The notes under the pieces: model-generated | Told to the model about the DNA's origin: nothing | The model's input: the letters and a program-made list of their open reading frames with translations, nothing else | The model's database searches: none | Translations under genes and position numbers: made by a program | In this document: piece after piece, positions 1-64,000 of the stretch | Numbering within the stretch: the first letter of the stretch is position 1 | Layout of the letters: each line of letters opens with the position of its first letter | Assembly (NCBI GenBank): GCA_965219585.1 | Contig: CBDCOA010000003.1 | Span: forward strand, 1,233,375-1,297,374 | From: Bryobacterales bacterium | GTDB taxonomy: Bacteria > Acidobacteriota > Terriglobia > Bryobacterales > UBA6623 | Direction of reading: 5' to 3' | DNA: 64,000 nucleotides

Positions 1-102
1 GTCAGCCATGGTTGTCCTCGAACGCAGAACTACAAGGTGTGCGGAACGGCGCGGAAAACGCGATCTACAGCGATCAGCCACCCACTGCAGAAGAGCGCCT
101 CG

Positions 103-510
103 TCAACCCTCCGCGAATCCCGACTCTTGGCTGTAGGACGCCTCCACATAAGTGGTGAGCCCGCCCCGCGCCGCGAAATCTCCCTCCACAGTGGCCCGTA
201 CCGGACTGGCCGCCTTCACGACGTCCTCCAAGACCCTGTTGACGATATTCTCCTGAAAGATGCCGAGATTGCGGTACTGGTGCAGGTAGAGCTTGAACGA
301 CTTCAGCTCGATACACCGGTCGGCCGGCACGTACCTCAGATGCAGCGTCCCGAAGTCTGGCAGGCCTGTCTTGGGGCAGACCGACGTGAATTCCGGGCAG
401 GCAATCTCGATGGTGTAGTCCCTGCCCTTGTACTGGTTCGCCCAGGTGTTGATCGCTGGAAGTTCCGCGTCCATCCCGGCCGCGGCGTGTCGGTCGGTGT
501 AGGCAGTCAC
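103..510 (-). CDS. queF: NADPH-dependent 7-cyano-7-deazaguanine (preQ0) reductase, small unimodular type
   Basis: 135-aa ORF with the QueF active-site block EFTSVCPKTGLPDFG, followed by IELKSFKLYL...FQE. Lies directly downstream of acs on the same strand. Confidence 0.9.
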   Translation of the reverse strand: MTAYTDRHAAAGMDAELPAINTWANQYKGRDYTIEIACPEFTSVCPKTGLPDFGTLHLRYVPADRCIELKSFKLYLHQYRNLGIFQENIVNRVLEDVVKAASPVRATVEGDFAARGGLTTYVEASYSQESGFAEG

Positions 511-554
511 AGCTTCTCGCCTGGGGCACTAGCGGGAGTCGCCCGGGGTCGCGC

Positions 555-2480
555 TCAGTCCTCGTCCTGCTGCGCCGCGAGCCGGTTGACGACCGAGAGG
601 TCCTCCAACGTCGTGATGTCGCCGCTGACCTTGTGGGTTGTCACGATCTCGCGCAGCAGGCGCCGCATGATCTTGCCAGAACGGGTCTTGGGCAGCGCGT
701 CGCTAAAGCGGATCTGCTTTGGCCGCGCGAACTTGCCGATCTGCTGGGCGACCCATTCCCTGAGCTCGGCAGCCAGCTCGTCGGTGGGATCGTTCCCCTG
801 GATCGGAGTGACAAAGGCGATCACCGCCTGGCCGGTCAGCTCGTCGGGCATGCCGACCACGGCTGCCTCGGCCACCGCTGCATGGCGCACCAGCGTCGAT
901 TCCAGCTCGGCGGTGGACATGCGGTGCCCGCTGACGTTCATCACGTCGTCCACGCGCCCGAGCACCCAGAAATATCCGTCCTCGTCCTTGCGGGCTGCGT
1001 CGCCCACGAAATAGAGTCCAGGGATCTGGCTCCAGTACGTCTGGTGAAAGCGTTCGGGATCCCCCCAAAGCGTGCGGAACATCGAGGGCCAGGGCTTGCG
1101 GACCACCAAGTAGCCCTCTCCTCCCGGCGCCACGGAGTTGCCTTCGAGATCCACCACGTCCGCGACGATTCCAGGCAGCGGAAATGTGCCCGATCCGGGC
1201 TTGAGCGCGGTCACTCCCGGCAGCGGCGAGATCATGATGGATCCCGTCTCGGTCTGCCACCACGTGTCCACGATCGGGCAGCGCCCTCCGCCAATCACGC
1301 TGTGGTACCACTCCCATGCCGAGGGGTTGATCGGTTCGCCTACCGAGCCCAGCAGCCTCAGGCTGGACAGGTCGTGGCGCTCGGGATAGGCTGTTCCGAA
1401 CTTGATGAACGCCCGGATCGCCGTGGGCGAGGTGTAAAAGACGTTCACCTTGTACTTGTCCACCAAGCTCCAGAACCGATCCGGCTCGGGGAAGTCGGGC
1501 GCTCCCTCGTACATCACGGTGGTCGTGCCGACCAGCAGCGGTCCATAGACGATGTAGCTGTGGCCGGTCACCCAGCCCACGTCCGCCGCGCACCAATAGG
1601 TGTCTTCGTCCTTGATGTCGAACACCCAGCGCATCGCCATCGAGACCTGCAACTGGTACCCGCCGGTGGAGTGCAAGATCCCCTTCGGCTTTCCCGTCGT
1701 GCCGGAGGTGTAGAGCACGTAGAGCGGATGCTCCGCGTCCAGTCTCTCCGCCGGGCAACCGGCAGTGACATCGGCATCGAGATCATGCCACCAAGCGTCC
1801 CGCCCGGGCGTCATTTCGATCTCGTTGCCGGTGCGGCGATATACGACCACGCTCCTGACGCCGGGGCAGTCCTCGAGCGCTTCGTCGACCGCCTGCTTGA
1901 GGGGAACGATGTTGCCCCTGCGCCAGCCGCCATCGGCGGTGACCACCAACCCGGCATCGAGATCCAGGATGCGCGTCTTGAGCGCCTCCGCCGAGAAGCC
2001 CGCGAACACCACGCTGTGCGTGATGCCCAAGCGGGCGCACGCCAGCATGGCCACCGGCAGCTCCGGCACCATCGGCATGTATAGAATCGCCCGGTCGCCG
2101 GCTCGAAACCCCTGTTTCTTCAGCACGGCGGCAAAGCGCTCTACCGCCTGCAACAGCTCTTGGTACGTCAGAGTGCGCTGGTCGCCCGGCTCACCCTCCC
2201 AGACGATCGCGGCGCGATTCTTGCGCCAGGTCTGACAGTGCCGATCCAAGCAGTTGTACGACATGTTTGTCGTCGCGCCGGTGAACCACTTGTAGAACGG
2301 CGCTTCCGACTCGTCCAGCACCTTGTCCCACTTGCGGAACCAGTGCAGCTCGCTCTCGGCCAGATCGGACCAAAAGGCCTCCGGATCTGCGGACGCCTTT
2401 GCGATAAGCGCTTCGTGCGAATCGCCCGGCTGCACATTGGCCCGGGCGGCGAAGCTTTCGGAGGGGTGGTAGAGATCCAT
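555..2480 (-). CDS. acs: acetyl-CoA synthetase (AMP-forming)
   Basis: About 640 aa with AMP-binding signature [12 protein letters not shown]-terminal FW...W...WDKVL block and C-terminal SGKIMRR. The ORF-track start at 2519 is a TTG. I chose the first ATG at 2480 (MDLYHPSE...). Confidence 0.93.
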
Positions 2481-2553
2481 CGAGATTGCTTTGGCTGATT
2501 CTGTCCGGCCCGCCCTCAAACAGAACGCGCCGGGCGGCCCGCGGAAACGCGCG

Positions 2554-2820
2554 TCACTGGCAGGCGCTCTGGGTCTGCGCGGATGTCACCAGCGAGTTGA
2601 AGATCGTCAGCACCTGCTTGCGGTAGCGATAGGTCCGCCGCAGGTGTTCCCGGAAGTCCGCGTCATACTCTCGGTGACGCATCAACTTCCTGAATACAGT
2701 TGGCGGGATGTCGATTTGCTGTCGCAGCAACGCGACCGGATGCCCCCGCAGGAACAGGCCGTAGAACATCGCCGCCTCGTGATGCGGCGCCTGGAACTCG
2801 CGCTCCTTGGTGCCCGGCAC
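2554..2820 (-). CDS. small hypothetical protein (88 aa)
   Basis: GC3-rich codon usage like neighbouring genes. It is the only sensible ORF in the gap upstream of acs. No recognisable motif. Confidence 0.45.
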
Positions 2821-2978
2821 TGTGCTTCATCCGGCGGCCCGAATCGAGCCGAAAGAACTAGTATAAGGGCCGCTCTGACGCCAGCACAACCCTAGATTTC
2901 GACGCCTGACTTCAGGGGAGGATCCGGGGCGAAACTAACGTTGAAATCTGTCATTCGCCCGCCCTAGCTAGAATCTGG

Positions 2979-3677
2979 ATGGTGTGGTTGCCGCTCGCAT
3001 TGACCCTCCCGGCCGCGGGCTACGCCGCTTATGCGGCGGCACATCCGCGCGCGCAGCGTTGGGGTCCCAGCAGGTGGCAGCTGGACGGTCCGCCGGACGA
3101 AATCGCGCTAACGTTCGATGACGGCCCCAGCAACGAGACGCCTCGTTTCTTGGAGGCGCTCGACGAGCTGGGCGTCAAGGCGACCTTCTTTGCTTGCGGC
3201 GCGAACGTGGAACGCCGCCCCGGCGTCGCGCGCGCGATCGTCGAAGCCGGGCATGCGCTCGGAAATCACTCGTTCTCGCACCCCTGCCTGCCCCTGTGCT
3301 CGCGGGCGCAAGTGCTCGAAGAGGTCTTCTCGTCACAGGACGCCATCGGTACCGCTACGGGCCGCACTGTCAGGCTGTTCCGGCCACCGTATGGCCTGCG
3401 CTCGCCCTTCTTGGCGAGCGCGCTGCCTGCCGCAGGCCTGACATCGGTCCACTGGACGGTCATCGGCAACGATTGGAAGTGGGATGCAGGCCGTATCGCG
3501 CGCCGTGTCTTGGACCGCGTCCGCGGACGCGGCATCGTGTGCCTGCACGACGGGCACGCGACGCGGCCCCGAGCGGACAGATCGGAGAGCCTTGAAGCGC
3601 TCAAGGAGATCGTGCCGCGCCTGCGCGAGCGCGGCCATCGCTTCGTAAGAGTCCCCGGCTGGGAAGCGGGGGACTAG
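2979..3677 (+). CDS. polysaccharide deacetylase (NodB-homology domain) with N-terminal membrane anchor
   Basis: Motifs TFDDGP, ...ATFF..G....., HALGNHSFSHP and RPPYG are typical of CE4/NodB deacetylases. Hydrophobic N-terminus MVWLPLALTLPAAGYAAYAAA. Confidence 0.85.
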   Translation: MVWLPLALTLPAAGYAAYAAAHPRAQRWGPSRWQLDGPPDEIALTFDDGPSNETPRFLEALDELGVKATFFACGANVERRPGVARAIVEAGHALGNHSFSHPCLPLCSRAQVLEEVFSSQDAIGTATGRTVRLFRPPYGLRSPFLASALPAAGLTSVHWTVIGNDWKWDAGRIARRVLDRVRGRGIVCLHDGHATRPRADRSESLEALKEIVPRLRERGHRFVRVPGWEAGD

Positions 3678-3680
3678 CAG

Positions 3681-4439
3681 CTAGCGCGCGGTCCAGCCGC
3701 CGTCGATTACGACATCGGTGCCGGTCAGAAAGCCCGCGGCTTCCGAGCACATGTACACGGCGAGGCTGCCGATCTCCTCGACCTTGCCCCACCGTTCCAC
3801 GGGAATGCTGGCGAGGAACTGGCTGTTCTTGTCGGGATCCTCGATGAGCGGCCGATTCATCTCGGTTGCGAACGGGCCGGGGCTGATGCCATTGACCGTG
3901 ATGTTGAAGGGAGCCAGCTCCAGCGCCAGCGCCCGCGTGAAGCCCAGCAGGCCGCTCTTCGTGGTCGAATAGCCGGTGCGGTTCGGCAGCGAGACGTGGG
4001 ACATGATCGAAGTCATGTTGATGATCCGGCCCCAGCGCAGTCCCTTCATGCCCGGCACGAAGGTGCGCGACATCGAGAACGGCCCGGTCAGATTGACCTC
4101 GAGGATCTCGTGCCACTCGTCGAGGGACATTTCCTCGATCGGCTTGCGATTGTTGATGCCCGCGTTGTTGATCAGGATGTCGCAGACGCCGAAGGCTTCC
4201 TTGACCATCTGGTCCACTTCCGCCGCGGCAGTCTCGTCAGTGACATCCGCCATGATGTACTCGGCCGTGCCGCCGCGGGCGCGAATCCCCTGCACCACCT
4301 CGGAGAGCAATTCCTCGTTTCGCGCCACCAAGGCCACCTTCGCGCCCGCCCCGGCGAGAGCTTCCGCCATCTCACGCCCCAGACCCTTGCTGGCTCCGGT
4401 GACCACGGCGACGTGGTTGTCTAACGAAACGGTGCTCAT
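3681..4439 (-). CDS. SDR-family oxidoreductase (gluconate-5-dehydrogenase-like)
   Basis: Rossmann motif VTGASKGLG, NNAG and a YxxxK region. The ORF is open to 4475, but the ATG at 4439 gives the usual short N-terminus (MSTVSLDNHVAVVTGASKG). Confidence 0.85.
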   Translation of the reverse strand: MSTVSLDNHVAVVTGASKGLGREMAEALAGAGAKVALVARNEELLSEVVQGIRARGGTAEYIMADVTDETAAAEVDQMVKEAFGVCDILINNAGINNRKPIEEMSLDEWHEILEVNLTGPFSMSRTFVPGMKGLRWGRIINMTSIMSHVSLPNRTGYSTTKSGLLGFTRALALELAPFNITVNGISPGPFATEMNRPLIEDPDKNSQFLASIPVERWGKVEEIGSLAVYMCSEAAGFLTGTDVVIDGGWTAR

Positions 4440-4514
4440 GTTCAACCCTGTGCGGGAACCCCGATCAGGTTCCAAGACGCCTAGGATATCAGGCCGACCT
4501 CAGCCGGCCTTAGT

Positions 4515-4949
4515 CTAGAGTTCCTCCAGCATGGCCCGGACCCGGCGCGCGGCACCGTTATCCGCAGTGGCCACGAAGATAGTGTCGTCGCCAGCCAGCG
4601 TACCGATGATCTCGGGCAGGTCCGCGTCGTCGAGCCCTTGAGCGAGCGCATTCGCGCCGCCCGGCTCGGTGCGCAGGACGACGAGGTTCTGGGCCGTTTC
4701 GATCCTCACTAGGAACTGTCCGACAAGCTGCTGCAGGGCGGCTCTGGCGGCGTCCTCGCCCTGGGCCCGTGCGGGCGCGGCATATCCGGCGGCGGTCTTG
4801 ACGACACCTAGTTGGCGCAGATCGCGCGAGAGCGTGCCCTGGCTGGCAGCGATGCCGCGCGCGGCAAGCGCTTCGGCAAGTCGCCCGTGGGTGCGGAACG
4901 CCTGGGATTCGATCAGGCTGAGAATCTCTCGCTGCCGCCGGGACCTCAC
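4515..4949 (-). CDS. argR: arginine repressor
   Basis: 144 aa. N-terminal winged-helix (RQREILSLI....F.T...L...L...GI..SQGTLSRDL..LG) and C-terminal GTLAGDDTIFV block typical of ArgR/AhrC. Last gene of the arg operon, with a 4-nt overlap with argH. Confidence 0.88.
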   Translation of the reverse strand: MRSRRQREILSLIESQAFRTHGRLAEALAARGIAASQGTLSRDLRQLGVVKTAAGYAAPARAQGEDAARAALQQLVGQFLVRIETAQNLVVLRTEPGGANALAQGLDDADLPEIIGTLAGDDTIFVATADNGAARRVRAMLEEL

Positions 4950-6355
4950 GTCGCTCGGGCTCCCTCGCTAGCTGACATCGACGGCAGCTCGGCCAACCTC
5001 GCTCTAGCCGCCGCCAAGGCCTCCCTCACCCGGTCGGTAGCCGTGCCGCCCGGCACTTGGTGGTTTTCCAAGGCATTGCTGGGAACGAGGGCCGCCAGCA
5101 CCGACTCGTCAAGCTCGGGTGCAAACTCGCGCAGCCCGTCCAAGGTCCACTCCGTTGGCCGCTTGCCCTGCTGGACGCTGGCGAGCACGATGCCGCCCAC
5201 GATTTGGTGCGCCCGATGGAACGCAATGCCCCTGCGGGCCAGGATCTCCGCCAAGGCGGTGGCCGAAACCCAACCGTCCTCGGCGGCCTGCTCCATTGCC
5301 GGACGCCTCAGCTTTGCGGTATCCACACACAGCGCCAGGATCGCCAGCGAGTCCGTCACCTGGGCAGCGCTGTCAAACACACCCTCCTTGTCCTCCTGCA
5401 GATCCCGGTTGTACGCCATCGGAAGCCCCTTCAAGGTCATCATCAGCGACTGCAAGCTGCCGCAAACGCGCCCGGCCTTTCCGCGCAATAGCTCGAGCGC
5501 GTCCGGATTGCGCTTCTGGGGCATCAAGCTCGAACCGGTCGTGACCTCGTCGCCCATTTCGAGAAATCCGAACTCCTCGCTGCTGTAGAGGATCCAATCT
5601 TCCGCCAGCCGGCTGGCATGCAACATCGCGACCGAGGCGGCGTACAGGAAATCGAGCGCGAAATCACGGTCCGACACCGCGTCCAAGCTGTTGGCCGAGA
5701 TCGCGGCAAATCCCAGGTCGGCGGCCAGCTCCCCTCGGTCGAACGCAAACCCGCTGCCAGCGAGCGCGCCGCTGCCAAGCGGCAGCACGTCGGTGCGCTC
5801 GTACGCTTGCTGCATGCGCTGCCAGTCGCGCAGGAACATCTCGAAGTACGCCAGCAGGTAGTGCGCGAAGAGCACGGCCTGGGCGCGCCGCAGATGCGTG
5901 TAGCCGGGCAGCAGCGCGCCGGACTCCCGCTCGGCGAGCCGCAGCAGGGACTTCATCAGCGCTTCCAGCTGCAGTTGCGCGCGTCGAATCGCAGCCTTCA
6001 TCCACAGGCGGAAATCGGTCGCGACCTGCTCGTTGCGGCTGCGCCCGGTGTGGATCTTTTCCGCGAGCTCTCCTACCGCCTCCCCGAGCTTGCGGATGAC
6101 AAACGTGTGGATGTCCTCGTCGTCGGCGTCGAAGTAGCCCGGCGCGCCGGCCTCCGCCAGCATGCCGTCGAAGGCCGCATTGATCTTGTCCCGCTCCGCA
6201 GCGGTCAGGATGCCGACTCCGCAGAGGGCGTTCGCGAACGCCTTCGATCCGACCACATCGGCCTCGAACAGCCTCCGGTCGAATTCCAGCGAGCCCGAAT
6301 AGCGCTCGAAGAGTTCCGCCGGGCCGGTCTCGAACCGGCCTCCCCAGAGTTTCAT
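4946..6355 (-). CDS. argH: argininosuccinate lyase
   Basis: 469 aa starting MKLWGGRFE. Fumarate-lyase signature GSSLMPQKRNPD. Confidence 0.95.
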   Translation of the reverse strand: MKLWGGRFETGPAELFERYSGSLEFDRRLFEADVVGSKAFANALCGVGILTAAERDKINAAFDGMLAEAGAPGYFDADDEDIHTFVIRKLGEAVGELAEKIHTGRSRNEQVATDFRLWMKAAIRRAQLQLEALMKSLLRLAERESGALLPGYTHLRRAQAVLFAHYLLAYFEMFLRDWQRMQQAYERTDVLPLGSGALAGSGFAFDRGELAADLGFAAISANSLDAVSDRDFALDFLYAASVAMLHASRLAEDWILYSSEEFGFLEMGDEVTTGSSLMPQKRNPDALELLRGKAGRVCGSLQSLMMTLKGLPMAYNRDLQEDKEGVFDSAAQVTDSLAILALCVDTAKLRRPAMEQAAEDGWVSATALAEILARRGIAFHRAHQIVGGIVLASVQQGKRPTEWTLDGLREFAPELDESVLAALVPSNALENHQVPGGTATDRVREALAAARARLAELPSMSASEGARAT

Positions 6356-7587
6356 TCGGAACCGCCTTCTGCGTCCCGGAGGCCGCCTTGGACCGCGGCA
6401 TGCACCCGGATCGGCAGGCCGGTGAGATTGATGAAACCCTCGGCATCGCTCTGGTCATACTCGCCGCCCATCGTGAAACTCGCGATCTCGGGAGCGTAGA
6501 GCGAATACGGCGAGGTGCGGCTGACCGGGGCGATGCGTCCCTGGCACAGGCTGACCACGACGCTTCCGGTGACGTGCCGCTGCGTTACGTCCACGAACCC
6601 GTCCATGGCCTCGCGCAGCGGGGTGAACCACTTGCCGTCGTAGACCAGCTCGGCGTAGTCGATGGCCAGCTTCTGCTTGTAGTGCTGGGTTGCGCGATCC
6701 AGCGTCAGAGCCTCCAGCTCGGAGTGCGCAGCCATCAAGATGGTTCCTCCCGGCGTTTCGTAGCAGCCGCGAGACTTCATGCCGACGAAGCGGTTCTCGA
6801 CCAAGTCGATGCGGCCGATGCCGTGCTCGCAGCCCAGAGTGTTGAGCGCCTCCACAACGCTTGCGGGACTCATGCTCTCGCCGTCCAAGCCGACCGGCGT
6901 GCCGGATTCGAACTCGATGCTGACCTGAGCGCCGCCGGCCGGAGCGCTCGCCGGATCTGCCGTCAGCGTCCACACGGCCGGCCCGGGCGCGTTGGCCGGA
7001 TCTTCAAGTTCCGCACCTTCGTGGGAGATGTGCCACAGGTTCGCGTCGCGGCTATAGATCTTCTCCTTGCTCTGCTGGATCGGCACTTGGTGGCGCTTGG
7101 CGTAGTCAACGGCATCTTCGCGGGAGACGATATCCCATTCGCGCCAGGGAGCGATCACGGGCAAGTGCGGAGCCAAGGCCTTGTATGTCAGCTCGAAGCG
7201 CACTTGGTCGTTGCCCTTGCCCGTCGCGCCATGCGCCAGCGCGTCGCAGCCCGATTCAAGCGCCACCCTCACCTGCAGCTTGGCCAGCAGCGGACGGGCG
7301 ATTGAGGTGCCCAGCAGGTATTTGTGCTCGTACACGGCGCCCGAGCGGACCATGGGCCAGACATACTCCCGCACGAACTCCTCGCGCAAGTCCTCGACGT
7401 ACACCTCGCAGGCACCGCTGGCGAGCGCCTTCTGCTCGAGACCGTCTAGCTCCTGGCTGCCCTGTCCGACGTCGCCGCAGACGGCCACCACGTCGGAGCC
7501 GTAGTTCTCCCGCAGCCAAGGAATGATGATCGAAGTGTCGAGCCCGCCCGAATAAGCAAGGGCCACCTTCTTGGGATGCCTAGCCAT
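6352..7587 (-). CDS. argG: argininosuccinate synthase
   Basis: 411 aa with ATP-binding motif AYSGGLDTS and conserved ...GATGKGNDQVRFE. Confidence 0.95.
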   Translation of the reverse strand: MARHPKKVALAYSGGLDTSIIIPWLRENYGSDVVAVCGDVGQGSQELDGLEQKALASGACEVYVEDLREEFVREYVWPMVRSGAVYEHKYLLGTSIARPLLAKLQVRVALESGCDALAHGATGKGNDQVRFELTYKALAPHLPVIAPWREWDIVSREDAVDYAKRHQVPIQQSKEKIYSRDANLWHISHEGAELEDPANAPGPAVWTLTADPASAPAGGAQVSIEFESGTPVGLDGESMSPASVVEALNTLGCEHGIGRIDLVENRFVGMKSRGCYETPGGTILMAAHSELEALTLDRATQHYKQKLAIDYAELVYDGKWFTPLREAMDGFVDVTQRHVTGSVVVSLCQGRIAPVSRTSPYSLYAPEIASFTMGGEYDQSDAEGFINLTGLPIRVHAAVQGGLRDAEGGSE

Positions 7588-8548
7588 GTTTGCCCTCCAT
7601 CGTCTTGATCAGGATCGCCTTGTGGGCGTGTAGCCGATTCTCGGCTTGGTCGAAAACGACCGACTGGGGCGACTCGATCACCGCGTTGGTCACCTCCGCG
7701 CCGCGCTGCGCCGGGAGGCAATGCATGAATACCGCGCGCTTCTCTGCCAGTCGCATCACGGCGCTATCGACCTTGTAATCGGCGAACGCGACCCTGCGCT
7801 GCTGCGTCTCGGCCTCCCAGCCCATACTGGTCCACACGTCGGTATACACCGCGGCCGCGCCCTGCACCGCATGCCGGATGTCTTCCCCCACCTCGACCGT
7901 ACAACCGTTCCGCTCGGCCACTCGCCGCGCCTTGGCAAGGTCGTCCGGGCGCGGCCCGTAGGCCGCCGGCCCGCAAATCGAGACTGACACGCCGAGTTGC
8001 GGACCGCAGTGCAGCAGCGAGTGCGCGACATTGTTGGCATCTCCCACGTAGGCCAGCTTGAGCCCGTCAAAGGAGCCGAAGCGCTCCAGCAGTGTCAGGT
8101 AGTCCGCCAGCGCCTGGCACGGGTGAAACGACTCGCTCAGGGCGTTGATCACCGGGACGCTGGACCACTTGGCGAGCAGGTCCAGGGTCTTCTGCGAGAA
8201 CGTCCGCGCCACGATCGCGTCGAACCACCGGTCCAGGTTGCGCGAAATGTCGGGCGCGGGCTCGCGCTGGCCGATGGGGCCGTCGCGGTGGTCCTGGAAC
8301 ACGGCGAAGCCTCCCAGCTGCGCTGCGGCGAGCTCGAACGTCATTCGAGTGCGCAACGATGGCTTCTCGAACAGCATCACGATCGAGCGGTCCCGCAAGA
8401 CCCGCCGGAACGGGCCGGGGTCAGCCTTGACGCTCGCGGCAAGGTCCAAGACCTCGCGCAGCTCGTCGGCCGAAAGGTCAGCGTCCCTTAGGAAGTGACG
8501 CACCGGCGCAGGCTGCCCCCGCGCCTCCACGTCTGAATTTATATTCAT
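7580..8548 (-). CDS. argF: ornithine carbamoyltransferase
   Basis: 322 aa with motifs SLRTR (carbamoyl-phosphate site), HPCQALAD, DVWTSMG and HCLP. First gene of argFGH-argR. I cannot exclude an acetyl- or succinyl-ornithine-specific variant by eye. Confidence 0.85.
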   Translation of the reverse strand: MNINSDVEARGQPAPVRHFLRDADLSADELREVLDLAASVKADPGPFRRVLRDRSIVMLFEKPSLRTRMTFELAAAQLGGFAVFQDHRDGPIGQREPAPDISRNLDRWFDAIVARTFSQKTLDLLAKWSSVPVINALSESFHPCQALADYLTLLERFGSFDGLKLAYVGDANNVAHSLLHCGPQLGVSVSICGPAAYGPRPDDLAKARRVAERNGCTVEVGEDIRHAVQGAAAVYTDVWTSMGWEAETQQRRVAFADYKVDSAVMRLAEKRAVFMHCLPAQRGAEVTNAVIESPQSVVFDQAENRLHAHKAILIKTMEGKHG

Positions 8549-8569
8549 ATCTATGCATAATTACACATC
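8532..8569 (-). promoter_or_regulatory. two tandem ARG boxes (ArgR operator) overlapping the argF start codon
   Basis: On the minus strand, TATGAATATAAATTCAGA (8549->8532) fits every specified position of the E. coli-type consensus TNTGAATWWWWATTCANW and contains the argF ATG. Two bp upstream, GATGTGTAATTATGCATA (8569->8552) fits 12 of 16 specified positions. This is a 38-bp AT-rich patch in a ~69% GC genome. Confidence 0.65.
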
Positions 8570-8665
8570 GCAGGGCGGCTGTCAAGCGAGCCTCGCTCTT
8601 CCTGCAGGCAGGGATGGAATCCGCGCCCTGGCCGGGCGGGCGCGCCCCTGCCGGGCGGGTTCCCT

Positions 8666-10078
8666 CTAGCGGCTGCCGACCTCGAGCTTGCGCAGGGTCT
8701 CATCGATCTGCGCGACGAGCTCGGCCTGTGAGAATCTCGCGGCTTGTGCGCGGGCTTCGCGAAACCTGGCCACGGCGGCCTCTCGCTCGCCCGAAGCCAG
8801 CAGGGCGGCAGCCAGCGAGAAGAGATAGGTCGGAGTGCGGTCGGACTGCTCCTCGATCGCTTGGCGGAAGGCCTGCACCGCCTTGGCCGCACTGTACTCG
8901 CGCATCCAAAGCAGGCCCAGCTTGTAGTGCGAGAGCGCGTGGTCCGGACGACTGGCCAGCGCGCGCTCGTAGCGGACGCGCGCCTCCCCGAAGCGCCCCT
9001 CTTCCTCCAGCATCTGTCCGAGGTTGTGATTGGCGAGCGCGTGGTCCGGGTTGATCTCAAGAGCTGATTCGAAGGCCAGCCGCGCCGCTTCCGCTTCGCG
9101 TTCGCCGTAGGCCACAACGCCGTAGTTGTAGTGCAGCTCGGCGCTCGCGAGACCGGCGTCCAGAGCCGAGCGATACTGCGCCGCGGCATCCTCGGATCGC
9201 TTCATCGAGCCGTACAGGATCACCAGGTTGACATGCGCTTGTGTGAGCGAGGGATCTTCTTGCAAGGCCCTCACGTGCAGGGACACGGCGTCGCCGGGGC
9301 GTCCCGCCTCCATTGCCTCCACGCCTCGCTTGAGGTACTCGGCGGCACTGACGCGCAACCCGGCCACGGCGCTTGCCAGCGGGTCGTCAGCAGCAGGCTC
9401 GGATTCGCGGTGGCGCGCGTACAGATCGAGATGCTCCGCGGACCGTTCCTCCTCGCCCAACTCCCGGTAGGCCAGGGCCAGGGCGTAGTGCGCCTGACCA
9501 AACGCGGGGGCCGACTCGACAGCGCGGCGGAGATGCTGGACGGCGGCTTCCAGCTCCCCGGCGGCCGCTTCCGCCTTGCCCAAGCCGTGCAGCGCGCGGG
9601 CGTCGTTGGGATCGGCCGCGACGAGTTCGCGGAACACATCGCGGCTGAGGTCGATCTCGTCGCCGGCAAGCAGCACCTCGGCCAAGCGCCGCTTGGCCGG
9701 GCGGTACCGCCCGTCGCGGCGGATGCACTCGCGGAACGCCTCCGCCGCCTCCGCCCCGCGCCCGAGCTTGGCCAACGACATCCCGAGATAGTAGGGCCAG
9801 CGCGGCTGGCTCGGGTCGAGCTTGCCTGCCCGGCTGAGAAACGCTAGGGCCAAGTCGTGCTGCCCGTAGGCGTGCAGCAGCATGCCTGCGTTTCCGGCTG
9901 CATTGATGTCGTCGGAGTCGGCCCGCAGCGCTTCCAGTTGGGGGCCGAGCTGGCTCGCTAGGTTGGGCCCGAGGCCGTTCAGCGCGATCTCGGGGATCGG
10001 TTCCAGCTCCGGGCCGGAGCAAGCAGTCCAAGCGCACAGACAGCCAACCAGCCACAGGCGCCCCTTCATCGAAGCCAT
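8666..10078 (-). CDS. TPR-repeat lipoprotein
   Basis: Many tandem TPR-like 34-aa units (A..Y..AL...P....A...LG......G....A). I chose the start at the internal ATG 10078 (MASMKGRLWLVGCLCAWTACSG, a lipobox-like signal), because the longer ORF to 10369 would overlap divergent rluD. Confidence 0.8.
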   Translation of the reverse strand: MASMKGRLWLVGCLCAWTACSGPELEPIPEIALNGLGPNLASQLGPQLEALRADSDDINAAGNAGMLLHAYGQHDLALAFLSRAGKLDPSQPRWPYYLGMSLAKLGRGAEAAEAFRECIRRDGRYRPAKRRLAEVLLAGDEIDLSRDVFRELVAADPNDARALHGLGKAEAAAGELEAAVQHLRRAVESAPAFGQAHYALALAYRELGEEERSAEHLDLYARHRESEPAADDPLASAVAGLRVSAAEYLKRGVEAMEAGRPGDAVSLHVRALQEDPSLTQAHVNLVILYGSMKRSEDAAAQYRSALDAGLASAELHYNYGVVAYGEREAEAARLAFESALEINPDHALANHNLGQMLEEEGRFGEARVRYERALASRPDHALSHYKLGLLWMREYSAAKAVQAFRQAIEEQSDRTPTYLFSLAAALLASGEREAAVARFREARAQAARFSQAELVAQIDETLRKLEVGSR

Positions 10079-10198
10079 TCTAGGCGACCGCCGCCAGCCT
10101 GGGCAGATCCTGTCGCAGCGGCCGTCACGCATAGCTTCCGGGGGGCCGCGGACCGGGCTCAAGCCCTGAAGAGCGCCAAGTGTGCCACTCTGGAACCG

Positions 10199-11170
10199 AT
10201 GCGCTTGGCGCCTGGGCCCGAAGACGTTGGCACCCGGCTTGACCGCTTCCTGTGCAGCCGCGTCGAGAGCGCGACACGCTCGCTGGTCCTGCAGTGGATT
10301 CGCTCCGGGAATGTGCGAGTCGACGGAAGCGTCGAATCCAAGGCATCGCGCAAGGTACGCCTGGGCCAATCGATCGAGGTTGAACCGACTGAGCGACCTC
10401 CGTTGCGGGCCGAGCCCGAAGCGATCGATCTCGAGGTCCTCTACGAAGACGGCGACCTAGCAGTCATCAACAAGCCCTCCGGGATGACGGTCCACGCCGG
10501 TGCCGGCACAGTCTCCGGCACCTTGGTCAACGCGCTGCTGCACCGCATGGAATCGCTATCGGGCGCGCCCGGCCAGCTCCGCCCCGGCATCGTTCACCGC
10601 CTGGATCGGTTCACGTCGGGGGCGATGGTTGTGGCCAAGCACGACCGTTCCCACCAGCGGCTGCAGGAACAGTTCCAGCAACGCAACGTGCTCAAGCTCT
10701 ATTGGGCCGCAGTCGAGCGCCCGATGCCCGAAGATCCGCACGACGACCCCAAGTTGCTGCGCTACGGCCACCCGGTCAAGCAGGACGGCGCCTGGTGGCT
10801 GCGGACCCAGATGCCGATTCGCAGGGACAATCACAACCGGATCAAGATGGCCGTGGCGTTGAGCGGCCGCGAGGCGCAAAGCGACGTCCGCTGCCTGCGC
10901 AGCTCGGCAAGGTACTCGCTGGTCGAAGTGCGCATCCATACCGGGCGCACGCACCAAGTTCGGGTGCATCTCGCCGCGATGGGGCATCCGGTCGTGGGCG
11001 ATTCGCTCTACGGCGCCCGCAAGACCCTGCCGGAGATCGGCACGGCCGGACGCTATCTGCTGCACGCAAGAGTGCTGGAATTCGACCATCCCGGGAACAG
11101 CGAGCGCATGCGGCACGAGGCACCCCTATCGAGCGAATTCAACGCTCATCTGGCCCTGCTCGGTCTATAA
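10199..11170 (+). CDS. rluD: RluA-family 23S rRNA pseudouridine synthase
   Basis: N-terminal S4-like domain (RLDRFL......RS....WI..G.V.VDG) and catalytic block HRLDRFTSGAMVVAK, plus HQVRVHLA. Confidence 0.85.
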   Translation: MRLAPGPEDVGTRLDRFLCSRVESATRSLVLQWIRSGNVRVDGSVESKASRKVRLGQSIEVEPTERPPLRAEPEAIDLEVLYEDGDLAVINKPSGMTVHAGAGTVSGTLVNALLHRMESLSGAPGQLRPGIVHRLDRFTSGAMVVAKHDRSHQRLQEQFQQRNVLKLYWAAVERPMPEDPHDDPKLLRYGHPVKQDGAWWLRTQMPIRRDNHNRIKMAVALSGREAQSDVRCLRSSARYSLVEVRIHTGRTHQVRVHLAAMGHPVVGDSLYGARKTLPEIGTAGRYLLHARVLEFDHPGNSERMRHEAPLSSEFNAHLALLGL

Positions 11171-11177
11171 TGCGAGC

Positions 11178-12131
11178 ATGCTCCTGCGCTGCTCGGCCCT
11201 ACTAGCGGCGGTCGGATTGTTCGCTGCAGCATGGACCCAAGAAAGCGGCACGGCCGAGTTCGAGCCGGTCTACGCAGGCCAGGAGTCGGACATCATCAAG
11301 ATCGATGTCGCGCGCGTGCCTCTTCTGTTCACGGTCACTGACCGCAGGAACCGCTTCATTACCGACCTCGGGAGGGAGGATTTCAGCGTCTTCGACGACG
11401 GCTGGGAGCAGGAGATCCGCGAGTTCGACCGCGAGAGCGACCTGCCCCTGCGCATCGGCGTGATCCTCGACACCAGCAACTCGATCCGGGCCCGCTTCAA
11501 GTTCGAGCAGGAAGCCGCCATCGAGTTCCTGCAGGGAGTGCTCGCGGAAGAGCACGATCGGGCATTCTTGGTGAGTTTCGACACCCGCGCGGAGCTGATC
11601 GTCGACTACACCAACAACATCGACGACTTGGCGGATGGCGTCCGCCGGCTGCGAGCCGGCGGCGGAACAGCGCTCTACGACGCGATCTACTACGCCTGCC
11701 GGGACAAGTTGCCCGAGGACCAGCCCAAGGAGCAGTTCCGAAGGGCGCTGGTCGTGATCGGCGATGGCGCCGACAACCGCAGCACGGTGACCCGCGAAGA
11801 CGCCCTGGAAATGGCGCACAAGGCCGAAACCGTGGTGTACACCATTTCGACCAACCGCACCGGGACGGCCGAGGCCGGCGACAAGACGCTGCGGCGCTTC
11901 GCCCGCGAGACCGGCGGGGTCGCGTTCCATCCGTTCCAAGCCCGCGACCTGCAGCAGTCGTTCGCCAATATCGCCAACGAGCTGCGCCACCAGTACTTCA
12001 TCCTGTACTCGCCCAGCCAGTTCGTCAACGACGGCTCGTTCCACACGGTGGAAGTGCGCACCAGGCACCGCAATGCCACGGTTCGCGTCCGCCGTGGCTA
12101 CTACGCACCCCTCCCGAGCGAGTCCAACTAG
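11178..12131 (+). CDS. secreted VWA-domain protein (acidobacterial VWFA-related type)
   Basis: Signal peptide, then the block F.V.D..G..I..L...DF.VFDDG.EQ.I..F and a MIDAS-like VILDTSNS. This resembles the TIGR03436 family as I remember it. Confidence 0.75.
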   Translation: MLLRCSALLAAVGLFAAAWTQESGTAEFEPVYAGQESDIIKIDVARVPLLFTVTDRRNRFITDLGREDFSVFDDGWEQEIREFDRESDLPLRIGVILDTSNSIRARFKFEQEAAIEFLQGVLAEEHDRAFLVSFDTRAELIVDYTNNIDDLADGVRRLRAGGGTALYDAIYYACRDKLPEDQPKEQFRRALVVIGDGADNRSTVTREDALEMAHKAETVVYTISTNRTGTAEAGDKTLRRFARETGGVAFHPFQARDLQQSFANIANELRHQYFILYSPSQFVNDGSFHTVEVRTRHRNATVRVRRGYYAPLPSESN

Positions 12132-12201
12132 CGCGCAAGCCGCAATTCGATGGCCCTAGCCCAGCTTCTTGCGGCCTCGAGAAAAAAGTTGGTCTTATTG
12201 C

Positions 12202-12229
12202 TTGAGATTCGTTATTTTATCGCTATAAT
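12202..12229 (+). promoter_or_regulatory. sigma70-type promoter of recA (-35 TTGAGA, 16-nt spacer, -10 TATAAT)
   Basis: TTGAGA at 12202-12207 and TATAAT at 12224-12229, inside an AT-rich 70-bp tract. SD AAGGAG at 12261-12266 lies 7 nt before the GTG start at 12274. Confidence 0.55.
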
Positions 12230-12273
12230 CAAATCAAGTGGTTGGTCAACCAAACTGAAAAAGGAGCTTCCCA

Positions 12274-13335
12274 GTGAAACAAGCAACACAGCACAATCTT
12301 GACGCGGCCCTGCGCCAGATCGAAAAGGACCACGGCAAGGGCGCCATCCTCCGCATGGGAGAGCGCGACGCGGGCATCGCCGCCGACGTGATCCCGACCG
12401 GCGCCGTGTCCGTGGACGCCGCGCTCGGCATCGGGGGCCTGCCCAAGGGCCGCATCGTCGAGATCTACGGCCCGGAATCCTCGGGCAAGACCACGCTCGC
12501 GCTGCAGGCGGTGGCGCAGGCGCAGAAGGCCGCGGGCATGGCGGCCTTCATCGACGCCGAGCACGCGCTGGATCCCATCTACGCCTCCAAGCTCGGCGTG
12601 AACCTCGACGACCTGCTGATCTCGCAGCCCGATTCCGGCGAGCAGGCGCTGCAGATCGTGGAAGTGCTGGTGCGCTCGGGCGCGATCGACGTCGTGGTCG
12701 TCGACTCGGTGGCGGCACTGGTGCCGCGCGCCGAGCTGCAGGGCGAGATGGGCGACAGCCATGTCGGGCTGCAGGCGCGACTGATGTCCCAGGCGCTGCG
12801 CAAGCTGACCGGCCCGCTGTCGAAGTCAAACTGCTGCATCATCTTCATCAACCAGATCCGCGAGAAGATCGGGGTGATGTTCGGCAGCCCGGAAACGACC
12901 ACCGGCGGCCGGGCGCTGAAGTTCTACTCCTCGGTGCGCATCGACATCCGCCGGATCAGCGCGATCAAGGACGGCGACGCCGTGATCGGCAACCGCACCA
13001 AGATCAAGATCGTGAAGAACAAGATGGCCCCTCCATTCAAGCTGGCCGAGTTCGACATTATGTACGGGGAGGGCGTCTCGCTCGAGGGCGACCTGCTGGA
13101 CCTGGGAGTGGACCAGCGGCTGGTCCAGAAGAGCGGCTCGTGGTTCTCGTACGAGAGCGAGCGCATCGGCCAAGGCCGCGAGCGGGCCAAGGAGTTTCTC
13201 AAGAAGAACGTCGACGTGCGCGACAGGCTGGAGCGGGCCGTGCGCCTGAAACTCCACCTGCCGGTCGCCGACGAGCCGGCTTCGGCGAGCGCCAACGGCT
13301 CTCCCGCGCCCGGCGCGAGCGCGCAGGCGAACTGA
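12274..13335 (+). CDS. recA: recombinase RecA
   Basis: 353 aa with Walker [16 protein letters not shown], and [40 protein letters not shown]. Confidence 0.97.
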
Positions 13336-13350
13336 ACGAGCGACCGCGTG

Positions 13351-13369
13351 CCGGCCGGGCGCCGCCCGG
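13351..13369. terminator. GC hairpin between convergent recA and the isomerase gene
   Basis: GGCCGGGC-gcc-GCCCGGCC (8-bp perfect stem) lies midway between stop codons at 13335 (+) and 13383 (-). There is no U-tract, so an intrinsic-terminator role is uncertain. Confidence 0.35.
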
Positions 13370-13382
13370 CCGCCGGCCCCAT

Positions 13383-14246
13383 CTAGCCGAACGTCTCGCG
13401 GAACGCCGCGCACGACGCCCGGAACCCGTCTTCGAACGAGCCGCCCGAGGGACGGTACACGCTCTCCAGGGACACTGCCCCCGCATAGCCGTCGTCCTCA
13501 AGCGCAGCCGCGATCTTGGCGAAGAACGGGGCCATGTGGCCATCGCCGAAGCGCACTTGCCGCACGGTGGCCTTCGGGATGTCCACGAGCAAGTCCTTGA
13601 TGTGAACGTGGCCGAGACAGCCGCGCAAGGCTTGGTAGCCGTCAGGATACGCGGGCTCGGCGCAATACAGGCTGTTGCCCGGATCCCACAGCACGCGCAG
13701 GTGCCGCGAGCCCATCTCGTCGACCAGCTTGCCGGCCAGGTGCCCGGAAGTGACCATCGCGTTGTTGCCTGTCTCGACGACCAGGGTAATGCCGGCGTCC
13801 TCGGCCAGCTGCACGGCGGGGCCGAGCAAGAGCCTTAGCTTGTCCCAGGCGCCGGTGGCGACGTTCCACTGCTCCGCTCCGCCCGAGCCGAACAGGATCA
13901 TCTCCTTGCGGAAGCTCATGATCCGGACCAGGCCGCAATCGAGCGCCTTGGCCGTCTCAATGCAGCGGCGCAAGGCGCCCATTTGAAGCGCGTGCGCGCT
14001 GCCTCCCACCTCGGTCTGTCCGACCGGCAGGCCGGCGAAGATGTGCCGCGAGACGCAGACGACCTCCATCTCGCGGCTGCGGACGAGCTCTTGGACGCGG
14101 CCGATCTGGGCGTCGCTCAGGTCCCCGACCTCCCTGTCCCACAAGTACTGCAGCTCGGCGTGGCGCAGGCCATGCTCCTGCATGACTTCGAGCGCGCGCT
14201 CGAAATCCCGGCTGATGCCGTCCGTGATCACGCCAAGCCTCGCCAA
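13383..14246 (-). CDS. sugar phosphate isomerase/epimerase (xylose-isomerase-like TIM barrel)
   Basis: 287 aa with the typical AP-endonuclease-2 / xylose-isomerase-like pattern (...E.........H...D..E). TTG start at 14246 is preceded by the strong SD GGAGGAGGAG. Confidence 0.75.
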
Positions 14247-14255
14247 CTCCTCCTC

Positions 14256-15146
14256 CTACCAGCCGACCTCGGTGCCGGCGATCTCTTCCAGCCACTTCGC
14301 CACGACCCAGTTGTCTCCGTCCGGATAGCGCGAAATGCCAGCCTGGAACATCTCATAGGCCGCGCTGGTGGCGAACATCGCGGCTCCGGCTTCGCGCGCC
14401 ACGCTCATCGAGATCCCGAGGTCCTTGTACATGGTCCCGATATGGCTGCCTGTGTTTTCGAAGCTGCGGTCCAGCAGGTGCCGCGCGCAGGTCTCTATCA
14501 ACGGGCTGCCGGCCGCGCTCGAGCGAATCACATCGAAGAGCGTCTCGCCCTTGACGCCGGATTTCGCCCCCAGCACGAAGGCCTCGAACGTCGCGGCGAA
14601 GATGCACCCGATCAGCGACTGCAAGGAAGCCTTGACGACCTGGCCCTGCCCGATCTGCTCGCCCACATGGAAGGTCCGCTTGGAAATCGCTTCCAAGGCC
14701 GCGCGGTTGCGCTCGAGCACCTCGGTCCGGCCGGCGGCCATCAGAGTCAGCGCTCCCCCGTCGGCCCCGGCCTTGCCGCCGCTGACGGGCGAGTCGATCA
14801 AGTCGATGCCGCGCTCGGCCAGCGGCTCTTCCAGCGCCTGCACCTCGGACGGCAGGATGGTGGCCGTGACGATCACGGTCGATCCTGGGGAGAGGCCTTC
14901 CACGGCTCCCCGCTCCCCGAAGAGCGCGTCTTTCGCCTGGCCGCCGTTCATGACCATCACGAAGAGCGCGTCCGAGCTCGCCCCCGCCTCAGCACAGCTC
15001 CGGGCGGCAACGCCGCCCGCGGCTCGCAGGAGCGCTGCCCGCTCGGCTCGCAGATCGAAGCCGATCGTCGGGAAGCCGCCCCTCGCCAAGTTCCGGGCGA
15101 TACCGATGCCCATTTGCCCGAGGCCGATTACGCCGACTGGTTGCAT
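14256..15146 (-). CDS. NAD(P)-dependent 3-hydroxyisobutyrate / tartronate-semialdehyde-reductase-family dehydrogenase
   Basis: N-terminal dinucleotide fold VGVIGLGQMGIGIARNL plus a 6-phosphogluconate-dehydrogenase-like NAD-binding and C-terminal domain. I chose the ATG at 15146 (MQPVGVIGLG); the ORF-track start at 15179 is a TTG. Confidence 0.85.
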   Translation of the reverse strand: MQPVGVIGLGQMGIGIARNLARGGFPTIGFDLRAERAALLRAAGGVAARSCAEAGASSDALFVMVMNGGQAKDALFGERGAVEGLSPGSTVIVTATILPSEVQALEEPLAERGIDLIDSPVSGGKAGADGGALTLMAAGRTEVLERNRAALEAISKRTFHVGEQIGQGQVVKASLQSLIGCIFAATFEAFVLGAKSGVKGETLFDVIRSSAAGSPLIETCARHLLDRSFENTGSHIGTMYKDLGISMSVAREAGAAMFATSAAYEMFQAGISRYPDGDNWVVAKWLEEIAGTEVGW

Positions 15147-15189
15147 GTTCCGTCCATCCGCAAGGATTCTTAGGCCCAACTTACCCCAA

Positions 15190-17021
15190 CTAGACTCCTT
15201 GTCTAGGCGTAGCGTTTACAGATGAGTCAAGTTTACGCGGCGATCGGCTGGCCCTCCCAGAGTCGGTCGATCTCGCGATCGAAGCGCTGTACGGCCTTCT
15301 GCAGGGGCGTGGGGTCGGAACCGCCGGCATCGAAGACCACCGACAGAGACGGGCGCAGCACGCGGGCGTAGGTGCGCTGGAAGCACAGCGCCGTGCGCAG
15401 GCCCTGCTCGGTCACACGGTAGCGGCGCGTGCGCGGGATGCGCTCGATCAGGCCCCGCAAGCGCAGTCGCCGCAGGTCGTAGGTCATGCGGCCTGCGCCC
15501 CACGCCTCCGCGCTACTGCCCAGCAGGGGCGCGACCCGCTCGCGCAACTGCCGGTGGGTGAAACCGTGCGGCAGCAGCCGGAAGCTCGCTAGGGACGCCA
15601 GCAGGGCCTGCACGCGGCGGTCCCCGAAGCGTAGCGACGCTGCCCGCTGCCCCTCGATCTGGGCCGCCGCTTGGAGTCGCTCGAAGCGCTCGGCTCCCAG
15701 CGTGCAGTCGTGGCTGAGGCGTTCGACGCACAGCAGGCGTCGGTTGGCTTGGAAGCCGATCTTTTTCAGATGCTCGAGGTTGCCCAGCCGACGCCCGACT
15801 CCGAAGTCGTAGCTGTCGTTGATCGTGGTCTCGGTGCGCAGCGCGCGCCCTTCTTTGAAATATTGCTTGATGCGGGTGCTCTTGTAGTCGAAATGCAGCG
15901 AGGGGTCCACCCCGGCGGTGATCACGCGCGTGCGGAAGCGTGACGGCGTGCGCTTGCTAACCCGGCGCTGGAACACCAGCTGGACGTGGTCGGGCCGGCC
16001 GATGTCGAGGTTCTCGCGGATGACCTCCTCGAAGAACATGCGCCCCTGCTGCGGGCGGTCGAAGACCTGCGTGAGCGAAAACTCCGCCTGCAGGATGGAG
16101 AGTTGGTAGCGCAGCCCCGCGGCGCGGTCTGCGGCCGTGAACGGATGCGGCAGCCGCGCCAGCCACTTGCGCGCCAAGGCGTCGATCTTGGCGGCGCTGA
16201 GCTGGCGGCAGATCTGTGCCAGCCGCTCGGGATCCTCGCAACTCAGGATGCCGTTGTCGAGCGCTTCGAAGGCAATGCCCTGCTTGGCCAGCTGGCGCTT
16301 GACGTACTCGTGACCGTTAATGCAAACCTTGGCGCCGTACGGGAAATACGAGCAGAATTTGAGGAAGAAGGGGCCGAAGTCGTCATCGACGGCGTAGAAA
16401 TAGTAGGCGTTGGGCAGGGCTGTGGAGAAGGCCAGCTCGGGCGAGCGGCGGCCGGTGGCGGGATCGGTCTCGGCCTGGGTGCGCAGCACGCGCGCCTTCT
16501 CCTGCGCCTTGCCGATGTACAGCACGCCCTCGCCGCCGCGCCACTGCCGCAGGTAGGCCTGGGTGCGCTCGTCCTTGCGCTCGCCTCTCTCGAAGCGGAT
16601 CAAGTCGATGTTGCCCTCGCGGGCGAAGGCCTCGATGGCGGCCACGAAGCTGCGCGTCATCGGGGCCATCAGGGCCGGGGAGGGCACCGGGCAGCCGCGC
16701 ACTTGGCGGAAGAACCAGGCCGCCCCGCCCGGGGTCTGCAGCAGCGGCTGGTAGAGATTGAGGTAGAGCCGGTCGACGCACTCGACCTCCAGGGTGACAT
16801 GCTCGGAGATGGCTTCGGCGACGTTGCGTGCTACAGTCATGGCGCGGGTTCGGGGCGATGGGCTCCCCACACAACCGTCATGATACGGACACTGTCGCCT
16901 AGGCGACCATACGGCGGCCCCGGCCGCAGAGCGGAGCAGCGTCCGGAGCCCGCACTCCATCGCGAGTATGACCACGCAGCTTCGAACCGAGTCTCGTCGG
17001 TCTGAGGCTCAGCCTCGCTAG
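15190..17021 (-). mobile_element. copy 1 of an unclassified 1,832-bp single-ORF repeated element (IS-like)
   Basis: Collinear with 53553-55384. The flanks are unrelated. The element is bounded by CTAG at both ends, and one ORF fills about 88% of it. Confidence 0.65.
15233..16840 (-). CDS. 535-aa protein of the repeated element (putative transposase, family not recognised)
   Basis: I took the start at ATG 16840 (MTVARNVAEAI...). There are 17 substitutions and no indels against the second copy. The C-terminal segment MTYDLRRLRLRGLIERIP.TRRYRVTEQG looks like a winged helix. Possible acidic triad candidates are YAVDDD, EALDNG and ALRTET (speculative). Confidence 0.6.
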   Translation of the reverse strand: MTVARNVAEAISEHVTLEVECVDRLYLNLYQPLLQTPGGAAWFFRQVRGCPVPSPALMAPMTRSFVAAIEAFAREGNIDLIRFERGERKDERTQAYLRQWRGGEGVLYIGKAQEKARVLRTQAETDPATGRRSPELAFSTALPNAYYFYAVDDDFGPFFLKFCSYFPYGAKVCINGHEYVKRQLAKQGIAFEALDNGILSCEDPERLAQICRQLSAAKIDALARKWLARLPHPFTAADRAAGLRYQLSILQAEFSLTQVFDRPQQGRMFFEEVIRENLDIGRPDHVQLVFQRRVSKRTPSRFRTRVITAGVDPSLHFDYKSTRIKQYFKEGRALRTETTINDSYDFGVGRRLGNLEHLKKIGFQANRRLLCVERLSHDCTLGAERFERLQAAAQIEGQRAASLRFGDRRVQALLASLASFRLLPHGFTHRQLRERVAPLLGSSAEAWGAGRMTYDLRRLRLRGLIERIPRTRRYRVTEQGLRTALCFQRTYARVLRPSLSVVFDAGGSDPTPLQKAVQRFDREIDRLWEGQPIAA

Positions 17022-17060
17022 TTTATGGCTGTGCGCCATCGTGCGGAATGGCCGCACTTC

Positions 17061-19023
17061 TAACCCGAAGTTCCGGGCCAGAAGCGAAGGGAACTCCTTG
17101 TAATGCATTGCCTTATCGGGATTTGGAGTTGTCCTGCACTGGGAACGTTCGGACCAGTTCAAGCGCACGCTTCTGCAAAGCGCTCGGTTCCGTCAGCCGC
17201 TCCACGGTGGGCCCGTTGGCGTCGTCCTGCAGGCGGCATTGATGGCGACAGCGCGTGCCCAGCACCTGCAATAACGTCGAGAAGCTGTGCAGTTCCAAGC
17301 CCTGCGCCGTCTTGCGACGGTTCTTTTTCGCTTGCACTTCCTGGCGCGGCTTCGCCGCCGCGACCGGATCCCGCCGCGCCTGCCAGCCCGCCAAGTCCTC
17401 GTCTTCGAACAGCAGCTCGGCCAAGGCTTGCCGCAGGTGCCACTCCACGTAGTACGCCAGCAGGCACAGCAGCAGGTGGGCCCGCACGCGCTGCTCGCTG
17501 CGATGGCGGATCGGGCGCACCTGCAAGTCCACGGTCTTGAGGCAGCGGAAGGCGCTCTCGACGCGCGTTAGCTGCTTGTAGCTGCGCACCACATCTTCCG
17601 CTGCCAGATCGCTCTGGCTGGCACGGATCACGTACAGGCCGTCCAAGGCCGCCTCGCGCTCGATCGAGTGCGCGTCCCGGCAGAACTGCAAGCTGCCGTC
17701 TGCGATCTGGGTCTGGAAGTGCTTGGCGACCTTGGAACGCTGCTTGGCGCGCCCCACCTTCTCGGCGATGGCGGCCTCCAGCAGCGGCTTCTTGGTGCGC
17801 CGCGCCACTTCGCGCTGGATGCGCGCCAGGTCTTGCTCGGCGGCCTCCAGCAGCGCTTCGCGCTTGTGCCGGCGGCGCTCGGCCAAGGCCGGGTTGCAGC
17901 ACACGATGAGGCGCTCGTCGGGGTACAGCGGGGAGTGGATCTCGGCTAGGTTGCGCTCGTCGAAGAGCGACATCTGGACGCTGCCTTGCTCGGCCAGGCG
18001 GCGGATGTCGTGGTGGCGCAGGGCCGAGATCCAGCCCAGGCCGGGGTAGTCGCGCAGGGTCTGGATCTGGGTGTCGGTGAGCATGCCGCGGTCGCCCACC
18101 AGCACCAGCCGCTGGAGGCCGAAATGCTGGCGCAGGGCCTGGACCTGGTCCGGCACCGTGGCCGGATCGGCGGTGTTGCCGGGATAGGCCCGCACGGCCA
18201 GCGGGCGACCCTGCCGGTCGGCCAGCACGCCGTAGACCACGATCGGTCGGCCGCGCTTGCCGTCGCGGCTGTAGCCGTAGCGCATCAAGGGGCAGCTGTG
18301 GCCTTCGTAGTAGCTGCTGGAGACGTCGTACAGCACCTGGGCATCGTCTTGCAGGTGGCGCTTGGCGAGGCGTTGCTCGATGCGGTCCTGGCGCTGCAGC
18401 AGCCAATCCATGGCCTGGTAGAGGGCGTCTTCGTCGGCGTCCTGCAAGTCGAGTTCCTCGGCCAGAGTGGTGGCGTGCCAGAGGCGGGTGGTGGCGAGCT
18501 TGGAGGCCGGGTGGAGCAGGCGCTGGGCAATCATGGCCAGCACGGCGGAGCGCTGGGGGGAGGAAGCACGATCGAGCAATTTGGGCAGGCCGAGGCGGCG
18601 GCAGGCCTCCAGCACGAGTTCGACATGGCCGTGGGGGCGGGAGCTGACGATGGTGAAGGCTTGGTCGAGGCTGACGAGGGGCTGGTTCTTGAGCAGCTTG
18701 CGGAGGGCGTTGATCTTGGCGGGGGGCCAGCTGGAGAGATTGGCAAGGGTGCGCTTACGGACCTTAGAGCCTTCGCGCCAGCCTTCGCGGAGGAGGATGG
18801 CTGGGGGTGAGGAGCGGTTGGGGACGACTTCCACATACATGGGAATACTATATCACAGATTACGGCATAAAATCAAGCAATAAAAACATCAAACAATCAC
18901 CACAAAAGTCCATTACATGGGAACAATAGACACTCCGCAAGCGCTTGGAAAGCAATCTAGGCCCTTTGGAATCAACGAGTTAGCGCGAGATCAAGCGACA
19001 AAATCGCCCGGAACTTCGGTCTA
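17061..19023 (-). mobile_element. IS1634-family insertion sequence, apparently complete (about 1.96 kb)
   Basis: 18-nt imperfect terminal inverted repeats: TAACCCGAAGTTCCGGGC at 17061-17078, and 19006-19023 whose reverse complement is TAGACCGAAGTTCCGGGC (16/18). They flank an intact transposase ORF and a low-GC 5' leader. Confidence 0.8.
17113..18840 (-). CDS. IS1634-family (IS4 superfamily) transposase
   Basis: 575 aa. The N-terminus MYVEVVPNRSSPPAILLREGWREGSKVRKRTLANLS is the characteristic IS1634-type opening. DDE region includes VLVGDRGM. Confidence 0.85.
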   Translation of the reverse strand: MYVEVVPNRSSPPAILLREGWREGSKVRKRTLANLSSWPPAKINALRKLLKNQPLVSLDQAFTIVSSRPHGHVELVLEACRRLGLPKLLDRASSPQRSAVLAMIAQRLLHPASKLATTRLWHATTLAEELDLQDADEDALYQAMDWLLQRQDRIEQRLAKRHLQDDAQVLYDVSSSYYEGHSCPLMRYGYSRDGKRGRPIVVYGVLADRQGRPLAVRAYPGNTADPATVPDQVQALRQHFGLQRLVLVGDRGMLTDTQIQTLRDYPGLGWISALRHHDIRRLAEQGSVQMSLFDERNLAEIHSPLYPDERLIVCCNPALAERRRHKREALLEAAEQDLARIQREVARRTKKPLLEAAIAEKVGRAKQRSKVAKHFQTQIADGSLQFCRDAHSIEREAALDGLYVIRASQSDLAAEDVVRSYKQLTRVESAFRCLKTVDLQVRPIRHRSEQRVRAHLLLCLLAYYVEWHLRQALAELLFEDEDLAGWQARRDPVAAAKPRQEVQAKKNRRKTAQGLELHSFSTLLQVLGTRCRHQCRLQDDANGPTVERLTEPSALQKRALELVRTFPVQDNSKSR

Positions 19024-19378
19024 ACGGGCCATTGGTAACCGGGTTGGCGTCTTGGCAGGCGTATTGCTTGCGCCGGTAGCGGCACTGCTGGTGCAACTCG
19101 GCAAGACCGCGCGGGGCATGTATCTGGGCCGGGCGGGGCCGAACTGGCACGCGCGCGCCAGCCAGACGTAATCGTTACGTCTAGCAGCTCCCGGTCGCAC
19201 TTGATCGACCATGAGTCGCCATCGGCGCCAATGGCGCGTGGCCGGCAGATCGCCGACCAGTGCCGGACGATACCTTGAACCCGGAAGCAGCTTTCTTCTG
19301 GTCAAGACAGCGATGGAATCACTTTTCGCTCGAGTTGCCGAGGATCTGGGCATCGAGTCGCGACGGGCAGTCGGACTG

Positions 19379-20707
19379 CTACGGCTTTCGCAGCCGGGGA
19401 ATCCCAAACTGGCGAAGCGTCCCGTCCAAGGTTGGCGGGTGCAGGCGGATGCGCTCGTCATTCAACAGGTACGAGAACACGTAACCCATGCCAAGGATCA
19501 ACACCCCGACCAAGAAGCAGTAAATGATGAAGCGATCCGGATACTGATCCCGCAGATAGCCCATGTACAGCGGGCCGAATATTCCGGCAGCCGACCAAGC
19601 GGTCAGGATCGTCCCGTAGATCGCCGACATCCGCTTGGAACCGAAGACGTCCGAGACGAAGGATGGCATGGTCGCGAACCCTCCGCCGAAGCACAGCAGG
19701 ATATAGCAAACCAGCGCCGCGAAGATCCACGGATCCCTCTCCGACATCAGCACGCCAAAGACCACCATTTGGCTAGCGAGCAGGATCCGGAACACTCGAG
19801 TGCGCCCGAAGCGGTCCGAGAGGGACGCCCAGAACAGCCTGCCCACGCCGTTGAACAAAGAGCTGACGGCGATCAATGTCGCTCCGTACTGCGCGAGCGT
19901 TTCTGGTTCCGCCAGGGGATCGCCGAGCCTCCAGACATCTTGGAATAGCTGGGACTGCACGCTGATGACAGAGATCCCGGCAGAGATGTTGAAAAAGAAG
20001 ACCAGCCACATGATCAAGAACTTCGAGGAGTACAGGCTGGCCGAAATTGAGTCAGGATCACCCTCCTGGCGGGCATCGGTTGTGATCGCCTTGGCCGCGG
20101 GTGACGGCTCCGGACCCTTCGGGGGATCGGTCAGGATCAGACTGCTGGGGATCAAGACGCAGCCGAAGATGATCCCCAGCCATGTAAACACCATTGCCAG
20201 GTCCCCGTCCGTGAGCGTGACCAAGTACGGCGCAAGTCCTTTGCTGAGCACCGACGCGCCAAGCCCGAACCCCATGATGACCGTGCCCGTTACCAGCCCC
20301 TTGCGCTCGGGAAACCACTTGGCCGCCGTGGCCACCGGGGTCACGTATCCCAGTCCGATGCCTGCACCGCCGACGCAGCCGTATCCGAGGTAGAACAGAG
20401 CCATCGACTCGATCTCCAGTGCGGTACCTGCCGCGACATAGCCGCCCGCAAACATAGCGCTGCCCAAGGTGGCGAGCTTGCGGGGCCCGAACCGGGGCAG
20501 AGCTCGACCGGCCCAAGCCGCTGCGATGCCTAGCGAGAAAATCGTGATGCTGAAGGCATAGGCCGTCTGGATGTAGGTCCAGCCAAGTTGACTGACTAGG
20601 AGCGACTGAAAGAAGCTCCAGGCGTAGACTGTCCCCAGGCAGAGTTGCAGCAGCGTGCATACGACGACGATCAGATGACGCCGCCCAATCAATCCGGGTA
20701 GGCTCAT
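19379..20707 (-). CDS. MFS transporter, oxalate/formate-antiporter-like (OFA) family
   Basis: 442 aa with about 12 hydrophobic spans. N-terminal LGTVYAWSFF block is typical of OFA-family MFS proteins. Has a 4-nt start/stop overlap with the upstream gene. Confidence 0.8.
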   Translation of the reverse strand: MSLPGLIGRRHLIVVVCTLLQLCLGTVYAWSFFQSLLVSQLGWTYIQTAYAFSITIFSLGIAAAWAGRALPRFGPRKLATLGSAMFAGGYVAAGTALEIESMALFYLGYGCVGGAGIGLGYVTPVATAAKWFPERKGLVTGTVIMGFGLGASVLSKGLAPYLVTLTDGDLAMVFTWLGIIFGCVLIPSSLILTDPPKGPEPSPAAKAITTDARQEGDPDSISASLYSSKFLIMWLVFFFNISAGISVISVQSQLFQDVWRLGDPLAEPETLAQYGATLIAVSSLFNGVGRLFWASLSDRFGRTRVFRILLASQMVVFGVLMSERDPWIFAALVCYILLCFGGGFATMPSFVSDVFGSKRMSAIYGTILTAWSAAGIFGPLYMGYLRDQYPDRFIIYCFLVGVLILGMGYVFSYLLNDERIRLHPPTLDGTLRQFGIPRLRKP

Positions 20708-21483
20708 CCGCTGAGCGCTCCAGACATGTCAGGATCTGGCCGAGCGGCAGTCGCTCGCTCGATCCTGTTCGGGTCCTTGGCTTCCGAGAAATACAGGAAG
20801 AGCCTGGCGAGATGGCCGACTTCGTCGTCCCGCGCCAGCAAGGTCTCGCTGCGGTCGTCGCCATCAGCTTGACCGCCGGCCAGCCTGACGGCGTAGGAAA
20901 GAAGCTGCGCGATCGGTTTCGCGGCCAGTCCCATGAGCCAGATGGCGACGAATATGCCCCCGACGAAAATCGACGTGATCAGGTACACCTGCTGGCCGAT
21001 CGCACCCTGGATCCTCAGTGACAGCAAGCCCATGTCCATGCCCACGTGCACGTTCCCAGAGATTCCCGCCAAGATCGGGCTGCTCACTTCTACGAAGTCC
21101 CCGATCCCGGGAAGCCTCCGCTCCACCGTCTCGGTGCTACCCGTGTAGCCGGTCCTGATTTGCTCCGGGATCCCGGGCACGAACGTGTGGGCGAGGAACT
21201 CGCCGGACTCGTCGGTGATGTAGATATAGCTGATTCCTTGGATTTCGACGAACTGGTCGATGAGGGACTGCAGCACCGACAGGTCGCGGTTGAGGATGAT
21301 ATCCACGCTGGCGTCCGCGATCGTCTTCGCAATGCCCTTGCTGTTGGCCTCGTACTCCCGCGACAGATAGCCGTCGACTGTCCTTATGCAAAGTACTGAG
21401 GTCGCAACCCCGATCATCCCGAACAGGAAGAAGATCCCGAACAGGGTCTTCTGGAACAGTCTCTGGAGGCTCATCTCAGGCAA
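20704..21483 (-). CDS. membrane sensor-like protein: periplasmic Cache-like domain plus HAMP-like linker, no output domain
   Basis: 259 aa: TM1 (LFGIFFLFGMIGVATSVL), a ~150-aa extracytoplasmic domain, TM2 (VYLITSIFVGGIFVAIWLMGL), then AKPIAQL...DEVGHLARLF (HAMP-like), then the stop. Overlaps both neighbours (8 nt and 4 nt). Confidence 0.6.
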   Translation of the reverse strand: MPEMSLQRLFQKTLFGIFFLFGMIGVATSVLCIRTVDGYLSREYEANSKGIAKTIADASVDIILNRDLSVLQSLIDQFVEIQGISYIYITDESGEFLAHTFVPGIPEQIRTGYTGSTETVERRLPGIGDFVEVSSPILAGISGNVHVGMDMGLLSLRIQGAIGQQVYLITSIFVGGIFVAIWLMGLAAKPIAQLLSYAVRLAGGQADGDDRSETLLARDDEVGHLARLFLYFSEAKDPNRIERATAARPDPDMSGALSG

Positions 21484-22744
21484 ACCTGCGCTTCCAATCG
21501 TCCAAGGGAACGAAACGTCCCGCGTCGACGATCGTGTAGTAGACGCTCTGCAGGCCTTGCCTGCGGTCCGGGCCGAACGATACCAACTCCCCGATTCCGA
21601 GGTCGTAGTCTTGGATCTGGAATACTGCGCTTTCCAGATTTGCTCGATCGGGGTTCTCGCCGAGCACGTCGAGGATCTTCACCATCATCTTCGCGTCGAG
21701 GAAGCCCTCCAGGCTGACGAAGCTCTGGGGAAGAGCGCTGTAGCTCTGCTCGAGCAGGTCTTGCGGGGGATCCGGGTTGTGCCGCAACATCAGCCGGCGG
21801 TACTCCTGGATGGCGGGAATCCGGACATCCTCGTAGCTGGGGACAACCTGCGAGTTGACCAGCAGGTCGGTGTAGCGGTCTCTGTCCGGGCGGGATCGGG
21901 TTATCAGCTGCAACAGGCTCTCGCTCCCCACGAAGGAGAGGTTGGCGACTGGAACGCTCAACCCTAAATCGACCGCGTCCCGCAAGAAGGCGGCGCAGGC
22001 CGCATAGGCCCCGATGCAGATCACCGCGTCGGGATTCGCAGCCTTCAGAATCTCAACCTGCCGACCCATGCTGCTTTCGAACCTCTGGCCCCGGCGATAG
22101 GTGGCTTCCGCAACGATCTTCTCCCCGTGCTCTCTCAGCGCCCTCCTGACACCTTCCCAGCCACTGCGGCCGTAGGCGTCGGCCTGATAGAACACGGCGA
22201 TCCGCTTCCTGCCGATCGAGACGAAATTGTCTACGAGGCCAGCAGTTTCTTGCCTATAGGACGCGCGCAGGTTAAATGCGAAGTCGCCGTAGGGCGGTTC
22301 CCGTTGGGTCTGCGCTCCGGTGAACGGAAAGAACAGGTATACGGTCTGATCTTGGAACTTCTTCAGCATGGGGAGGACGCGCGTCACCGTAGGCGTGCCA
22401 ACATAGCCGAACAGGGCGAACACCCGGTCTTCCAGCATCAGTGTCATCGTGTTTTGCACCGACGGATCTGGCTGGTACCCATCGTCATAGGTCTTGAGCA
22501 CGATCTTTCGGCCGTGAACGCCCCCAGCGCTGTTGACGTGCTCGAAGTACGCGCTGGCCCCTCGGTACAGCTCGATCCCGAGACCCCTGGAAGGGCCCGA
22601 GAACGCGGCCGACATGCCGAGAACGATTCGCTGGCCGTCCACGCCACTATCGCTTGCGGCCTTGCTTGTAGTTGTTGTCATCGGTGCCATGAAGACTCCT
22701 CCCAGCGCCGATCGGATTGCGCCGCGCCTTGTCGTATGGAACAT
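21476..22744 (-). CDS. periplasmic binding protein, type-1 fold (Leu/Ile/Val-binding-protein family)
   Basis: 422 aa with a signal-like N-terminus. The overall pattern (VLGMSAAFSGP...G.......G......N..GG..GRKI.L...DD.Y.P) is typical of LivJ-like PBP1 proteins. Confidence 0.8.
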   Translation of the reverse strand: MFHTTRRGAIRSALGGVFMAPMTTTTSKAASDSGVDGQRIVLGMSAAFSGPSRGLGIELYRGASAYFEHVNSAGGVHGRKIVLKTYDDGYQPDPSVQNTMTLMLEDRVFALFGYVGTPTVTRVLPMLKKFQDQTVYLFFPFTGAQTQREPPYGDFAFNLRASYRQETAGLVDNFVSIGRKRIAVFYQADAYGRSGWEGVRRALREHGEKIVAEATYRRGQRFESSMGRQVEILKAANPDAVICIGAYAACAAFLRDAVDLGLSVPVANLSFVGSESLLQLITRSRPDRDRYTDLLVNSQVVPSYEDVRIPAIQEYRRLMLRHNPDPPQDLLEQSYSALPQSFVSLEGFLDAKMMVKILDVLGENPDRANLESAVFQIQDYDLGIGELVSFGPDRRQGLQSVYYTIVDAGRFVPLDDWKRRFA

Positions 22745-23380
22745 GAGAGCTACCCGGAAGTGTGCTGCCCATGGAAGCCGTCTCTGGCCGAGACAGTCGA
22801 GAATTGCGTTCGGTCGAGGCCGCCGCCGCCCGCACCTGATGTGACCAATGGAGTCCGACGAAGGATGCTCTGCGATCTTGCTCGCACCGGTCTGACCCGT
22901 CGCCCGCTGACAAGCTCAAGTCTGGACCGGCTCTCCTTGAGGAGACACCCCGTTCGCGCCGCCCAGAGCGCGATACTAACGGTCATATCCCTTGCCTGCC
23001 TCGAACCATCGAGAACACTCGCGCTCCCCCATATTGCATTATCAAACAGCAATCGGCCCCGCCGATACGATCCGCTCGCGAAGGGCGCGACTGAATCTTG
23101 GCACACATCAACCCTTCCACATACGGCCGGCAGGTGCCGATCCCGAATGGTTGCGGACAACACTGCCAAAGGCCCTGCGAACGGTGCTGCCCAGATCGCC
23201 GACAGTAGCGATGGAACTTCGGAGCCGGAATCCGACTGCGTCAAGGCTGCTGTACAGCAGTGTTCACCCAATATTGCAGCACAGCTAGGTCATGTTTGAC
23301 ATTGTCGTTCGTAACTCATTCGTTTTACGGGGTTGCGAATTGGCGTTGTTACCTAGACCCCCGCTGTATTCCTTTCGGGC

Positions 23381-23420
23381 ACCGGGACACCGGGACTCCG
23401 GGACTTGACAGGTTGACAAT
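23381..23420 (+). repeat. five 8-bp-phased short repeats (3x CCGGGAC-type, 2x TTGACA-type)
   Basis: The sequence reads accgggac accgggac tccgggac ttgacagg ttgacaat, immediately upstream of the first ATG of the decayed transposase region. Confidence 0.6.
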
Positions 23421-23639
23421 CGCTCCTCCAGGCATGGCTTCGATCCGTCCTCGCGCCGCTTCAGTGGATCGTGCTTGTGCAATCTTCCGGCGCTCACGGC
23501 GCTTCCAGATTCGCTCCGAGCGCCCGCAGCACTTGCGACCCCTCGCTGCCTTGGCCGCCGTTGACACACTCCCGCGCCTTGCGCTGGCCGCCCGGCAACT
23601 CGAGCTCCACTAAGCTGCCCGTCTACAGCGCGCCCCAGA

Positions 23640-24235
23640 CACCCGCGGATTGAGCAGATCCAGCCCGGCCGCCGCCAGCTTTCGCTAGAGTCGATGACGC
23701 TGGAGGAGCTGCTGGACGATCTGCCGACGGTCTGCGACACAGGCGTGGAGCGCAATTCGAGAGTGCATCAGGAGAGCGATCCGAGTTGCACATTGACACG
23801 ATCACCGGGGGACTCCCGGCAAGTTGCCTGCTGACCCCGGATTCGCTGCATGACAGCCAGCGGGCGATCCGACTGGCGCAGTTTACGGCAGGCAGGTGGA
23901 GAGCCCGTAAGAGCTGATGGACCGCGCCTACGATGCGGACGAAATCCGGCCCTGCAGCCTCCAGCTGGGGTACCTGCCACTGATCGACAACAACCCGCGG
24001 CGGGTTGCGCAGAAACAGTCGGAGTTGTAGCGCGAGGCGCTGGCCCAGCGCGGCATTGGACAGCTGCCGCCGCAGATGCGCCGTTACCGCGACTGCTCGC
24101 CAGTGGAGCGGGTAATCGGGCGGCTCGAAGACGAGTTCGGAGGGCGGCCCGTGCGCGTGCGCGGACACGCCAAGTTGCCCTGGCACCTAATGTTTCGGCA
24201 TCGTGGCGCTGACAGTCGACCAGTAACCGCGCCTG
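23640..24235 (+). pseudogene. decayed IS4/IS5-type (DDE_Tnp_1-like) transposase
   Basis: Transposase-like peptides sit in three different frames separated by stops: LHIDTITGGLPASCLLTPDSLHDSQRAI; LMDRAYDADEIR...LPLIDNNPRR; YRDCSPVERVIGRLEDEFGGRPVRVRGHAK. The 5' extent (possibly from 23434) is uncertain. Confidence 0.65.
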
Positions 24236-24455
24236 ACGCTGTGCGTGCAGCGTCGGCCGGCGGGCAAGGATCGCGGGGCCCGGAATGGCAGGGAAAAGGG
24301 AGCTGCGCCTAGCTCTGGAAGTGGCCCAGCCGAATTCGCTCAACTATAAGCGTTGTTTATCGTGATTACCGTATCTATTGCCACTGATGATCAGTGACGG
24401 CATGAAACTCATGTCGGGAACTCGCTTCTGGCAGGCCAGCGGGCAATCTGGAATT

Positions 24456-24485
24456 TTGCAGAAGCACCATACGCTAGACTATAAT
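24456..24485 (+). promoter_or_regulatory. possible promoter of tRNA-Leu (-35 TTGCAG, 18-nt spacer, -10 TATAAT)
   Basis: TATAAT at 24480-24485 and TTGCAG at 24456-24461, about 85 nt upstream of the tRNA. Confidence 0.3.
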
Positions 24486-24569
24486 ATCGCTTTGCGCACG
24501 CCCCCTGCGATGGTCCGGCTAGCTCCGTAACGCGCACTGTGCAGGCTCTATCGGACCCCTAATCAAGAT

Positions 24570-24658
24570 GCTGGAGTGGCGGAATTGGCAGACGCACTGG
24601 ACTCAAAATCCAGCGCCCCTTACCGGGCGTGAGGGTTCGACCCCCTCCTCCAGCACCA
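24570..24658 (+). tRNA. tRNA-Leu (anticodon CAA), type II with long variable arm, CCA encoded
   Basis: Folded by hand. Acceptor GCTGGAG / CTCCAGC, anticodon stem CTGGA/TCCAG with loop CTCAAAA, long variable arm, T-arm GAGGG-TTCGACC-CCCTC, discriminator A plus CCA. Confidence 0.9.
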
Positions 24659-26043
24659 TGCCACCAATCTCACGCAGCAGCACAATCGCGCTCGGCAATT
24701 GCGGCTGGCCAGCATGGACACACCGCGCCTCCATCGGAATCGTGCTCTTCACGCTGGCCGTCGCCGTGGCACAGGCCCAGAGCAACGCTCCGGCGGAGCC
24801 AAGATACACGCTCCGCCACGGCATCGGCGACGACATGCCGGATTGGCTGTCGCTCGGCGGAGAGTTTCGCGTCCGCGTCGAGGGCCGCAGTGGTTTGGGA
24901 TTCTCTGCTGACAGAAACGATGACTACAGCTTGTGGCGGGTGCGCGTCGACATCGGCATCCAACCGGTCGATTGGCTGAAGTTCGGGTTTCAGGGGCAAG
25001 ATGCGCGGGCGCCCGGGATCCGGGACAGCGTCCCCAACATCGGCGCATTCAGCGACGGATTCGACGTGCGCCAAGCGTACACCCAGCTAGGCCGCGACGA
25101 TTCGCCGGTAACTGTCACGGTCGGGCGGCAGCTGTTGGCTTACGGTGACCAGCGCCTGGTGGGGGCCCTTGACTGGGCCAACACGGCAAGGGTGTTCGAT
25201 GCCGTCAAGGTCCGCATTCGACGGCCGGGTTCCGAACTCGATATCTTTTCCGCATCGGTGGTTCAGAACGACCCGGGCCGCAGAATCAACCAATCTGCGG
25301 AAGGCAACAACCTGCACGGCGTCTATGGGTCCTTCAAGAGATTGATCCCGAACGCGATCTTGGAACCGTACGCCCTGTGGCAGACCACCCCGTTGGCCAC
25401 TAACGAACTCAACATTCGCGGCGACCTAGACAGATACACGGCAGGCATGCGGGTTTGGAACGATGATTTGGGGCCGTGGGACTACAATGGCGCGTTTGTT
25501 CGTCAGTGGGGCAACCTAGCCGGGGCCCCGATCGAGGCGTGGGGCTACTACGCCGAAGTCGGCCACACGCTCGACGCCTCGCTGTCGCCGCGCCTGTTCG
25601 CGGAATACACGTTCGGGTCGGGCGACGAGGATCCCGCCGACGGCAAGGTCGGCGGATTCGTGGATGTGTACCCGACGGCGCACCGCTGGTACGGCTACAA
25701 CGATCTCGTCGGGTGGCGCAATGTCAAGAACATCCGGCTCGGCACAGAATTGTGGCCCAGCCCCGAGGTCCGGCTGCAGTTCGACTATCACTCCTTTTGG
25801 CTTGCCAGCAGGCGCGATGCCCTTTACAATGTCGGCGGGCGGCTGTCAGTGAGGGCACCGGAGGGAGGCGCGGCCGAGACGAAGATCGGTGACGAAGTGA
25901 ACGCTACCCTAGCCTATGATCCGAGCAAGGTGTTTGGCATCGAGGTTGTAGCGGGTTACATGTTTCCGGGCCCGTTCCTGAAAGCCAACAGCCCCGGGCA
26001 CGGCAATGCCTTCACCTACCTTTCGTTCATCTACAGGTTCTGA
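24658..26043 (+). CDS. outer-membrane porin, alginate-export-like family
   Basis: Signal peptide ...IVLFTLAVAVAQAQS, alternating beta-strand pattern and C-terminal ...YLSFIYRF. The block WLSLGGEFRVRVE...D.....WRVR resembles the alginate-export family as I remember it. The start is uncertain: the first ATG shares one base with the tRNA CCA end, and a downstream GTG is possible. Confidence 0.6.
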   Translation: MPPISRSSTIALGNCGWPAWTHRASIGIVLFTLAVAVAQAQSNAPAEPRYTLRHGIGDDMPDWLSLGGEFRVRVEGRSGLGFSADRNDDYSLWRVRVDIGIQPVDWLKFGFQGQDARAPGIRDSVPNIGAFSDGFDVRQAYTQLGRDDSPVTVTVGRQLLAYGDQRLVGALDWANTARVFDAVKVRIRRPGSELDIFSASVVQNDPGRRINQSAEGNNLHGVYGSFKRLIPNAILEPYALWQTTPLATNELNIRGDLDRYTAGMRVWNDDLGPWDYNGAFVRQWGNLAGAPIEAWGYYAEVGHTLDASLSPRLFAEYTFGSGDEDPADGKVGGFVDVYPTAHRWYGYNDLVGWRNVKNIRLGTELWPSPEVRLQFDYHSFWLASRRDALYNVGGRLSVRAPEGGAAETKIGDEVNATLAYDPSKVFGIEVVAGYMFPGPFLKANSPGHGNAFTYLSFIYRF

Positions 26044-26225
26044 TTTCGTGGCAACCTCCCCAGGCAGCCTCGCGGCGAGTCAAGTCCCACGTCAGCATGT
26101 CAGCATTGATGGAACAGGCTAGTGGTATGCTAGGGACTCACAAATTGGTAGGCTGTTCGGCAGGCGGCGCTCTTGGTGCGTTAGCATGGGTGGGCGGACG
26201 GTGTCAGGCGCAGGAGTGCTAAGAG

Positions 26226-26564
26226 ATGGAACTTGACTTTGAGCGAACGGATGGCTTGGTGGTCATCAACGGCTGTACGCGAATCGATGGCAGCAACGCC
26301 CGAGATTTCGAGAAGGCGCTCCGTGACATTGTTCAGGACGACGACCGCGCGCTGTTGCTTGACTTTGAACCGCTTACATATATCAGCAGTGCCGGATTGC
26401 GTGCGATTCTGCTGACCGCCAAGAACCTCCAGAAGCGCGATGCCGGATTCGGCATCTGCAAACTCGCGCCACCGATCCGCGAGGTCTTCGCGATCAGCGG
26501 CTTTGACAAGATCATCGCGACCTACGAAACCAAGGACGAGGCAATAGCGGCGCTCACGGGCTAG
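26226..26564 (+). CDS. STAS-domain anti-sigma-factor antagonist
   Basis: 112 aa with LDFEPLTYISSAGLRAIL (phosphorylatable Ser context) and the ...FAISGFDKI...Y....EA ending typical of SpoIIAA/RsbV-like proteins. Confidence 0.85.
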   Translation: MELDFERTDGLVVINGCTRIDGSNARDFEKALRDIVQDDDRALLLDFEPLTYISSAGLRAILLTAKNLQKRDAGFGICKLAPPIREVFAISGFDKIIATYETKDEAIAALTG

Positions 26565-26790
26565 AGTTCGGCTAGCTCAAGCAAACTGCCGTCTGCGTCC
26601 TCGGTACGAACTCCGCGGTTGGCTTGGCGCTAGATCCCGTACAGACTGGTACGATCCCGTCGCTCCAGACTGAGGAGCGCTGCTGATTCCCTTGCCGTCC
26701 GCTTGACACGCCTGCCTCGCTTGCGGGTATGGCTGCACTCGCAGAGGGAGCATCGGTCCGAGTTCGGCCAGGCCATTAGGCCTTATATTC

Positions 26791-26825
26791 GAGAGTGCTC
26801 AGAAACGAAATCTGGCGGGAACGTT
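26791..26825 (+). repeat. left inverted repeat of the IS1595-type unit
   Basis: GAGAGTGCTCAGAAACGAAATCTGGCGGGAACGTT. Confidence 0.75.
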
Positions 26826-26854
26826 CCACTATCGACCGTACCCACAACGACCTC

Positions 26855-27380
26855 ATGAGTGCTTACGAAACGGCACGAAACCATACGACGATGGGATCCG
26901 GACGGAGGGACCACAAGTCCCTCACGATCATCGAGCTGCTGCGCAAGTTCCCGGACGATGTAGCGGCGGAAAGGTGGATCGAGTGGATTCAAGGTGACTG
27001 CCAAGCCAGTTCCTTCCACCGATACCAAGACCCAGGGAGGATTCGTGCGGGATTCGGTGGAGCCGGGCTCCGCAGTGTAAGCCGAGGGATCCGGCCCCTA
27101 CGGGTATCTGCGGGAGTACACCCATGAGGCGGTGAATCTCAGCGCGCGCGAGTACGTGCGCGACGCGGTTCACACGAGCAACATGGAGGGCTTCTGGTTG
27201 CTGTTCGAGTGCGGCTACTGCGGCATCCATCACTCGATGACAACCAAGCACCTGCATCGGTACCTGAACAAGTTCAGCGGACGCGCCGGGATCTGCAGCA
27301 TAGATACCATGGAGCAGATGGAGTGCATGATTCGGAGGATGGTCGGCAAGACGCTTACGAACAAGAGGCTGACCGTATGA
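26855..27380 (+). pseudogene. IS1595-family (ISXO2-like) transposase, internally deleted and interrupted
   Basis: The N-terminal piece SLTIIELLRKFPDDVAAERWIEWI jumps frame into a late-DDE-domain piece VTAKPVPSTDTKTQGGFVRDSVEPGSAV*AEGSGPYGYLREYTHEAVNLSAREYVRDAVHTSNMEGFW...KHLHRYLNKFSGR. There is an in-frame TAA at 27078-27080. The zinc-ribbon and most of the catalytic core are missing. Confidence 0.7.
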
Positions 27381-27597
27381 GCAGGCAGGAAAGCGACCGT
27401 CTGGGCCGGCCGGAGACCTGTGTGTTGAAGATTAGCCTCGCCACCGAGGAGACCGTCCGGCGCATGTTCGCCTCCGGGTTGCCACTCAAGAAACGGAAGG
27501 GGACTTCATCGAAGCCTGACGAGCCAGTCCGGGCCAGCGACTGGGGCCATGCTGGCACGGCGGGTACCGATGATCGTGGGCTCCGCTGAACGCGCCC

Positions 27598-30465
27598 ATG
27601 ACACCGTACGAGTTCATCGCCAAGTGGCGAGCCTCCCAGTTGAAGGAGAGCTCTGCGTCGCAAGAGCACTTCATCGACCTGTGCCGGATGCTCGGCGAGC
27701 CGACACCGGCCGAGGCCGATCCGACCGGTGAGACGTACTGCTTCGAGCGGGGTGCTCGCAAAGACACTGGCGGGGACGGCTGGGCCGATGTCTGGAAGCG
27801 CCACCACTTCGCTTGGGAGTACAAGGGGCAGCACGCGAACCTCGACGCCGCGTTCGACCAGCTGCGGCAGTACGCGCTGGCGCTGGAGAACCCGCCGCTG
27901 CTGATCGTCTCGGACATGCTACGGTTCCGGATCCGCACCAACTGGACCAACTGCGTCTGCAAGACCTACGAGTTTGGACTCGATGACCTTGCCGACGCCG
28001 CAGCTCGCGACCTCCTCAAGTGGGCGTTTTCAGACCCGGAGCGGCTGCGGCCAGGCGAGACCCGGCAGGCACTCACGGAACGTGTCGCGGCGTCCTTTGC
28101 AGCGCTTGCGCACTCGTTGCGCGAGCGCGGCCACGACCCGTACGCGGTCGCGCACTTCGTCAACCGGCTCGTCTTCTGCATGTTCGCGGATGACGTGGGG
28201 CTGCTGCCGAGCCACATGTTCGCACGGATGCTGGAACAGGCGCAGCGCACGCCGGCACAATTCGCGGCCCTTGCGGGCAATCTGTTCCGGGCGATGGCCA
28301 CTGGCGGCCTAGTAGGATTTGAGCCGGTCGACTGGTTCAACGGAGGGCTGTTCGATGACGCCACTGCGCTACCGCTGCAGAAGTCCGACATCGACATCGT
28401 GCTTGCCGCATCGCGCTTGGACTGGTCGGAGATCGACCCGTCGATCCTCGGCACCCTGTTCGAGCGCGGGCTGGACCCTGACAAGCGCGCCCAACTCGGG
28501 GCGCACTACACCGACCGCGACAAGATCATGCTGCTGGTTGAACCGGTCGTGATCCGCCCGTGGCTTGCCGAGTGGGCCGCGGAGAAGGCGGAGACCGCCG
28601 CCGGGCTGGAGAGTGCCGAAGCAGCCAAGTCACCGGCCACTCGCACGAAGCGGCGGAACGAGGCCCAGCGGCGGTACCGGGCGTTCCTCAATCGCCTGAG
28701 AGCGTTCACGGTGCTAGATCCGGCATGCGGCTCGGGCAACTTCCTCTACCTCGCCTTGCAGGCGCTGAAGGACTTGGAGCACCGCGTACAACTCGAAGCG
28801 GAGGCGCTGGGCTTCGAACGGGCGTTCCCGGAACTCGGTCCGGCCAACGTCAAGGGCATCGAGATCAATCCGTATGCGGCTGAGCTGGCCCGGGTGTCGG
28901 TCTGGATCGGCGAGATCCAGTGGATGCGACGCAACGGCTTTGCTGAGGGCCGCGACCCGATCCTCAAGCCGCTCGACACCATCGAATGCCGCGATGCGAT
29001 CCTTGCGCCGGACGGCACCGAAGCGGAATGGCCGGAGGCGGATGTCGTGATTGGTAACCCGCCGTTTCTGGGCGCGTGGCGACTGATCGCGCACCTCGGT
29101 GAGGACTATGTTTCCCGAATGTCGACGGTCTACGCGGGTAGGGTATCTGGCGTAGCGGATCTTGTCTGCTATTGGTTCGAGAAGGCCGGGCGACAGATCG
29201 CGTCAGGAAGGGCGCGGCGGGCCGGACTCGTGGCAACGAATTCGATCCGGGCTGGCGCCAATCGGAAGGCGCTCCACGTGGCGACGAAAGCACGCCCGAT
29301 CTTTGAGGCGTGGAGCGACGAGCCTTGGGTGATCGATGGTGCCGCCGTCAGGGTGTCGTTGGTTTGCTTTGGACGCCCCGATGACATACCGGCTGAGAGC
29401 CGACTCGACGGCCAGTGCGCCGAAGAAATCTATACGGACTTGACGGCGCGGCGTGGCAGTATCGGCATCGACGTCACTGCGGTTCGGCGGCTCCAGAAGA
29501 ATGCTGGGCTCGCGTTTAGGGGCGACGAGAAGGGTGGCGCTTTCGATGTCGAAGGCCATCAGGCGCGTGAGTGGCTCCGGCTGCCAGCGAATCCGCACGG
29601 CCGAAGCAATGCGGATGTCCTGAAGCCTTGGATGAACGGGATGGACCTTACCCGGCGGCCAGCTGGGAGATGGATCGTCGACTTCGGGTGGACAATGGCG
29701 GAGGCCGATGCGGCCCTGTACGAAGAGCCGTTTCGATGGGTGCAGGACCATGTATACGATGTCTACATGAGCAAGCCGCGAGGGCCCCGAAGCAAGCCTC
29801 GTCGCAAGCACTGGTGGCGACACGCCCGCCCATTCCCCGAGATGCGGCAAGCACTTGATACCGTAACGCGTTGCGTCGGAACTGCGCGCGTCGCAAAGCA
29901 TCGCCTGTTCGTGTGGCTCGACGCGCGTGTCTGCCCGGACTGCAAGGTCGTCGTCATCGTACGCGATGACGACACGACTTTCGGACTCCTGCACAACCGA
30001 TTCCACGAACTCTGGTCGTTGCGACTGGGTAGCTGGCATGGAGTCGGCAATGATCCGGTCTATACCCCGAGCACGACGTTCGAGACGTTCCCGTTCCCGC
30101 CAGGCCTGACGCCGGACATCCCGGCCAGCGAGTACGCCGACGACCCGCGGGCCATGGCTGTAGCTCATGAAGCCCGAAGGTTGGTCAAGATGCGGGATCG
30201 CTGGCTCAACCCACCGGAGTGGGTCGAGTGGGTGGATGAGCCGGTGCCCGGCTACCCAAAGCGGCCAGTCCCGCGCAACGAAGGCTCCGCAAAGGCTCTC
30301 AAGAACCGGACGCTCACAAACCTGTACAACTCCCGGCCACAGTGGCTCATGGACGCGCATCAGGCGCTTGACGCGGCTGTGGCAGCCGCGTACGGCTGGC
30401 CCGCAGACATCTCAGACGACGACGTTCTGCGCGCGTTGCTGGCGCTCAACGGCGGTGGTCAGTGA
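27598..30465 (+). CDS. Type IIL (MmeI-family) fused restriction endonuclease / N6-adenine DNA methyltransferase
   Basis: 955 aa. The N-terminal nuclease motif D-X9-E-X-K (GWADVWKRHHFAWEYKG) has the same spacing as MmeI (VDLFWPGILLIEMK, recalled from memory). Also the helical linker LVFCMFADD, SAM motif I VLDPACGSGNFL, motif IV NPPFLG, and a long C-terminal target-recognition region. Confidence 0.8.
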   Translation: MTPYEFIAKWRASQLKESSASQEHFIDLCRMLGEPTPAEADPTGETYCFERGARKDTGGDGWADVWKRHHFAWEYKGQHANLDAAFDQLRQYALALENPPLLIVSDMLRFRIRTNWTNCVCKTYEFGLDDLADAAARDLLKWAFSDPERLRPGETRQALTERVAASFAALAHSLRERGHDPYAVAHFVNRLVFCMFADDVGLLPSHMFARMLEQAQRTPAQFAALAGNLFRAMATGGLVGFEPVDWFNGGLFDDATALPLQKSDIDIVLAASRLDWSEIDPSILGTLFERGLDPDKRAQLGAHYTDRDKIMLLVEPVVIRPWLAEWAAEKAETAAGLESAEAAKSPATRTKRRNEAQRRYRAFLNRLRAFTVLDPACGSGNFLYLALQALKDLEHRVQLEAEALGFERAFPELGPANVKGIEINPYAAELARVSVWIGEIQWMRRNGFAEGRDPILKPLDTIECRDAILAPDGTEAEWPEADVVIGNPPFLGAWRLIAHLGEDYVSRMSTVYAGRVSGVADLVCYWFEKAGRQIASGRARRAGLVATNSIRAGANRKALHVATKARPIFEAWSDEPWVIDGAAVRVSLVCFGRPDDIPAESRLDGQCAEEIYTDLTARRGSIGIDVTAVRRLQKNAGLAFRGDEKGGAFDVEGHQAREWLRLPANPHGRSNADVLKPWMNGMDLTRRPAGRWIVDFGWTMAEADAALYEEPFRWVQDHVYDVYMSKPRGPRSKPRRKHWWRHARPFPEMRQALDTVTRCVGTARVAKHRLFVWLDARVCPDCKVVVIVRDDDTTFGLLHNRFHELWSLRLGSWHGVGNDPVYTPSTTFETFPFPPGLTPDIPASEYADDPRAMAVAHEARRLVKMRDRWLNPPEWVEWVDEPVPGYPKRPVPRNEGSAKALKNRTLTNLYNSRPQWLMDAHQALDAAVAAAYGWPADISDDDVLRALLALNGGGQ

Positions 30466-30492
30466 CCAAGATGCAGAGAGTGTTGATGCCAG

Positions 30493-30527
30493 CAACGTTC
30501 CCGCCCGATTTCGTTTCGGAGCGCTGT
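30493..30527 (-). repeat. right inverted repeat of the IS1595-type unit
   Basis: The reverse complement reads GACAGCGCTCCGAAACGAAATCGGGCGGGAACGTT. Confidence 0.75.
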
Positions 30528-30988
30528 CGTATGTGCCGCAGTTGATCTCGCTGGAGAGCTGGTGCCGGATTTCGAGCTACACGCCGAGGAAGTACTACAA
30601 GAGGCAGGTGCTTCAGCCGGCTCCGCGGTATCTGTAGGCTTGGGCCGAGTCCGGTCTGCCTCGCTGCACTGAGCAGATCAGCGCAGCTTCAAGGGCTATA
30701 AGGCGTTTTCAGCTGCGGAATCTAGGTTAACCGGAAGGCCCGGTGCTCACCGCTAATGCTTGTGGTCTGCTCTGGCTTGGGCTTGTGACTCACCGGGATG
30801 TCCGCAGCGACCGCAGCGTGGCATCGGGCCGAAATGGTAAAGCGGCATATCCCTAAACTGCCGGTGCTCTTCCAAGATTCCGGGTGGCGTACCACGAACG
30901 TGTTTAGGATGTGAGGCCCAAGCCGTAACTGACGATAAGTGATAGTCGATGTGGCAATCTGTTCGATAATTCCCGGACGCGGTGAGGC

Positions 30989-31783
30989 CTAGAACGAGAA
31001 TCCGATCGTGATCTGGACTTGGTTCTTGGACAGATGTGGATCGGCGTCGGTGGCCCAGCGCGTGTAGCTTACTTGCGGCGAGAGGGTCCATTTCCGCCAA
31101 TGCGCGTCGAACCCGATGGCGGCGACAACGCCGTGGTGCGGGTCGTGGATCCGCTTGTAGGGTAAGCGGTTGTACTCGATCCAGAAGGCCGGGCCGGCCC
31201 CGACGAACGGCCGGACTCTCGCCGCCTTACCCTCCAACGCCCCGAAGCGGTACTTCAGCAGGACCGGGATCTCCCAGATGTCTTTGGGCTGGCGCCAACT
31301 CCGGTCGAAGTCAGCGTAGTAGAACCGCAGTCCCGACCCGGAGTACCGGCGCTGGCTCGGCTCGGTCCAGATCGTATCGGTTGCCTCGACGAGCTGCCGG
31401 AGCAGGACGGAGGCCTGCAGCGAGACCCGGTCGGTCAGCTCCGTTTCTGCGAAGATGCCGAGGAGCGGTCGCGAAGGAAACGGCCGCAAATACGAGGCTC
31501 GGCTCACGTTGTGCGCCACCAGGGGCGGCAGTCCCAGCACGGTCGAGCCGTCGTCCGTGACGGTTCCCACATGGTTGATGCCGAGAAACCCCGTGCGGTA
31601 GTCAGGGGTCAGGGTGTAGCCCGCGACCAGCCCCAGCGTCAGCGTGCTGCCGAAGGGGAACCGCCCTGGCGGGTCGTCACTGCGGCCTGCCCGGCTGTGC
31701 GACGCCTCCTCGGCCGCCAGCGGCAGCGCGGTCGCGAGCACAGCCAGGCAGGCCATCGCCCAAGCATGGGAATTACGGATCAT
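30989..31783 (-). CDS. outer-membrane beta-barrel protein (porin-like), unknown specificity
   Basis: I took the start at MIRNSHAWAMACLAVLATALPLAAEE (signal peptide). Alternating amphipathic strands and a C-terminal ...VQITIGFSF (aromatic terminal residue). Confidence 0.55.
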   Translation of the reverse strand: MIRNSHAWAMACLAVLATALPLAAEEASHSRAGRSDDPPGRFPFGSTLTLGLVAGYTLTPDYRTGFLGINHVGTVTDDGSTVLGLPPLVAHNVSRASYLRPFPSRPLLGIFAETELTDRVSLQASVLLRQLVEATDTIWTEPSQRRYSGSGLRFYYADFDRSWRQPKDIWEIPVLLKYRFGALEGKAARVRPFVGAGPAFWIEYNRLPYKRIHDPHHGVVAAIGFDAHWRKWTLSPQVSYTRWATDADPHLSKNQVQITIGFSF

Positions 31784-32501
31784 CTTCCTTCTCCTGTTCC
31801 TTCTCCTGCAGGATCTCCAGCAACTCGATGTCATAGACGAGCGTGGATCCGACCGGGACCTTCGGATGGACGAAGTCGCGGTGCGGCAGGCAGAGCAGGC
31901 GCAGCCGGGATCCGACCCGCATGCTCAGCAGCCCCTCTGTCAGGCAGGGCACGGCCGCCCGCGAGACGCTGATGGCCAGCGACTTGCCCGGCTGCGTCCG
32001 CTCGAACACGGTGCCGTCAGCCAGGCTTCCGCTGTAGGTGATCTTGACCGAGTCCGGCAGCTCGGGCCGGGCTCCCGATCCGCCCCGGACCCGAATCGCG
32101 ATGGCCCCGGAGGGCGTCTGCACCGCGTCTTGGCGCGAGGCAAGCACCTCCTTGCGGTACGCCCTGCCGGCGCGCTCGCGCTGTTGGAAAGCGCTTTCCG
32201 TGCGGGCTGCGGCCAATGCATCGATTCTCGCCCGGCATGCGTCGGCGGACACGCGCGGCGAGCGATCCAGAACGCCGTCTGCGAGTCCCTTGGATACCAG
32301 CTCGAGCTCGGACCCGGAGAGGCGGAACCCGCTGACGGCCTCGGCCAAGGAAAGTCCCAGTGCATAGAGCGTCCTGTCATCCTCGGTGGCGAGTTCCGAC
32401 GCTTCCGGCTGCAGTGCCGGAAGGAATGAGGCCATGCACAGAGCCAGCCAAGCGACTCCGCATGCCGCTGGCAGCCAGTCCGCGAATCTCCCTGCGGGCA
32501 T
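31773..32501 (-). CDS. FKBP-type peptidyl-prolyl isomerase, FkpA/Mip-like (divergent)
   Basis: N-terminal YALGLSLA..... dimerisation-like region. C-terminal FKBP pattern V.T.SG.....V..G.G..P...D.V...Y.G.L.DGTVF......G........VGS.L.L..P......P.VP..STLVYDIELLEI. Several canonical active-site positions differ. Confidence 0.65.
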   Translation of the reverse strand: MPAGRFADWLPAACGVAWLALCMASFLPALQPEASELATEDDRTLYALGLSLAEAVSGFRLSGSELELVSKGLADGVLDRSPRVSADACRARIDALAAARTESAFQQRERAGRAYRKEVLASRQDAVQTPSGAIAIRVRGGSGARPELPDSVKITYSGSLADGTVFERTQPGKSLAISVSRAAVPCLTEGLLSMRVGSRLRLLCLPHRDFVHPKVPVGSTLVYDIELLEILQEKEQEKEDDP

Positions 32502-32502
32502 G

Positions 32503-33084
32503 TCAGAACCTCGCCAAGCCCGCACGCCGGGCCGCGGCTGTGACGCGCTCCGCCTCGATCAGGACGATCTGCAGTACGGAAACCGACTTGCAGGTGCTGG
32601 CCGAGGACCCCAGCAGGGTGAAGTCGAGTTCCAGCAGCTTGCCGCGCCCAACGAATCGTGCCGACGCGATCTTGTGTGTCGGCTCCCACGAAAGATCGGA
32701 GTAGGCTACTCGCGGCTTGAGCCGCCAGCTTCGGTTCGCTAGCAGGGCGAAGAGGTACGAACCTTCCCGCGCCCTATGGCAAGCGCGAAGGCCGTGCGGC
32801 CTGTGCAGCTTGCAGACTGTCTCGTACGGCCTGCTGAAATTTGAGTCCCACTGGTAGCGCAAATTGATCGATCCCTTCTTCATAGGTTTCGGGCGCTTCT
32901 TTCTCGGCCCGATACCGTTGAAAAGCTTTTCGCAGACACAGAATCGGTCCGTGTAGCCGCAATCCGGCTTTCCGTGGTAGAACCCCCGCTCCGAATCTCC
33001 GGGGCTCTCGGGCGGTTCTTGAGCGGGACTGGATGTTGCCAGAGCCAAGGCCATGGCGATCAGGGCGGTTATGCGGATGAGCAT
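32503..33084 (-). CDS. secreted hypothetical protein with Cys-rich N-terminal segment
   Basis: I took the start at MLIRITALIAMALALATSSPAQE (signal peptide). Contains CGYTDRFCVCEKLF, ends ...GLARF, and its stop lies 1 nt from the FKBP start. Confidence 0.5.
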   Translation of the reverse strand: MLIRITALIAMALALATSSPAQEPPESPGDSERGFYHGKPDCGYTDRFCVCEKLFNGIGPRKKRPKPMKKGSINLRYQWDSNFSRPYETVCKLHRPHGLRACHRAREGSYLFALLANRSWRLKPRVAYSDLSWEPTHKIASARFVGRGKLLELDFTLLGSSASTCKSVSVLQIVLIEAERVTAAARRAGLARF

Positions 33085-34376
33085 GTTCTTTGCATCCTTC
33101 GCGCAGGGCTGCTCGCCCTCTGCCTCTCTCATGACCTAACGCTCGCCGGAGCCCTCCGATCACAGATTTTTTTGTGCCGTCCGCCACCCGTGGCGTGCAT
33201 GCCAGCAATGCCCACCCGTCCCCGGGCTTTCACAGGCGCCGGCTTGGTCCAATAGGGCCTCTGCTTGCGGAGAGCTGGATGCCGGCCCGCCGGCTACACG
33301 GGACTACAGGCTGATCGCGGAGGCGTTGGGCAGGCTCTCGAAGCACTGAGGCCACGGCCGGTGCGCAAGGCGTGCGAACCGCCACGGCGGGTGTCGACGA
33401 TCTGATCCGATCGGTCCCATCATGGGGCCAGCCGGAGCAGGGGGCCTTAACCCTGCGGCAGCTACGGCTTCTAAGCTTGCCCGCTCGGCTTCCTCGCGCT
33501 CGGCTCGCCCGCGAGCGTGCTCCAGATCGTAGTTGGCCTGCCGCCATAACCACAATCTCGCGCTGCCCCACCTGATCGACTCCAGCTTCAATGTGGGGGC
33601 GGGAGAAATTCCGGATTGTCCGTGAATCACAGGCGAAAGCGTCTTGCGGCCCGATCCTAGTCCCACAGCGGCATCGCTCACATTTCGTGCTCCGCCGCAG
33701 TCCACAGTGTTCGGCCCGACGCTGTCGATGCCCTCGGGATGGAACTTGCGTCAGGACGAACGAAGCCACCGGGCCCGGCGAGAGTGCGGCTTCCGCCGTC
33801 CGACTAGGCGTCCCACACGAACTTTCCGTCTACCCGGAGACTGGGCATAGGAAACTCGTCGGCTAAATCGAGAGATTGCAGCCCCGAATTGTCGCGCCCG
33901 CAAAAAAGACTGTGATGATTTGCCACTTCGGGAGTCTTGATAAGTAGAGTTCGCGACATGCATGCTTGCCTAATTCCCTTGTTTTTCAGGTTCCAAGATT
34001 CGCGCTCATGCTAGCGGGGATATGCCTATGTGGCCTGTTGCCACCGCTCCAAGCGCAGAAGCTGGTCAGTCTCCCCCTCGAGTGTTGTCGAGGTTTAGGA
34101 ATGACCAGAGGGCTGTCAACGGTATGAGCTTGTCAAGCGGACGAACGATATCGAACAAAACCGGAAACCTCCGCACCACTCACCACACCGTTCTAGCGGA
34201 ACGGCCGTTGATGTTGGCGGCAATGGAGGACATGGCTCGATCCCAGCCGAGCTGCTGGAAGACTTTGTTGACGATTGCAAGGATGCGGGCGCTTCTCGCG
34301 CAGCTGTCGAAGGATCTGGCGTTCAACGCCACGTGCACTGCAACTGGTAACGCACCAAATGGAACAGGGAGGTATC

Positions 34377-35444
34377 ATGCTTCGTTTCACTAGCTCAGTC
34401 GCTTGGCTGACCATCACTATGCAGTGCTTTGCTCAAGAAGCGCTGCCTAGGGTGAGTTTCCTGTCATCGCCGGTCTGCGGCTCGGTCGAATCCGAACCAC
34501 TCTCTTCGCAAGAAGAAATCAAGAGACTTCTAGCAGAGCTCCCGCAAGGGATGGAGCGAGACATTGCCCGACAACTCTTGAACGAAGTTTCTGGAGGACG
34601 CCTCGAGGGCTTTTGCCGCGATCCGCAGAGTGGGGAATTCGTGGCGGCTTCCTCCGGTCGCACGGAAACAGGATCAAGCCAGGTCCGAGTTGCCTTGGGG
34701 AACCGCAGCTTGCCGCGACTCCAAGTTGACGTTTCCATGCTGCCCGAAGGTGTTGGCTTCGGTTACGCCTACCGTCTGTCGAACGGAGTTGGTGCGATGG
34801 CCCCGATCACGACTTGGGGCCTGATGACCCCCTCTACGGGTCGCACGGCGAGGATGACGCATCCAAGCTGGCTAGTCGGGGTTTCGGAGCCACGCTCCGA
34901 CCGAGTCTTGACGGTGACCGCTCGGGAGAGCACAGCAGCAGCCGTGGGGCCAACGCCAAACGCGGGTGGAAGTGACTTGTCTCGCTGGCAGGCGCCATCC
35001 GACCGACATGCGATCCAAGCTGGAGAGAGCCTCTCTCAGTTTGCCATTACGTCGGACCTGCGGCCGGGCTGGACTATGGCATATGTCGGTTCCGACAATG
35101 CCATCGAGCTCCCGCAGCAAGAACTCTCGGAGGAGGTCAGGTCTGGGCTGGACACGCTGTCCAAGCCGGAGCATTACTACACTCCGGTATTGACCATTGG
35201 CCCGAAGTTCGGTCCGGGCACTGATCGGACTTGGATTGCGGGAGACTGGCACGTTGGCGTCCAGATGATGGTTTCCGCCGGTCATCTGTCGGCAGGATCG
35301 CCGTACGTTGTCAAGCTGCTCGGCGCACTCGCGCACATCGCAGCCTCCGCGCCAGAAGCGCAGATTGCCTTGGAAGTTGGGGTCCCTCCGAGCCGGGACG
35401 CGGAAGCTCTTCTCGACAAGGCTGTCCGCATGGCACTGCGTTGA
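34377..35444 (+). CDS. secreted hypothetical protein, paralogue A
   Basis: SD GGGAGG lies just upstream of ATG 34377, followed by a hydrophobic N-terminus. Homologous along its length to the next ORF, with shared blocks Y.Y.(L/V)SNG(V/I)GA, PGWT.AYV.S, IGP(K/R)FG, W.(V/I)G(V/I)Q.M(V/I)S.G.L...SPYV and LLDK..RMA. Confidence 0.65.
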   Translation: MLRFTSSVAWLTITMQCFAQEALPRVSFLSSPVCGSVESEPLSSQEEIKRLLAELPQGMERDIARQLLNEVSGGRLEGFCRDPQSGEFVAASSGRTETGSSQVRVALGNRSLPRLQVDVSMLPEGVGFGYAYRLSNGVGAMAPITTWGLMTPSTGRTARMTHPSWLVGVSEPRSDRVLTVTARESTAAAVGPTPNAGGSDLSRWQAPSDRHAIQAGESLSQFAITSDLRPGWTMAYVGSDNAIELPQQELSEEVRSGLDTLSKPEHYYTPVLTIGPKFGPGTDRTWIAGDWHVGVQMMVSAGHLSAGSPYVVKLLGALAHIAASAPEAQIALEVGVPPSRDAEALLDKAVRMALR

Positions 35445-35471
35445 AGGGATGCTGCTCAGAGAGGTCCAGGG

Positions 35472-36629
35472 GTGTCATTGACGGTTCCGGCAAGAGATCG
35501 ACGAATCCTTGCGTGCCTTGCTCTGGTGTTCTCCATCGGACTGTCGGCAAGGGCTCAGCGGGTGGGGGCCGTCCGGGGCTGGTTCTCGACGCCCAGCTGT
35601 GTATCGGGCGCTGCACCTGTGCCGGGAATTGATGTCGAGGACGGGGCTGCCGACAGGCGGGATGGGTCACCGGCTCTTGCCGAACGGGCTCGCACGATCG
35701 TTAGGTCATTGCCTCAAGGTCGAGCGCAAGAACTGGCGCAAGCACTTGCTCGCTCGCTAGCGCCCAGAAGGCACCTGCGGTACGTTTGCAAGGACGAGTC
35801 CGAAACAGGATATGTGATTCGCTATCCGGAAGATCTCGGGACCGAATTCGTTTCAGAGGCAGAGTTCGTCGAATTCGGCTACGAAGTGCCCAATCTAGGG
35901 CGTCCGGAAATTGAGTTTAGTGTCGTTGCCGTTCCACGAGATGGGACCTTCATCTATTCGTACCAAGTGTCCAACGGAATCGGAGCAACGCGCTCGATCC
36001 GCGCGTGGGACTTCGTGTCTAGTCCAGACGACCGCTCTCTACGATTGGAAGATCCTACCAATTGGAACAGCGGCATTCCCGCACGCGGGTCTGGGGTAGT
36101 ACCGCAGGCTGCGCTTTACGAAGACTTGAGTGGCCCCGAGCTAATGCAGTTGGATTCTCGCGGAAAACTATCCGGCTGGGTTGGGTTAGGTGAGGCTATT
36201 GATCCGGGAGAAACGGCAGGGAGCTTTATGGCTACCTCTAGTTTCCTGCCTGGGTGGACCACTGCCTATGTGAGAAGCAAAGTCGACCTAGAGAAATTCG
36301 CTCTTCCGTTTTCCTTCGGAGAGTTTCCCGAAGCTGTGCAGGAGGAGATACAGTTCTTGAATCGGCGGGAGAACAGGCTTTCGTCCTTGCCAATCATTGG
36401 CCCTAGATTCGGTATGGATGCAGGACGGGAAGCGATTGCAAGGAACTGGCAAATAGGAATACAGACGATGATTTCTCACGGCTGGCTGATGGATGAATCT
36501 CCTTACGTTGCGGAACTCGTGCAGTTCTTGAAGGATCCATCGCAGGTCGATGTGAGTGCAAGTATCAGGTCCGAACCGATGAAAGGCATGGAGTCTCTTC
36601 TTGACAAAATCATTCGCATGGCTTTCTAG
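35472..36629 (+). CDS. secreted hypothetical protein, paralogue B
   Basis: GTG start with signal peptide RRILACLALVFSIGLSARAQ. About 52% GC in a hand-counted 100-nt sample (36301-36400). Paralogous to 34377-35444. Confidence 0.65.
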   Translation: MSLTVPARDRRILACLALVFSIGLSARAQRVGAVRGWFSTPSCVSGAAPVPGIDVEDGAADRRDGSPALAERARTIVRSLPQGRAQELAQALARSLAPRRHLRYVCKDESETGYVIRYPEDLGTEFVSEAEFVEFGYEVPNLGRPEIEFSVVAVPRDGTFIYSYQVSNGIGATRSIRAWDFVSSPDDRSLRLEDPTNWNSGIPARGSGVVPQAALYEDLSGPELMQLDSRGKLSGWVGLGEAIDPGETAGSFMATSSFLPGWTTAYVRSKVDLEKFALPFSFGEFPEAVQEEIQFLNRRENRLSSLPIIGPRFGMDAGREAIARNWQIGIQTMISHGWLMDESPYVAELVQFLKDPSQVDVSASIRSEPMKGMESLLDKIIRMAF

Positions 36630-36831
36630 GCGCGGGCCGTCACGGCGAGGCAGAGCACGATTCATTGGAGAGGCCGCCCTCGATTCCATCGCGCTCAAGG
36701 ACAAGGCTGCCGGCGACACCGAGAGCGTCCGGAATGCCCCCGCATGCACAAGTTGACGGAGTTGTTTCGGCAACAGGCCTAAGCGATTCGAAGGAGCACC
36801 AGTCCGGCGCGCAGGGCCGGGATTAAGCGGC

Positions 36832-39066
36832 CTACTCGCCCTCTCCGTCACCGTGGGCGGCGACGTTTGCATGTTTCGGCAAGTCGACGATCATTTCGGT
36901 GAATTCGCCAACTGCAGTCTCTACGCGAATCTCGCCGCCGTGCTCGCGCACGATGTCGTTTGACAGCGCCAAGCCCAGCCCCGTGCCCTGATCGGTAGGC
37001 TTGGTCGTGAAAAAGGGATTGAACATCTTCTCTAGCACCTCGTCCGGAATGCCGTGGCCGTTGTCCCGAATGCGAATCTCGTACCTGTCTCCGGCGTCCA
37101 CCGTGCGAATCTTCAGGGTGGGGGCATAGCCCGCCTCTTCTCCGGACACCCGCCTCTCGTTGGTGGCGTGGCAGGCGTTGGAAACCATGTTCAGGACCAC
37201 CCGCCCCAAGTCTTGCGGAACAGCGTCCACTTCTCCCACGCGCTCGTCCAGATCCTCCTCGATGCTCAGCTGGAAATTCGAATCGGTGGCCCGAGCGCTA
37301 TGGTAGGCCAGATTGGCATGCTCGGTGACCAAGCGGTTGATCCCGGTCGGGCGCCATTCGTTTGAACCGCGCCCCATCATCAGCATATCGTTCACGATCC
37401 GGTTCGCACGCTCGCCGTGCCCGTGGATCCGCTCCAAGTTCCCTGTCAGGTAATCGCAGATATCGGCCAATTCCTCTCGCTGCTCCTTGGTGAGCGGTTC
37501 GTCTCCGTCCGGCAGCGCCTCTTGCAGCTCGGTGAGCAGTTCCTGCGAGACTTCCGAGAAATTCTTCACGAAGTTCAGCGGGTTCTTGATCTCATGCGCC
37601 ACGCCGGCCGTCAATTCGCCCAGCGCCGCCAGCTTCTCACGCATGACGATCTGGTCCTGTGCTGTGCGCAGGTCCGCCAAGACGCCCTCCAGCTCCAGAT
37701 TCTTGCCCTTGAGGTCCTCTGCCAGCTTCTCGACCAGGTTCAAGCGTTGTACTTCCAGCGCGTGCCTCCGGAATACTTCCAAGGCCTGCGCCATGTCAGC
37801 CACCTCGTCCGAACCCTCCACCTCCACTTCCTTCTCGAGATCGCCCCCGGCCATGTTCAGCATGGTTGAGGAAAGCTTGTGCAGGCGACGCAGGAGATGC
37901 CGGCCGACGAACAGCCAGCCGATCACAGCGGCGCCGGCCAGCGTGACCAAGTTCAGCCCCAGCAGTCGCTGGATGGCCGTTTGGATCGCCTCCGCGGAGG
38001 ACTGTGCCGCAAGCTGTGTGCTGGAGCGCAGACCGGCCACCAAGCCCTCGACTTCGACCACCAAGCCCGTCGCGATCTCGCGGTTGCGGTCCAGCAGCGC
38101 GCCTTGCTGGCCAAGCACCTCCAGCTCCTGCTGGCGCACTTCCAGCAAGCCGGCCGGCCCGGCAGACAGATCGAAAAGCTCGCGAAAGAGCGCGATGATC
38201 TCGGCTCCGGATTGCAGTTCGCCGATCTGGTTGAGGTTGCGCAGCGTGCGGCTTGAAGCCGCCTCGAAGCGATCCAGAAGTGTGCGCAGTTCGGCCTCGT
38301 CAGAGATCGCCGTCGCATTGGCCACCAGCTGGCTGGTCACTGCCGCGCCCTCGCGCAACTCGGCCATTAGGCGGTAGCGCGTGACCTCCTGCTCCGTAAG
38401 GTGCGTCGCTCGTGGGACCGGCGGCTCGCCTAGATTCAGGTAGCCCGTCATCGTGTAAAAGAACTGGTCGTCGATGATCGAGATGACGAGGTTGGTGAGC
38501 GCGGCGTCGATGCGCTCGATCTGCTCGCTGATCGCGGTGCGCTGCCCCGCCAGTTCGAACGCCCGCTCTTGGGAGACTTCGATTGCCTGCATGTTGGTCG
38601 ACATCTCGCGCCCCCGGACACGGATCCGCCGAATGCCCTCGCTCTCTCCCCGGCGCCCGGCCAGTACCTGCAGGCTCTCTTCGAAGACGCGCAGTTGCTC
38701 ACCGATCTGTTGACGGCGCTCTTCAAACAGATCGAGCGAATCGACCACGGTCAGCGACGGCGCCGCATCAACCAATGCCCCGACGCGCTGCGCGACGGCA
38801 AACGCCGCGGCCATGTCCGGCACGGTCCTCTGATTCATGACCTCCTGCGATTGCCGCACTTCGTTGAACGAGATCAGCGCGACCACGCTGGCCATAGCGG
38901 TCAAAGACGCGGCCCCGCCGAGTCCCAGATACATCTGCACGGCGATGCCCCGCCGCGCTCCCGCCAAGCGCTTGACACGCTGGCCGGACACCAGCGGCAG
39001 ATCGCGCAAGCGGGCTTGCACGCGCCCCAAGCTCAGCTTGCGCACGAGCCGCCCGAGGTCGGCCAT
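36832..39066 (-). CDS. sensor histidine kinase (large extracytoplasmic domain, HAMP, HisKA, HATPase)
   Basis: 744 aa with two TM segments flanking a ~300-aa helical sensor region. HAMP (RRLHKLSSTMLNMAGGDLE), H-box AGVAHEIKNPLN, N-box VLNMVSNACHA, G-boxes DNGHGIP and GTGLGLALS. Confidence 0.9.
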   Translation of the reverse strand: MADLGRLVRKLSLGRVQARLRDLPLVSGQRVKRLAGARRGIAVQMYLGLGGAASLTAMASVVALISFNEVRQSQEVMNQRTVPDMAAAFAVAQRVGALVDAAPSLTVVDSLDLFEERRQQIGEQLRVFEESLQVLAGRRGESEGIRRIRVRGREMSTNMQAIEVSQERAFELAGQRTAISEQIERIDAALTNLVISIIDDQFFYTMTGYLNLGEPPVPRATHLTEQEVTRYRLMAELREGAAVTSQLVANATAISDEAELRTLLDRFEAASSRTLRNLNQIGELQSGAEIIALFRELFDLSAGPAGLLEVRQQELEVLGQQGALLDRNREIATGLVVEVEGLVAGLRSSTQLAAQSSAEAIQTAIQRLLGLNLVTLAGAAVIGWLFVGRHLLRRLHKLSSTMLNMAGGDLEKEVEVEGSDEVADMAQALEVFRRHALEVQRLNLVEKLAEDLKGKNLELEGVLADLRTAQDQIVMREKLAALGELTAGVAHEIKNPLNFVKNFSEVSQELLTELQEALPDGDEPLTKEQREELADICDYLTGNLERIHGHGERANRIVNDMLMMGRGSNEWRPTGINRLVTEHANLAYHSARATDSNFQLSIEEDLDERVGEVDAVPQDLGRVVLNMVSNACHATNERRVSGEEAGYAPTLKIRTVDAGDRYEIRIRDNGHGIPDEVLEKMFNPFFTTKPTDQGTGLGLALSNDIVREHGGEIRVETAVGEFTEMIVDLPKHANVAAHGDGEGE

Positions 39067-39069
39067 AGG

Positions 39070-40236
39070 CTATTGGCGCTCCATCTTTTGGGCTGCTTCG
39101 TAGGCCAGACTAGGGCCGATCACCGTCAGAAAGACCTGATCCGAGCCTTGGTTGTCGTCGCCGCCGTAGCTCAGGCGGAAGCCGTGCAGGTCGATCGGCG
39201 GACCGTCAAGCACTTGGCGGAGGAATTCTGCCCGGTCCAGACTCGGCCCGGTCCGTTCCAAGCCCGCGATTGCTAGGCGGCCCGCCAAGTAACCCTCGAA
39301 CGAAACGAAGCTCGGAGACGATCCGCGCGAGTTCGCTCGCAAGGCCGCCAGATAAGCCCGCGCGATTGGCGATGTCGGCGACGGAAAGGGCACGACCTGA
39401 GTCACGTACACTCCTTGTCCGCGCGCCCCCATGGCCTCAGCGAGCGCGTTGGTGCCACTGAACGACACCGTCGCGAATACGACGTCCATGCCGATGTACC
39501 TAGCCCATTGGATCGCAGTCGCCACCGGGCCGTAGGCTCCAATCAGCACCACCGCCCCGGGCGCGGCGGCGCGCAGCTCCAACAGCGCCGTCTTCACTGC
39601 CGTCGTGTTGCGGGTGTACACCCCCACGGCGACCTGTTCCAAGCCGCGCTCCTTCAGAGCGGCTTGCACGCCGTTCAGCCCGGCGCGACCGTAGGAATCG
39701 TCCTGATACAACACCGCGATGCGCTCGACGCCAAGATCCTCGACGAGCCGTGTGACAATTTCACGCGTCTCCTGAAAGTACGACGCGCGCAGGTTGATAA
39801 CGGTAGTCCAGTGGTCGTCTCTCAGAAACTCGGCACCCGTCACAGGCGCGATGAAGGGCACCCCAGCCTCGGCCGCCACTGGCACCGCCACCACCGTGGT
39901 CGGCGTGCCTACCGAGCCAATTAGTGCGAAGACGTTGTGATCCTCGATCAGGCTTTCGGTGTTGGCCAGTGCGCTGGCAGGCTCGTAGGCGTCGTCCAAT
40001 GACAGCAGCTCGAGCTTGCGTCCGTGCACTCCGCCCTTGCGGTTGGCCTCCGCGAAGGCTGCCAAGATCCCGGCTCGCGCATCGCTGCCCAGCTGCTGTG
40101 CCGGGCCACTCAACGGAGCTGACTGCCCGAACAGTACTGTCTGCTCCCCCGCTTCCAAGCCCTGTGCGGTTGCCGTGCTGGCTGCCAGCGCCATCCACAG
40201 CGCAACGACCCCAGCGGTTCTGCCAAACCTGCCCAT
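39070..40236 (-). CDS. periplasmic binding protein, type-1 fold (LivJ-like), probably a co-sensor
   Basis: 388 aa with signal peptide ...ALAASTATAQG and the pattern VLFGQSAPLSGPA..LG......G......N..GG..GRKLEL...DD.YEP. Its stop lies 3 nt before the kinase start. Confidence 0.85.
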   Translation of the reverse strand: MGRFGRTAGVVALWMALAASTATAQGLEAGEQTVLFGQSAPLSGPAQQLGSDARAGILAAFAEANRKGGVHGRKLELLSLDDAYEPASALANTESLIEDHNVFALIGSVGTPTTVVAVPVAAEAGVPFIAPVTGAEFLRDDHWTTVINLRASYFQETREIVTRLVEDLGVERIAVLYQDDSYGRAGLNGVQAALKERGLEQVAVGVYTRNTTAVKTALLELRAAAPGAVVLIGAYGPVATAIQWARYIGMDVVFATVSFSGTNALAEAMGARGQGVYVTQVVPFPSPTSPIARAYLAALRANSRGSSPSFVSFEGYLAGRLAIAGLERTGPSLDRAEFLRQVLDGPPIDLHGFRLSYGGDDNQGSDQVFLTVIGPSLAYEAAQKMERQ

Positions 40237-40238
40237 CT

Positions 40239-40658
40239 TCAGCGATTCTTCACGAGTGTCAGACGGTTCTTGCCGTCCTCGCGCCTGTATTCCATCTCGT
40301 CCATCAGCTGCTTGGCGATATGCACTCCCAGTCCACCCACCTCCCGCTCTTCCACGCTCGCATCGGTGGTCGGATTCGGGGCCTCCTGCAGCGGATCGAA
40401 CGGTCGCGCTTCGTCCACCATTTCGATGCGGACGGCCTGCGGCTTGGACTTGATCGTGATCTGGAATTCGTGCCCACTTGCGCCGTACCCGTGATTGATC
40501 ACGTTCGTTGCCAGCTCATCCAGCACCAATTGGACGTGGAAGAGCAGGTCAGCTGGCCATCCGTGCTCGGCCCCAAATGCTGCGACCTCCCGCTCGATCT
40601 GGCTCAAGGATTCTAGGCTCGACTCTAGATTGAGACTGACCTGGTCCGCCATCGCCAC
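40239..40658 (-). CDS. anti-sigma regulatory factor / Ser-protein kinase (RsbW/SpoIIAB-like, HATPase_c_2)
   Basis: 139 aa with ...LVLDELATNVINHGY (N-box-like) and VGGLGVHIAKQLMDEMEY (G-box-like). Confidence 0.8.
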   Translation of the reverse strand: MAMADQVSLNLESSLESLSQIEREVAAFGAEHGWPADLLFHVQLVLDELATNVINHGYGASGHEFQITIKSKPQAVRIEMVDEARPFDPLQEAPNPTTDASVEEREVGGLGVHIAKQLMDEMEYRREDGKNRLTLVKNR

Positions 40659-41840
40659 CTACCCCCGCTGACACAGCGCCAAGCACGTGATGTCGTCGAA
40701 CTGCGGCGCCGTCCCTGCGAAGTCCCGCACTGCTTGGAATACCATTCGGGTGGCCGCCTCCGCTCGAGACGGCGTCTCCTCTTGGAAGACCTCTTGGAGT
40801 CGCTCCAAGCCGAACTGCTCGCCAGATCTGTTCTGCGCTTCAGTGACCCCATCGGTATACAGCAGCACCGTGTCGCCTTCCTCCAGCGTCACCGTATGCG
40901 ACCGGTAGGACACATTCGGCAGTACTCCCAGCGCAATACCTCCCGTGTGCGGCAACGGCGTCGAGCTGCCATCGGCATGCACCACCACCGGCGCGTCGTG
41001 GCCGCCGCAAAGATACGTGTAGGCACGCGTCTTAGGGTCGAACACCGCGTACAGCACCGTCACGAACATCATCTCTGAGTTGTCGTCGCTGAGCACGTTG
41101 TTGACCGTCGTCAGCACCATCGCTGGATCCGAAGAGCCGATCGCCGCACCCTTGAGCAGCGTTCGGCTCGACATCATAAATAGTGCGGCGGGCACACCCT
41201 TGCCAGAGACGTCGGCAACGGCCATTCCAACGCGTGATTGGTCCAGGGTCTGCACATCATAGAAATCCCCGCCCACCGCCCGGGCCGGCTGCATGTTGGC
41301 GTACACTTCGAAGCTGTCCGTCTTGGGAAACTCTGTCGGAAGTATCGAAGCCTGCATCCGGCGGGCGACGTCAAGTTCGTTCTCTAACGCCATCAACTGA
41401 CTGCGGGACTGCATCGCCTCCCGCCAGACAGCCAAGTTCTGCAAGGTGCGGTCGATCGTCACCCGCAGGTCACCGAAATCGATCGGCTTGGTGACGAAAT
41501 CAAACGCCCCACGATTCATCGCTGTGCGAATGTTCTTCATGTCCCCGTAGGCGGAGACGATCACTGCCTTCACGTCAGGATCGACACTCGGAATCCGCTC
41601 CAGCAGCGCGAGCCCGTCCATCTTCGGCATGTTGATGTCCGACAGCACCATGTCAAAGCGGTCCAGCTTCTCTAGCTTGGCAAGCGCTTCCAAGCCGTTG
41701 TAGGCGAACTCCATCACAAATTGCCCGGAACGGATCTCGCGCCGCATGCGCTGCCTGATCAATTGCTCCAGATCGGGTTCGTCGTCGACCACCAAGATGC
41801 GGTGCGGCCCGTTCGGCGTTACATGCATCGAACTTGGCAC
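40659..41840 (-). CDS. response regulator with PP2C/SpoIIE-type phosphatase output (RsbU-like)
   Basis: Receiver domain (ILVVDDEPDL ... MVLSDINMPKMDGL ... VSAYG) followed by PP2C blocks GGDFYD, VADVSGKG and LLYTDGVTEA. Confidence 0.9.
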   Translation of the reverse strand: MPSSMHVTPNGPHRILVVDDEPDLEQLIRQRMRREIRSGQFVMEFAYNGLEALAKLEKLDRFDMVLSDINMPKMDGLALLERIPSVDPDVKAVIVSAYGDMKNIRTAMNRGAFDFVTKPIDFGDLRVTIDRTLQNLAVWREAMQSRSQLMALENELDVARRMQASILPTEFPKTDSFEVYANMQPARAVGGDFYDVQTLDQSRVGMAVADVSGKGVPAALFMMSSRTLLKGAAIGSSDPAMVLTTVNNVLSDDNSEMMFVTVLYAVFDPKTRAYTYLCGGHDAPVVVHADGSSTPLPHTGGIALGVLPNVSYRSHTVTLEEGDTVLLYTDGVTEAQNRSGEQFGLERLQEVFQEETPSRAEAATRMVFQAVRDFAGTAPQFDDITCLALCQRG

Positions 41841-42206
41841 GAATTCCTCTTGCTCAAAGACATCCAGAATGCGCGGACGGCAAGAACTCGCAACCGCCCG
41901 TGAGTGCTCACGCCCACGCTGACATTATGCAATATCACAGCCGCATCCAAAGGACTCTGAATCGCCAAGCCGGTCGCGAGCCGCTGTCACCTGCGGCCGT
42001 CGAGCTTCTCGGCCGCGCAGCGCACGCGCCCGCTCATAGCGCCAATTCGGGCGCTGCAAAACATCGAGAGCGCAGCCGACGACACTGCTTCTGATACGAT
42101 GTGGCACGTACGAGCAGGGGAGTTACCCCGTAGCGATCCCTGCGGCGGCCAAGACCGATTAGGCGGGGACCCAACGTTGCGGCAGGCGCTGACACGGCAG
42201 TAACGC

Positions 42207-45110
42207 TTGATGGCATCTCGGACGGAGCGTCGATTGAATGCCGCTGGCGTTTGGCCGGCACCGGCAAACTCCGACCGGGCGGCCGTGGGCCTGAGAAAGT
42301 GGAGCGACGCCGCGAGCGCTCTCGGCCCGGGAGCGGACAGGGACTTCGCCCTGCAATTTCCCGCATCAGCCGACGGCGGTGCGATGCTGCGATGCATCTG
42401 CGGGGCCAGCCCATTCCTGGAGAGCTGCGCGATCGCCCACCAGAGCTTTGTTCGCGATCTCTGGGAGAGCGGTCCGGGCCACTGCGTCGACGCGATCGTT
42501 GACGGCTTGCTGTCGCTTCCGATCGACTCCTCTGAACAGGAGGTCGGGCGCACGCTACGCCGCGCGCGTCGGCGCATCGCGCTGGCGGTCGGGCTCGCCG
42601 ATATCGCAGGGATGTGGTCGCTGCGCGAGGTGACCGGCGCGTTCTCGGAGTTCGCCCGCGCGGCCTGCTCGGTGGCCCTGCGCACGCAACTGGCCAAACT
42701 CTCGGCCGAGGGTGCGTTCGTCGAGGGGCGTGAAGTACGCGAAGACGACTCGGGCCTGATCGTGATCGGCATGGGCAAGCTCGGCGGAAGGGAGCTGAAC
42801 TACTCCTCCGACATTGATCTCATACTGCTGTACGATCCCGACGTGGCTCCGCTGGCGAACCGCCACGAGGCGCCCTCCCATTTCATGCGGCTGGCACGTC
42901 GGTTCGTCGACCTGCTGGCCGAGCCCACCATCGAGGGGCGCGTATTCCCGGTAGACCTCAGGCTTCGCCCAGATCCGGTGTCCATGCCGCTGGTCATCTC
43001 AACCAAGGCAGCTCTGGAGTACTACGCCAAGCGCGGCCAGACATGGGAGCGCGCGGCGATGATCAAGGCGCGACCGGTCGCCGGCGACATCGCCGCCGGC
43101 GAGCGCTTCTTGGAGCGGCTCGAGTCATTCGTGTGGCGTGACAGCCTCGACTTCGCCACCGTGCAGGAACTGCACGAGACCAAGCGGCGGATCGACGCGC
43201 AGCACCGCGGCGGGCAGATCGGCGAGGTCGGCCAGAACCTCAAGCTCGGCCGGGGCGGCATTCGCGAAATCGAGTTCTTCGCCCAGGCGCACCAATTGGC
43301 CTGGGGGGGCACCGACCCGTCGCTGCGCCCGATCGGCACGTGCGACTCGCTGGCGGCGCTTGCCGCGGCCGGCAGAATCCCGGCCTCCGCCAGCGAGAAG
43401 CTCGGCGCAGCCTACGAGTACCTTCGCCGGGTCGAGCACCGCATCCAGATGGTCGGCGACCGCCAGACGCACTCGCTGCCGAAGAGAGAGGCCGACTACG
43501 AGAGCTTGGCCCGGTTCCTCGGATATTCCGACAGCCGGGCGTTCCGCGAGGCCCTGACCGCGCACCTGCGCAACGTCGAGGACCAATACGAGTCGTTCTT
43601 CGAGCTGCCCCACGAAATGACGGTTGCGAGCGCCTCTTCGGCGCTGTCCGGGCGCAGCCGAGCGGAAACCGAGGAGCGGCTCGGACGCATGGGCTACCGC
43701 GATTCAGCGGCAGCCTTCTCCATCGTGGAGCGATGGCGCACGGGACGGCACACCGTGGCGCGCGACCGCCGGGCGATGGAATTGTTCCAGTCTCTGATCC
43801 CCTCGCTCGTCATCGCTTCCTGCGGGACGCAGGACCCTGATCTGGCCCTGCGCCGGTTCGACGAATTGATCGACCGAATTTCAGACGCGCACGGCATACT
43901 GACTCTCTTCCAAGCCAACCTGCACGTGTTGGAATCCGTGGCCGAGACCATGGTCGCGGCACCGGCCATCGGAGCGCTGCTGACCGCGAGGCCGTCCTTG
44001 CTCGAGAGCCTGCTCGATCCGGATTCCGATTCGTCCCCGCCCGATCGCGGCGCTCTGCAAGCGAGCTTGGCCGCCACGCTGGCGGGTGTCATGGGTTTCG
44101 AAGGCAGGGTGCAGCAGATTTCCAAGTGGACCCACGAAGCGCGCTTCAAGGTCGGCGCAAGGGTCTTCTTCCACGCGCTAGATCCGCTGGATGCGTCAGC
44201 GCTTTTCTCTGACATCGCAGATTGCGCGATTGCGACCCTGGCACAGTGCGCAAGCGACGAAATCACACCTTCGAACGCGTCTGCGGCTGGTACCGGTATA
44301 GCGATCCTGGCCACCGGCCACTATGGCAGCCGGTGTCTGAACGTCGGCTCGGGGGTCGAGATCGCCGTTTTTGATGCCGGCCACATCCAGGGCTGCAGCG
44401 GTCGAGCCGCATCTGCCTCTGCGGAGCAACTCGAGTCGGCGCTGCTGGGCAGTCTCCGCGGGAAGCCGGGCTGGCGCAAGATCTACGCTTGTGCCGCCGA
44501 AGGGCCCGCGGCAAGCTACGAGGCCCTGCAAGCCAGACTCAGCGAAGGCATCTGGAGCGGGCGGGTGCCATGCTGGCCCAGGCTCGTGTGCTGCGTCGGA
44601 GACGGGGCAGAGCGCGTTTCGCAGAGCATGTCCGCCGCCCTCGAGATGCGCCGCGACCCCTCAACCTTGCGCGCACAGGCGGCCGCGGCACTCGGGCGAC
44701 TGCGGAGAACCTCGCCAGATGGCGATCCGCAGGCGGTGGCGGAGCGCCCCGGGGGCCTCGCCGACATCGCGGTCTTGACGCACTATTTCAGGCTCCGCCA
44801 CGCTCCGGAGCATCCCTCGGTCCGATCCGCCGCCACGGCTGGCGACGTGCTAGCGGAGCTTGGAGAGTCTGGCGCGATCCCGATCGATCTGGCGACGGGA
44901 CTCGCTGACGCGTGGCGGCTGATGACGCGCATCCATACACTCCGTTGTCTGCTCGAGGCGGACGAGCGAGGCGCGGCCGTCCCCAAGCGCCTGCGACCCT
45001 CGTTCGCGGAGGCGGCGGGCGTGGACGACTTCGGAGACGTCGCAGCTCGCCTCGACGGCGCTTCTGCCAAGGTGAGGGCAGCCTTGCAAGACTTCGTCGG
45101 CGAGGGCTAG
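42207..45110 (+). CDS. glnE: bifunctional glutamine-synthetase adenylyltransferase / adenylyl-removing enzyme
   Basis: 967 aa with two nucleotidyltransferase halves. First-half motif GKLGGRELNYSSDIDLILLYD, followed by RVFPVDLRLRP. Confidence 0.9.
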   Translation: MMASRTERRLNAAGVWPAPANSDRAAVGLRKWSDAASALGPGADRDFALQFPASADGGAMLRCICGASPFLESCAIAHQSFVRDLWESGPGHCVDAIVDGLLSLPIDSSEQEVGRTLRRARRRIALAVGLADIAGMWSLREVTGAFSEFARAACSVALRTQLAKLSAEGAFVEGREVREDDSGLIVIGMGKLGGRELNYSSDIDLILLYDPDVAPLANRHEAPSHFMRLARRFVDLLAEPTIEGRVFPVDLRLRPDPVSMPLVISTKAALEYYAKRGQTWERAAMIKARPVAGDIAAGERFLERLESFVWRDSLDFATVQELHETKRRIDAQHRGGQIGEVGQNLKLGRGGIREIEFFAQAHQLAWGGTDPSLRPIGTCDSLAALAAAGRIPASASEKLGAAYEYLRRVEHRIQMVGDRQTHSLPKREADYESLARFLGYSDSRAFREALTAHLRNVEDQYESFFELPHEMTVASASSALSGRSRAETEERLGRMGYRDSAAAFSIVERWRTGRHTVARDRRAMELFQSLIPSLVIASCGTQDPDLALRRFDELIDRISDAHGILTLFQANLHVLESVAETMVAAPAIGALLTARPSLLESLLDPDSDSSPPDRGALQASLAATLAGVMGFEGRVQQISKWTHEARFKVGARVFFHALDPLDASALFSDIADCAIATLAQCASDEITPSNASAAGTGIAILATGHYGSRCLNVGSGVEIAVFDAGHIQGCSGRAASASAEQLESALLGSLRGKPGWRKIYACAAEGPAASYEALQARLSEGIWSGRVPCWPRLVCCVGDGAERVSQSMSAALEMRRDPSTLRAQAAAALGRLRRTSPDGDPQAVAERPGGLADIAVLTHYFRLRHAPEHPSVRSAATAGDVLAELGESGAIPIDLATGLADAWRLMTRIHTLRCLLEADERGAAVPKRLRPSFAEAAGVDDFGDVAARLDGASAKVRAALQDFVGEG

Positions 45111-45114
45111 CCGC

Positions 45115-46179
45115 TCAAGACTGTTCTTGGTCGGGCAGGACGGCTATCTTGAGCTGGCCGCGACGGCTCGCCCATTGCCGGAACGCCGTGGCCAACTCCG
45201 TCAGCGGGACCTCGCCGGCAATGAAGTCGCTCGCGTGCACTTCGCCGCGACTGATCAGTTCCAAGGCTTCGCGGATGTGGTCCGGCGTGTGATGGAACGT
45301 CGCTCTAAGCGTGATGGCGGAATAGTGCAGCCTGCCCGTATCGAAGCACACGACAGTCTGCTTCGGGCATCCGCCGAAGAAATTCACCCTGCCGCCCGAG
45401 CGGACCATGGATACTGCTTGGCGCCAAGCGTGCGGAGAGCCGACCGCTTCGATCACCGCGTCCGAGCCCCTGCCACCGTGGGTGCGCCGCCGGACCTCGT
45501 CCGTTGGGTCGTCACCGCGATGCGACTCGATCAACACCTCCGCTCCAAGATGCTCCGCCCTGTCCAGCTGGGCCTGACGCCTGCCGATTGCGATCACGCG
45601 GGCACCTGCGATCTTGGCGACTCGCACGAACATCAGCCCAATCGGCCCGAGACCAATGATGGTGACGGTGTCGCCAGGCTTGACCCCGGTATCGTCGATC
45701 CCCTTCAGCACGCATGCCAGCGGCTCGGACAGGGCGGCGTCGCGGTAGTCGACCTGGGAGGGGATGATATGCGTGTTGCAGTCCACGATAGGCCCGGGAA
45801 TCCTGATGTATTCCGCATAGGCACCGTTATTGAAGAGCAGGTTCTCGCACAGGTTTTTCTCGCCCTGGCGGCAGAAGAAGCACTTGTGGCAGGGCGCCGA
45901 GTTGGCGGCCACGATGCGGTCGCCGACGCTGAACGAGCGCACGGCCGAGCCGGTCTCGATGACGTCTCCGGCCAGTTCGTGGCCCAGCGCGGCCGGCAGG
46001 GTGATCATGCGGGCGTGATGCCCCCGCCGGTAGACCTTCAGGTCCGTTCCGCAGGTGAGCGCGGCACGGACCCGGACCAGCAGGTCGGCCGGGCCCACGC
46101 TCGGGACCGCAACGCGCTCCATGCGGAGGTCTTCTTGGCCATGCAAAACGCAAGCCAGCATGTCTCGCCGCGATTGCAT
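45115..46179 (-). CDS. Zn-dependent medium-chain dehydrogenase (sorbitol/threonine-DH-like)
   Basis: 354 aa with catalytic-Zn ligands in C.TD...Y and GHE..G, structural-Zn cluster C.KC.FC..G....C, and Rossmann GLGPIGL. Confidence 0.85.
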   Translation of the reverse strand: MQSRRDMLACVLHGQEDLRMERVAVPSVGPADLLVRVRAALTCGTDLKVYRRGHHARMITLPAALGHELAGDVIETGSAVRSFSVGDRIVAANSAPCHKCFFCRQGEKNLCENLLFNNGAYAEYIRIPGPIVDCNTHIIPSQVDYRDAALSEPLACVLKGIDDTGVKPGDTVTIIGLGPIGLMFVRVAKIAGARVIAIGRRQAQLDRAEHLGAEVLIESHRGDDPTDEVRRRTHGGRGSDAVIEAVGSPHAWRQAVSMVRSGGRVNFFGGCPKQTVVCFDTGRLHYSAITLRATFHHTPDHIREALELISRGEVHASDFIAGEVPLTELATAFRQWASRRGQLKIAVLPDQEQS

Positions 46180-46180
46180 C

Positions 46181-47248
46181 TCACTCCTGTGGCATGACGA
46201 GCAGCTTCAAGGCACCTTCTCGAGGCCGGGACGCCAAGCGCATGCCGGATTCGAACTCGTCCAGCCGAAATCGGTGCGAGACGAGCGCATCCGCCGGGAA
46301 GTCTGGGTCCCAGACCGCGGCCGCAGCCTCGGGCTGCAAGTCGGCGCACGCGCTGTACGAGCCGAACACAGCCCGGTCCTCGGCACACAGGCTCTTGCCG
46401 TCGAGCTGGAAGCGCTCCGTGGGGGAGGTCTGAGCAAACAGCATCACGCGTCCGCCGCGACGGGACAGCGATACGGCCTGTTCGACGATTCCGGGTGCCG
46501 ATGCGGCCACGATCACAGCATCAACGCCCCGGCCCCCAGAGACTTGGCGAACGCAGCGGTCCACATCGCCGGCAGCGTCCCAGGCCTCGGCGGCACCCAA
46601 TTGGCGGGACAGTTCCAGACGAGAAGCCAGCCGGTCGCTGGTGTAGACCGACCGGATGCCTTGCCGGCGCAGCAGAGTCGTGAAGAGCAGCCCTATCGGA
46701 CCCTGCCCCATCACTAGCACGCTCTCGTCGGGATCCGCGGCCAGTTTCGCCAAGCCCTTCAGGCAGGTGTTGGTCGGTTCGACGAATGTCGCGCGCTCGA
46801 AGCTGGCATGAGGCGGAATCCGCTCTACCCCTCGGCGCACGATCCAGTCCATCACCCTCACGTACTGGGCGAAGCCGCCGCCGGCGGGCTCGAAACCGGC
46901 AGTCACTCCGACCCGCTTGTATGTCGGGCACTGCGCATAGTCACGGAAGCGGCAGTAGTGGCAATCGAAGCACGGAATGTGGTGGAAGAAACACACACGA
47001 TCCCCCACCGCATAGCTGTCGACTCCCTCCCCGACCTGGGCAACGACTCCGGCGGTCTCATGCCCGTAGATCCTTGGAGCGGGCAACAAGTCATGCTCGA
47101 TCTTCTTCAGGTCCGTGTGGCAAATGCCACAGGCCTCGACTCGAACGAGCAGTTCTCCGGGTCCGATCGAAGGCACGGCGACCGACTCGGGAACGACGGT
47201 CTGGCGACCGCGATAGACCGCGGCAGTCATGGCTTCAGGAACCGTCAT
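46181..47248 (-). CDS. Zn-dependent medium-chain dehydrogenase, second paralogue
   Basis: I took the start at MTVPEAMTAAVY (47248). Motifs CGICHTDL, GHETAG, CFDCHYCRFRDYAQC and GQGPIGL. Has a 4-nt overlap with the upstream phosphorylase gene. Confidence 0.85.
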   Translation of the reverse strand: MTVPEAMTAAVYRGRQTVVPESVAVPSIGPGELLVRVEACGICHTDLKKIEHDLLPAPRIYGHETAGVVAQVGEGVDSYAVGDRVCFFHHIPCFDCHYCRFRDYAQCPTYKRVGVTAGFEPAGGGFAQYVRVMDWIVRRGVERIPPHASFERATFVEPTNTCLKGLAKLAADPDESVLVMGQGPIGLLFTTLLRRQGIRSVYTSDRLASRLELSRQLGAAEAWDAAGDVDRCVRQVSGGRGVDAVIVAASAPGIVEQAVSLSRRGGRVMLFAQTSPTERFQLDGKSLCAEDRAVFGSYSACADLQPEAAAAVWDPDFPADALVSHRFRLDEFESGMRLASRPREGALKLLVMPQE

Positions 47249-47949
47249 ACGCCGCTGGCTGGCACGGGGAACTCGCAGCGCCTGAGGCACGCTCCCAATG
47301 ATCGGGCTGCGGCCGCCGAATTGCGGCGGAGGCTCATCAGGCCCGACCAACGGCCGCGTGCTCGCAGCGCCTGTCCGATCACGCTCCACGCAGACAGCGA
47401 GCCATCGGAGCGGATCGCGCGATCGAAGTCCACAGGCAGGTCCTCCGCGGCGAGATCGCTGATCGCCCGGACACAGAAGAATGGCAAGCCGTGCTCCCTG
47501 GCCACGGCGGCGACCGATGACGCCTCCATGTCAACGGCCTGGGCGCCCTGCCCCCAAAGCTCGCGCTTGGCCGAAGCTGACTGCACCACCCGGTCCACGG
47601 TCAGCAGCTCGCCGCGCCGCACGTCGCCGAGCGACCCGGCAGGGGACCGGCTGGCGAACTCCCCCTCGTCACCGCGGACAGAATCCGCGACGAACACGTC
47701 GCCCGCCAGAAAAGACGGGTTCAGGGCACCTGCGAACCCGGTCGAAATCACGGCCCGAACCGATTCCTTGGACACGATCGCTCGCGCGGCCGCGGACGCA
47801 CGCGCGCGGCCCGCGCCGTTCGCGACCAAGATGGCCTGGTCTCCCGCCAGATCCAGCGTCGCAGCCCAGCGCAGGCCTGCCGTGGCGCAAGGCTTGCACG
47901 TTCGGAGGCCTGCGAATTCGAAGGAAAACGCTGCGATTAGCAAGAGCAT
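47245..47949 (-). CDS. nucleoside phosphorylase / nucleosidase family protein (PNP_UDP_1 fold; MTA-nucleosidase- or HpnG-like)
   Basis: 234 aa with ...ISTGFAGAL.P....GDV.VA..V and ...AVDMEASSVA..A...GLPF...RAISD, as in MtnN/HpnG-type enzymes. I cannot assign a subfamily by eye. Confidence 0.65.
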   Translation of the reverse strand: MLLLIAAFSFEFAGLRTCKPCATAGLRWAATLDLAGDQAILVANGAGRARASAAARAIVSKESVRAVISTGFAGALNPSFLAGDVFVADSVRGDEGEFASRSPAGSLGDVRRGELLTVDRVVQSASAKRELWGQGAQAVDMEASSVAAVAREHGLPFFCVRAISDLAAEDLPVDFDRAIRSDGSLSAWSVIGQALRARGRWSGLMSLRRNSAAAARSLGACLRRCEFPVPASGV

Positions 47950-48147
47950 GCCAGAGAACCGTGGCGCCAGCCCTCGCGCGAGCCAGCGCTAGTGCCGACT
48001 TTTATTTTCGCACCCTCCGAACACAGAGCCACCAAAATGCTCCGGTGCGCCAAGCTGACACCCAGGTAGCTGGGATGGGATGCACCCCTCGCGGCTCGGG
48101 CAGGAGCGGATCTCCCCGGGCACATCCGGCCTGGCTCCGAACGCCCG

Positions 48148-48951
48148 CTATCCGCCGCCTGATTTCATCGCTGTCTTGGGGTCTTCGCGCACGCGCGCCT
48201 GCAGCCGGCGCATGCCGCGCAGCCAGCGGTCATAGTCGGACGCCTTGCGGCGCATGTACTCGGCCACTTCGGGATGCGGCAAGATCAAGAAACGCTCCTC
48301 CGCCAAACCCTCCACGACGGCATCGGCAACCTCGTAAGGTTCTATGGCCCCGGGTGTGAGGAAATTGTCGCGTTCGCCGCGTTCGCCCAGCAGCAGCCGC
48401 GTGCGCACTCCCTGAGGGCAGAGCACGGAGACGCCGAGCCCCTGGTCGCCGTAGCTGACCGAGAGCCACTCGGCCAAGGCCACCGCGGCGTGCTTGGTCA
48501 CGGCATAAGCCAGCGAGCCAATCTGCGTCAGCACGCCGGCAGCGGAGGCCGTGTTGAGCAGGTAGCCTTCGCCTCGTGCCGTCATCTTCGGCACTAGATT
48601 CCTCGCAGCGTACAGATGCGAGCGGTAGTTGACGTCAAATACGCGCTCGAGATCCTCGTTGGATACCTCGGGCCCGCCGGGATGGGAGATCCCGGCATTG
48701 GAGCAGAACAGGTCGATTGCCCCGAATTCCTCTTCGACCGAGGCGATCAGATCGTTGACCGCGGCTTCGGAACGAACGTCGGCAACACGAGCGGCAGCGC
48801 CGATCTCGTCGGCCGTCGCTCGCACGGCAGGGGCATCGAAGTCTGCCGCGACCACGGCCCGAGCGCCTTCCTGCACGAACCGCTCGGCCAGCGCGCGACC
48901 GATCCCGCGCGCAGCGCCAGTGACGACAACTACCTTTCCGTCGACTCGCAT
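48148..48951 (-). CDS. SDR-family oxidoreductase
   Basis: I took the start at MRVDGKVVVVTGAARGIGRA (ATG 48951, SD AGGGAG upstream). Also carries NAG and Y...K motifs. Confidence 0.85.
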   Translation of the reverse strand: MRVDGKVVVVTGAARGIGRALAERFVQEGARAVVAADFDAPAVRATADEIGAAARVADVRSEAAVNDLIASVEEEFGAIDLFCSNAGISHPGGPEVSNEDLERVFDVNYRSHLYAARNLVPKMTARGEGYLLNTASAAGVLTQIGSLAYAVTKHAAVALAEWLSVSYGDQGLGVSVLCPQGVRTRLLLGERGERDNFLTPGAIEPYEVADAVVEGLAEERFLILPHPEVAEYMRRKASDYDRWLRGMRRLQARVREDPKTAMKSGGG

Positions 48952-48961
48952 GAACTCCCTC

Positions 48962-51823
48962 CTACCTAGCGACAGCGGACGATTCGAAGTCAATCCAAAT
49001 CGGCGAAGACCACGCGATCTGGCCGTCCCGCTGAACAATCCGCACATGATAGTGCGCCGAGCCCTCGCCGGGCGCGTCTTCGTCCCGGAAGTCGACCGCG
49101 ACCTCGGACGTGCCGGGCTTGGCGGAGTACAGCACTTCCCCGCTCCGCACGATCTCCAAAGAGTCGACAGGTGCCGTTGCAAACGCGCGGAAGCTGAGCG
49201 ACGGCGGGTTCGAGGCGGCGAGTTCGCCGCCCATCTTCACCATTGGAGCGCTGTCCGCGGTTGCCTCGAACTGCAGCACGATGTTGTCGGTCGCGGCGTA
49301 GCTGCGCCGTTGCTTGATCGCGTCAAGAATCGCAGTGTTGGTGAGTTCGCTGGCCCACGCGCACGCATAGGACTGATGCGTGGACTCGTGGTCTGAGTTG
49401 GCCAGCAAGCCGATGCGCCAGCCGTTCTTCCAAGCATTCCACACGTATCCGGCCGTCGCGGAGGTGTTGGCCTTGCCCGGAGAGTTCGGTTCCTCGTAAG
49501 ACCCTCGCAACGCCTGAAAGACCTCCACGACCGGTTCCGCCCTCGCGTCGTTGTGGTGCCAGTCCGTGCCGCCCCCGCCGGCCGTCGTGTGTGCGATCGC
49601 AATGTCGCCGTGCTTCAGCAACGCCGGGTAGAGGCGGTCGGACCAGCTCTCATTGCCGGTGAACTCCTCGTCGGAAATCGGCACCGGCTGCGCGTCTCTC
49701 CGCGCGGAAATGATGTTGCGGTGACCACCGGGAAACGTGACGGTCCGCTCGTAGCCGAAGAACGTCGCGAACCGCCCGGGCTGATTGAACATGGTCGCGA
49801 TCTGGCGCGTCTTCCACCATTGGTACTTGTAGAAGTGCAGCCGCTCGGCCCCGGAATGGTCGGTCACGGCCAGGAAGTCCAGCGCCCCTGCGTCGAGCGC
49901 GTAGCGGTACTGGAACAAGATGTCGCCGTCCCGCTGGCTGTCCGCCGACAGGTCGGTGTGTCGATGCAAGTCCCCCCGGAACAGGCGCAACGGCCCCTTG
50001 TCCGCCCAGCGGGCGCTGCGAACCCGCTGGAGATCGGCCGCCTCGGACGGAGCGGCGTCCCGGAAGGCCCGGGAGTCGGGGCGGTACGGCCGCATGCGCT
50101 CTTCGGCGCTGGGCTCAGTGGCCAGATCGAGGCTGGCGTACCGCAACTGGGAGGTGTGCACGTGCGGATCTTGGTAGGTCCTGCCGTCTCCGGTCCACAC
50201 GGCCACCGTCTCGCCATCGAGGCGCGCCAGCGCCACCTGCGCGTATGCGCCGCCCGAGCTTAGCGGAAGGTCGGTCACAGGTGACCAACGCACGCCGTCA
50301 AAGGCCGCCATGCGGACTGACGACATGGCGCGGATGGTGTCGTACCAAGGCTGCATGCGTCTTTGCTCGTCGCCGAGCATGACCTTCAACTCGTGCTCTT
50401 CCACGGGCAAGCGCAGGATCATCTTGCGAAAGAGCAGGTGGGGGACATCGCGCTCTCCCATGACCAGTTCCGGGTACTCGTGCATGTCGGACATCCATGC
50501 CGGGACCGACTCTTGAAGCGTTTGAACCGGCTCGGACCAAGCGCCGTTGGCATAGCGGGCCACGCGCACCTCGCTGGTGGCCCGCAACTGCGTTCCGGGG
50601 CGGCCCAAGACACCCCAGTCCTTGCCCCAGTTGGGGCCGCTCTCCGCCCAAGCCACCCACACCCGGTCGGCGGCATCCACCGCCACGGACGGCTCGATCG
50701 CCCGGTTGTGGTCTGCGGGCACCCCGATGATCGCATCGGCGGAGCCGGGCAGCAGTCGCCTGAGGAAAATGTCGTAGCTGCCGCGTTCGTAGCCGTCCCA
50801 AGCCACCCAAACCGACCCATCCGGGGCAGCGGCCAGGTCGGGAGCCCAGTCGTTGGCGTCGGACTCGCTGACCCTGATGGGCGCGGACCAGCCATCCGCG
50901 TCGAAACGCGCCGCCATGACATCGAGCTGGTCGCCTCGGAATTCCTGCCATGCTACCCACGGGCTTCCGTCGGTTGCGGTCACGGCTACGGGAAAGTACT
51001 GTCGCGTGCCCGCTGGAGATACGTAGACCTCCGGGCCCCAGCTCTCCGAGGCAGGATCGAACGCCTTGTCCACAAGCCTCCAGCGACCATCGGCGCACTC
51101 GGTCCACAAGACATGGATCCGCCCTTCGGAATCGCTCGCCACGGCCGTGCCGAAATAGTCCCCCCAGCGCGGGGTAACGCGAAACGTGCGCCACGCATCC
51201 TGTTTCTTCCAAGCGAGATAGAGCGCGTTGGCTTCGTTATGGAACGTAGTCCACGCGACGAAGAGCCCGGCTTCGGTCCATGCCGCCGCGGGGTAGTCAT
51301 GCTGGCTTGCCTCGCCCCTGGTCAGCGCGCGCACGGCGGGAGCAACGCTCGCAGCGACATTCCCGTCGAGCACTTCGATCCGCCGCTTCTGCCTGAGTTC
51401 CGCGAGCGAGAACGAGAAGTCGCCCCGGTTCGTCTGGACCGATACCACCGCGCCCGGCCGCGCCTCGACACCGAGATACACGCCGTTGGGGAGAATCTTG
51501 ACTCCGCCGGGCAGTTCCGCGCGTTGTCGATAGCGGGCATCGGGCGGGCTGTACCAGCGGGTTTCCAGATCCCAGCCCGAGTCCCCGATGATGCGGTCCG
51601 GCCGATCGAAGTGCCAGCCCCACACTGCTTGGACAGCCCCGGGCTCGGCCGTGGCCTGACCAGTCCAACGCTGAGGCTCAGTTGCTCGCAGGCCGAATTC
51701 GAGCTTGACGACGACATTAGCCGTCGGATGGTCGATAACCGTGGTGGGTGTGTCGATAGCCAGAAGCGGGGCGAACTGCAAGCATGCGGCGGCGATACAG
51801 ATCGGTCGGGCTCGTGCAGGCAT
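48962..51823 (-). CDS. large secreted protein: repeated W-rich beta-propeller-like (BNR/sialidase-like) region plus C-terminal PHP-type metal-dependent phosphoesterase-like domain
   Basis: Repeats of the type G.(I/V)WVAW......G...(I/V) occur at least 5 times. Then FRGDLHRHTDLS...DFLAVTDH...GHRN...H, reminiscent of PHP/CehA-type domains. I chose the start at MPARARPICIAAACLQFAPLLA. Confidence 0.6.
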   Translation of the reverse strand: MPARARPICIAAACLQFAPLLAIDTPTTVIDHPTANVVVKLEFGLRATEPQRWTGQATAEPGAVQAVWGWHFDRPDRIIGDSGWDLETRWYSPPDARYRQRAELPGGVKILPNGVYLGVEARPGAVVSVQTNRGDFSFSLAELRQKRRIEVLDGNVAASVAPAVRALTRGEASQHDYPAAAWTEAGLFVAWTTFHNEANALYLAWKKQDAWRTFRVTPRWGDYFGTAVASDSEGRIHVLWTECADGRWRLVDKAFDPASESWGPEVYVSPAGTRQYFPVAVTATDGSPWVAWQEFRGDQLDVMAARFDADGWSAPIRVSESDANDWAPDLAAAPDGSVWVAWDGYERGSYDIFLRRLLPGSADAIIGVPADHNRAIEPSVAVDAADRVWVAWAESGPNWGKDWGVLGRPGTQLRATSEVRVARYANGAWSEPVQTLQESVPAWMSDMHEYPELVMGERDVPHLLFRKMILRLPVEEHELKVMLGDEQRRMQPWYDTIRAMSSVRMAAFDGVRWSPVTDLPLSSGGAYAQVALARLDGETVAVWTGDGRTYQDPHVHTSQLRYASLDLATEPSAEERMRPYRPDSRAFRDAAPSEAADLQRVRSARWADKGPLRLFRGDLHRHTDLSADSQRDGDILFQYRYALDAGALDFLAVTDHSGAERLHFYKYQWWKTRQIATMFNQPGRFATFFGYERTVTFPGGHRNIISARRDAQPVPISDEEFTGNESWSDRLYPALLKHGDIAIAHTTAGGGGTDWHHNDARAEPVVEVFQALRGSYEEPNSPGKANTSATAGYVWNAWKNGWRIGLLANSDHESTHQSYACAWASELTNTAILDAIKQRRSYAATDNIVLQFEATADSAPMVKMGGELAASNPPSLSFRAFATAPVDSLEIVRSGEVLYSAKPGTSEVAVDFRDEDAPGEGSAHYHVRIVQRDGQIAWSSPIWIDFESSAVAR

Positions 51824-52540
51824 CGCCGTGAAGAGTAGCAGTTTTGACCGGCCAGCGTCAGTTGCCGAACGGCGGGAACTGGGCCGAGAAGCACTCGGCT
51901 TGGTGAGACCGGACGGTACGAACATCCTCCGCCTGATCGGAACGAAAAGCGAGCGAACATAATCTTGGGTCGAGCACTTGGTGTCTAACAGCCTCGCCGG
52001 CCTAAAGGAGTTCGCGGGGCGTTAGGCGGAGTGTCAGAACGAGTCCTGGCTTCCAACGGCCTCGGCACCAAGGAGTCCTGCGTCCGAAATACTCGAGGAC
52101 TCTGGCTGCAACGATTTTCTCGTTGGCGTTAGCGGGTGCAAGCATGCGCGGTATTCTTTCATCAGGACAAGGTTCCGAGGTCTATACGGGGCAGGTCCCG
52201 CACGGGTAGGATGGCATTCGTCCAATCGCGCGGTTCCTGCCCCATTTCAATCTGAGCGCCATCTCGACCCGCAGCGTTGCGCATCACAGCCGAAATCGAA
52301 CGTTCGGCAGTTCCCTGAAGTCGTAAGCAGTGCAGATCTCACGCCGGCGGACGAGAAATCCCACGCACTAGATCGTTGTCTCGGCGCAAGCTTGACGATT
52401 GAGGCGAGTTTGATCGTGGGGGGCGATTCTCTGCCGGCTTGACGCTCCGCCTCAGCCGCCTGCGCCGAGGGAACGGAACCTAGCCAGCGGGCCCGCACCG
52501 ACTGCTCCCCGGGCACAATTCCGCCTGCTATCATGCAGCC

Positions 52541-53296
52541 ATGGCTGCTCCCGGCGCACTCTTGGATGCCCGCGCCGACCCGGCTGCGGGACAACCGGTG
52601 GAGTACCCCTTCTCCGACGGCAAGGTCCTGATGGAGACGGATCCGCATGCGCGGTCGATCGTCGCCATACGCGACCAGCTGGATACGCATTTCAAGGCTA
52701 GGCAAGACGCCTACGTGGCAGGCAGCATGGCGGTGTACTACCAACAAGGCGACCCCGCGGCCGTGGTGGTGCCAGACGTGTTCGTGGTGCTGGGCGCTGC
52801 GCACAAGCAGGCGCGCAAGTCGTATCTGCTCTGGGAGGAGGGCGGCGTGGTGCCGAGCTTCGTGGTGGAGGTGGCGTCGCCCTCCACGAGCCGTCGCGAC
52901 GCGACGAGCAAGCGCGCGACGTACGAGCGGATGGGGGTGCTCGAATACTGGCGCTTCGACCCGCTGGGCGAGCTGATTGCGGGGCGGCTGGAGGGCTGGC
53001 GGCTGGCGGGTGGCCGCTACGAGCGGGTGCGGGCTGTGCGAGCGGCTGGCTGGCACCGCAGCGAGGCGCTGGGACTGGAGTTGCGGGCGGAGCGGTGGCT
53101 GCTGCGCTTCCACGATCCACGGCTGGGCCGGGACATGCTGACTCACGCGGAAACCAGCGATGCCCTGCAAGCAACCGCGAGCCAGCGCGACGAGGCGATC
53201 AGCGAACGCGACGAAGCAGTGCGGGAACGCGACGAAGCGAATCAAAGGATCCGCGAATTGGAAGCGCGCCTGCGGTTGTCGGACAAGTCCGCCTAG
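52541..53296 (+). CDS. Uma2-family (DUF820) PD-(D/E)XK endonuclease-like protein with C-terminal coiled coil
   Basis: Motifs PDVFVV...., PSFVVEVASPST...D...K...Y...GV.EYW..DP. C-terminal repeats QRDEAISERDEAVRERDEANQRIRELEARL. Confidence 0.8.
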   Translation: MAAPGALLDARADPAAGQPVEYPFSDGKVLMETDPHARSIVAIRDQLDTHFKARQDAYVAGSMAVYYQQGDPAAVVVPDVFVVLGAAHKQARKSYLLWEEGGVVPSFVVEVASPSTSRRDATSKRATYERMGVLEYWRFDPLGELIAGRLEGWRLAGGRYERVRAVRAAGWHRSEALGLELRAERWLLRFHDPRLGRDMLTHAETSDALQATASQRDEAISERDEAVRERDEANQRIRELEARLRLSDKSA

Positions 53297-53552
53297 GATT
53301 CCAGAGTTCGGAGCGGTTTCCGGCCAACCGCGAACACAATACCGCGCAGGACTTGCCAGTCCCAACTGCGGATACGATTCCTGTTCAGAGGGCGACGGTT
53401 TCAAGCGACGCTTCACAGCAGTGGTTCGGTCTGTGGCTACGGAGGCCGCCACTCAAGAGACCCCTGTCGCCTGTACGGCCCACAAACGAATGACGCTTGG
53501 AAGCCCGCTGGTTCCCGCTCGCGCGCCTTCGCGGGCCTGAGGCTCGGCCTCC

Positions 53553-55384
53553 CTAGATTCCTTGTCTAAGCGTAGCGTTTACGGATGAGTCAAGTTCACG
53601 CGGCGATCGGCTGGCCCTCCCAGAGGCGGTCGATCTCGCGGTCGAAGCGCTGCACGGCCTTCTGCAGGGGCGTGGGGTCGGAAGCGCCGGTGTCGAACAC
53701 CACCGACAGGGACGGGCGCAGCACGCGGGCGTAGGTGCGCTGGAAGCACAGCGCTGTGCGCAGGCCCTGCTCGGTCACGCGGTAGCGGCGCGTGTGGGGG
53801 ATGCGTTCGATCAGCCCGCGCAAGCGCAGACGCCGCAGGTCGTAGGTCATGCGACCCGCTCCCCACGCCTCCGCGCTGCTGCCCAGCAGGGGCGCGACCC
53901 GCTCGCGCAACTGCCGGTGGGTGAAACCGTGCGGCAGCAGCCGGAAGGCCGCCAAGGACGCCAGCAGGGCCTGCACGCGGCGGTCCCCGAAGCGCAGCGA
54001 CGCTGCCCGCTGCCCCGCGATCCGTGCCGCCGCTTGGAGTTGCTCGAAGCGCTCGGCTCCCAGCGTGCAGTCGTGGCTGAGGCGTTCGACGCACAGCAGG
54101 CGTCGGTTGGCTTGGAAGCCGATCTTTTGCAGACTCTCGAGGTTGCCCAGCCGACGCCCGACTCCGAAGTCGTAGCTGTCGTTGATCGTGGTTTCGGTGC
54201 GCAGCGCGCGCCCCTCTTTGAAGTATTGCTTGATGCGGGTCTTCTTGTAGTCGAAGTGCAGCGATGGATCCACCCCGGCGGTGATCACGCGCGTGCGGAA
54301 GCGTGACGGCGTGCGCTTGCTGACCCGGCGCTGGAACACCAGCTGGACATGGTCGGGCCGGCCGATGTCAAGGTTCTCGCGGATGACCTGCTCGAAGAAC
54401 ATGCGCCCCTGCTGCGGCCGGTCGAAGACCTGCGTGAGCGAGAACTCCGCCTGCAGGATGGAGAGTTGGTAGCGCAGCCCCGCGGCGCGGTCTGCGGCCG
54501 TGAACGGATGCGGCAGCCGCGCCAGCCACTTGCGTGCCAAGGCGTCGATCTTGGCGGCGCTGAGCTGGCGGCAGATCTGCGCCAGCCGCTGCGGGTCGTC
54601 GCAGCTGAGGATGCCGTTGTCGAGCGCTTCGAAGGCAATGCCCTGCTTGGCCAGCTGGCGCTTGACGTACTCGTGGCCGTTGATGCAGAGCTTGGCGTTG
54701 TACGGGAAATAGGAGCAGAACTTGAGGAAGAAGGGGCCGAAGTCGTCATCGACGGCGTAGAAGTAGTAGGCGTTGGGCAGGGCCGTGGAGAAGGCCAGCT
54801 CGGGCGAGCGGCGGCCCGTGGCCGGATCGGTCTCGGCCTGGGTGCGCAGCACGCGCGCCTTCTCCTGCGCCTTGCCGATGTACAGCACGCCCTCGCCGCC
54901 GCGCCATTGCCGCAGGTAGGCCTGGGTGCGCTCGTCCTTGCGCTCGCCTCTCTCGAAGCGGATCAAGTCGATGTTGCCCTCGCGGGCGAAGGCCTCGATG
55001 GCGGCTACGAAGCTGCGCGTCATCGGGGCCATCAGGGCCGGGGAGGGCACCGGGCAGCCGCGCACTTGGCGGAAGAACCAGGCCGCCCCGCCCGGGGTCT
55101 GCAGCAGCGGCTGGTAGACATTGAGGTAGAGGCGGTCGCAGCATTCGACCTCCAGGGTGACGTGTTCGGAGATGGCTTCGGCGACGTTGCGTGCTACAGT
55201 CATGGCGCGGGTTCGGGGCGATGGGCTCCCCACAGAACCGTCATGATACGGGCACTGTCGCCTAGGCGACCATACGGCGGCTCCGGCCGCAGAGCGGAGC
55301 AGCGTCCGGAACCCGCACTCCATCCCGAGTATGACCACGCAGCTTCGAACCGAGTCTCGTCGGTCTGAGGCTCAGCCTCGCTAG
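53553..55384 (-). mobile_element. copy 2 of the unclassified 1,832-bp single-ORF repeated element
   Basis: Same length and orientation as copy 1 and bounded CTAG...CTAG. Its 20-nt left flank resembles its own right end at 18/20 positions. Confidence 0.65.
53596..55203 (-). CDS. 535-aa protein of the repeated element (putative transposase, family not recognised)
   Basis: Intact ORF that differs from the copy-1 protein by 17 substitutions and no indels (counted by eye). Confidence 0.6.
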   Translation of the reverse strand: MTVARNVAEAISEHVTLEVECCDRLYLNVYQPLLQTPGGAAWFFRQVRGCPVPSPALMAPMTRSFVAAIEAFAREGNIDLIRFERGERKDERTQAYLRQWRGGEGVLYIGKAQEKARVLRTQAETDPATGRRSPELAFSTALPNAYYFYAVDDDFGPFFLKFCSYFPYNAKLCINGHEYVKRQLAKQGIAFEALDNGILSCDDPQRLAQICRQLSAAKIDALARKWLARLPHPFTAADRAAGLRYQLSILQAEFSLTQVFDRPQQGRMFFEQVIRENLDIGRPDHVQLVFQRRVSKRTPSRFRTRVITAGVDPSLHFDYKKTRIKQYFKEGRALRTETTINDSYDFGVGRRLGNLESLQKIGFQANRRLLCVERLSHDCTLGAERFEQLQAAARIAGQRAASLRFGDRRVQALLASLAAFRLLPHGFTHRQLRERVAPLLGSSAEAWGAGRMTYDLRRLRLRGLIERIPHTRRYRVTEQGLRTALCFQRTYARVLRPSLSVVFDTGASDPTPLQKAVQRFDREIDRLWEGQPIAA

Positions 55385-55470
55385 ATATGAGATGCCTCAC
55401 TAAGGTCTCGGCCCATGACACCACTAGATATGAGATGCCTCACTAAGGTCTCGGCCCATGACACCACTAG
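55385..55470 (+). repeat. perfect tandem duplication, 2 x 43 bp
   Basis: atatgagatgcctcactaaggtctcggcccatgacaccactag occurs twice, starting at the first base after the right CTAG of copy 2. Each unit itself ends in CTAG. Confidence 0.9.
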
Positions 55471-55971
55471 GTGAGTCGGGCTCAAATGACGCCCGTGGCC
55501 TTGAGTGGCTTGAAGCTGCTGGCTGTCAAACGTCGATGCCGCTTGGCACCAGGCATCTCGCATATATCTTCTGTTCACCTACGAGCCACTACTTTGCCCC
55601 TGCGGCTTGCCACCCACCCGGGGAATAACCGATCGCGCCGCCGCGCATCTGGCGGCAGGCGCAGGTCGGGCCCGGACTTCTCCAGCTCGCAGCGCGAACC
55701 CAGGGTTTGGTGAACCTCGCCGCGTCGACGCTCGGGCGAAATTGCAGCGAGACTATCGCGTGGCCACCCTGCTCCATGGGTGCGCGACTTCATTTTGATT
55801 TCTCGGACTTTTGGAGGTTCGAAGTGGGTCAGTATTGCGCGTGGCGATGTGCGGCGGTGCTACAAGTGCCGATGAGGTCGGGCATTGGGTGCGACTCCCC
55901 GTCTGGACCCGGGCAAGTGGTCTGAAGCTAGAGGAGGGGTGGCTCAGCGCTTGTCGGCAGGCGGTTTGCGG

Positions 55972-57327
55972 TCACGCGGCGGCCTGTAGCCGTGACTCGG
56001 TTCGCCAGGCCCAGAAATCCTCGTAGCGCCCGCCCAAGATGCAGGCGCGCAGGGCGAGGATCCCCTCGGCACCATCCTTGGTCCAGTACATGCCGGACTG
56101 CTTGAGGCGGCCCACGACGCTCTTGCAGCCCGCCTCGACCACGCCGGAGCCGATCTGCAAGCCTTGGGCGCGGAACTCGGCGTAGCGCATGCGTGCGCGG
56201 TTGGTGGTGATGTATGGCACGGCCTTGGCGGCTGGCTCGCAGTGGCCGGCATGCGCGCGCAGGGTCGCCAGCACACTGTCCAGAGCCCCGGCCTTGAGTT
56301 CCTCGCAGCGCGCTTCGGCCCAGACCTCGGCGCTATCCCGGTCGGCGGGGAAGAGGGCCCGGGCGACTTCCCACATCCTTTCCGAGACGTGGAAGAAGTC
56401 CACGATCTGAATCGCGCCGGGGAACATCTCCGTGGCCGCGGCCCAGATCCATTTCGCGCCGTCGCCGAGGATGACCCGGCGTGGTGCCTGCGGGAAGCCG
56501 CGCCGCTCGGCCTCGCGGCGCAGGCGTTGGGTGAAGGCGGCCGGGGCCGGATCGGTGTCGCGCGCGGCAGCGCTGTCAATCGCCGCCGAATAGGTGACCG
56601 AGCCCTCGTCGCAGACCGGCCGTCCGTCTTGGTCGAACTGATCTGCGGTCCAGATCACGACCAGCTTCGCCTCGCGCGTGGAGGCCGAGCCGTCGGGCTG
56701 CTTGCCGGGCCGGCCGACCAGCTCCGCCGGGCGCATCGGCACGCCGGTGCCGTCCACGCCCAGATACATGGTGGCAGCGGCGGGGGGTTCGGCGGCAAAC
56801 ACCGCCGCCCGCTCGGCGGCGGCCACCTCGCGCCCCAGCGCCTCGGCGACGCGCTCGACACGCTTGGCATTGACGCGCACGGCGGCCAACTCGTCCAGCA
56901 AGTCGCTGGCGGTCGCGAAGCTGGCCACTGCGGCAGCCGAGCCGGTCATGCGGGTGACGGCCGGGGACAGGCTGGTGGCGGCCATGCCCAGCGCTTGGTC
57001 GCGCGGGAACCAGCCCCGCCCGCAGGGACGGCAATGGTAGTAGGCGCGCTCGATGGTGACTGGCCCCAGAGCGGTCTCGAAGGTCTTGCGATGGCGGCCG
57101 GCGAAGCGCGCCGGGTGCCCGCAGGAGCAGGGCTGGGTGGGGGACTGGCCGTCGCAGTGGTCGGCGTTCAGACGCCGCTCGACCGCCCGTGCGGCCAACT
57201 GCAGGGCGCTGCGCCGCACACAGGTCTCGACCGCCTCGAAGTCGAGTTGGTCGACGGCCCCGGGCGCTACGAGGCGGGCGATCTCGGCTTCCAGTGCGGG
57301 GGCGAACTCGTGCTGGCAGGCTTTTTT
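55972..57327 (-). CDS. ISKra4-family transposase, catalytic part (orfB frame, reached by -1 frameshift)
   Basis: Blocks ...HCRPCG.G..P.D, YLGVDGTGVPM, ILGDGAKWIW, QIVDFFHVSE and GLQIGSGVVEAGCKSVVG.RLKQSGMYW are typical of ISKra4/ISLre2-like transposases. This frame opens exactly after a TAA at 57330-57328, i.e. at the slippery run. Confidence 0.75.
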   Translation of the reverse strand, partial: KKACQHEFAPALEAEIARLVAPGAVDQLDFEAVETCVRRSALQLAARAVERRLNADHCDGQSPTQPCSCGHPARFAGRHRKTFETALGPVTIERAYYHCRPCGRGWFPRDQALGMAATSLSPAVTRMTGSAAAVASFATASDLLDELAAVRVNAKRVERVAEALGREVAAAERAAVFAAEPPAAATMYLGVDGTGVPMRPAELVGRPGKQPDGSASTREAKLVVIWTADQFDQDGRPVCDEGSVTYSAAIDSAAARDTDPAPAAFTQRLRREAERRGFPQAPRRVILGDGAKWIWAAATEMFPGAIQIVDFFHVSERMWEVARALFPADRDSAEVWAEARCEELKAGALDSVLATLRAHAGHCEPAAKAVPYITTNRARMRYAEFRAQGLQIGSGVVEAGCKSVVGRLKQSGMYWTKDGAEGILALRACILGGRYEDFWAWRTESRLQAAA

Positions 57328-57680
57328 TTAACCGCGCTGGTGCTGGGCTTGAGCTGGGCTTGGCAGAGCTCGTCGCTGACGGCGATCAGGTCCGCGATGA
57401 GGCGTCGCAGGCGCTGGCACTCAGCGATCTGGGCCTGGGTGGCGGCGACCTGCTCGGCGGGGATCGAGCGGCTGCGGGTCTTGCCGTTGACCGACCAGGT
57501 GAGCAGCCAGTAGGGGCCGTGGCCGCGGTGCTGCTTGTCGGCACAGAAGCACTCGGGTCGGCCGCAGCGGCGGTAGTTCTGCACCAGCGAGCCGGGGCGC
57601 AAATCGCCGATGGCGGCCAGTTGGCGGCGGAGTTCGTCGCGGCGGGCGGAGAGGGCGGAGAGATCAGGCGGGCTGGGCAT
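57267..57680 (-). CDS. ISKra4-family transposase, N-terminal part (orfA)
   Basis: 137 aa with the Cys/His block PGSLVQNYRRCGRPECFCADKQHRGHGPYWLLTWSVNGKT. ATG 57680 has the SD AAGGGAG upstream. Confidence 0.7.
   Translation of the reverse strand: MPSPPDLSALSARRDELRRQLAAIGDLRPGSLVQNYRRCGRPECFCADKQHRGHGPYWLLTWSVNGKTRSRSIPAEQVAATQAQIAECQRLRRLIADLIAVSDELCQAQLKPSTSAVKKKPASTSSPPHWKPRSPAS
57321..57329 (-). promoter_or_regulatory. A AAA AAG slippery site (A8G run) for programmed -1 frameshifting between orfA and orfB
   Basis: The minus strand reads GTT AAA AAA AAG CCT in the orfA frame. The orfB frame is -1 relative to orfA. Confidence 0.6.
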
Positions 57681-57912
57681 GGAGGGGCTCCCTTGTTGTT
57701 AGCGTAACAAACTAACAACAAAGAGATCCAGAATCCCCCGAACATCCGGCCAATTTCGGTCTCAGGGGCGCTTGGTCGTAGCTTGGACTGCTCAGGCTCA
57801 CCGCGCTTGGATCGAACGCGTAACCTCAGCCTGCTTATTCCCGGGTGTGCAAAACGAAGTCGTACACCCCTGCTCCATCGTCGACTGGAGACAAGCGTTT
57901 CTATACTGTGAG

Positions 57913-58920
57913 TTGGCTGGTTCTCGGGCAGAAGCATCCGTAGACGTCATCGTGGTTGGTGCCGGACCTACTGGGCTCGCGTGCGCGATTGAAGTCCAAA
58001 AGGCCGGCTTCACGGTCAAGACAATCGAGAAGGGCTGCGTCGTCAATTCCCTCTACAAGTACCCGACGAATCTGACGTTCTTCACCACGCCGGAGTTGCT
58101 CGAGATCGGTGACATCCCAATGACGGCGGTCAGGGAAAAGCCCACCCGAGGCGAGGCGCTGAAATACTACCGCCGGGTCGCCAGCCACTACCGGCTGGAC
58201 ATCCACCAGTACGAGCAAGTCCATGCGGTGACGGGCAGCGACGGCGCATTCTCGGTCGCCAGCACGAACCGCCTAGGCCAAGCCTGCGCCTACTCGGCCC
58301 GCAAGGTCATCCTCGCCACGGGATTCTATGACATTCCGATCCTTATGGGAGTGCCCGGCGAAGATCTGGACAAGGTGCATCACTACTATCACGAGCCGCA
58401 CCCGTTCTTCGACTGCGACGTGGCGGTGATCGGCGGCCAGAACTCCGCCGCCATTTGCGCGTTGGAATGCCACCGGGCCGGTGCCCGCGTCACCTTGGTC
58501 CACCGCCATCCCGAACTCAGCCCCAAGGTCAAGTACTGGATCCTGCCCGACATCTCCAACCGCATCAAGCACGGCGAGATCAAGGCCTATCTGGGTAGCG
58601 CGGTGACCCGCATCGAGCCGGGATCGCTGCATCTGACGACCCCGGATGGCCCCGTGGCGATCAAGAACGACTTCGTCTTGGCCATGACCGGCTACCAGCC
58701 AGACACGGAATTCTTGGCCAGCCTCGGCATCGTCTTCGACGAGGAAGCGAAAAAGCCCCGCACCAATCCGGACACGCTCGAAAGCGACCGATCCGGCGTA
58801 TATCTCGCCGGCGTAATCGTAGCCGGCATGCACACGAACGAGATCTTCATCGAGAACGGCCGATTTCACGGCGGCCAGATCGCCGCTGACGTCTCGGCCA
58901 AGCTCGGCGGCAGCCTGTAG
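57913..58920 (+). CDS. YpdA-like FAD/NAD(P)-binding disulfide oxidoreductase (putative bacillithiol-disulfide-reductase family)
   Basis: DVIVVGAGPTGLACAIE, then VNSLYKYPTNLTFFTTPELLEIGDIP, a second dinucleotide fold VAVIGGQNSA, and C-terminal GVYLAG. There is no ATG near the expected N-terminus. TTG 57913 is proposed, and the start is uncertain. Confidence 0.7.
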   Translation: MAGSRAEASVDVIVVGAGPTGLACAIEVQKAGFTVKTIEKGCVVNSLYKYPTNLTFFTTPELLEIGDIPMTAVREKPTRGEALKYYRRVASHYRLDIHQYEQVHAVTGSDGAFSVASTNRLGQACAYSARKVILATGFYDIPILMGVPGEDLDKVHHYYHEPHPFFDCDVAVIGGQNSAAICALECHRAGARVTLVHRHPELSPKVKYWILPDISNRIKHGEIKAYLGSAVTRIEPGSLHLTTPDGPVAIKNDFVLAMTGYQPDTEFLASLGIVFDEEAKKPRTNPDTLESDRSGVYLAGVIVAGMHTNEIFIENGRFHGGQIAADVSAKLGGSL

Positions 58921-59097
58921 CAATCGAGCGCCCTCCGACTTCCTAGACAGCGCCTCGCTTCTATAATGGTTTGAGTTGGCTGCACCGCTTGCTAGCGGCT
59001 GCCAAGATTCGGACGGAGCGAAGGACTCTCGCGGCCGGCGGGTGCGTTGCAGACCTGCAAGCCGACGGGGCCGAGGCTTCGTGGGCACATCGACACC

Positions 59098-62000
59098 ATG
59101 ATCATGGCCACCCCGACTACCGCTCTCCACGTTCCAGCAATCCCCGGGCAATCGTTCTCCGGGAATCCGGGATCTCGGAAGCACTGCGTCGGTCGAACCG
59201 GAGGCTCCCGCCTGCTCTTGCTCGCGCTGTGTCTGAGCACTCTGCTGGCCGGACCGGCCCTCGGCGAAACCGTCCAGTTCGACGGCAGCTGGACACGCTC
59301 GTGGGATCTCGCCAAGGGCGAGACGGTTCGGATCCAAGTCGGCATCGCCAACCCGGGCAGGCTTCCCGACAACGGCCGCATCTCAGCGCGCTGGAGCGGG
59401 CCTCCTCCGAGCACTGTTCAAGCCGCTGCATCCATGAGCCGGGGTGATTTGGTGCAAGGCGATGGGAACGGCTGGACCAAGGTCCTGCATGCGCTGGACC
59501 CGGACGTGTACCAGACGTACAAGGCTCCGCGGGCAGGCACTTACGAACTCTCCCTGACAACCGTCACGGATGAGCCTTGGCCCGCCGCGCCGTACCATCG
59601 CGACCAAGGGCTTGCCCGGCTTGCCGCGACCGCTCCGAAACGAACGCCGGGCATCGACGACATAGCGATCACTGTCGACGTCGCGGCCGTGTCCCAGACC
59701 GTCTCGCGTGACCTCGTGCTCGAAACCGAGCCCAACAACGCCCCGGAAGAAGCAGTCTTGCTGCCATTCGAGGCTGGCAACGCCGACCAAGTCCTGCGCG
59801 TCATCGGCGGCGCTGACGACCTGGAGTACTTCGACAACGCCGCCTCCGGAAGCTCGCCCGACGATTGGTACCGCTTCGTCTACCGCGGCGACAGGGTAAA
59901 GCTCTTGACGGCCAACCTGCAGCTCGTCGAACCCGTCGTCAGCGCGCGTATCCGGGTGTACAAGCCGGGCACTCCCACGGCCGAGGAGCTAGAGCATCGC
60001 GAGGCCGCCAAGCGCGAGGATTTCGGCAACAACGAGGCCGTGCCCTATATCCATCCCGACACCGAGGTGATCCCCGGCCCGGAGCAGGTCTATACCTACT
60101 ACGACGGCCGCGACGTCAACGAGCGCATCCACCAGCAGGACGACAACTTCCGCTCGTTCGTCACGCGCCGCGTGCAGCCCGGCGGCACGTATTACCTGCG
60201 GGTGGAAGCGAACCAACCGGGCTACGAGCTGGAAGTCCGCCTGGTCGAGCCGGCGCCGTTCGAGACTCCGCAGCAGGCGCTGCGCCAATCCATCTACTAC
60301 CACCTTGCCGAGATCGACGCCTGGCTGATCCACCGCCCGCGCAACATCGCGGTACATCGCCGCGTCCGGGACGGCTCGAGCCTGTTCGGCGAGAACTGCA
60401 TGAGCTGCCACACCCAGAGCGGCGTGTGGGGCGTCGCCGACGCCCTGCGGCACGGCTATCGCCCCGACGGGACGGTCCAGAACCACCGCCGGCTCGTCAA
60501 CACGATGTACGAGAGCCTGCGGCCGACCAACGAACTCGTCGACGCCGCCGTGAACACCTCGCTGGCGCCCAACGATCTCGGCGACGCACCCGCGGGCAGC
60601 CGCGTGGCGGGCCGCAACGTGGTCCTGCACGAGCGCACCTTCGAGCCCAAGAAGCTGCACTCGTACCAGCAGAAGCGCACCGCCAACTATGTGCTGCAAA
60701 CCAACGACCCGCAGGGCATCAACGCCGCGGGCAGGGGCTCCAACTTCGGCCCGAACGTGGTCTTCAAGTTCGCGGCCGAGATCCTTGAGCGAGCCTGGAG
60801 CGACAGCGGCGAAGAGAAGTATCTGGCCGGCGTGGTCGAGAAGGCCGAGAAGATCGTCTCCACCGGCGACGTGCAGATCAAGGTCACCGACGACCTAGGC
60901 CACCGCATCGAGTTCTTCCACGATCTGCTCCCGCGCGAGGAACTTGCCAAGCTCGACTCCGAGTCCGAATTGGGCAAGCGTGCCCGGGAACTGCTGCCAG
61001 CGTTCGAAGCGCAGGTCGAGCGCGACATGAAGCGGCTGCTTGCCCTGCAGCAAGAGGACGGGTCGTGGGGCTTCGACCTTGGAGTGCACGACCAGGCCAC
61101 GGACGCCTGGAACCGAATCGATGAAGAGGGAGACCCCGCACCAACAGCGGTTTCGCTCATCGCTCTGCGGGCTGCGGGGCACGGCCCGGACAGCCCTCCG
61201 GTCAAGCGCGCCGTGCAGTGGCTGCTGGAGAAGCAGTTCGAGTACGGGCTCTGGAACCGCTCGGCACAGACCGGCTTCGTCACCAACGCCTACGTGATCC
61301 GCGCCCTGAGCCGCCTGTTCCCGGGCGACGCCCGGCCATTCGAGCGCAGCGACTTCGAGCCGCGGCCCAACGAGTCCGCCTTGGATAGGCTGTCCCGCGT
61401 CCGGGCGTTGCAAACCACCGGCAGGGCCGACTTCGCCGATCTGATGATCGCCGCGACCGACGACGAAATGCCGCAGATCCGCTACTACGGCTATCTCGGC
61501 ATCGGCGGCTCGCTGGCCCCGGAGGGAATCCCCGCCCTGATCTCAGGGCTCTCCGACCCGGTCAAGACTTGCCGCGAAGCGGCATTCTGGTCGCTGCGCC
61601 AGCTGCTCTTGGACGATCAGGGCTGGCCAGCCGTGCTGGCGGCCTATCGCGGGGGGGACGAGCGCACGCGGCAATCGGTACTGCAAGCCCTGATCATGCG
61701 GGTCGACCTGGTCGGGCCGCGCTCCCAGGTGGACGCCAACGAACTGGCCGGTCTGCTCGTCGATGCCATGGGGGATCCGTTCCCGGGCGTGCGGGCCTAC
61801 GCGTTCAAGGCAGCGTGGCACCAGTGGGTCTGGAACCCGCCGCTGCGCCAGCGCATCAACCGCGCCTGGGTTGCCGCCCTGCAAGAGCCCGAACCGAACA
61901 GCCACGTCGAGAACGCGATGCGCTACTCGACGACCTCGATGCTAATCGTCAACGGCCAGATTGCGAACCAGACCGGCACCGACAACCGCGAGCAGCAGTA

Positions 62001-63951
62001 CCGCGAGCTGGAAGACCTGTACCGGATGCTGTCGTCTGCCCGGCAACGGGCGGGAGACCGCCGAGACCTGCTCGAGCAGCGCTTGGCGGCCGTCGCGGCG
62101 ACTCACTTCCAAGAGCGCGGGGGAGACGGCGGCCCCGGCCAGCTCGGATACTCGACGCCCGGCGCAACCGAGCTGATCGGCGACATCCTGCTCAGCATCT
62201 ACCAGACGCGCAGCGACGGCGGGCAGGTGCCGTGGAGGTCCATCGCGCTGCAAGGCGCCGCCAACGTCAACTCGGCTCGCTTGCAGCGCCACTTGCTGGA
62301 ACTGTTGCAAGGCGACGACCTAGATCAGGTCGCGGCCGCGGCCAAGGCCCTGTCCAACCCCAGCGCCCTGCGGCTCTCCGGCGATGCCGAGACGATCCGT
62401 CCTCTGCTGGCCAAGCTCGATGCGTTCCTGAATGCCGGCAGGCAGGACGATGCCGAAGCGCTGGTCCGTTTCCTGTCGCGGGTCCGCTGGCAGTTCAGCG
62501 AGGGCGAGGACAACGCCGATCTCGAACGCGAGTTCTTCAGGCTGCTCGTGCCGGCTGCGCGCCAGCCGCCGATCGCAGCCGCGCCGCACCTGCTGGGAAG
62601 GCCGGCCCCTAGCGCTACGAGCCAACCCCCAGCGGACAGCGATAGGGCCACGCTGCTGGGACGGGTGCTGGGCAACAACCCCACGCTGCACCGCCGGGCG
62701 GCGTTCGACCATGTCGGCGGGGACGCGCTCTTCTGGCTGCCATCGACCGAGTGGATGCTGCGCTATCAGGAGGGCGGCCCCACCATGGAAGAGGCCATCG
62801 AAGGCGCGACCGAGGCCGAGGACCTAGAGGTATTGGACCTGACGGGCGGACGCACCACCAAGCAGCTCGTGCCGGACGGCCTCACCAGCCGCAACACGAT
62901 CCTGTGGTGGCGCGAAGGGCTGCCCGGCAACGAGCTCACGTTCGGGGTGGAAGCGCCCGAAGGCGGACCCTACGAGATTATCGCCGCGTTTCTTCACGAC
63001 CGAGAAATGGGCACCGTCCAACCCATCCTCAACGGCGAAAGCATCGAAGACGCAATCGACTTCTACCGCGAGAGCCTCACGGCTCCCGGCCCGGTGTCGC
63101 TGGGCGTGCATGAGTTCAAGGCTGGCCAAAACCGGCTGACTTTCCGCATGGTCGGCTCGAACGACGACGCCGAGCCGAACTACATCTTCGGACTGGACTA
63201 CCTCAAGCTGGAGCCAGGCGAGACCGCCGGCTCGCTGTTTACCAAGGACGAATTGGGCATCGACGTGATCGATCCCATCGTGGAGGCCAAGGACAGGCTC
63301 ATCGGCATGTTCACCTCCTGGTTCTCCGAAGACTCGCCCGAGGACGTGCGCAAGCAGGCGATCGCGCTGGCCAACAAGACGGCCCTGCGACGGCATCCCG
63401 AAGTGCTGAAGGCTCTGACGGCCTGGATCGACCACGAGCCGAGCCCGCTCTACCGCACGCGCATCCAGAATATCCTCAACAGCGACGACAAGATCTACGG
63501 CAAGCGCCTGCGCGAGATCATCGCCGAAGAGAACGAGGCGCAGCAGGGCAGCGATGTCCGGCCCCTGGCCGATTCCGACGAGTGGATCGAAGACATCATC
63601 CACTTCCGCGACTATGTGTTCACTGAGATCACGCGTATCGACTCGCGCGACAACCGCGCCTGCATCTCGTGCCACGGCGTGCCGGGACGCGTGCCTACCC
63701 TCTTCTTGGATCCGCCGGACGCGGCAGGCTACATCCCGCCCGAGGCGCTGCTGGGCAACTACCGGCGCATGCAAGCACGCGTGGACCTGCACGATGTCGA
63801 AAAGAGCAAGTTCCTGCGCAAGCCGCTCAATATCCAGTCGGGTGACGAGGACGGACACCAAGGCGGGGTGCGCTACGAAGCGGACGACCCGGGCTACGGG
63901 GTAATCCGCGAGTGGGTGCTAAAGCAGGCCGACCTGCAGCGCGGCGGCTGA
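59098..63951 (+). CDS. giant secreted multidomain protein (about 1,617 aa): PPC-like domain, two CXXCH motifs, prenyltransferase/terpene-cyclase-like repeats, HEAT-like repeats, beta-sandwich-like domain
   Basis: Signal peptide SRLLLLALCLSTLLAGPALG. PPC-like ETEPNNAPEEA...DDWYRF. CMSCH at 60397-60411 and CISCH at 63661-63675. LLALQQEDGSWGF and AVQWLLEKQFEYGLWN repeats. HEAT-like D..MPQIRYYGYLGIGG....GIPALISGLSDP. Start is ATG 59098 or 59104. Confidence 0.7.
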   Translation: MIMATPTTALHVPAIPGQSFSGNPGSRKHCVGRTGGSRLLLLALCLSTLLAGPALGETVQFDGSWTRSWDLAKGETVRIQVGIANPGRLPDNGRISARWSGPPPSTVQAAASMSRGDLVQGDGNGWTKVLHALDPDVYQTYKAPRAGTYELSLTTVTDEPWPAAPYHRDQGLARLAATAPKRTPGIDDIAITVDVAAVSQTVSRDLVLETEPNNAPEEAVLLPFEAGNADQVLRVIGGADDLEYFDNAASGSSPDDWYRFVYRGDRVKLLTANLQLVEPVVSARIRVYKPGTPTAEELEHREAAKREDFGNNEAVPYIHPDTEVIPGPEQVYTYYDGRDVNERIHQQDDNFRSFVTRRVQPGGTYYLRVEANQPGYELEVRLVEPAPFETPQQALRQSIYYHLAEIDAWLIHRPRNIAVHRRVRDGSSLFGENCMSCHTQSGVWGVADALRHGYRPDGTVQNHRRLVNTMYESLRPTNELVDAAVNTSLAPNDLGDAPAGSRVAGRNVVLHERTFEPKKLHSYQQKRTANYVLQTNDPQGINAAGRGSNFGPNVVFKFAAEILERAWSDSGEEKYLAGVVEKAEKIVSTGDVQIKVTDDLGHRIEFFHDLLPREELAKLDSESELGKRARELLPAFEAQVERDMKRLLALQQEDGSWGFDLGVHDQATDAWNRIDEEGDPAPTAVSLIALRAAGHGPDSPPVKRAVQWLLEKQFEYGLWNRSAQTGFVTNAYVIRALSRLFPGDARPFERSDFEPRPNESALDRLSRVRALQTTGRADFADLMIAATDDEMPQIRYYGYLGIGGSLAPEGIPALISGLSDPVKTCREAAFWSLRQLLLDDQGWPAVLAAYRGGDERTRQSVLQALIMRVDLVGPRSQVDANELAGLLVDAMGDPFPGVRAYAFKAAWHQWVWNPPLRQRINRAWVAALQEPEPNSHVENAMRYSTTSMLIVNGQIANQTGTDNREQQYRELEDLYRMLSSARQRAGDRRDLLEQRLAAVAATHFQERGGDGGPGQLGYSTPGATELIGDILLSIYQTRSDGGQVPWRSIALQGAANVNSARLQRHLLELLQGDDLDQVAAAAKALSNPSALRLSGDAETIRPLLAKLDAFLNAGRQDDAEALVRFLSRVRWQFSEGEDNADLEREFFRLLVPAARQPPIAAAPHLLGRPAPSATSQPPADSDRATLLGRVLGNNPTLHRRAAFDHVGGDALFWLPSTEWMLRYQEGGPTMEEAIEGATEAEDLEVLDLTGGRTTKQLVPDGLTSRNTILWWREGLPGNELTFGVEAPEGGPYEIIAAFLHDREMGTVQPILNGESIEDAIDFYRESLTAPGPVSLGVHEFKAGQNRLTFRMVGSNDDAEPNYIFGLDYLKLEPGETAGSLFTKDELGIDVIDPIVEAKDRLIGMFTSWFSEDSPEDVRKQAIALANKTALRRHPEVLKALTAWIDHEPSPLYRTRIQNILNSDDKIYGKRLREIIAEENEAQQGSDVRPLADSDEWIEDIIHFRDYVFTEITRIDSRDNRACISCHGVPGRVPTLFLDPPDAAGYIPPEALLGNYRRMQARVDLHDVEKSKFLRKPLNIQSGDEDGHQGGVRYEADDPGYGVIREWVLKQADLQRGG

Positions 63952-64000
63952 TCAGGCAGTCTCCACTGCAGCGGCCCGGGCCAAGCCGCGCAGTTCGATC

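What the first reader, a model, noticed from the sequence alone, without database searches (positions are those of the whole stretch)
15190..17021. Unclassified 1,832-bp single-ORF repeated element: CTAG...CTAG ends, no terminal inverted repeats, hairpin at one end
- Two collinear copies (15190-17021 and 53553-55384) have identical length and sharp boundaries with unrelated flanks.
- Each encodes one intact 535-aa protein. The two proteins differ by 17 substitutions and no indels, so both appear to be under selection and are not a recent duplication.
- I cannot place the protein in any IS family I know. It has no HTH-plus-DDE layout I recognise, no serine/tyrosine recombinase motifs, no HUH motif and no RuvC/Zn-finger TnpB pattern.
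- It ends in a winged-helix-like MTYDLRRLRLRGLIERIP.TRRYRVTEQG segment. It has possible acidic residues in YAVDDD / EALDNG / ALRTET.
- The element ends share only the palindromic tetranucleotide CTAG.
- The ORF-upstream end carries a perfect hairpin GAGGCT-c-AGCCTC (17004-17016; 55367-55379).
- A 14-bp palindrome GTCGCCTAGGCGAC lies upstream of the start codon in both copies.
Basis: seen in the sequence. Interest (0 to 1): 0.7.

Follow-up and report, generated by a model that had tools for sequence, protein, structure and literature searches.

The report
New insertion-sequence family, unclassified transposase
The repeat is an active, very widespread bacterial jumping gene that inserts at the sequence CTAG and encodes a 535-amino-acid protein matching no known transposase family or solved structure, so it may use a new kind of DNA-moving enzyme.

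Summary
There are two collinear 1,832-bp copies, 95.4% identical with no indels. Each has an intact 535-aa ORF under purifying selection (dN/dS about 0.13).

It is an autonomous insertion sequence of an unannotated family:
- At least 10,931 protein clusters at 50% identity, found in at least 8 phyla and called "hypothetical protein" everywhere.
- Copies within one genome are often 100% identical at different sites.
- 95–105-bp ORF-less mini-elements carrying the same ends occur in 33 metagenome contigs.
- A near-empty site shows a simple insertion into one CTNG tetranucleotide, leaving CTA on both sides.

The ends are asymmetric, with no inverted repeats:
- The upstream end is CTA(A/G)CGAGGCTnnGCCTCAGACCGACGAG, whose hairpin stem covaries.
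- The downstream end is a 45-nt module, AAACTTGACTCA-N20-TCAAGGAnTCTAG.

The protein has a C-terminal PadR/MarR-like winged helix. Its roughly 380-aa N-terminal region matches nothing in Pfam, NCBIfam or the PDB by sequence. A confident model (pLDDT 90) also has no structural neighbour among known transposase folds.

The 5' leader forms a covariation-supported multi-stem structure that hides the ribosome-binding site. It is absent from Rfam.

The catalytic chemistry is unknown.

The parts
15190..17021 (-). It comprises the element core (15194-17018) plus a CTA repeat on each side (window 15191-15193 and 17019-17021) and one target base (15190).
   Evidence: Boundaries are defined by comparison with 64 related loci and a near-empty site.
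15233..16840 (-). ORF of 535 aa (ATG at 16840, stop at 15233-15235), the putative transposase. Residues about 1-380 form a beta-rich region of unknown fold, with D23, E114, Y147, N175, N196, E253, Y327, R335, E337 and D345 invariant. Residues about 385-500 form a PadR/MarR-like winged helix.
16993..17021 (-). Upstream (gene-proximal) end, read on the minus strand as CTA-GCGAGGCTGAGCCTCAGACCGACGAG. It contains the hairpin/palindrome at 17004-17016.
   Evidence: The motif is present at the same place in 70 of 82 loci. The stem covaries, GAGGC/GCCTC versus GGGGC/GCCCC. An exact search finds it only at the two copies in the window.
16841..16960 (-). 5' leader just upstream of the ATG. It is a family-wide multi-stem structure in which the outer stem pairs with the Shine-Dalgarno region. 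In the window copies the outer stem and the SD are partly degenerate.
15190..15232 (-). Downstream end module (43 nt here), read on the minus strand as ACTTGACTCA-N-GACAAGGAGT-CTAG. It includes the terminal inverted repeat CTAGAC...GTCTAG (15190-15206).
53553..55384 (-). Copy B, with the same architecture: ORF 53596-55203, core 53557-55381, hairpin 55367-55379, palindrome 55257-55270.
53537..53552 (-). Solo upstream-end-like hairpin (GAGGCCGAGCCTCAG) directly abutting the CTAG at the downstream end of copy B. This is the junction arrangement downstream end-CTAG-upstream end.
   Evidence: The same arrangement occurs in L007, L004/L005 and L041.
55381..55466 (.). Perfect 43-bp tandem duplication, each unit starting with CTAG, directly abutting the upstream end of copy B.

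Best explanation
It is an autonomous insertion sequence of a family not represented in Pfam, NCBIfam, PHROGs, PADLOC, Rfam or the PDB, and not found in four full-text literature searches (ISfinder could not be queried).

Shown:
- It is mobile and currently active in other genomes.
- It is a simple insertion into a CTAG (CTAR) tetranucleotide, preferring A at positions -5 and -4 upstream. After insertion CTA lies on both sides.
- Its two ends are different from each other. Each has a subterminal hairpin and there are no inverted repeats.
- About 29 nt of the upstream end plus about 45 nt of the downstream end are enough in cis, because ORF-less mini-elements with only these parts have spread.

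Inferred:
- The single 535-aa protein is the transposase or recombinase and acts in trans.
- Its C-terminal winged helix reads the palindromic end motifs.
- Its N-terminal roughly 380 residues, with invariant D23, E114, E253, E337, D345, Y147, Y327 and near-invariant D152 and H177, carry out catalysis on a fold unlike those of known transposases.
- Breakage and joining most likely happen at the two edges of the CTA trinucleotide. That could be either a 3-nt staggered cut with repair, or a conservative exchange between a downstream end-CTA-upstream end junction and a target CTA.
- The structured 5' leader pairs with the ribosome-binding site and keeps translation of the protein low.
For: Mobility:
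- 588 confirmed hits in one-genome-per-species contigs from Acidobacteriota, Pseudomonadota, Actinomycetota, Planctomycetota, Chloroflexota, Gemmatimonadota, Verrucomicrobiota and Myxococcota, often several per genome.
- Within-genome copies are 100% identical at different sites in five genomes.
- Many members sit on contigs of element size, and one contig is exactly CTAG...CTAG at 1,832 bp.

Boundaries and target:
- Flanks diverge exactly at CTA|...|CTAG in 64 loci.
- Flank profile: A at -5 in 35 of 63 sites and at -4 in 44 of 63.
- Near-empty site: GGACATT-CTCG-ACTCGC versus GGACATT-CTA[element]CTAG-ATTCGC.
- A divergent branch still ends in CAAGAATCTA, followed by A or G.

Action in trans:
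- 33 metagenome contigs carry 95-105-bp mini-elements made of the upstream end plus the downstream end. One such family has at least 6 different flanks.
- Mini-elements also sit in tandem with full copies.

Protein:
- dN/dS is 0.13.
- At least 10,931 clusters at 50% identity, with uniform length of 531-542 aa.
- No family hit of any kind.
- The model has pLDDT 90.2 and pTM 0.80. Its best PDB match has E = 5e-3 and TM no higher than 0.16. Only the winged helix finds relatives.
- hhalign against the two DDE-type transposases in the window gives probability 0.2% or less.

Leader:
- Mean folding z-score is -3.6.
- The covariance model hits just 5' of the ATG in nearly all loci.
- The outer stem is 91% paired, with 7 of 12 pairs changed on both sides. 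Covariation is 0.151 against 0.091 for shuffles, reached by 0 of 500 shuffles.
Against: - No biochemical or genetic test exists, and the catalytic residues and chemistry are guesses.
- ISfinder could not be queried.
- The empty site comes from an 86%-identical homologous region and reads CTCG, not CTAG.
- The junction data cannot distinguish a 2-bp duplication, a 3-bp duplication or no duplication.
- The window's own two copies are 4.6% diverged and have a degenerate leader (z = -0.3 and -1.6, no model hit at E <= 0.01). Their current activity is therefore unproven.
Confidence: 0.8

Rival explanations
1. It is a classical DDE (RNase H-fold) cut-and-paste IS, related to IS630/Tc1 or IS5/Harbinger elements. 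These also target CTAG or TNA and duplicate TA or 3 bp. On this view the transposase has diverged beyond recognition.
For: The target is CTAG, with TA or CTA repeated on both sides. Several invariant acidic residues are present. No orientation bias is seen relative to flank GC skew.
Against: No DDE family is hit by 25 divergent members in Pfam or NCBIfam. A pLDDT-90 model finds no integrase or transposase in the PDB by Foldseek. hhalign against two DDE-type transposases gives probability 0.2% or less. The ends are completely asymmetric with no inverted repeats. The predicted core is an antiparallel beta-meander, not the beta-beta-beta-alpha-beta-alpha-beta order of RNase H.
Confidence: 0.12
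2. It moves as single-stranded DNA, like IS200/IS605 or IS91. The enzyme recognises hairpins at the two different ends, cuts after a fixed short motif (CTA) at both the left flank and the right end, and inserts 3' of CTA with no duplication.
For: Subterminal hairpins lie at both ends, and the upstream-end stem covaries. The ends are asymmetric. The same trinucleotide sits at the left flank and the right terminus. Hairpin-only miniature derivatives exist, resembling palindrome-associated elements. The empty site is compatible with no duplication. Weak structural echoes are to alpha+beta two-layer saddles.
Against: There is no HUH motif and no Y1 or Y2 transposase hit. The PDB holds TnpA and Rep folds, and none was found. 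There is no orientation bias: 30 of 59 flanks have positive skew, and 10 of 25 among strongly skewed flanks. That proxy is crude.
Confidence: 0.15
3. The ORF is not the transposase. On this view it is a DNA-binding regulator or passenger gene, and the element is moved by a host enzyme or by an enzyme from another element.
For: The only recognisable domain is a winged-helix DNA-binding domain. Some pipelines label homologues as ArsR or PadR regulators. Both window copies sit next to other IS transposase genes.
Against: The same single ORF travels with the same ends across at least 8 phyla, with no second conserved gene in most branches. Element-sized contigs hold only this gene. The roughly 380-aa N-terminal region is far more conserved than a passenger would need, with invariant D, E, Y and H residues. 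Neighbouring IS types differ from locus to locus.
Confidence: 0.05

Closest known systems
IS607 family (serine-recombinase transposase) and IS110/IS1111 family (DEDD transposase). Comparison from my own knowledge of the literature, not from a tool.
   Same: Single-enzyme elements whose two ends are not inverted repeats. They are flanked on both sides by the same very short 'core' sequence rather than a repair-generated duplication of variable sequence. They are thought to pass through a joined right end-core-left end junction. IS110 elements also carry a structured non-coding RNA in the end next to the gene.
   Different: No serine-recombinase or DEDD/RuvC-like domain is detectable by sequence or fold. 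The core here is CTA within CTAG. The leader has short tetraloop-capped hairpins rather than large programmable loops. It is dispensable in cis, because the mini-elements lack it.
IS630/Tc1-mariner, and the IS5-group and PIF/Harbinger elements. Comparison from my own knowledge.
   Same: Preference for CTAG or TNA targets, with TA or a 3-bp sequence repeated on both sides.
   Different: Those elements have terminal inverted repeats and RNase H-fold DDE/DDD transposases. Neither is present here.
IS200/IS605 and their miniature palindrome-associated derivatives. Comparison from my own knowledge.
   Same: Asymmetric ends with subterminal hairpins. A fixed short motif at the left flank and the right terminus. 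Tiny non-autonomous derivatives made of the end hairpins. In IS200, a leader stem-loop that sequesters the ribosome-binding site.
   Different: There is no HUH/Y1 transposase: the protein here is 535 aa rather than about 150 aa and has a different predicted fold. No replication-strand bias was detected.

Membership tests
Insertion sequence (generic) | Discrete DNA segment present at different sites, with sharp and constant ends | tested here: met
   Two copies in the window. Sets of 3-5 analysed copies in each of six genomes, with unrelated flanks and identical ends.
Insertion sequence (generic) | An empty site exists, so the element is a simple insertion | tested here: met
   Caballeronia SBC2 (occupied) versus Burkholderia PAMC 26561 (unoccupied). 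The flanks are contiguous across a single CTNG. The homologue is 86% identical, so this is not an isogenic pair.
Insertion sequence (generic) | Encodes its own transposase | not testable with these tools
   Inferred from three things: the single conserved ORF, purifying selection on it, and ORF-less mini-elements that need a factor supplied in trans. There is no functional test.
IS630/Tc1-mariner or IS5/Harbinger (DDE) | RNase H-fold DDE/DDD transposase | tested here: not met
   No Pfam or NCBIfam hit for 25 members. No Foldseek hit in the PDB with a pLDDT-90 model.
IS630/Tc1-mariner or IS5/Harbinger (DDE) | Terminal inverted repeats | tested here: not met
   The end consensus sequences are unrelated to each other. 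No inverted repeats were found in the window.
IS630/Tc1-mariner or IS5/Harbinger (DDE) | TA or 3-bp target duplication at CTAG or TNA | tested here: inconclusive
   CTA is present on both sides and once in the empty site. This is compatible, but equally compatible with a shared recombination core or with no duplication at all.
IS200/IS605 | HUH Y1 transposase (about 150 aa) | tested here: not met
IS200/IS605 | Subterminal hairpins at different ends, and insertion next to a fixed short motif | tested here: met
IS200/IS605 | Strand (orientation) bias relative to replication | tested here: not met
   30 of 59 loci have positive flank GC skew in element orientation, p = 1.0. This is a crude proxy.
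IS110/IS1111 | DEDD (RuvC-like) transposase with a C-terminal Tnp domain | tested here: not met
IS110/IS1111 | Non-coding guide ('bridge') RNA with target- and donor-binding loops | tested here: inconclusive
   A structured leader exists. However it has only short capped hairpins, masks the RBS, is absent from the mobilised mini-elements and matches no Rfam family.
IS607 | Serine-recombinase transposase | tested here: not met
   No resolvase domain hit. No serine is invariant across the 114-sequence alignment.
IS91/ISCR/Helitron-like | HUH Y2 rolling-circle transposase | tested here: not met

The most novel reading that the evidence does not exclude
The protein founds a new catalytic class of transposase or recombinase, built on a fold not seen in any known DNA-rearranging enzyme. 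It cuts and joins at the edges of a CTA trinucleotide using asymmetric, hairpin-marked ends. It can also rewrite the element's outermost nucleotides during transposition. The evidence for that last point is one copy that differs from four otherwise identical or near-identical siblings (one has a single internal mismatch) only at its first and last base.
Probability: 0.4. Interest if true: 0.9.

Novelty: new variant of a known kind. Interest (0 to 1): 0.78.

Why it matters
Only a handful of enzyme classes are known to move DNA: DDE/RNase H, DEDD, HUH, serine recombinases, tyrosine recombinases and Cas1. Each new class has brought new biology and new genome-engineering tools.

This family has at least 10,931 clusters at 50% identity. 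It is spread across soil and sediment bacteria and is also present in cultured Burkholderia, Caballeronia, Rhodococcus and Mycobacterium. It is labelled "hypothetical protein" wherever a label was found (a few automatic labels say ArsR or PadR regulator). If ISfinder also lacks it, IS annotation that relies on known transposase families would be expected to miss these insertions and their 100-bp derivatives, and so undercount mobile DNA in exactly the genomes where the element is active.

It has a compact single-protein system, a short defined target (CTAG), small cis requirements (about 29 + 45 nt) and cultured hosts. That makes it directly testable.

Tried and rejected
Protein family and fold:
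- Pfam, NCBIfam, PHROGs and PADLOC on the window protein, plus Pfam and NCBIfam on 25 divergent members, gave only winged-helix-type weak hits.
- PDB sequence and profile searches found nothing.
- The first structure model, from a shallow alignment, was poor in residues 265-382. It was replaced by a 114-sequence alignment model.
- Foldseek against the PDB found no meaningful hit. Against viral BFVD it found only weak TBP-like hits.
- hhalign between the halves of the protein showed no internal repeat.

Empty sites and circular forms:
- Exact-protein look-ups of the window's flanking genes, to find an isogenic empty site, found nothing on record.
- An empty-site query built from the Burkholderia YI23 insertion showed all three related strains occupied.
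- The test for a circularly permuted element-sized contig found the contig collinear, not permuted.

Expression signals:
- I considered a junction promoter formed from the TTGAC in the downstream end plus a -10 in the upstream end. I rejected it because the spacing puts any -10 inside the downstream end, no conserved -10 is seen, and no sigma-70 consensus was found in the window element.
- The MAFFT alignment of the leaders mis-registered the variable hairpins. Those two hairpins remain unverified by covariation.

Motif resemblances:
- I considered Toprim (E...DxDxG plus a tyrosine on a winged helix, as in Spo11) and primase-polymerase (DxD, sxH, hD). These were not pursued as claims. The predicted topology is an antiparallel meander. 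Foldseek found no such proteins. Y454 fits the structural Y-x-x-L-x-x-L-x-x-x-G-L-I signature of PadR-type winged helices.

Literature: four full-text searches found no description.
Full report
**Observation**

The two segments 15190-17021 and 53553-55384 are each 1,832 bp. They align without gaps, with 84 mismatches (95.4% identity), and their flanks are unrelated from the first base outside CTAG.

Each carries an intact minus-strand ORF of 535 aa. The proteins differ at 17 residues. The 76 nucleotide differences in the ORF fall 11/11/54 by codon position, and dN/dS is about 0.13. Both copies have therefore evolved under purifying selection since they diverged.

**It is a mobile element, and a very common one**

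- A word-indexed search returned 8,000 homologues, which was its candidate cap. The top-listed hits are about 531-541 aa, unannotated, and often on contigs of about 1.8 kb.
- An exhaustive HMMER scan of 1.84 billion cluster representatives found 10,931 at E <= 1e-3.
- A scan of one genome per species gave 588 confirmed hits. They come from Acidobacteriota, Pseudomonadota, Actinomycetota, Planctomycetota, Chloroflexota, Gemmatimonadota, Verrucomicrobiota and Myxococcota. Up to seven of the 80 loci kept come from a single genome.
- In five genomes, copies at different sites are 100% identical over 1.8 kb, so the element is active now.
- One metagenome contig is exactly CTAG...CTAG and 1,832 bp, collinear with the window copies, with 86 and 99 mismatches to them.
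- The family also occurs on replicons of cultured Burkholderia, Caballeronia, Paraburkholderia, Rhodococcus and Mycobacterium. There it is annotated "hypothetical protein".

**Anatomy**

In gene orientation, 64 loci share one plan:

1. CTA.
2. An upstream end, (A/G)CGAGGCTnnGCCTCAGACCGACGAG. Its stem changes in a compensatory way in some lineages (GAGGC/GCCTC to GGGGC/GCCCC).
3. A leader of 139-313 nt, most often 160-180 nt.
4. An ORF of 531-538 aa.
5. A downstream end of 43-94 nt. Its last 45 nt are a fixed module, AAACTTGACTCA-N20-TCAAGGAnT, followed by CTA and then G.

The two ends are unrelated to each other, and there are no inverted repeats.

In window coordinates the element proper is 15194-17018 for copy A and 53557-55381 for copy B.

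**Target and junctions**

Upstream flanks prefer A at position -5 (35 of 63) and -4 (44 of 63). Downstream flanks show no preference after the G.

A homologous region in Burkholderia sp. PAMC 26561 is uninterrupted and reads GGACATT-CTCG-ACTCGCTTCGG. In Caballeronia sp. SBC2 the same flanks read GGACATT-CTA[element]CTAG-ATTCGCTTCGG. The element is therefore a simple insertion into a single tetranucleotide, and CTA ends up on both sides.

A 4-bp duplication is excluded. In many multi-copy lineages the left side reads CTAA in every copy, while the right side reads CTAG.

The data cannot separate three possibilities: a TA duplication, a CTA duplication, or no duplication (a shared core).

A very divergent branch (about 25-29% identity) still ends in ...CAAGAATCTA and is bounded by CTA on the left. 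The next flank base there is A or G. CTA-flanked insertion into CTAR is thus the hallmark of the whole family.

CTAG itself is under-represented in the window, with 103 observed against 208 expected.

**Non-autonomous derivatives and tandem junctions**

Two loci contain 93-bp and 116-bp mini-elements, made of just the upstream end fused to the downstream module. They sit in tandem with a full copy and share one CTA with it.

A pattern scan of metagenome contigs found 33 more. They are 95-105 bp, stand alone and have different flanks. One sequence family appears at six or more sites.

Three conclusions follow:
- About 29 + 45 nt suffice in cis.
- The protein acts in trans.
- The leader is not a cis-acting transposition signal.

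An arrangement of downstream end, CTAG, then an upstream-end-like sequence recurs next to copy B in the window (53537-53552) and in L007. This fits re-insertion at the CTAG that each insertion regenerates. It would also fit an integrated junction form.

**The protein**

Nothing is found in any of the following:
- Pfam, NCBIfam (which models the recognised IS families), PHROGs or PADLOC, whether for the window protein or for 25 members down to 31% identity.
- PDB sequence and profile searches.

The only exception is weak winged-helix hits for residues about 445-520.

After I seeded homologue searches from two distant branches, a 114-sequence alignment gave an AlphaFold2 model with mean pLDDT 90.2 and pTM 0.80.

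- Foldseek against 350,542 PDB chains gave no match better than E = 5e-3, with TM no higher than 0.16. MarR and ArsR repressors matched the C-terminus.
- No integrase or DDE, HUH, serine or tyrosine recombinase, Cas1 or IS110 structure appeared among the 50 best matches listed.
- The viral structure library gave only weak TBP-like saddle matches (E = 2.4e-4, TM 0.2-0.3).
- Profile comparison with the two classical transposases encoded next to the window copies (a DDE_Tnp_1 protein and a UPF0236/ISKra4-type protein) gave probabilities of 0.2% or less.

Invariant residues across the family are D23, E114, Y147, G156, P167, N175, N196, E253, F290, Y327, R335, E337, D345, Y454, L456 and G480. R24, D152, H177, K325 and K329 are nearly invariant.

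Y454, L456 and G463 fit the structural signature of PadR-type winged helices (my own knowledge). The candidate catalytic residues are therefore the acidic cluster plus Y147, Y327 and H177, all lying on predicted beta-strands of the N-terminal region.

**The leader**

Folded one by one, most leaders adopt the same architecture:
- A 10-13-bp outer stem, GGCUCCGGUCG...CGACCGGAGCC. Its 3' arm contains the GGAG Shine-Dalgarno sequence, 6-9 nt before the ATG.
- Three short hairpins enclosed by that stem.

Supporting numbers:
- Mean z-score against dinucleotide shuffles is -3.6 over 47 leaders. The sense strand is 2.6 kcal/mol more stable than the antisense strand on average.
- A covariance model finds the structure immediately 5' of the start codon in almost every locus, with E down to 1e-25. 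Antisense scores are far lower.
- Pair counting gives 91% pairing and 7 of 12 doubly changed pairs for the outer stem. The middle hairpin gives 90% pairing and 3 of 6.
- Overall covariation is 0.151 against 0.091 for shuffles, reached by 0 of 500 shuffles. All register-slid controls are lower.
- The other two hairpins were not aligned well enough to judge.

The structure is not in Rfam.

The most economical reading is translational masking of the transposase RBS, as in IS200 and IS10 (my own knowledge). A trans-acting RNA role is not excluded. It is disfavoured by the short capped hairpins and by the structure's absence from the mini-elements.

The window's two copies have a weakened outer stem, no GGAG, and fall below the model's threshold.

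**Mechanism**

What is shown:
- Insertion at CTAG.
- CTA on both sides of the insertion.
- Asymmetric ends bearing hairpins.
- Mobilisation in trans.
- Recent activity.

What is inferred:
- The protein is the enzyme.
- The winged helix reads the palindromic end motifs.
- Chemistry occurs at the edges of CTA.

One observation points to those edges. In a Terriglobia genome, one copy differs from its siblings at only two of 1,829 positions. Three siblings are identical and a fourth has one internal mismatch. The two positions are the base just after the left CTA and the base just before the right CTA. Chance placement on exactly those two positions is about 6e-7.

A single-strand, replication-fork-dependent mechanism is not supported by orientation relative to flank GC skew (30 of 59). 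That proxy is crude.

I rank the explanations as follows:
1. A novel-enzyme IS.
2. A hidden HUH-like enzyme.
3. A hidden DDE enzyme.
4. A passenger ORF.

**Comparison with known families**

- In behaviour, the element is closest to IS607 and IS110. Both have asymmetric ends and a short shared core on both sides.
- In target, it is closest to IS630 and IS5-type elements (CTAG, TA or 3 bp).
- In end anatomy, it is closest to IS200/IS605 (hairpins and miniature derivatives).

It fails the defining enzyme test for every one of these families. It is therefore an insertion sequence of a new family, possibly with a new class of transposase.

**Context in the window**

Copy A lies 44 bp upstream of a 3-hydroxyisobutyrate-dehydrogenase-like gene and next to a DDE_Tnp_1 transposase gene. 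Copy B lies between a Uma2 endonuclease gene and a UPF0236 transposase gene plus a DUF6788 gene. Both copies are therefore in IS-rich spots of an otherwise ordinary, 65% G+C chromosomal region.

Noticed in passing
L067 versus L072, L073, L074 and L079 (Terriglobia MAG CAWFIJ): L067 differs from its siblings at only two of 1,829 positions: the first base after the left CTA (G rather than A) and the base just before the right CTAG (A rather than T). L072, L073 and L074 are identical to each other, and L079 has one internal mismatch. This suggests the terminal nucleotides can be rewritten during transposition.
   Followed up: partly
window 55381-55466: A perfect 43-bp tandem duplication directly abuts the upstream end of copy B. 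Each unit begins with CTAG, giving three CTAGs spaced by an identical 39 nt. It may be a by-product of cleavage at a neighbouring CTAG.
   Followed up: no
window 53537-53552: A solo sequence resembling the element's upstream-end hairpin (GAGGCCGAGCCTCAG) directly follows the CTAG at the downstream end of copy B. The same junction-like arrangement is seen in L007 at 4645.
   Followed up: partly
L091 (metagenome contig Ga0187893_10154462): One miniature element is flanked by a 17-bp direct repeat (ACAAACTCTATACCCTA) instead of just CTA. This is an aberrant, long duplication.
   Followed up: no
L120-L123 (branch of P0351, about 25-29% identity): A divergent branch of the family carries a second, divergently transcribed 119-aa gene of the PF05635 family (23S_rRNA_IVP, four-helix bundle, the family that includes DGR Avd proteins). 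Its upstream end is AT-rich and has no GAGGC hairpin. It is still bounded by CTA on both sides.
   Followed up: partly
window 17113-18840 (-), 55972-57219 (-), 57267-57680 (-): Other mobile-element genes flank the two copies. A DDE_Tnp_1 (IS4/IS1634-like) transposase lies next to copy A. A UPF0236 (ISKra4-type) transposase and a DUF6788 protein lie next to copy B.
   Followed up: partly
window 16841-16960 and 55204-55323: The window's own leaders are degenerate versions of the family's structure. The outer stem has mismatches, there is no GGAG, the folding z-scores are -0.3 and -1.6, and the covariance model does not hit them at E <= 0.01. The ORFs are nevertheless intact.
   Followed up: partly
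window 15190-15232 relative to the gene at 14256-15146 (-): The downstream end of copy A contains the conserved TTGACT motif pointing outward. It lies 44 bp upstream of, and in the same orientation as, a 3-hydroxyisobutyrate-dehydrogenase-like gene. The insertion may therefore affect that gene's expression.
   Followed up: no
whole window: CTAG, the element's target, is half as frequent as base composition predicts (103 observed against 208 expected). A tRNA gene lies at 24570-24655.
   Followed up: no
H18, Paraburkholderia phytofirmans OLGA172 plasmid NZ_CP014580.1, 252805-254058: A very distant homologue (22% identity over residues 2-407) is annotated as an ArsR-family regulator. It could be a divergent or domesticated relative.
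   Followed up: no

What the first reader, a model, noticed from the sequence alone, without database searches (positions are those of the whole stretch)
26791..30527. IS1595-type inverted repeats enclose a gutted transposase and an intact MmeI-family R-M gene (defence gene as IS cargo)
- A 35-nt sequence at 26791-26825 recurs as its reverse complement at 30493-30527, matching at 31 of 35 positions by eye.
- Directly inside the left repeat are the remains of an IS1595/ISXO2-like transposase: an N-terminal FPDDVAAERWIEWI piece fused out of frame to the last third of the DDE domain, with an in-frame TAA at 27078.
- The rest of the unit is one 955-aa MmeI-like restriction-modification ORF. Its stop codon lies 27 nt from the right repeat.
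- The R-M gene therefore lies inside IS boundaries in the position where IS1595-family members carry passenger genes. With a dead transposase, the unit could only move in trans.
- The 8 bp outside each repeat (ttatattc / gtatgtgc, 5/8 identical) could be a decayed AT-rich 8-bp target duplication, which is the size expected for this family.
Basis: partly seen in the sequence, partly recalled or inferred. Interest (0 to 1): 0.7.

Follow-up and report, generated by a model that had tools for sequence, protein, structure and literature searches.

The report
Dead transposon carrying a restriction-modification gene
This is the worn-out remains of a small IS1595-type jumping gene that carried a complete MmeI-type restriction-modification (anti-phage) gene as cargo; the transposase has decayed but the defence gene is still kept intact, which makes it a clear example of a known kind of element rather than something new.

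Summary
Window 26778-30541 is a decayed passenger-carrying insertion sequence ("transporter IS") of the IS1595 family. Its parts, in order, are:
- the left inverted repeat;
- a gutted transposase;
- an intact 955-aa MmeI-family type IIG R-M gene;
- the right inverted repeat.

The decisive evidence is an intact relative, L026. It has 50-nt inverted repeats (96% complementary), a 317-aa IS1595 transposase, the small ORF and an MmeI homologue (83% aa identity). It is 4293 bp long and is flanked by a perfect 8-bp target duplication (TAACGGAT), so the whole unit, R-M gene included, transposed.

Two further loci add support. L028 carries the same backbone in decayed form. L109 carries an MmeI homologue in a different IS1595 lineage, with duplication TTTGAATA.

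Sister elements in Bryobacterales genomes share the backbone but carry an unrelated methyltransferase-HNH fusion in the same slot.

- The inverted repeats run 13 nt further out than claimed.
- The proposed 8-bp "target duplication" is therefore repeat sequence, not a duplication.
- The window copy has no duplication and a degenerate right tip, so it is probably immobile.

MmeI dN/dS is about 0.12, so the gene is under purifying selection. This is a new member of a known kind.

The parts
26778..26827 (+). Left terminal inverted repeat (IRL), about 50 nt: AGGCCTTATATTCGAGAGTGCTCAGAAACGAAATCTGGCGGGAACGTTCC
   Evidence: It aligns along its whole length with the 50-nt repeats of relatives L002, L010-L023 and L026. 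The inner 39 nt pair with the right arm in the window.
26855..26989 (+). N-terminal remnant of the IS1595-family transposase (...SLTIIELLRKFPDDVAAERWIEWI). It stops just before the zinc ribbon.
   Evidence: tblastn matches L026 transposase residues 6-53. blastn matches L002 9378-9502. The start codon at 26855 is inferred from alignment to L026 (inference).
26990..27380 (+). C-terminal remnant of the transposase, in a different frame. It has an in-frame TAA at 27078-27080 where relatives have Tyr of the YTD motif, the second catalytic Asp is replaced (V*AEG against VYTDG), and the stop is TGA at 27378-27380. About 390-440 bp is deleted at 26989/26990, removing the zinc ribbon, the helix-turn-helix and the first catalytic Asp.
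   Evidence: Pfam DDE_Tnp_IS1595 E=9e-8. tblastn covers residues 187-317 of L026. The deletion was mapped against L002, L024 and L026. The translation is shown beside L026.
27377..27589 (+). Small conserved ORF ('orfS', 70 aa). Its ATG overlaps the transposase stop (ATGA), and its stop lies 8 nt before the MmeI start. The first roughly 44 codons are part of the IS backbone. Function unknown.
   Evidence: It is conserved in L024, L026, L028, L111, L021, L016 and L002. Core dN/dS is 0.19-0.35. It matches no Pfam, NCBIfam or PADLOC family. Only 11 cluster representatives among 1.84 billion proteins match it.
27598..30465 (+). Intact MmeI-family (type IIG/IIL) single-chain restriction-modification gene, 955 aa, sitting as the passenger gene.
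   Evidence: Pfam MmeI_hel, MmeI_Mtase and MmeI_C. PADLOC REase_MTase_IIG 4e-297. The alignment to MmeI 5HR4 keeps the D...ExK nuclease motif, DPACGSGNF and NPPF. Homologues align at 100% coverage. dN/dS is 0.11-0.15.
30492..30541 (-). Right terminal inverted repeat (IRR). The inner part (30494-30528) is well conserved. The outer 13 nt (30529-30541) are degenerate, matching the left arm at 6 of 13 positions.
   Evidence: Same-locus relatives L024/L025 keep a complete tip ...AAGGCCC.
30542..36775 (.). 6.25-kb block of ordinary chromosomal genes (outer-membrane beta-barrel protein, FKBP isomerase, unknowns) that abuts the right end. It is not part of the element. It is present in the window and L111 and absent in L024/L025.
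   Evidence: blastn of the window against L024 and L111. Pfam.

Best explanation
Window 26778-30541 is a fossil copy of a passenger-carrying insertion sequence (transporter IS, tIS) of the IS1595 family.

**How the active form works.** The active form is about 4.3 kb. It has 50-nt terminal inverted repeats, a zinc-ribbon plus DDE transposase, a small conserved ORF translationally coupled to the transposase, and one passenger gene. The passenger is a single-chain MmeI-family type IIG restriction-modification enzyme. The transposase acts on the two repeats and moves the whole unit, making an 8-bp target duplication (shown in relatives).

**What happened to the window copy.**
- The transposase lost about 400 bp, covering the zinc ribbon, the helix-turn-helix and the first catalytic Asp.
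- It is now split over two frames and has a stop codon beside the second catalytic Asp.
- The tip of the right repeat is degenerate.
- No target duplication is left.

The copy can therefore no longer move by itself and probably cannot be moved in trans either (inference).

**The passenger gene.** The R-M gene remains full length, keeps its nuclease and methyltransferase motifs, and evolves under purifying selection. The host, or the gene's own addictive behaviour, therefore keeps it as a working restriction-modification gene (inference; activity was not tested).
For: **The repeats are real and non-random.**

**The transposase is a gutted IS1595 transposase.** It hits Pfam DDE_Tnp_IS1595. Its deletion, frame change and stop were mapped against relatives.

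**An intact relative exists (L026/L027).**
- Its inverted repeats are 50 nt and 96% complementary.
- Its transposase is 317 aa, hitting NF033547 at 180 bits (cut-off 75) plus Zn_ribbon_IS1595.
- It has a 74-aa orfS and a 954-aa MmeI homologue.
- It is flanked by a perfect 8-bp duplication, TAACGGAT.
- It is collinear with window 26990-30477 at 80.5% nt identity.

**Other insertion sites carry MmeI homologues inside IS1595-type ends.**
- L028 has a transposase stub, orfS, MmeI and a decayed right repeat.
- L109 belongs to a different IS1595 lineage. It has 26-nt repeats at 96%, an internally deleted 173-aa transposase, and a perfect duplication TTTGAATA.

**Sister elements share the backbone with a different cargo.**
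- The shared backbone is the left repeat, the transposase and the first 44 codons of orfS at 86.7% nt identity, plus the last 80 nt or so.
- In the cargo slot they carry an N6_N4 methyltransferase-HNH fusion, or a truncated remnant of it.
- Each has an 8-bp duplication: AAAAGAAA, CTTTATTC, CATAGAAT, ATTTTTTG or TATCAAAT.

**The MmeI gene looks functional.**
- Catalytic motifs are kept.
- dN/dS is 0.11-0.15 in every pair, including window against the same-locus copy L024.
- By comparison, the window transposase remnant gives 0.46.
Against: - The window copy has no target duplication. Its true flanks are AGGCCATT and TTGATCTC.
- The outer 13 nt of its right repeat match the left arm at only 6 of 13 positions.
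- The right junction exists in two forms among same-locus relatives. L024/L025 have a complete repeat tip followed by GTTCATTG. The window and L111 have a degenerate tip followed by 6.25 kb of other genes. This means the right boundary in the window has been rearranged, and its history is not resolved.
- No genome with an empty site at this locus was found.
- Enzyme activity, expression and transposition were not tested.
- No sigma-70-like promoter was found by the simple scan.
Confidence: 0.9

Rival explanations
1. Accidental juxtaposition. An ordinary IS1595 element inserted upstream of a resident chromosomal R-M gene, and the right-hand repeat is a solo end left by a second, unrelated insertion. 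On this view the R-M gene was never cargo.
For: - The window copy lacks a target duplication and has a rearranged right junction.
- Most MmeI homologues are not next to any IS1595 transposase: 0 of 80 metagenome loci at 51-77% identity, and also L110.
Against: - The intact relative L026 has transposase, orfS and MmeI inside one pair of 96% repeats, with a perfect 8-bp duplication around the whole 4293 bp.
- The window is collinear with it from the transposase through to 12 nt past the MmeI stop codon.
- L109 gives a second unit with its own perfect duplication.
- The gene junctions are tight. The transposase stop overlaps the orfS start, and orfS ends 8 nt before MmeI.
Confidence: 0.03
2. The window copy is still a mobile, non-autonomous element (a cargo-carrying MITE-like unit) that an intact IS1595 transposase elsewhere in the genome moves in trans.
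For: - The left repeat is nearly complete, and the inner 35 nt of both arms are 89% alike.
- Relatives with broken transposases still show perfect duplications: L012, L022 and L109. This is compatible with mobilisation in trans.
Against: - The outer 13 nt of the right repeat, where cleavage would occur, are degenerate, and there is no duplication.
- The same insertion site is shared by five contigs whose internal sequences have diverged by up to 25%, so this copy has stayed in place for a long time.
- No intact IS1595 transposase lies in the 64-kb window.
Confidence: 0.07
3. The passenger gene is no longer a restriction enzyme. It survives only as a methyltransferase, or as a stabilising ('addiction') module that benefited the IS rather than defending the host.
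For: - R-M genes are known to behave as selfish stabilisers (background in PMC2853133).
- In the window protein the MmeI N-terminal nuclease and TRD Pfam models do not reach threshold.
Against: - The N-terminal 100 residues align to MmeI with D...ExK conserved.
- The PADLOC type IIG model matches from residue 1.
- Purifying selection acts over the whole length.
- Sequence alone cannot separate host defence from selfish stabilisation, and the two are not exclusive.
Confidence: 0.15

Closest known systems
Transporter IS (tIS) of the IS1595 family (Siguier, Gagnevin & Chandler 2009; TnCentral/ISfinder definition)
   Same: - It has the structure of an IS: one DDE transposase with an N-terminal zinc ribbon, terminal inverted repeats, and an 8-bp target duplication.
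- It also carries passenger gene(s) inside the repeats.
[quoted passage not shown]
- All of these features are seen in the relatives L026, L016 and L021.
   Different: - The passenger here is a complete 955-aa single-chain R-M enzyme.
- An extra conserved small ORF is coupled to the transposase.
- I could not query ISfinder, so whether this element already has a name is unknown.
- The resemblance of its tip GG..(C)TTAT to the ISNwi1 subgroup rests on memory only.
Transposon-like R-M units of Furuta, Abe & Kobayashi 2010 (PMC2853133)
   Same: - R-M genes flanked by imperfect inverted repeats and 8-bp target duplications.
- The paper's N. gonorrhoeae unit combines 26-bp repeats, an 8-bp duplication, a type IIG homologue and a transposase-like gene (COG3677).
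- The paper also notes allelic diversity in type IIG recognition domains, as seen here between the window and L001.
   Different: - In that case the type IIG gene was truncated and the transposase-like gene was judged a likely inactive derivative, so the authors left the mobilising activity open.
- Here an intact autonomous version (L026) exists with a full-length MmeI-family gene.
- The same backbone is also seen with a different cargo.
MmeI family of type IIL/IIG restriction-modification enzymes (structure 5HR4)
   Same: - Single polypeptide with an N-terminal PD-ExK nuclease, a helical spacer, a gamma-class N6-adenine methyltransferase (DPACGSGNF, NPPF), a recognition domain and a C-terminal domain.
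   Different: - Similarity to MmeI itself is only distant: phmmer E=1e-37, aligned mainly over residues 5-556.
- The protein belongs to a very large, tightly conserved subclade, with thousands of proteins at about 78-83% identity.
- Specificity and activity are unknown.
Non-autonomous deletion derivatives of insertion sequences (MITE-like elements)
   Same: - Internal deletion of the transposase with the ends retained, as in the window copy, L109 and the 1.78-kb multi-copy form in Bryobacterales.
   Different: - These derivatives still carry a large functional passenger gene, so they are not miniature.
- The window copy has also lost a usable right tip.

Membership tests
IS1595 family insertion sequence | DDE transposase with N-terminal zinc ribbon (Pfam PF12760 + PF12762; NCBIfam NF033547) | tested here: met
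   - Window remnant: PF12762 at E=9e-8, 32.7 bits, above the cut-off of 27. The zinc ribbon is deleted.
- Intact relative L026: PF12762 at 7e-42, PF12760 at 1e-7, and NF033547 at 180 bits against a cut-off of 75.
IS1595 family insertion sequence | Terminal inverted repeats bounding the element | tested here: met
   - Window: 39 nt at 87%.
- Relatives: 50 nt at 96%.
- The outer 13 nt of the window's right arm are degenerate.
IS1595 family insertion sequence | 8-bp target site duplication | tested here: not met
   - Window flanks AGGCCATT and TTGATCTC do not match.
- The feature is met in relatives: TAACGGAT (L026), TTTGAATA (L109), AAAAGAAA, CTTTATTC, CATAGAAT, ATTTTTTG and TATCAAAT.
- Same-locus relative L024 shows ATTCATTG against GTTCATTG if a 1-nt slip in a G run is allowed (inference).
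- The failure in the window reflects decay of this copy, not a different family.
Transporter IS (tIS) | Passenger gene(s) unrelated to transposition located between the transposase and the terminal repeat, moving with the IS | tested here: met
   - MmeI lies inside the repeats in the window, L024, L026, L028, L109 and L111.
- Target duplications flank the whole unit in L026 and L109.
MmeI family (type IIL/IIG R-M) | N-terminal PD-(D/E)xK nuclease motif | tested here: met
   GWADVWKRHHFAWEYKG aligns to MmeI GFVDLFWPGILLIEMKS, with D, E and K conserved. The Pfam MmeI_N model itself did not score.
MmeI family (type IIL/IIG R-M) | Helical spacer plus gamma-class N6-adenine methyltransferase with motif I (DPACGxGNF) and motif IV (NPPF) | tested here: met
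   PF20465 at 1.2e-13 and PF20473 at 2.6e-28. VLDPACGSGNFL and VIGNPPFLG align to MmeI.
MmeI family (type IIL/IIG R-M) | Target recognition domain and C-terminal domain | tested here: inconclusive
   - PF20467 (MmeI_C) scores 24.9 bits, below the cut-off of 27.
- PF20466 (TRD) is not reported for the window protein, but is listed for many homologues at about 80% identity.
- PADLOC model PDLC03599 aligns over residues 6-835.
MmeI family (type IIL/IIG R-M) | Cleavage about 20/18 nt from an asymmetric site and single-strand methylation for host protection | not testable with these tools
   Needs enzyme assays or a methylome.

The most novel reading that the evidence does not exclude
This IS1595 lineage may be a dedicated vehicle for single-chain methyltransferase-nuclease genes.
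- One conserved backbone (50-nt repeats, transposase, orfS core) has a cargo slot that has been refilled with unrelated R-M-type genes: MmeI-type IIG in one branch and N4/N6 methyltransferase-HNH in another.
- A second IS1595 lineage (L109) has picked up the same MmeI gene.
- At 4.3 kb this would be among the smallest autonomous mobile R-M units.
- It could explain why one MmeI subclade is so abundant and uniform (thousands of proteins at about 80% identity) in Acidobacteriota-rich metagenomes.
- orfS may couple transposition to cargo expression.
Probability: 0.35. Interest if true: 0.6.

Novelty: new member of a known kind. Interest (0 to 1): 0.42.

Why it matters
- **A mobile defence gene with almost no extra machinery.** A complete, one-gene restriction-modification system can travel inside an insertion sequence that needs only a single transposase.
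- **A worked example of how such a gene becomes fixed.** The vehicle decays (transposase deletion, stop codon, worn repeat tip) while the cargo stays under selection.
- **An unusually clean cargo exchange.** The comparative set shows one IS backbone carrying two different cargoes, and one cargo carried in two different backbones. IS-sized elements rarely show this so clearly.
- **Limits on the claim.** Passenger-carrying IS1595 elements and repeat-bounded R-M units with 8-bp duplications were both described in 2009-2010. The value lies in the example and the family survey, not in a new principle.

Tried and rejected
Rejected. These bases align with the conserved TTATAT(A/G)CC block inside the 50-nt repeats of every relative.
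2. **A second copy of the right repeat at the far end of the 6.25-kb block (about 36.7 kb).** A MAFFT alignment suggested one. Local alignment scores were no better than shuffles: 12-14 against a shuffle mean of about 13.5 and a maximum of 22-27.
3. **Homologue search with the reconstructed window transposase.** It gave only three hits, all truncated proteins. These were still useful as entry points to relatives.
4. **Function of orfS.** It matches no Pfam, NCBIfam or PADLOC family. The word-indexed search found 2 relatives and the exhaustive search found 11 cluster representatives. No structure was predicted because too few sequences were admissible.
5. **Promoter and terminator scan of 26500-30800.** Nothing was found.
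6. **Source of the window.** The exact window MmeI protein is not on record. P0012 and P0023 could not be looked up.
7. **Plasmids.** No close relative of the transposase was found; the best hit is 44% identical.
8. **Viral contigs.** 19 IS1595 relatives at 41-46% identity were found, none with MmeI or orfS nearby.
9. **Literature.** Searches for MmeI together with insertion sequences returned only Tn-seq methods papers. A search for 'ISNwi1' returned nothing useful.
10. **A defence island around the element.** Not supported. The neighbours are ordinary genes: alginate-export-like porin, STAS protein, outer-membrane protein, FKBP, sensor kinase, MFS transporter and GlnE.

Full report
**1. The observation**

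The claimed repeat exists. The repeat finder gives arms 26787-26825 and 30494-30532, 39 nt and 87% complementary. The 24-nt core GAAACGAAATCNGGCGGGAACGTT occurs only at these two places in 64 kb, with zero expected in shuffles.

The sequence just inside the left arm is a broken IS1595 transposase.
- The ORF at 27132-27380 hits Pfam DDE_Tnp_IS1595 at 9e-8, above the gathering score.
- An N-terminal piece (...KFPDDVAAERWIEWI) lies in another frame.
- An in-frame TAA sits at 27078-27080.

The 955-aa ORF at 27598-30465 is MmeI-family.
- It hits Pfam MmeI_hel, MmeI_Mtase and MmeI_C.
- It hits PADLOC REase_MTase_IIG at 4e-297.
- It hits PDB MmeI 5HR4 at 1e-37, with the D...ExK nuclease motif, DPACGSGNF and NPPF aligned.

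**2. Relatives and the true anatomy**

A homologue search with the reconstructed transposase, followed by context look-ups, led to relatives in Bryobacterales (Acidobacteriota) genomes. Aligning their ends with the window's shows three things.
- The terminal repeats of this IS group are about 50 nt long: GGGCCTTATAT(A/G)CCAAAGTGCTCAGAAACGGAATCTGGCGGGAATGTTCC.
- The window element therefore runs from 26778 to 30541.

The real flanks in the window are AGGCCATT and TTGATCTC, which do not match. The outer 13 nt of the right arm match the left arm at only 6 of 13 positions.

Against relatives, the window transposase lacks about 390-440 bp. Window 26860-26983 matches L002 9378-9502, and window 26992-27498 matches L002 9948-10466. 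The deletion removes the zinc ribbon, the helix-turn-helix and the first catalytic Asp. At the second catalytic Asp, relatives read VYTDG and the window reads V*AEG.

Its ATG overlaps the transposase stop, it ends 8 nt before the MmeI start, and it is conserved in all relatives.

**3. The decisive test: is the R-M gene inside the IS in full-length relatives?**

Yes. The window's MmeI protein has thousands of homologues at about 78-83% identity. Context look-ups on six of them gave the results below.

| Locus | What it contains |
|---|---|
| L026/L027 (a 4.6-Mb and a 3.6-Mb contig) | Intact unit: 50-nt repeats 96% complementary; 317-aa transposase (NF033547 180 bits, plus zinc ribbon); 74-aa orfS; 954-aa MmeI homologue (83% aa identity); 4293 bp; perfect 8-bp duplication TAACGGAT |
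| L028 | Third site: transposase stub (residues 239-317), orfS, MmeI and a decayed right repeat |
| L109 | Fourth site, different IS1595 lineage (transposase 47% identical): 26-nt repeats at 96%, internally deleted 173-aa transposase abutting MmeI, perfect duplication TTTGAATA |
| L110 (78% identity) | No IS |

Window 26990-30477 aligns to L026 5381-8877 at 80.5% nt identity without a break.

By contrast, none of the 80 more distant MmeI homologues (51-77% identity) fetched from JGI metagenomes has an IS1595 transposase or orfS within the flanks held. The association is therefore specific to one MmeI subclade.

**4. A modular backbone**

A genome-collection scan with a degenerate repeat pattern found 14 loci, almost all in two Bryobacterales genomes. 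The units fall into three groups.
- **1.78-kb multi-copy form** (L010, L012, L019, L022).
- **Larger units with nested IS110-, IS630- and IS4-like insertions** (L016, L021, L023).
- **8-bp duplications.** Several units carry perfect ones: AAAAGAAA, CTTTATTC, CATAGAAT, ATTTTTTG and TATCAAAT.

Their transposases are intact in L016 and L021, at 329 aa. Their cargo is an N6_N4 DNA methyltransferase fused to an HNH nuclease. It is full length but interrupted in L021, and reduced to a degenerate N-terminal stub in the 1.78-kb form.

L026 and L021 are homologous over unit positions 2-1218, at 86.7% nt identity. That stretch covers the left repeat, the transposase and the first 44 codons of orfS. They are homologous again over the last 80 nt or so, and everything in between differs. 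So the same backbone has carried two unrelated methyltransferase-nuclease genes. L109 shows the same MmeI gene in another backbone.

**5. Selection**

| Sequence compared | dN/dS |
|---|---|
| MmeI, every pair, including window against same-locus L024 (dS 0.24) | 0.11-0.15 |
| Intact transposases | 0.15-0.20 |
| orfS core | 0.19-0.35 |
| Window transposase C-terminal remnant | 0.46 |

The cargo is being maintained while the vehicle decays.

**6. History of this locus**

Five contigs (the window, L001, L024, L025, L111) carry the element at the same left junction, next to the STAS gene. The insertion is therefore old.

The locus is mosaic.
- Flanking genes are about 99% identical between the window and L024.
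- Between the same two, the transposase and orfS remnants are only 75-82% identical and MmeI is 91-96% identical.
- Against L001, the first third of MmeI is 98% identical and the rest only 74-83%.

This pattern looks like allelic recombination, including exchange of the recognition region.

The right junction comes in two forms.
- L024/L025 keep a complete repeat tip (...AAGGCCC) followed by GTTCATTG. This matches the left flank ATTCATTG if one G of a G run is allowed for, so it is a probable original duplication (inference).
- The window and L111 have the degenerate tip followed by 6.25 kb of ordinary genes that L024 lacks.

I could not resolve how this arose.

**7. Comparison with what is known**

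Passenger-carrying IS (tIS) are an established category. [quoted passage not shown]

Furuta et al. 2010 described R-M genes bounded by inverted repeats with 8-bp duplications. One was a Neisseria gonorrhoeae unit with a truncated type IIG gene and a transposase-like gene. They cite the IS1595 paper for R-M or solitary methylase genes flanked by IS elements.

The present element passes the tests for the IS1595 family through its relatives. The window copy itself fails only the target-duplication test, and that is through decay. It also passes the sequence tests for the MmeI family; activity is untested. I therefore file it as a new member of a known kind. The full-length autonomous relative, the cargo swap and the conserved orfS are the parts that go beyond the published examples I could read.

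**8. Verdict**

The window copy is an immobile fossil whose R-M passenger is still under selection. Interest is moderate.

Noticed in passing
window 27377-27589; L026 5768-5992; L021 6484-6642 (-): A small basic ORF (orfS; conserved core ...RNRPGRPETRVLKINL.VEEAVRRMFAYGLPRKKR) is translationally coupled to the transposase stop. It is conserved in both cargo variants of the IS. It matches no known family, and only 11 cluster representatives among 1.84 billion proteins match it. Its function is unknown; a transposition or expression regulator is a guess.
   Followed up: partly
L021 3833-7727; L012 4111-5893; L016 2133-5127; L023 1366-6550: Sister elements in two Bryobacterales genomes share the window element's backbone. 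In the cargo slot they carry an N6_N4 methyltransferase-HNH fusion, or a degenerate stub of it in a 1.78-kb multi-copy form. Several have nested IS630-, IS110- or IS4-like insertions and perfect 8-bp duplications.
   Followed up: yes
L109 4397-8128: A different IS1595 lineage (transposase 47% identical, 26-nt repeats) carries an MmeI homologue 82% identical to the window's, plus a 57-aa ORF. Its transposase has an internal deletion that joins the N-terminal DNA-binding part to the last roughly 20 residues. The unit has a perfect duplication, TTTGAATA.
   Followed up: partly
window 24568-30465 compared with L024 and L001: Strong mosaicism. Flanking genes are about 99% identical between strains, but the element is 75-96% identical (L024). 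Against L001, the last two-thirds of MmeI drop to 74-83% while its first third is 98%. This suggests allelic recombination and exchange of the recognition region at this locus.
   Followed up: partly
window 30522-36775: A 6.25-kb block (outer-membrane beta-barrel protein, FKBP isomerase, unknown proteins) lies between the element's right end and the sensor-kinase gene in the window and L111. It is absent from L024/L025, where a complete repeat tip abuts the kinase side. The breakpoint falls inside the outer part of the right repeat, and the mechanism is unresolved.
   Followed up: partly
window 17113-18840 (-) and about 23500-24350: There is another transposase gene (575 aa, Pfam DDE_Tnp_1) about 8 kb to the left. 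What looks like a remnant of an IS4/IS5-type transposase lies at about 23.5-24.3 kb. The evidence for the remnant is weak DNA similarity to a DDE_Tnp_1 gene in L027 and a C-terminal-like peptide in the 24076-24312 ORF. None of the ORFs tested there gave a Pfam hit.
   Followed up: no
L020 3222-3253 (JAKZSW010000234.1) and L021 about 7710: A 4.5-kb contig binned as 'Candidatus Tectimicrobiota' has the same IS end and the same 28 nt of flank as the Bryobacterales chromosome OZ245359.1. This is either a binning error or very recent sharing.
   Followed up: no
L002-L009, about 9250-10500: In several related contigs the same IS backbone has a transposase split into a 155-aa ORF and a 111-aa ORF. 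In L004-L009 the right repeat is missing within 10 kb. The regions downstream are full of other transposases, DruA-domain genes, a group II intron reverse transcriptase and PIN/HEPN genes, so they are heavily rearranged.
   Followed up: no

What the first reader, a model, noticed from the sequence alone, without database searches (positions are those of the whole stretch)
53537..55384. Left flank of copy 2 mimics the element's own right end (18/20 nt, both hairpin-forming)
- The 20 nt ending at the left CTAG of copy 2 are ctgaggctcGgcctcCctag (53537-53556).
- They match the last 20 nt of the element, ctgaggctcAgcctcGctag (55365-55384), at 18/20 positions.
- Both can form a GAGGC...GCCTC hairpin.
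- The similarity does not continue further upstream, so it is not simply a truncated older copy.
- Copy 1 lacks such a left flank (gcccaacttaccccaactag); only CTAG is shared.
- An end resembling the target is the pattern seen with elements that choose targets by similarity to their own end (for example IS110/IS1111-type elements or site-specific integrative elements). It is not the pattern of classical cut-and-paste DDE elements.
Basis: seen in the sequence. Interest (0 to 1): 0.6.

Follow-up and report, generated by a model that had tools for sequence, protein, structure and literature searches.

The report
Unannotated mobile element inserted beside a relative's end
The flank that copies the element's end is the leftover start of a related mobile element, and copy 2 landed head-to-tail against it. 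The element belongs to a very large, unannotated family whose single protein looks like a rolling-circle replication nuclease, not like any known transposase.

Summary
The 18/20 match sits at the stated coordinates, in register with the shared CTAG, and chance expects 0.01 such matches per window.

The flank is not a general target rule.
- A 100%-identical third copy, copy 1 and three close relatives all lack it.
- At 52 ordinary insertion sites the flanks resemble the element's ends no more than control CTAG sites do.

The flank is the conserved 5' core (CTAG, a 5-bp hairpin, then CAG-RCC) of another family member already at this locus. Head-to-tail junctions recur:
- 4 of about 67 genomic sites have one.
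- A junction pattern matched 112 metagenome stretches, about 69 with a true right end.
- No inverted junction was found.
- Tandem neighbours usually share only the first 23-29 nt.

The element is 1.8 kb, has no inverted repeats, inserts at a single CTAG and has miniature derivatives. Its 535-aa protein has no Pfam, NCBIfam, PHROG, PADLOC or PDB sequence match, despite more than 15,000 protein clusters.

A confident model (pLDDT 87) matches best the Rep_trans rolling-circle initiator RepSTK1. Invariant D23, E253, Y327 and R335-x-E337 lie on the equivalent strands, and a MarR-like winged helix follows.

Likely mechanism (inferred): tyrosine nicking and joining at CTA|R. This makes every resident end a ready target.

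The parts
53553..55384 (-). Copy 2 of the 1.8-kb element, including the CTAG at each boundary. The ORF is on the minus strand. 'LE' is the end upstream of the ORF (window right side). 'RE' is the end downstream of the ORF (window left side).
   Evidence: It is 95% identical to copy 1 over 1832 nt. It is 100% identical over 1818 nt to a third copy, L081, in a different context.
15190..17021 (-). Copy 1 of the element. Its ORF is 15233-16840 (-).
   Evidence: Its flanks are unrelated to those of copy 2 apart from the CTAG.
53596..55203 (-). The only gene of the element. It encodes a 535-aa protein: a predicted Rep_trans-like (TBP-fold) tyrosine endonuclease domain at about residues 10-345, then a MarR-like winged helix at about residues 400-500.
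   Evidence: - No Pfam, NCBIfam, PHROG, PADLOC or PDB sequence hit.
- More than 15,000 50%-identity clusters.
- AF2 model with pLDDT 87.
- Foldseek top hit is 4cij_D, E 6.3e-4, probability 1.00.
- D23, E253, Y327 and R335 are invariant, and E337 is at least 90% conserved.
55356..55384 (-). LE core of copy 2: CTA-G-C, hairpin GAGGC-TGA-GCCTC, then AGACCGACGAG. It is the conserved 5' module and the proposed nick site CTA|R.
   Evidence: The first 29 nt are conserved across the family. The hairpin covaries. Miniature derivatives keep only this module plus the RE.
53553..53597 (-). RE of copy 2: TTGACTCA box, 29 nt with a small hairpin, then CTAG.
   Evidence: The architecture TTGACTCA-N29-CTAG is conserved in about 70 loci. 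The RE profile scores E 7e-6 here.
53534..53556 (-). LE' (the finding). This is a solo LE core of another family member, CTAG-G-GAGGC-CGA-GCCTC-AG-GCC. It shares its CTAG with the RE of copy 2.
   Evidence: - 18/20 identity.
- Third-best LE-profile hit in the window.
- Absent from the identical copy L081.
- The same arrangement occurs in L003, L001/L002 and L037.
53290..53552 (.). Spacer between the stop of the Uma2 gene (TAG inside the CTAG at 53293-53296) and LE'. It holds no coding remnant of the element. It holds a second, weak LE-like fragment (AGCCACAGACCGA).
55381..55466 (.). Perfect 43-bp tandem duplication. Each unit is bounded by CTAG, and the second unit abuts the LE boundary of copy 2.
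   Evidence: The unit is not RE-like (p = 0.38). It may be an aberrant exchange between two CTAG sites (inference).
55204..55355 (-). Structured 5' untranslated region. A long-range helix (55303-55314 pairing with 55209-55220) covers the ribosome-binding site, and inner hairpins are present.
   Evidence: RNAalifold finds 11 of 20 pairs with compensatory changes. There is no Rfam match.

Best explanation
The 20-nt flank is the 5' end core (LE core) of another member of the same element family that was already present at this locus. Copy 2 then inserted head-to-tail exactly at that core's boundary CTAG.

The family behaves as follows:
- It is a 1.8-kb IS-like element with no inverted repeats.
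- It inserts at a single CTAG.
- After insertion the left junction reads CTA+R, where R is the element's own first base. The right junction reads CTA+G, where G comes from the target.

Its one protein is most likely a Rep_trans-type (TBP-fold, non-HUH) tyrosine endonuclease fused to a winged helix.

Inferred mechanism:
1. The winged helix binds the LE hairpin.
2. Tyr327, with D23, E253 and E337 holding a metal ion, nicks one strand at CTA|R.
3. The strand is released at the RE's CTA|G.
4. The strand is joined into a target CTA|G.

Each resident end carries this nick site, and an LE core also carries the binding hairpin. Resident ends and solo LE cores are therefore preferred landing sites, and head-to-tail arrays build up.

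Shown: the boundaries, the CTAG target, the tandem recurrence and polarity, the absence of the flank at other copies, and the fold and motif match.

Inferred: the chemistry, which strand is active, and that LE' was bound by the enzyme.
For: LE' belongs to the locus, not to the element:
- L081 is 100% identical to copy 2, but its RE flank is taagccccgag.
- Copy 1 and the close relatives L194, L196 and L197 lack LE'.

LE' is family-like:
- 18/20 identity, with the hairpin retained.
- The LE-profile alignment covers model positions 6-28.

Head-to-tail junctions recur:
- W2, L003, L001/L002 and L037 among about 67 genomic sites.
- The junction pattern matched 112 metagenome stretches, about 69 distinct junctions with a true RE box.
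- Tandem neighbours share only 23-29 nt of LE.
- No head-to-head or tail-to-tail junctions were found.

The target is one CTAG:
- The right tetranucleotide is CTAG in 67/67 sites. The left is CTAA in 42 and CTAG in 22.
- Joining the flanks with 4 nt restores long ORFs.
- A reconstructed TonB receptor aligns without gaps to a homologue across the junction.
- The 4th base at tandem junctions follows the downstream LE. It is CTAA in 6 of 69 junctions, against 0 of 67 for RE next to ordinary DNA.

Protein:
- Model pLDDT 87.
- Best PDB match is the Rep_trans initiator 4cij_D, E 6.3e-4, probability 1.00.
- The Rep_trans motifs N'-D, III YxK and IV hRxE map to D23, Y327-x-K329 and L334-R335-x-E337 on topologically equivalent strands.
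- The same catalytic-domain-plus-MarR-wHTH architecture, with a hairpin origin, is described for Rep-Arvir (PMC13107129).
Against: - The Rep_trans link is structural only. hhalign against the RepC family is not significant, no Pfam hit appears even at E = 10, and the TM-score is low (0.21/0.36).
- Motifs I and II map only loosely.
- No empty-site allele of the copy 2 locus was found, so it is not directly shown that LE' was there first.
- No RE partner for LE' could be recognised, so its origin (solo end, decayed miniature element or stub) is unresolved.
- No circularly permuted contigs were seen.
- No orientation bias relative to local GC skew was seen (21 vs 25). This gives no independent support for a single-strand intermediate.
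Confidence: 0.65

Rival explanations
1. Termination overshoot. The stub was made in the same event as copy 2. Rolling-circle synthesis ran past the RE-LE junction of a circular or tandem template and copied about 20-23 nt of LE before stopping. The stub would then be part of the transposed segment.
For: - L003 carries a 23-nt stub identical to its own LE directly after its RE.
- The stubs of W2 and L003 both end at about nt 23.
- In pT181, replication runs 10-12 nt past the nick to rebuild the hairpin (PMC4797284).
Against: - The W2 stub has 2 mismatches in 20 nt, while the element itself is 100% identical to L081 over 1818 nt.
- L081, copy 1 and L194, L196 and L197 carry no stub.
- Heterologous tandem neighbours also share only 23-29 nt.
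Confidence: 0.12
2. Double-strand circle with conservative site-specific exchange. The element excises as a double-strand circle with an RE-CTA-LE junction and recombines with CTAG through a 2-3-bp core, as serine, tyrosine or IS110-type recombinases do. The tandem copies would still come from use of the boundary CTAG.
For: The junction logic fits equally well: a shared CTA core, one CTAG in the empty site, and a 4th base supplied by the downstream LE. There is also no strand bias relative to GC skew.
Against: - No serine, tyrosine or DEDD recombinase domain is present.
- The best fold match is a nicking RCR initiator.
- A palindromic core would allow both orientations at resident ends, yet inverted junctions number 0.
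Confidence: 0.13
3. General target mimicry. The element routinely chooses targets that resemble its own end, in the manner of IS110/IS1111 and perhaps guided by RNA from the structured 5' region.
For: W2 and L003 have LE-like right flanks. The 5' UTR is structured and covaries.
Against: - 52 ordinary sites show no excess similarity.
- The logos show only CTAG plus an A-rich -5/-4 on the left.
- No DEDD transposase is present.
- The conserved long-range helix of the UTR covers the ribosome-binding site, which points to translational control rather than guiding (inference).
Confidence: 0.05
4. Chance, or a common REP-like genomic hairpin that happens to lie next to the insertion.
For: The hairpin is short and GC-rich, and the genome is 65% GC.
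Against: - Expected matches are 0.01 per window, against 3 observed, all at element boundaries.
- The profile scan finds no further copies in 64 kb.
- The match is in exact register with one of the window's 103 CTAG sites.
Confidence: 0.03

Closest known systems
Rep_trans rolling-circle initiators and MOBT relaxases (pT181 RepC/RepD, RepSTK1 PDB 4CIJ, Tn916 Orf20, ICEBs1 NicK; Pfam PF02486)
   Same: - Best structural match.
- The N-terminal strand is central to a two-module curved sheet.
- An invariant Tyr lies in a [RK]-x-Y-x-K strand, followed by an h-R-x-E strand.
- There are acidic residues on separate strands.
- The substrate is a hairpin next to a nick site.
   Different: - No sequence-level match.
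- Motifs I and II are not clearly present.
- The protein is 535 aa.
- It sits in a multicopy chromosomal element with defined ends, a CTAG target and miniature derivatives, not in a plasmid, phage or ICE.
- From my own knowledge, and from what reviews of the family list, Rep_trans enzymes are not known as IS transposases.
Rep-Arvir family (DUF7845) of archaeal viruses and plasmids (PMC13107129)
   Same: A TBP-fold catalytic domain related to Rep_trans only by structure, fused to a MarR-like winged helix, with a DNA hairpin as the cis site. Its essential residues are an N-terminal acidic residue, a Tyr and a downstream Glu (E25/Y283/E303). Here the corresponding residues are D23/Y327/E337.
   Different: Rep-Arvir is an archaeal replication initiator of viruses and plasmids. 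This family is bacterial and behaves as an insertion element. No DUF7845 hit was found in Pfam.
IS91 / ISCR / Helitron rolling-circle transposons
   Same: - No inverted repeats and no true target duplication.
- A tetranucleotide-defined insertion site.
- A hairpin about 10-13 nt before a 3' CTAG-type end.
- Head-to-tail arrays.
- Occasional co-mobilised flank (L008/L009).
   Different: Those elements use HUH Y2 enzymes (Helitrons add a helicase). No HUH or Y2_Tnp signature is present here. The target here is CTAG.
IS200/IS605 single-strand 'peel and paste' elements
   Same: - Asymmetric ends with hairpins.
- No duplication.
- The cleavage site on the left flank equals the target.
- Miniature hairpin-bearing derivatives exist.
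   Different: - Those elements use a Y1 HUH TnpA of about 150 aa, which is absent here.
- Their hairpins are subterminal with guide sequences, whereas here the hairpin starts 2 nt from the junction.
- No strand or replication bias was detected here.
IS110/IS1111
   Same: No terminal inverted repeats, a short shared core at both junctions, and occasional insertion into other elements' ends.
   Different: The DEDD transposase and bridge RNA are absent. Ordinary targets do not resemble the ends.
IS630 and IS5 groups (CTAG or YTAR targets)
   Same: Preference for CTAG.
   Different: Those are DDE elements with inverted repeats and a true TA or 4-bp duplication. Here the left copy is CTAA in 64% of sites, so it is not a duplication.

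Membership tests
IS110/IS1111 | DEDD (RuvC-like) transposase with a Transposase_20 domain | tested here: not met
   Pfam and NCBIfam give no hit for the 535-aa protein. The same libraries do detect IS110 proteins in neighbouring loci.
IS110/IS1111 | The target resembles the element end or junction beyond a short core | tested here: not met
   At 52 sites the right flank matches the element's own LE at 4.62/16 positions, against 4.53/16 at controls (p = 0.19). The left flank shows no excess similarity to the RE.
IS200/IS605 | Y1 HUH TnpA (PF01797) | tested here: not met
   No hit.
IS200/IS605 | Insertion without duplication next to a short specific sequence, with hairpin-bearing asymmetric ends | tested here: met
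   The empty site holds one CTAG. The junction tetranucleotides differ, CTAA on the left and CTAG on the right. The LE hairpin covaries.
IS91/ISCR/Helitron | HUH Y2 rolling-circle transposase | tested here: not met
   No Y2_Tnp, Zn_Tnp_IS91 or Helitron Rep hit. Foldseek finds no HUH fold.
IS91/ISCR/Helitron | No inverted repeats, no target duplication, tetranucleotide target, head-to-tail multimers | tested here: met
Rep_trans superfamily (PF02486) | Crescent TBP-like beta-sheet made of two 5-strand modules, with the N-terminal strand at the centre | tested here: inconclusive
   The Foldseek top hit is 4cij_D (E 6.3e-4, probability 1.00), but the TM-score is 0.21/0.36. The strand order in the model is compatible. 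No residue-level superposition was available.
Rep_trans superfamily (PF02486) | Motifs N' (D), I (RxD), II (T/SxY/ExG), III (YxKxxE), IV (W/LxRxE) | tested here: inconclusive
   D23, Y327-x-K329 and L334-R335-x-E337 are present, invariant or nearly so, and lie on the expected strands. Motif I is QxE (Q251, E253), and motif II is only loosely present.
Rep_trans superfamily (PF02486) | Sequence match to the family profile | tested here: not met
   hmmscan at E up to 10 finds none. hhalign against the RepC family gives probability 0.08.
Rep_trans superfamily (PF02486) | Tyrosine forms a covalent 5'-phosphotyrosine link at a nick, dependent on a metal ion | not testable with these tools
   This needs biochemistry.
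Rep-Arvir (DUF7845) | TBP-fold catalytic domain fused to a MarR-like wHTH, with a hairpin cis element | tested here: inconclusive
   The architecture agrees. MarR-family chains hit the C-terminal part with probability 0.9-0.95, and the LE hairpin is present. No DUF7845 sequence hit was found.
IS5 / IS630 (DDE, CTAG targets) | DDE transposase, terminal inverted repeats, true TA or 4-bp duplication | tested here: not met
   No DDE domain. The ends are unrelated to each other. The left tetranucleotide is CTAA in 42 of 66 sites, whereas the right is always CTAG.

The most novel reading that the evidence does not exclude
This is an undescribed, very widespread bacterial insertion-sequence family, found in Acidobacteriota, Proteobacteria, Actinomycetota, Chloroflexota, Planctomycetota and others. 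Its transposase would be a Rep_trans/TBP-fold tyrosine endonuclease, which would make it a transposase class distinct from DDE, HUH, serine, tyrosine, DEDD and Cas1 enzymes. Its own 5' end would act as a portable nick site that attracts further copies. That would explain the head-to-tail arrays of full and miniature elements and flanks such as the one in this window.
Probability: 0.5. Interest if true: 0.9.

Novelty: new variant of a known kind. Interest (0 to 1): 0.72.

Why it matters
If this reading is right, thousands of genes now labelled 'hypothetical protein' are transposases of an unrecognised insertion-sequence family. They occur in soil and marine bacteria and also in cultured Burkholderia, Rhodococcus and Mycobacterium.

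Consequences:
- Current IS annotation tools miss this family, so mobile DNA is under-counted.
- It breaks short-read assemblies: many contigs are exactly one element long.
- It would extend the Rep_trans/TBP-fold nucleases, known from plasmid and phage replication and from conjugative transfer, to transposition. This would parallel what HUH enzymes did with IS91, IS200 and Helitrons.
- The short cis requirements (a 23-nt 5' core and about 45 nt at the 3' end) and the 4-bp target make the system directly testable. It may also be useful as a small DNA-insertion tool.

Tried and rejected
- The 43-bp tandem unit as a decayed RE or miniature element: local alignment to the RE is no better than shuffles (p = 0.38), and it is worse than shuffles against all family REs.
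- An RE partner for LE': the only weak RE-profile hit (52373-52411, E 0.88) lies inside the Uma2 gene. GGAATCCTAG at 53293-53302 resembles an RE tip but has no RE-profile support.
- A decayed full copy in the 264-nt spacer: no protein remnant and only short word matches.
- Flank similarity to miniature-element interiors: none.
- Circular or permuted contigs as evidence for circles: none. Several pattern hits were simply left flanks that look like AAGGNNY.
- Replication-strand bias from flank GC skew: none, 21 vs 25.
- Rfam: only a spurious sub-threshold hit.
- A guide-RNA idea for the 5' UTR: the conserved long-range helix covers the ribosome-binding site. I did not test for guide-like loops.
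- First structure model from a shallow alignment (pLDDT 70): no useful fold match.
- Sequence or profile links to RepC: not significant.
- Empty-site search through the neighbouring Uma2 protein: not on record.
- Literature searches for a described family with these features: none found.
Full report
**1. Observation**

- The 20-mer CTGAGGCTCAGCCTCGCTAG is exact at the right ends of both copies (17002-17021 and 55365-55384).
- It recurs with two mismatches at 53537-53556.
- No other match at up to 3 mismatches exists in 64 kb, and shuffles expect 0.01.
- The look-alike shares its CTAG (53553-53556) with the end of copy 2, so it is in exact register.
- Copy 1 has an unrelated flank.
- The hairpin is possible but weak, about -4 kcal/mol and no better than shuffles.

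**2. The element**

- Copies 1 (15190-17021) and 2 (53553-55384) are 95% identical over 1832 nt.
- Each carries one ORF on the minus strand, encoding 535 aa.
- I describe the element in ORF orientation. LE is the end upstream of the ORF (window right side). RE is the end downstream of it (window left side).
- A third copy, L081, is 100% identical to copy 2 over 1818 nt and lies in a different context. An IS110-family element is inserted in its RE.

**3. The protein family is very large and unannotated**

- More than 8000 hits were found, all 'hypothetical' where a source gives a name.
- There are 15,284 cluster representatives at E <= 1e-3.
- Pfam, NCBIfam, PHROG and PADLOC give no family match, and there is no PDB sequence match. 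The only hits are weak winged-helix hints near residues 430-490.
- Many contigs are about 1.8 kb, as expected when a repeat breaks an assembly.
- Homologues sit on plasmids or chromids of Burkholderia, Caballeronia, Paraburkholderia, Rhodococcus and Mycobacterium, again labelled 'hypothetical protein'.

**4. Ends**

- Multicopy genomes define the boundaries.
- LE reads CTA(A/G)-C-GAGGC-NNN-GCCTC-AG-ACCGACGAG. It lies 140-190 nt upstream of the ATG.
- RE reads TTGACTCA-N29-CTAG, with a variable small hairpin and a CAAGGNNY tip.
- The two ends are unrelated to each other, so there are no inverted repeats.
- The LE hairpin covaries, GAGGC/GCCTC changing to GGGGC/GCCCC.
- Miniature derivatives of about 100-520 nt keep only about 23-29 nt of LE plus the RE.

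**5. Target**

- Among unique sites, the right tetranucleotide is CTAG in 67/67. The left one is CTAA in 42 and CTAG in 22.
- The left flank is A-rich at -5 and -4. The right flank is nearly random.
- Joining the flanks with 4 nt restores long ORFs: 4 sites have at least 199 codons on each side, against 0 sites when 0 or 3 nt are used.
- A reconstructed TonB-dependent receptor from L064 aligns without gaps to a 55%-identical homologue across the junction. The empty site therefore holds one CTAG.
- The left 4th base is constant within a lineage, with one exception in seven copies of one group.
- At tandem junctions the 4th base follows the downstream LE. CTAA occurs in 6 of 69 junctions, against 0 of 67 for RE next to ordinary DNA. 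That base therefore belongs to the element.
- All of this fits cleavage and joining at CTA|R. The left CTA comes from the target and R is the element's first base. The right CTA is the element's 3' end and G comes from the target.
- Because CTAG is a palindrome, the same logic works on the opposite strand. The active strand is therefore unknown.

**6. Is flank mimicry the rule?**

No.
- At 52 ordinary sites the right flank matches the element's own LE at 4.62/16 positions, against 4.53/16 at control CTAG sites (p = 0.19).
- The left flank shows no excess similarity to the RE.
- The identical copy L081 has the RE flank taagccccgag.
- Copy 1 and the close relatives L194, L196 and L197 have unrelated flanks.
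- LE' therefore belongs to the copy 2 locus, not to the element.

**7. Head-to-tail junctions do recur**

- In 80 genomic loci, extra LE cores occur only on the same strand and in contact with an element:
  - L003 has its RE followed by a 23-nt LE stub.
  - L001/L002 have a 97-nt miniature element abutting a full copy.
  - L037 has a 116-nt miniature element abutting a full copy.
  - W2 is the case in this window.
- A pattern spanning the RE tip, CTAR and the LE core matched 112 metagenome stretches. Of about 98 distinct junction sequences, 69 have a true RE box upstream. They include arrays of miniature elements.
- Tandem neighbours typically share 23 or 29 nt of LE and then diverge. The early end of similarity at W2 is therefore what a heterologous family member looks like.
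- Head-to-head and tail-to-tail junctions number zero in 426 kb of unbiased loci, and zero in the metagenome loci. This holds even though the core is palindromic.
- The window has 103 CTAG sites, and only this one carries a solo LE core. Landing there is not a random choice of CTAG.

**8. The protein**

- A model built on a diverse alignment (24 sequences, 26-59% identity) reaches pLDDT 87.2 and pTM 0.75.
- Its best PDB match is 4cij_D, the rolling-circle initiator RepSTK1 of the Rep_trans family (E 6.3e-4, probability 1.00, TM 0.21/0.36).
- TBP chains and MarR-family regulators also appear in the hit list.
- The literature describes Rep_trans as follows (PMC4797284; PMC5714925):
  - a curved sheet of two five-strand modules with the N-terminal strand at its centre;
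  - a catalytic Tyr on a strand;
  - motifs N' (D), I (RxD), II (T/SxY/ExG), III (YxKxxE) and IV (W/LxRxE).
- In this protein the candidate equivalents map as follows:
  - D23 lies on the long N-terminal strand (15-30).
  - Q251-x-E253 lie on the second long strand (246-260).
  - K325-x-Y327-x-K329 lie on strand 322-329.
  - L334-R335-x-E337 lie on strand 333-340.
- D23, E253, K325, Y327 and R335 are invariant, and E337 is at least 90% conserved.
- RepC of pT181 reads RIYNKKQE...LWRVEIE at the corresponding motifs.
- The recently described archaeal Rep-Arvir family has the same architecture: a TBP-fold nuclease plus a MarR-like winged helix, with a hairpin origin and essential residues E25/Y283/E303 (PMC13107129).
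- Sequence-level tests are negative. Homology therefore rests on the predicted fold plus the motif mapping.

**9. Mechanism (inferred)**

1. The winged helix binds the LE hairpin.
2. Tyr327 nicks at CTA|R and becomes linked to the element's 5' end.
3. The strand is released at the RE's CTA|G, probably while the donor is re-copied.
4. The strand is joined into a target CTA|G.

Every resident boundary is such a site, and an LE core also recruits the enzyme. New copies therefore stack head-to-tail. LE' at 53534-53556 is such a core, left by an earlier relative as a solo end or as a decayed miniature element. No RE partner or coding remnant could be found.

**10. Rivals**

- A termination-overshoot stub is attractive for L003, where the stub is 23/23 identical. 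It fits W2 poorly: the stub has 2 mismatches in 20 nt while the element has 0 in 1818 nt, and the identical copy has no stub.
- A double-strand circle with a conservative core exchange fits the junction logic. It does not fit the fold match or the strict polarity.
- General target mimicry and chance are both contradicted.

**11. Novelty**

- Functionally the element resembles IS91, Helitron and IS200-type nick-and-join elements.
- It fails their defining enzyme tests, and it also fails the IS110 and DDE tests.
- I found no description of an insertion sequence with a Rep_trans-like enzyme, but the literature search was limited.

**12. Still open**

- Which strand is active.
- Whether the intermediate is single-stranded.
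- Where LE' came from.
- What made the 43-bp CTAG-bounded duplication.

Noticed in passing
window 55381-55466: A perfect 43-bp tandem duplication. Each unit is bounded by CTAG, and the second unit abuts the LE boundary of copy 2. It may result from an aberrant exchange between two CTAG sites made by the element's enzyme. The unit is not similar to the RE.
   Followed up: partly
L008 1312-1320 and L009 1312-1320: Two copies in one Ca. Multivorans genome share 9 extra nt (TAGCTATAG) to the left of the usual LE start. This looks as if an upstream (C/T)TAG served as a surrogate boundary and a short flank was co-mobilised.
   Followed up: partly
window 55204-55355 (alignment A2, columns 79-90 and 195-207): The 5' untranslated region forms a covarying long-range helix (GGCTCCGG pairing with CCGGAGCC) that covers the ribosome-binding site, plus inner hairpins. 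This is probably translational control. There is no Rfam family for it.
   Followed up: partly
L081 4638-6419: An IS110-family element is inserted inside the RE of an otherwise identical third copy, at CGCTTA|GACAAGG. L197 also has an IS110-type gene close to its RE.
   Followed up: partly
window 17113-18840 (-) and 55972-57219 (-): Other insertion sequences lie next to both copies: an IS1634-family transposase beside copy 1, and a UPF0236/ISLre2-like ORF about 600 bp from copy 2. Both copies therefore sit in IS-rich spots.
   Followed up: partly
window 53426-53438: A second, weak LE-like fragment (AGCCACAGACCGA against LE AGCCTCAGACCGA) lies 118 nt beyond LE' on the same strand. It may be another eroded end, but it is statistically marginal (E = 1.4).
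   Followed up: partly
L131 10035-10185; L149 69-597; L087, L115, L125, L150: Arrays of two to four miniature elements of about 100-170 nt, joined head-to-tail through single CTAGs. Some have CAAGAC-type internal microsatellites.
   Followed up: partly
L057, L059, L060, L063, L068, L070 position 3155; L040, L041 position 3152; L042 position 3153: In one subfamily the base after the right CTAG is C in nearly all copies (CTAGC). This suggests either a 5-nt target preference or a slightly shifted boundary in that lineage.
   Followed up: no
CP003090.1 1530942-1532552 (L198) and other hits: Family members with typical ends occur in cultured strains: Burkholderia sp. YI23, Caballeronia sp. SBC2, Rhodococcus koreensis and R. 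opacus, and Mycobacterium riyadhense. All are annotated 'hypothetical protein'. A 22%-identical relative in Paraburkholderia is annotated as an ArsR regulator.
   Followed up: partly
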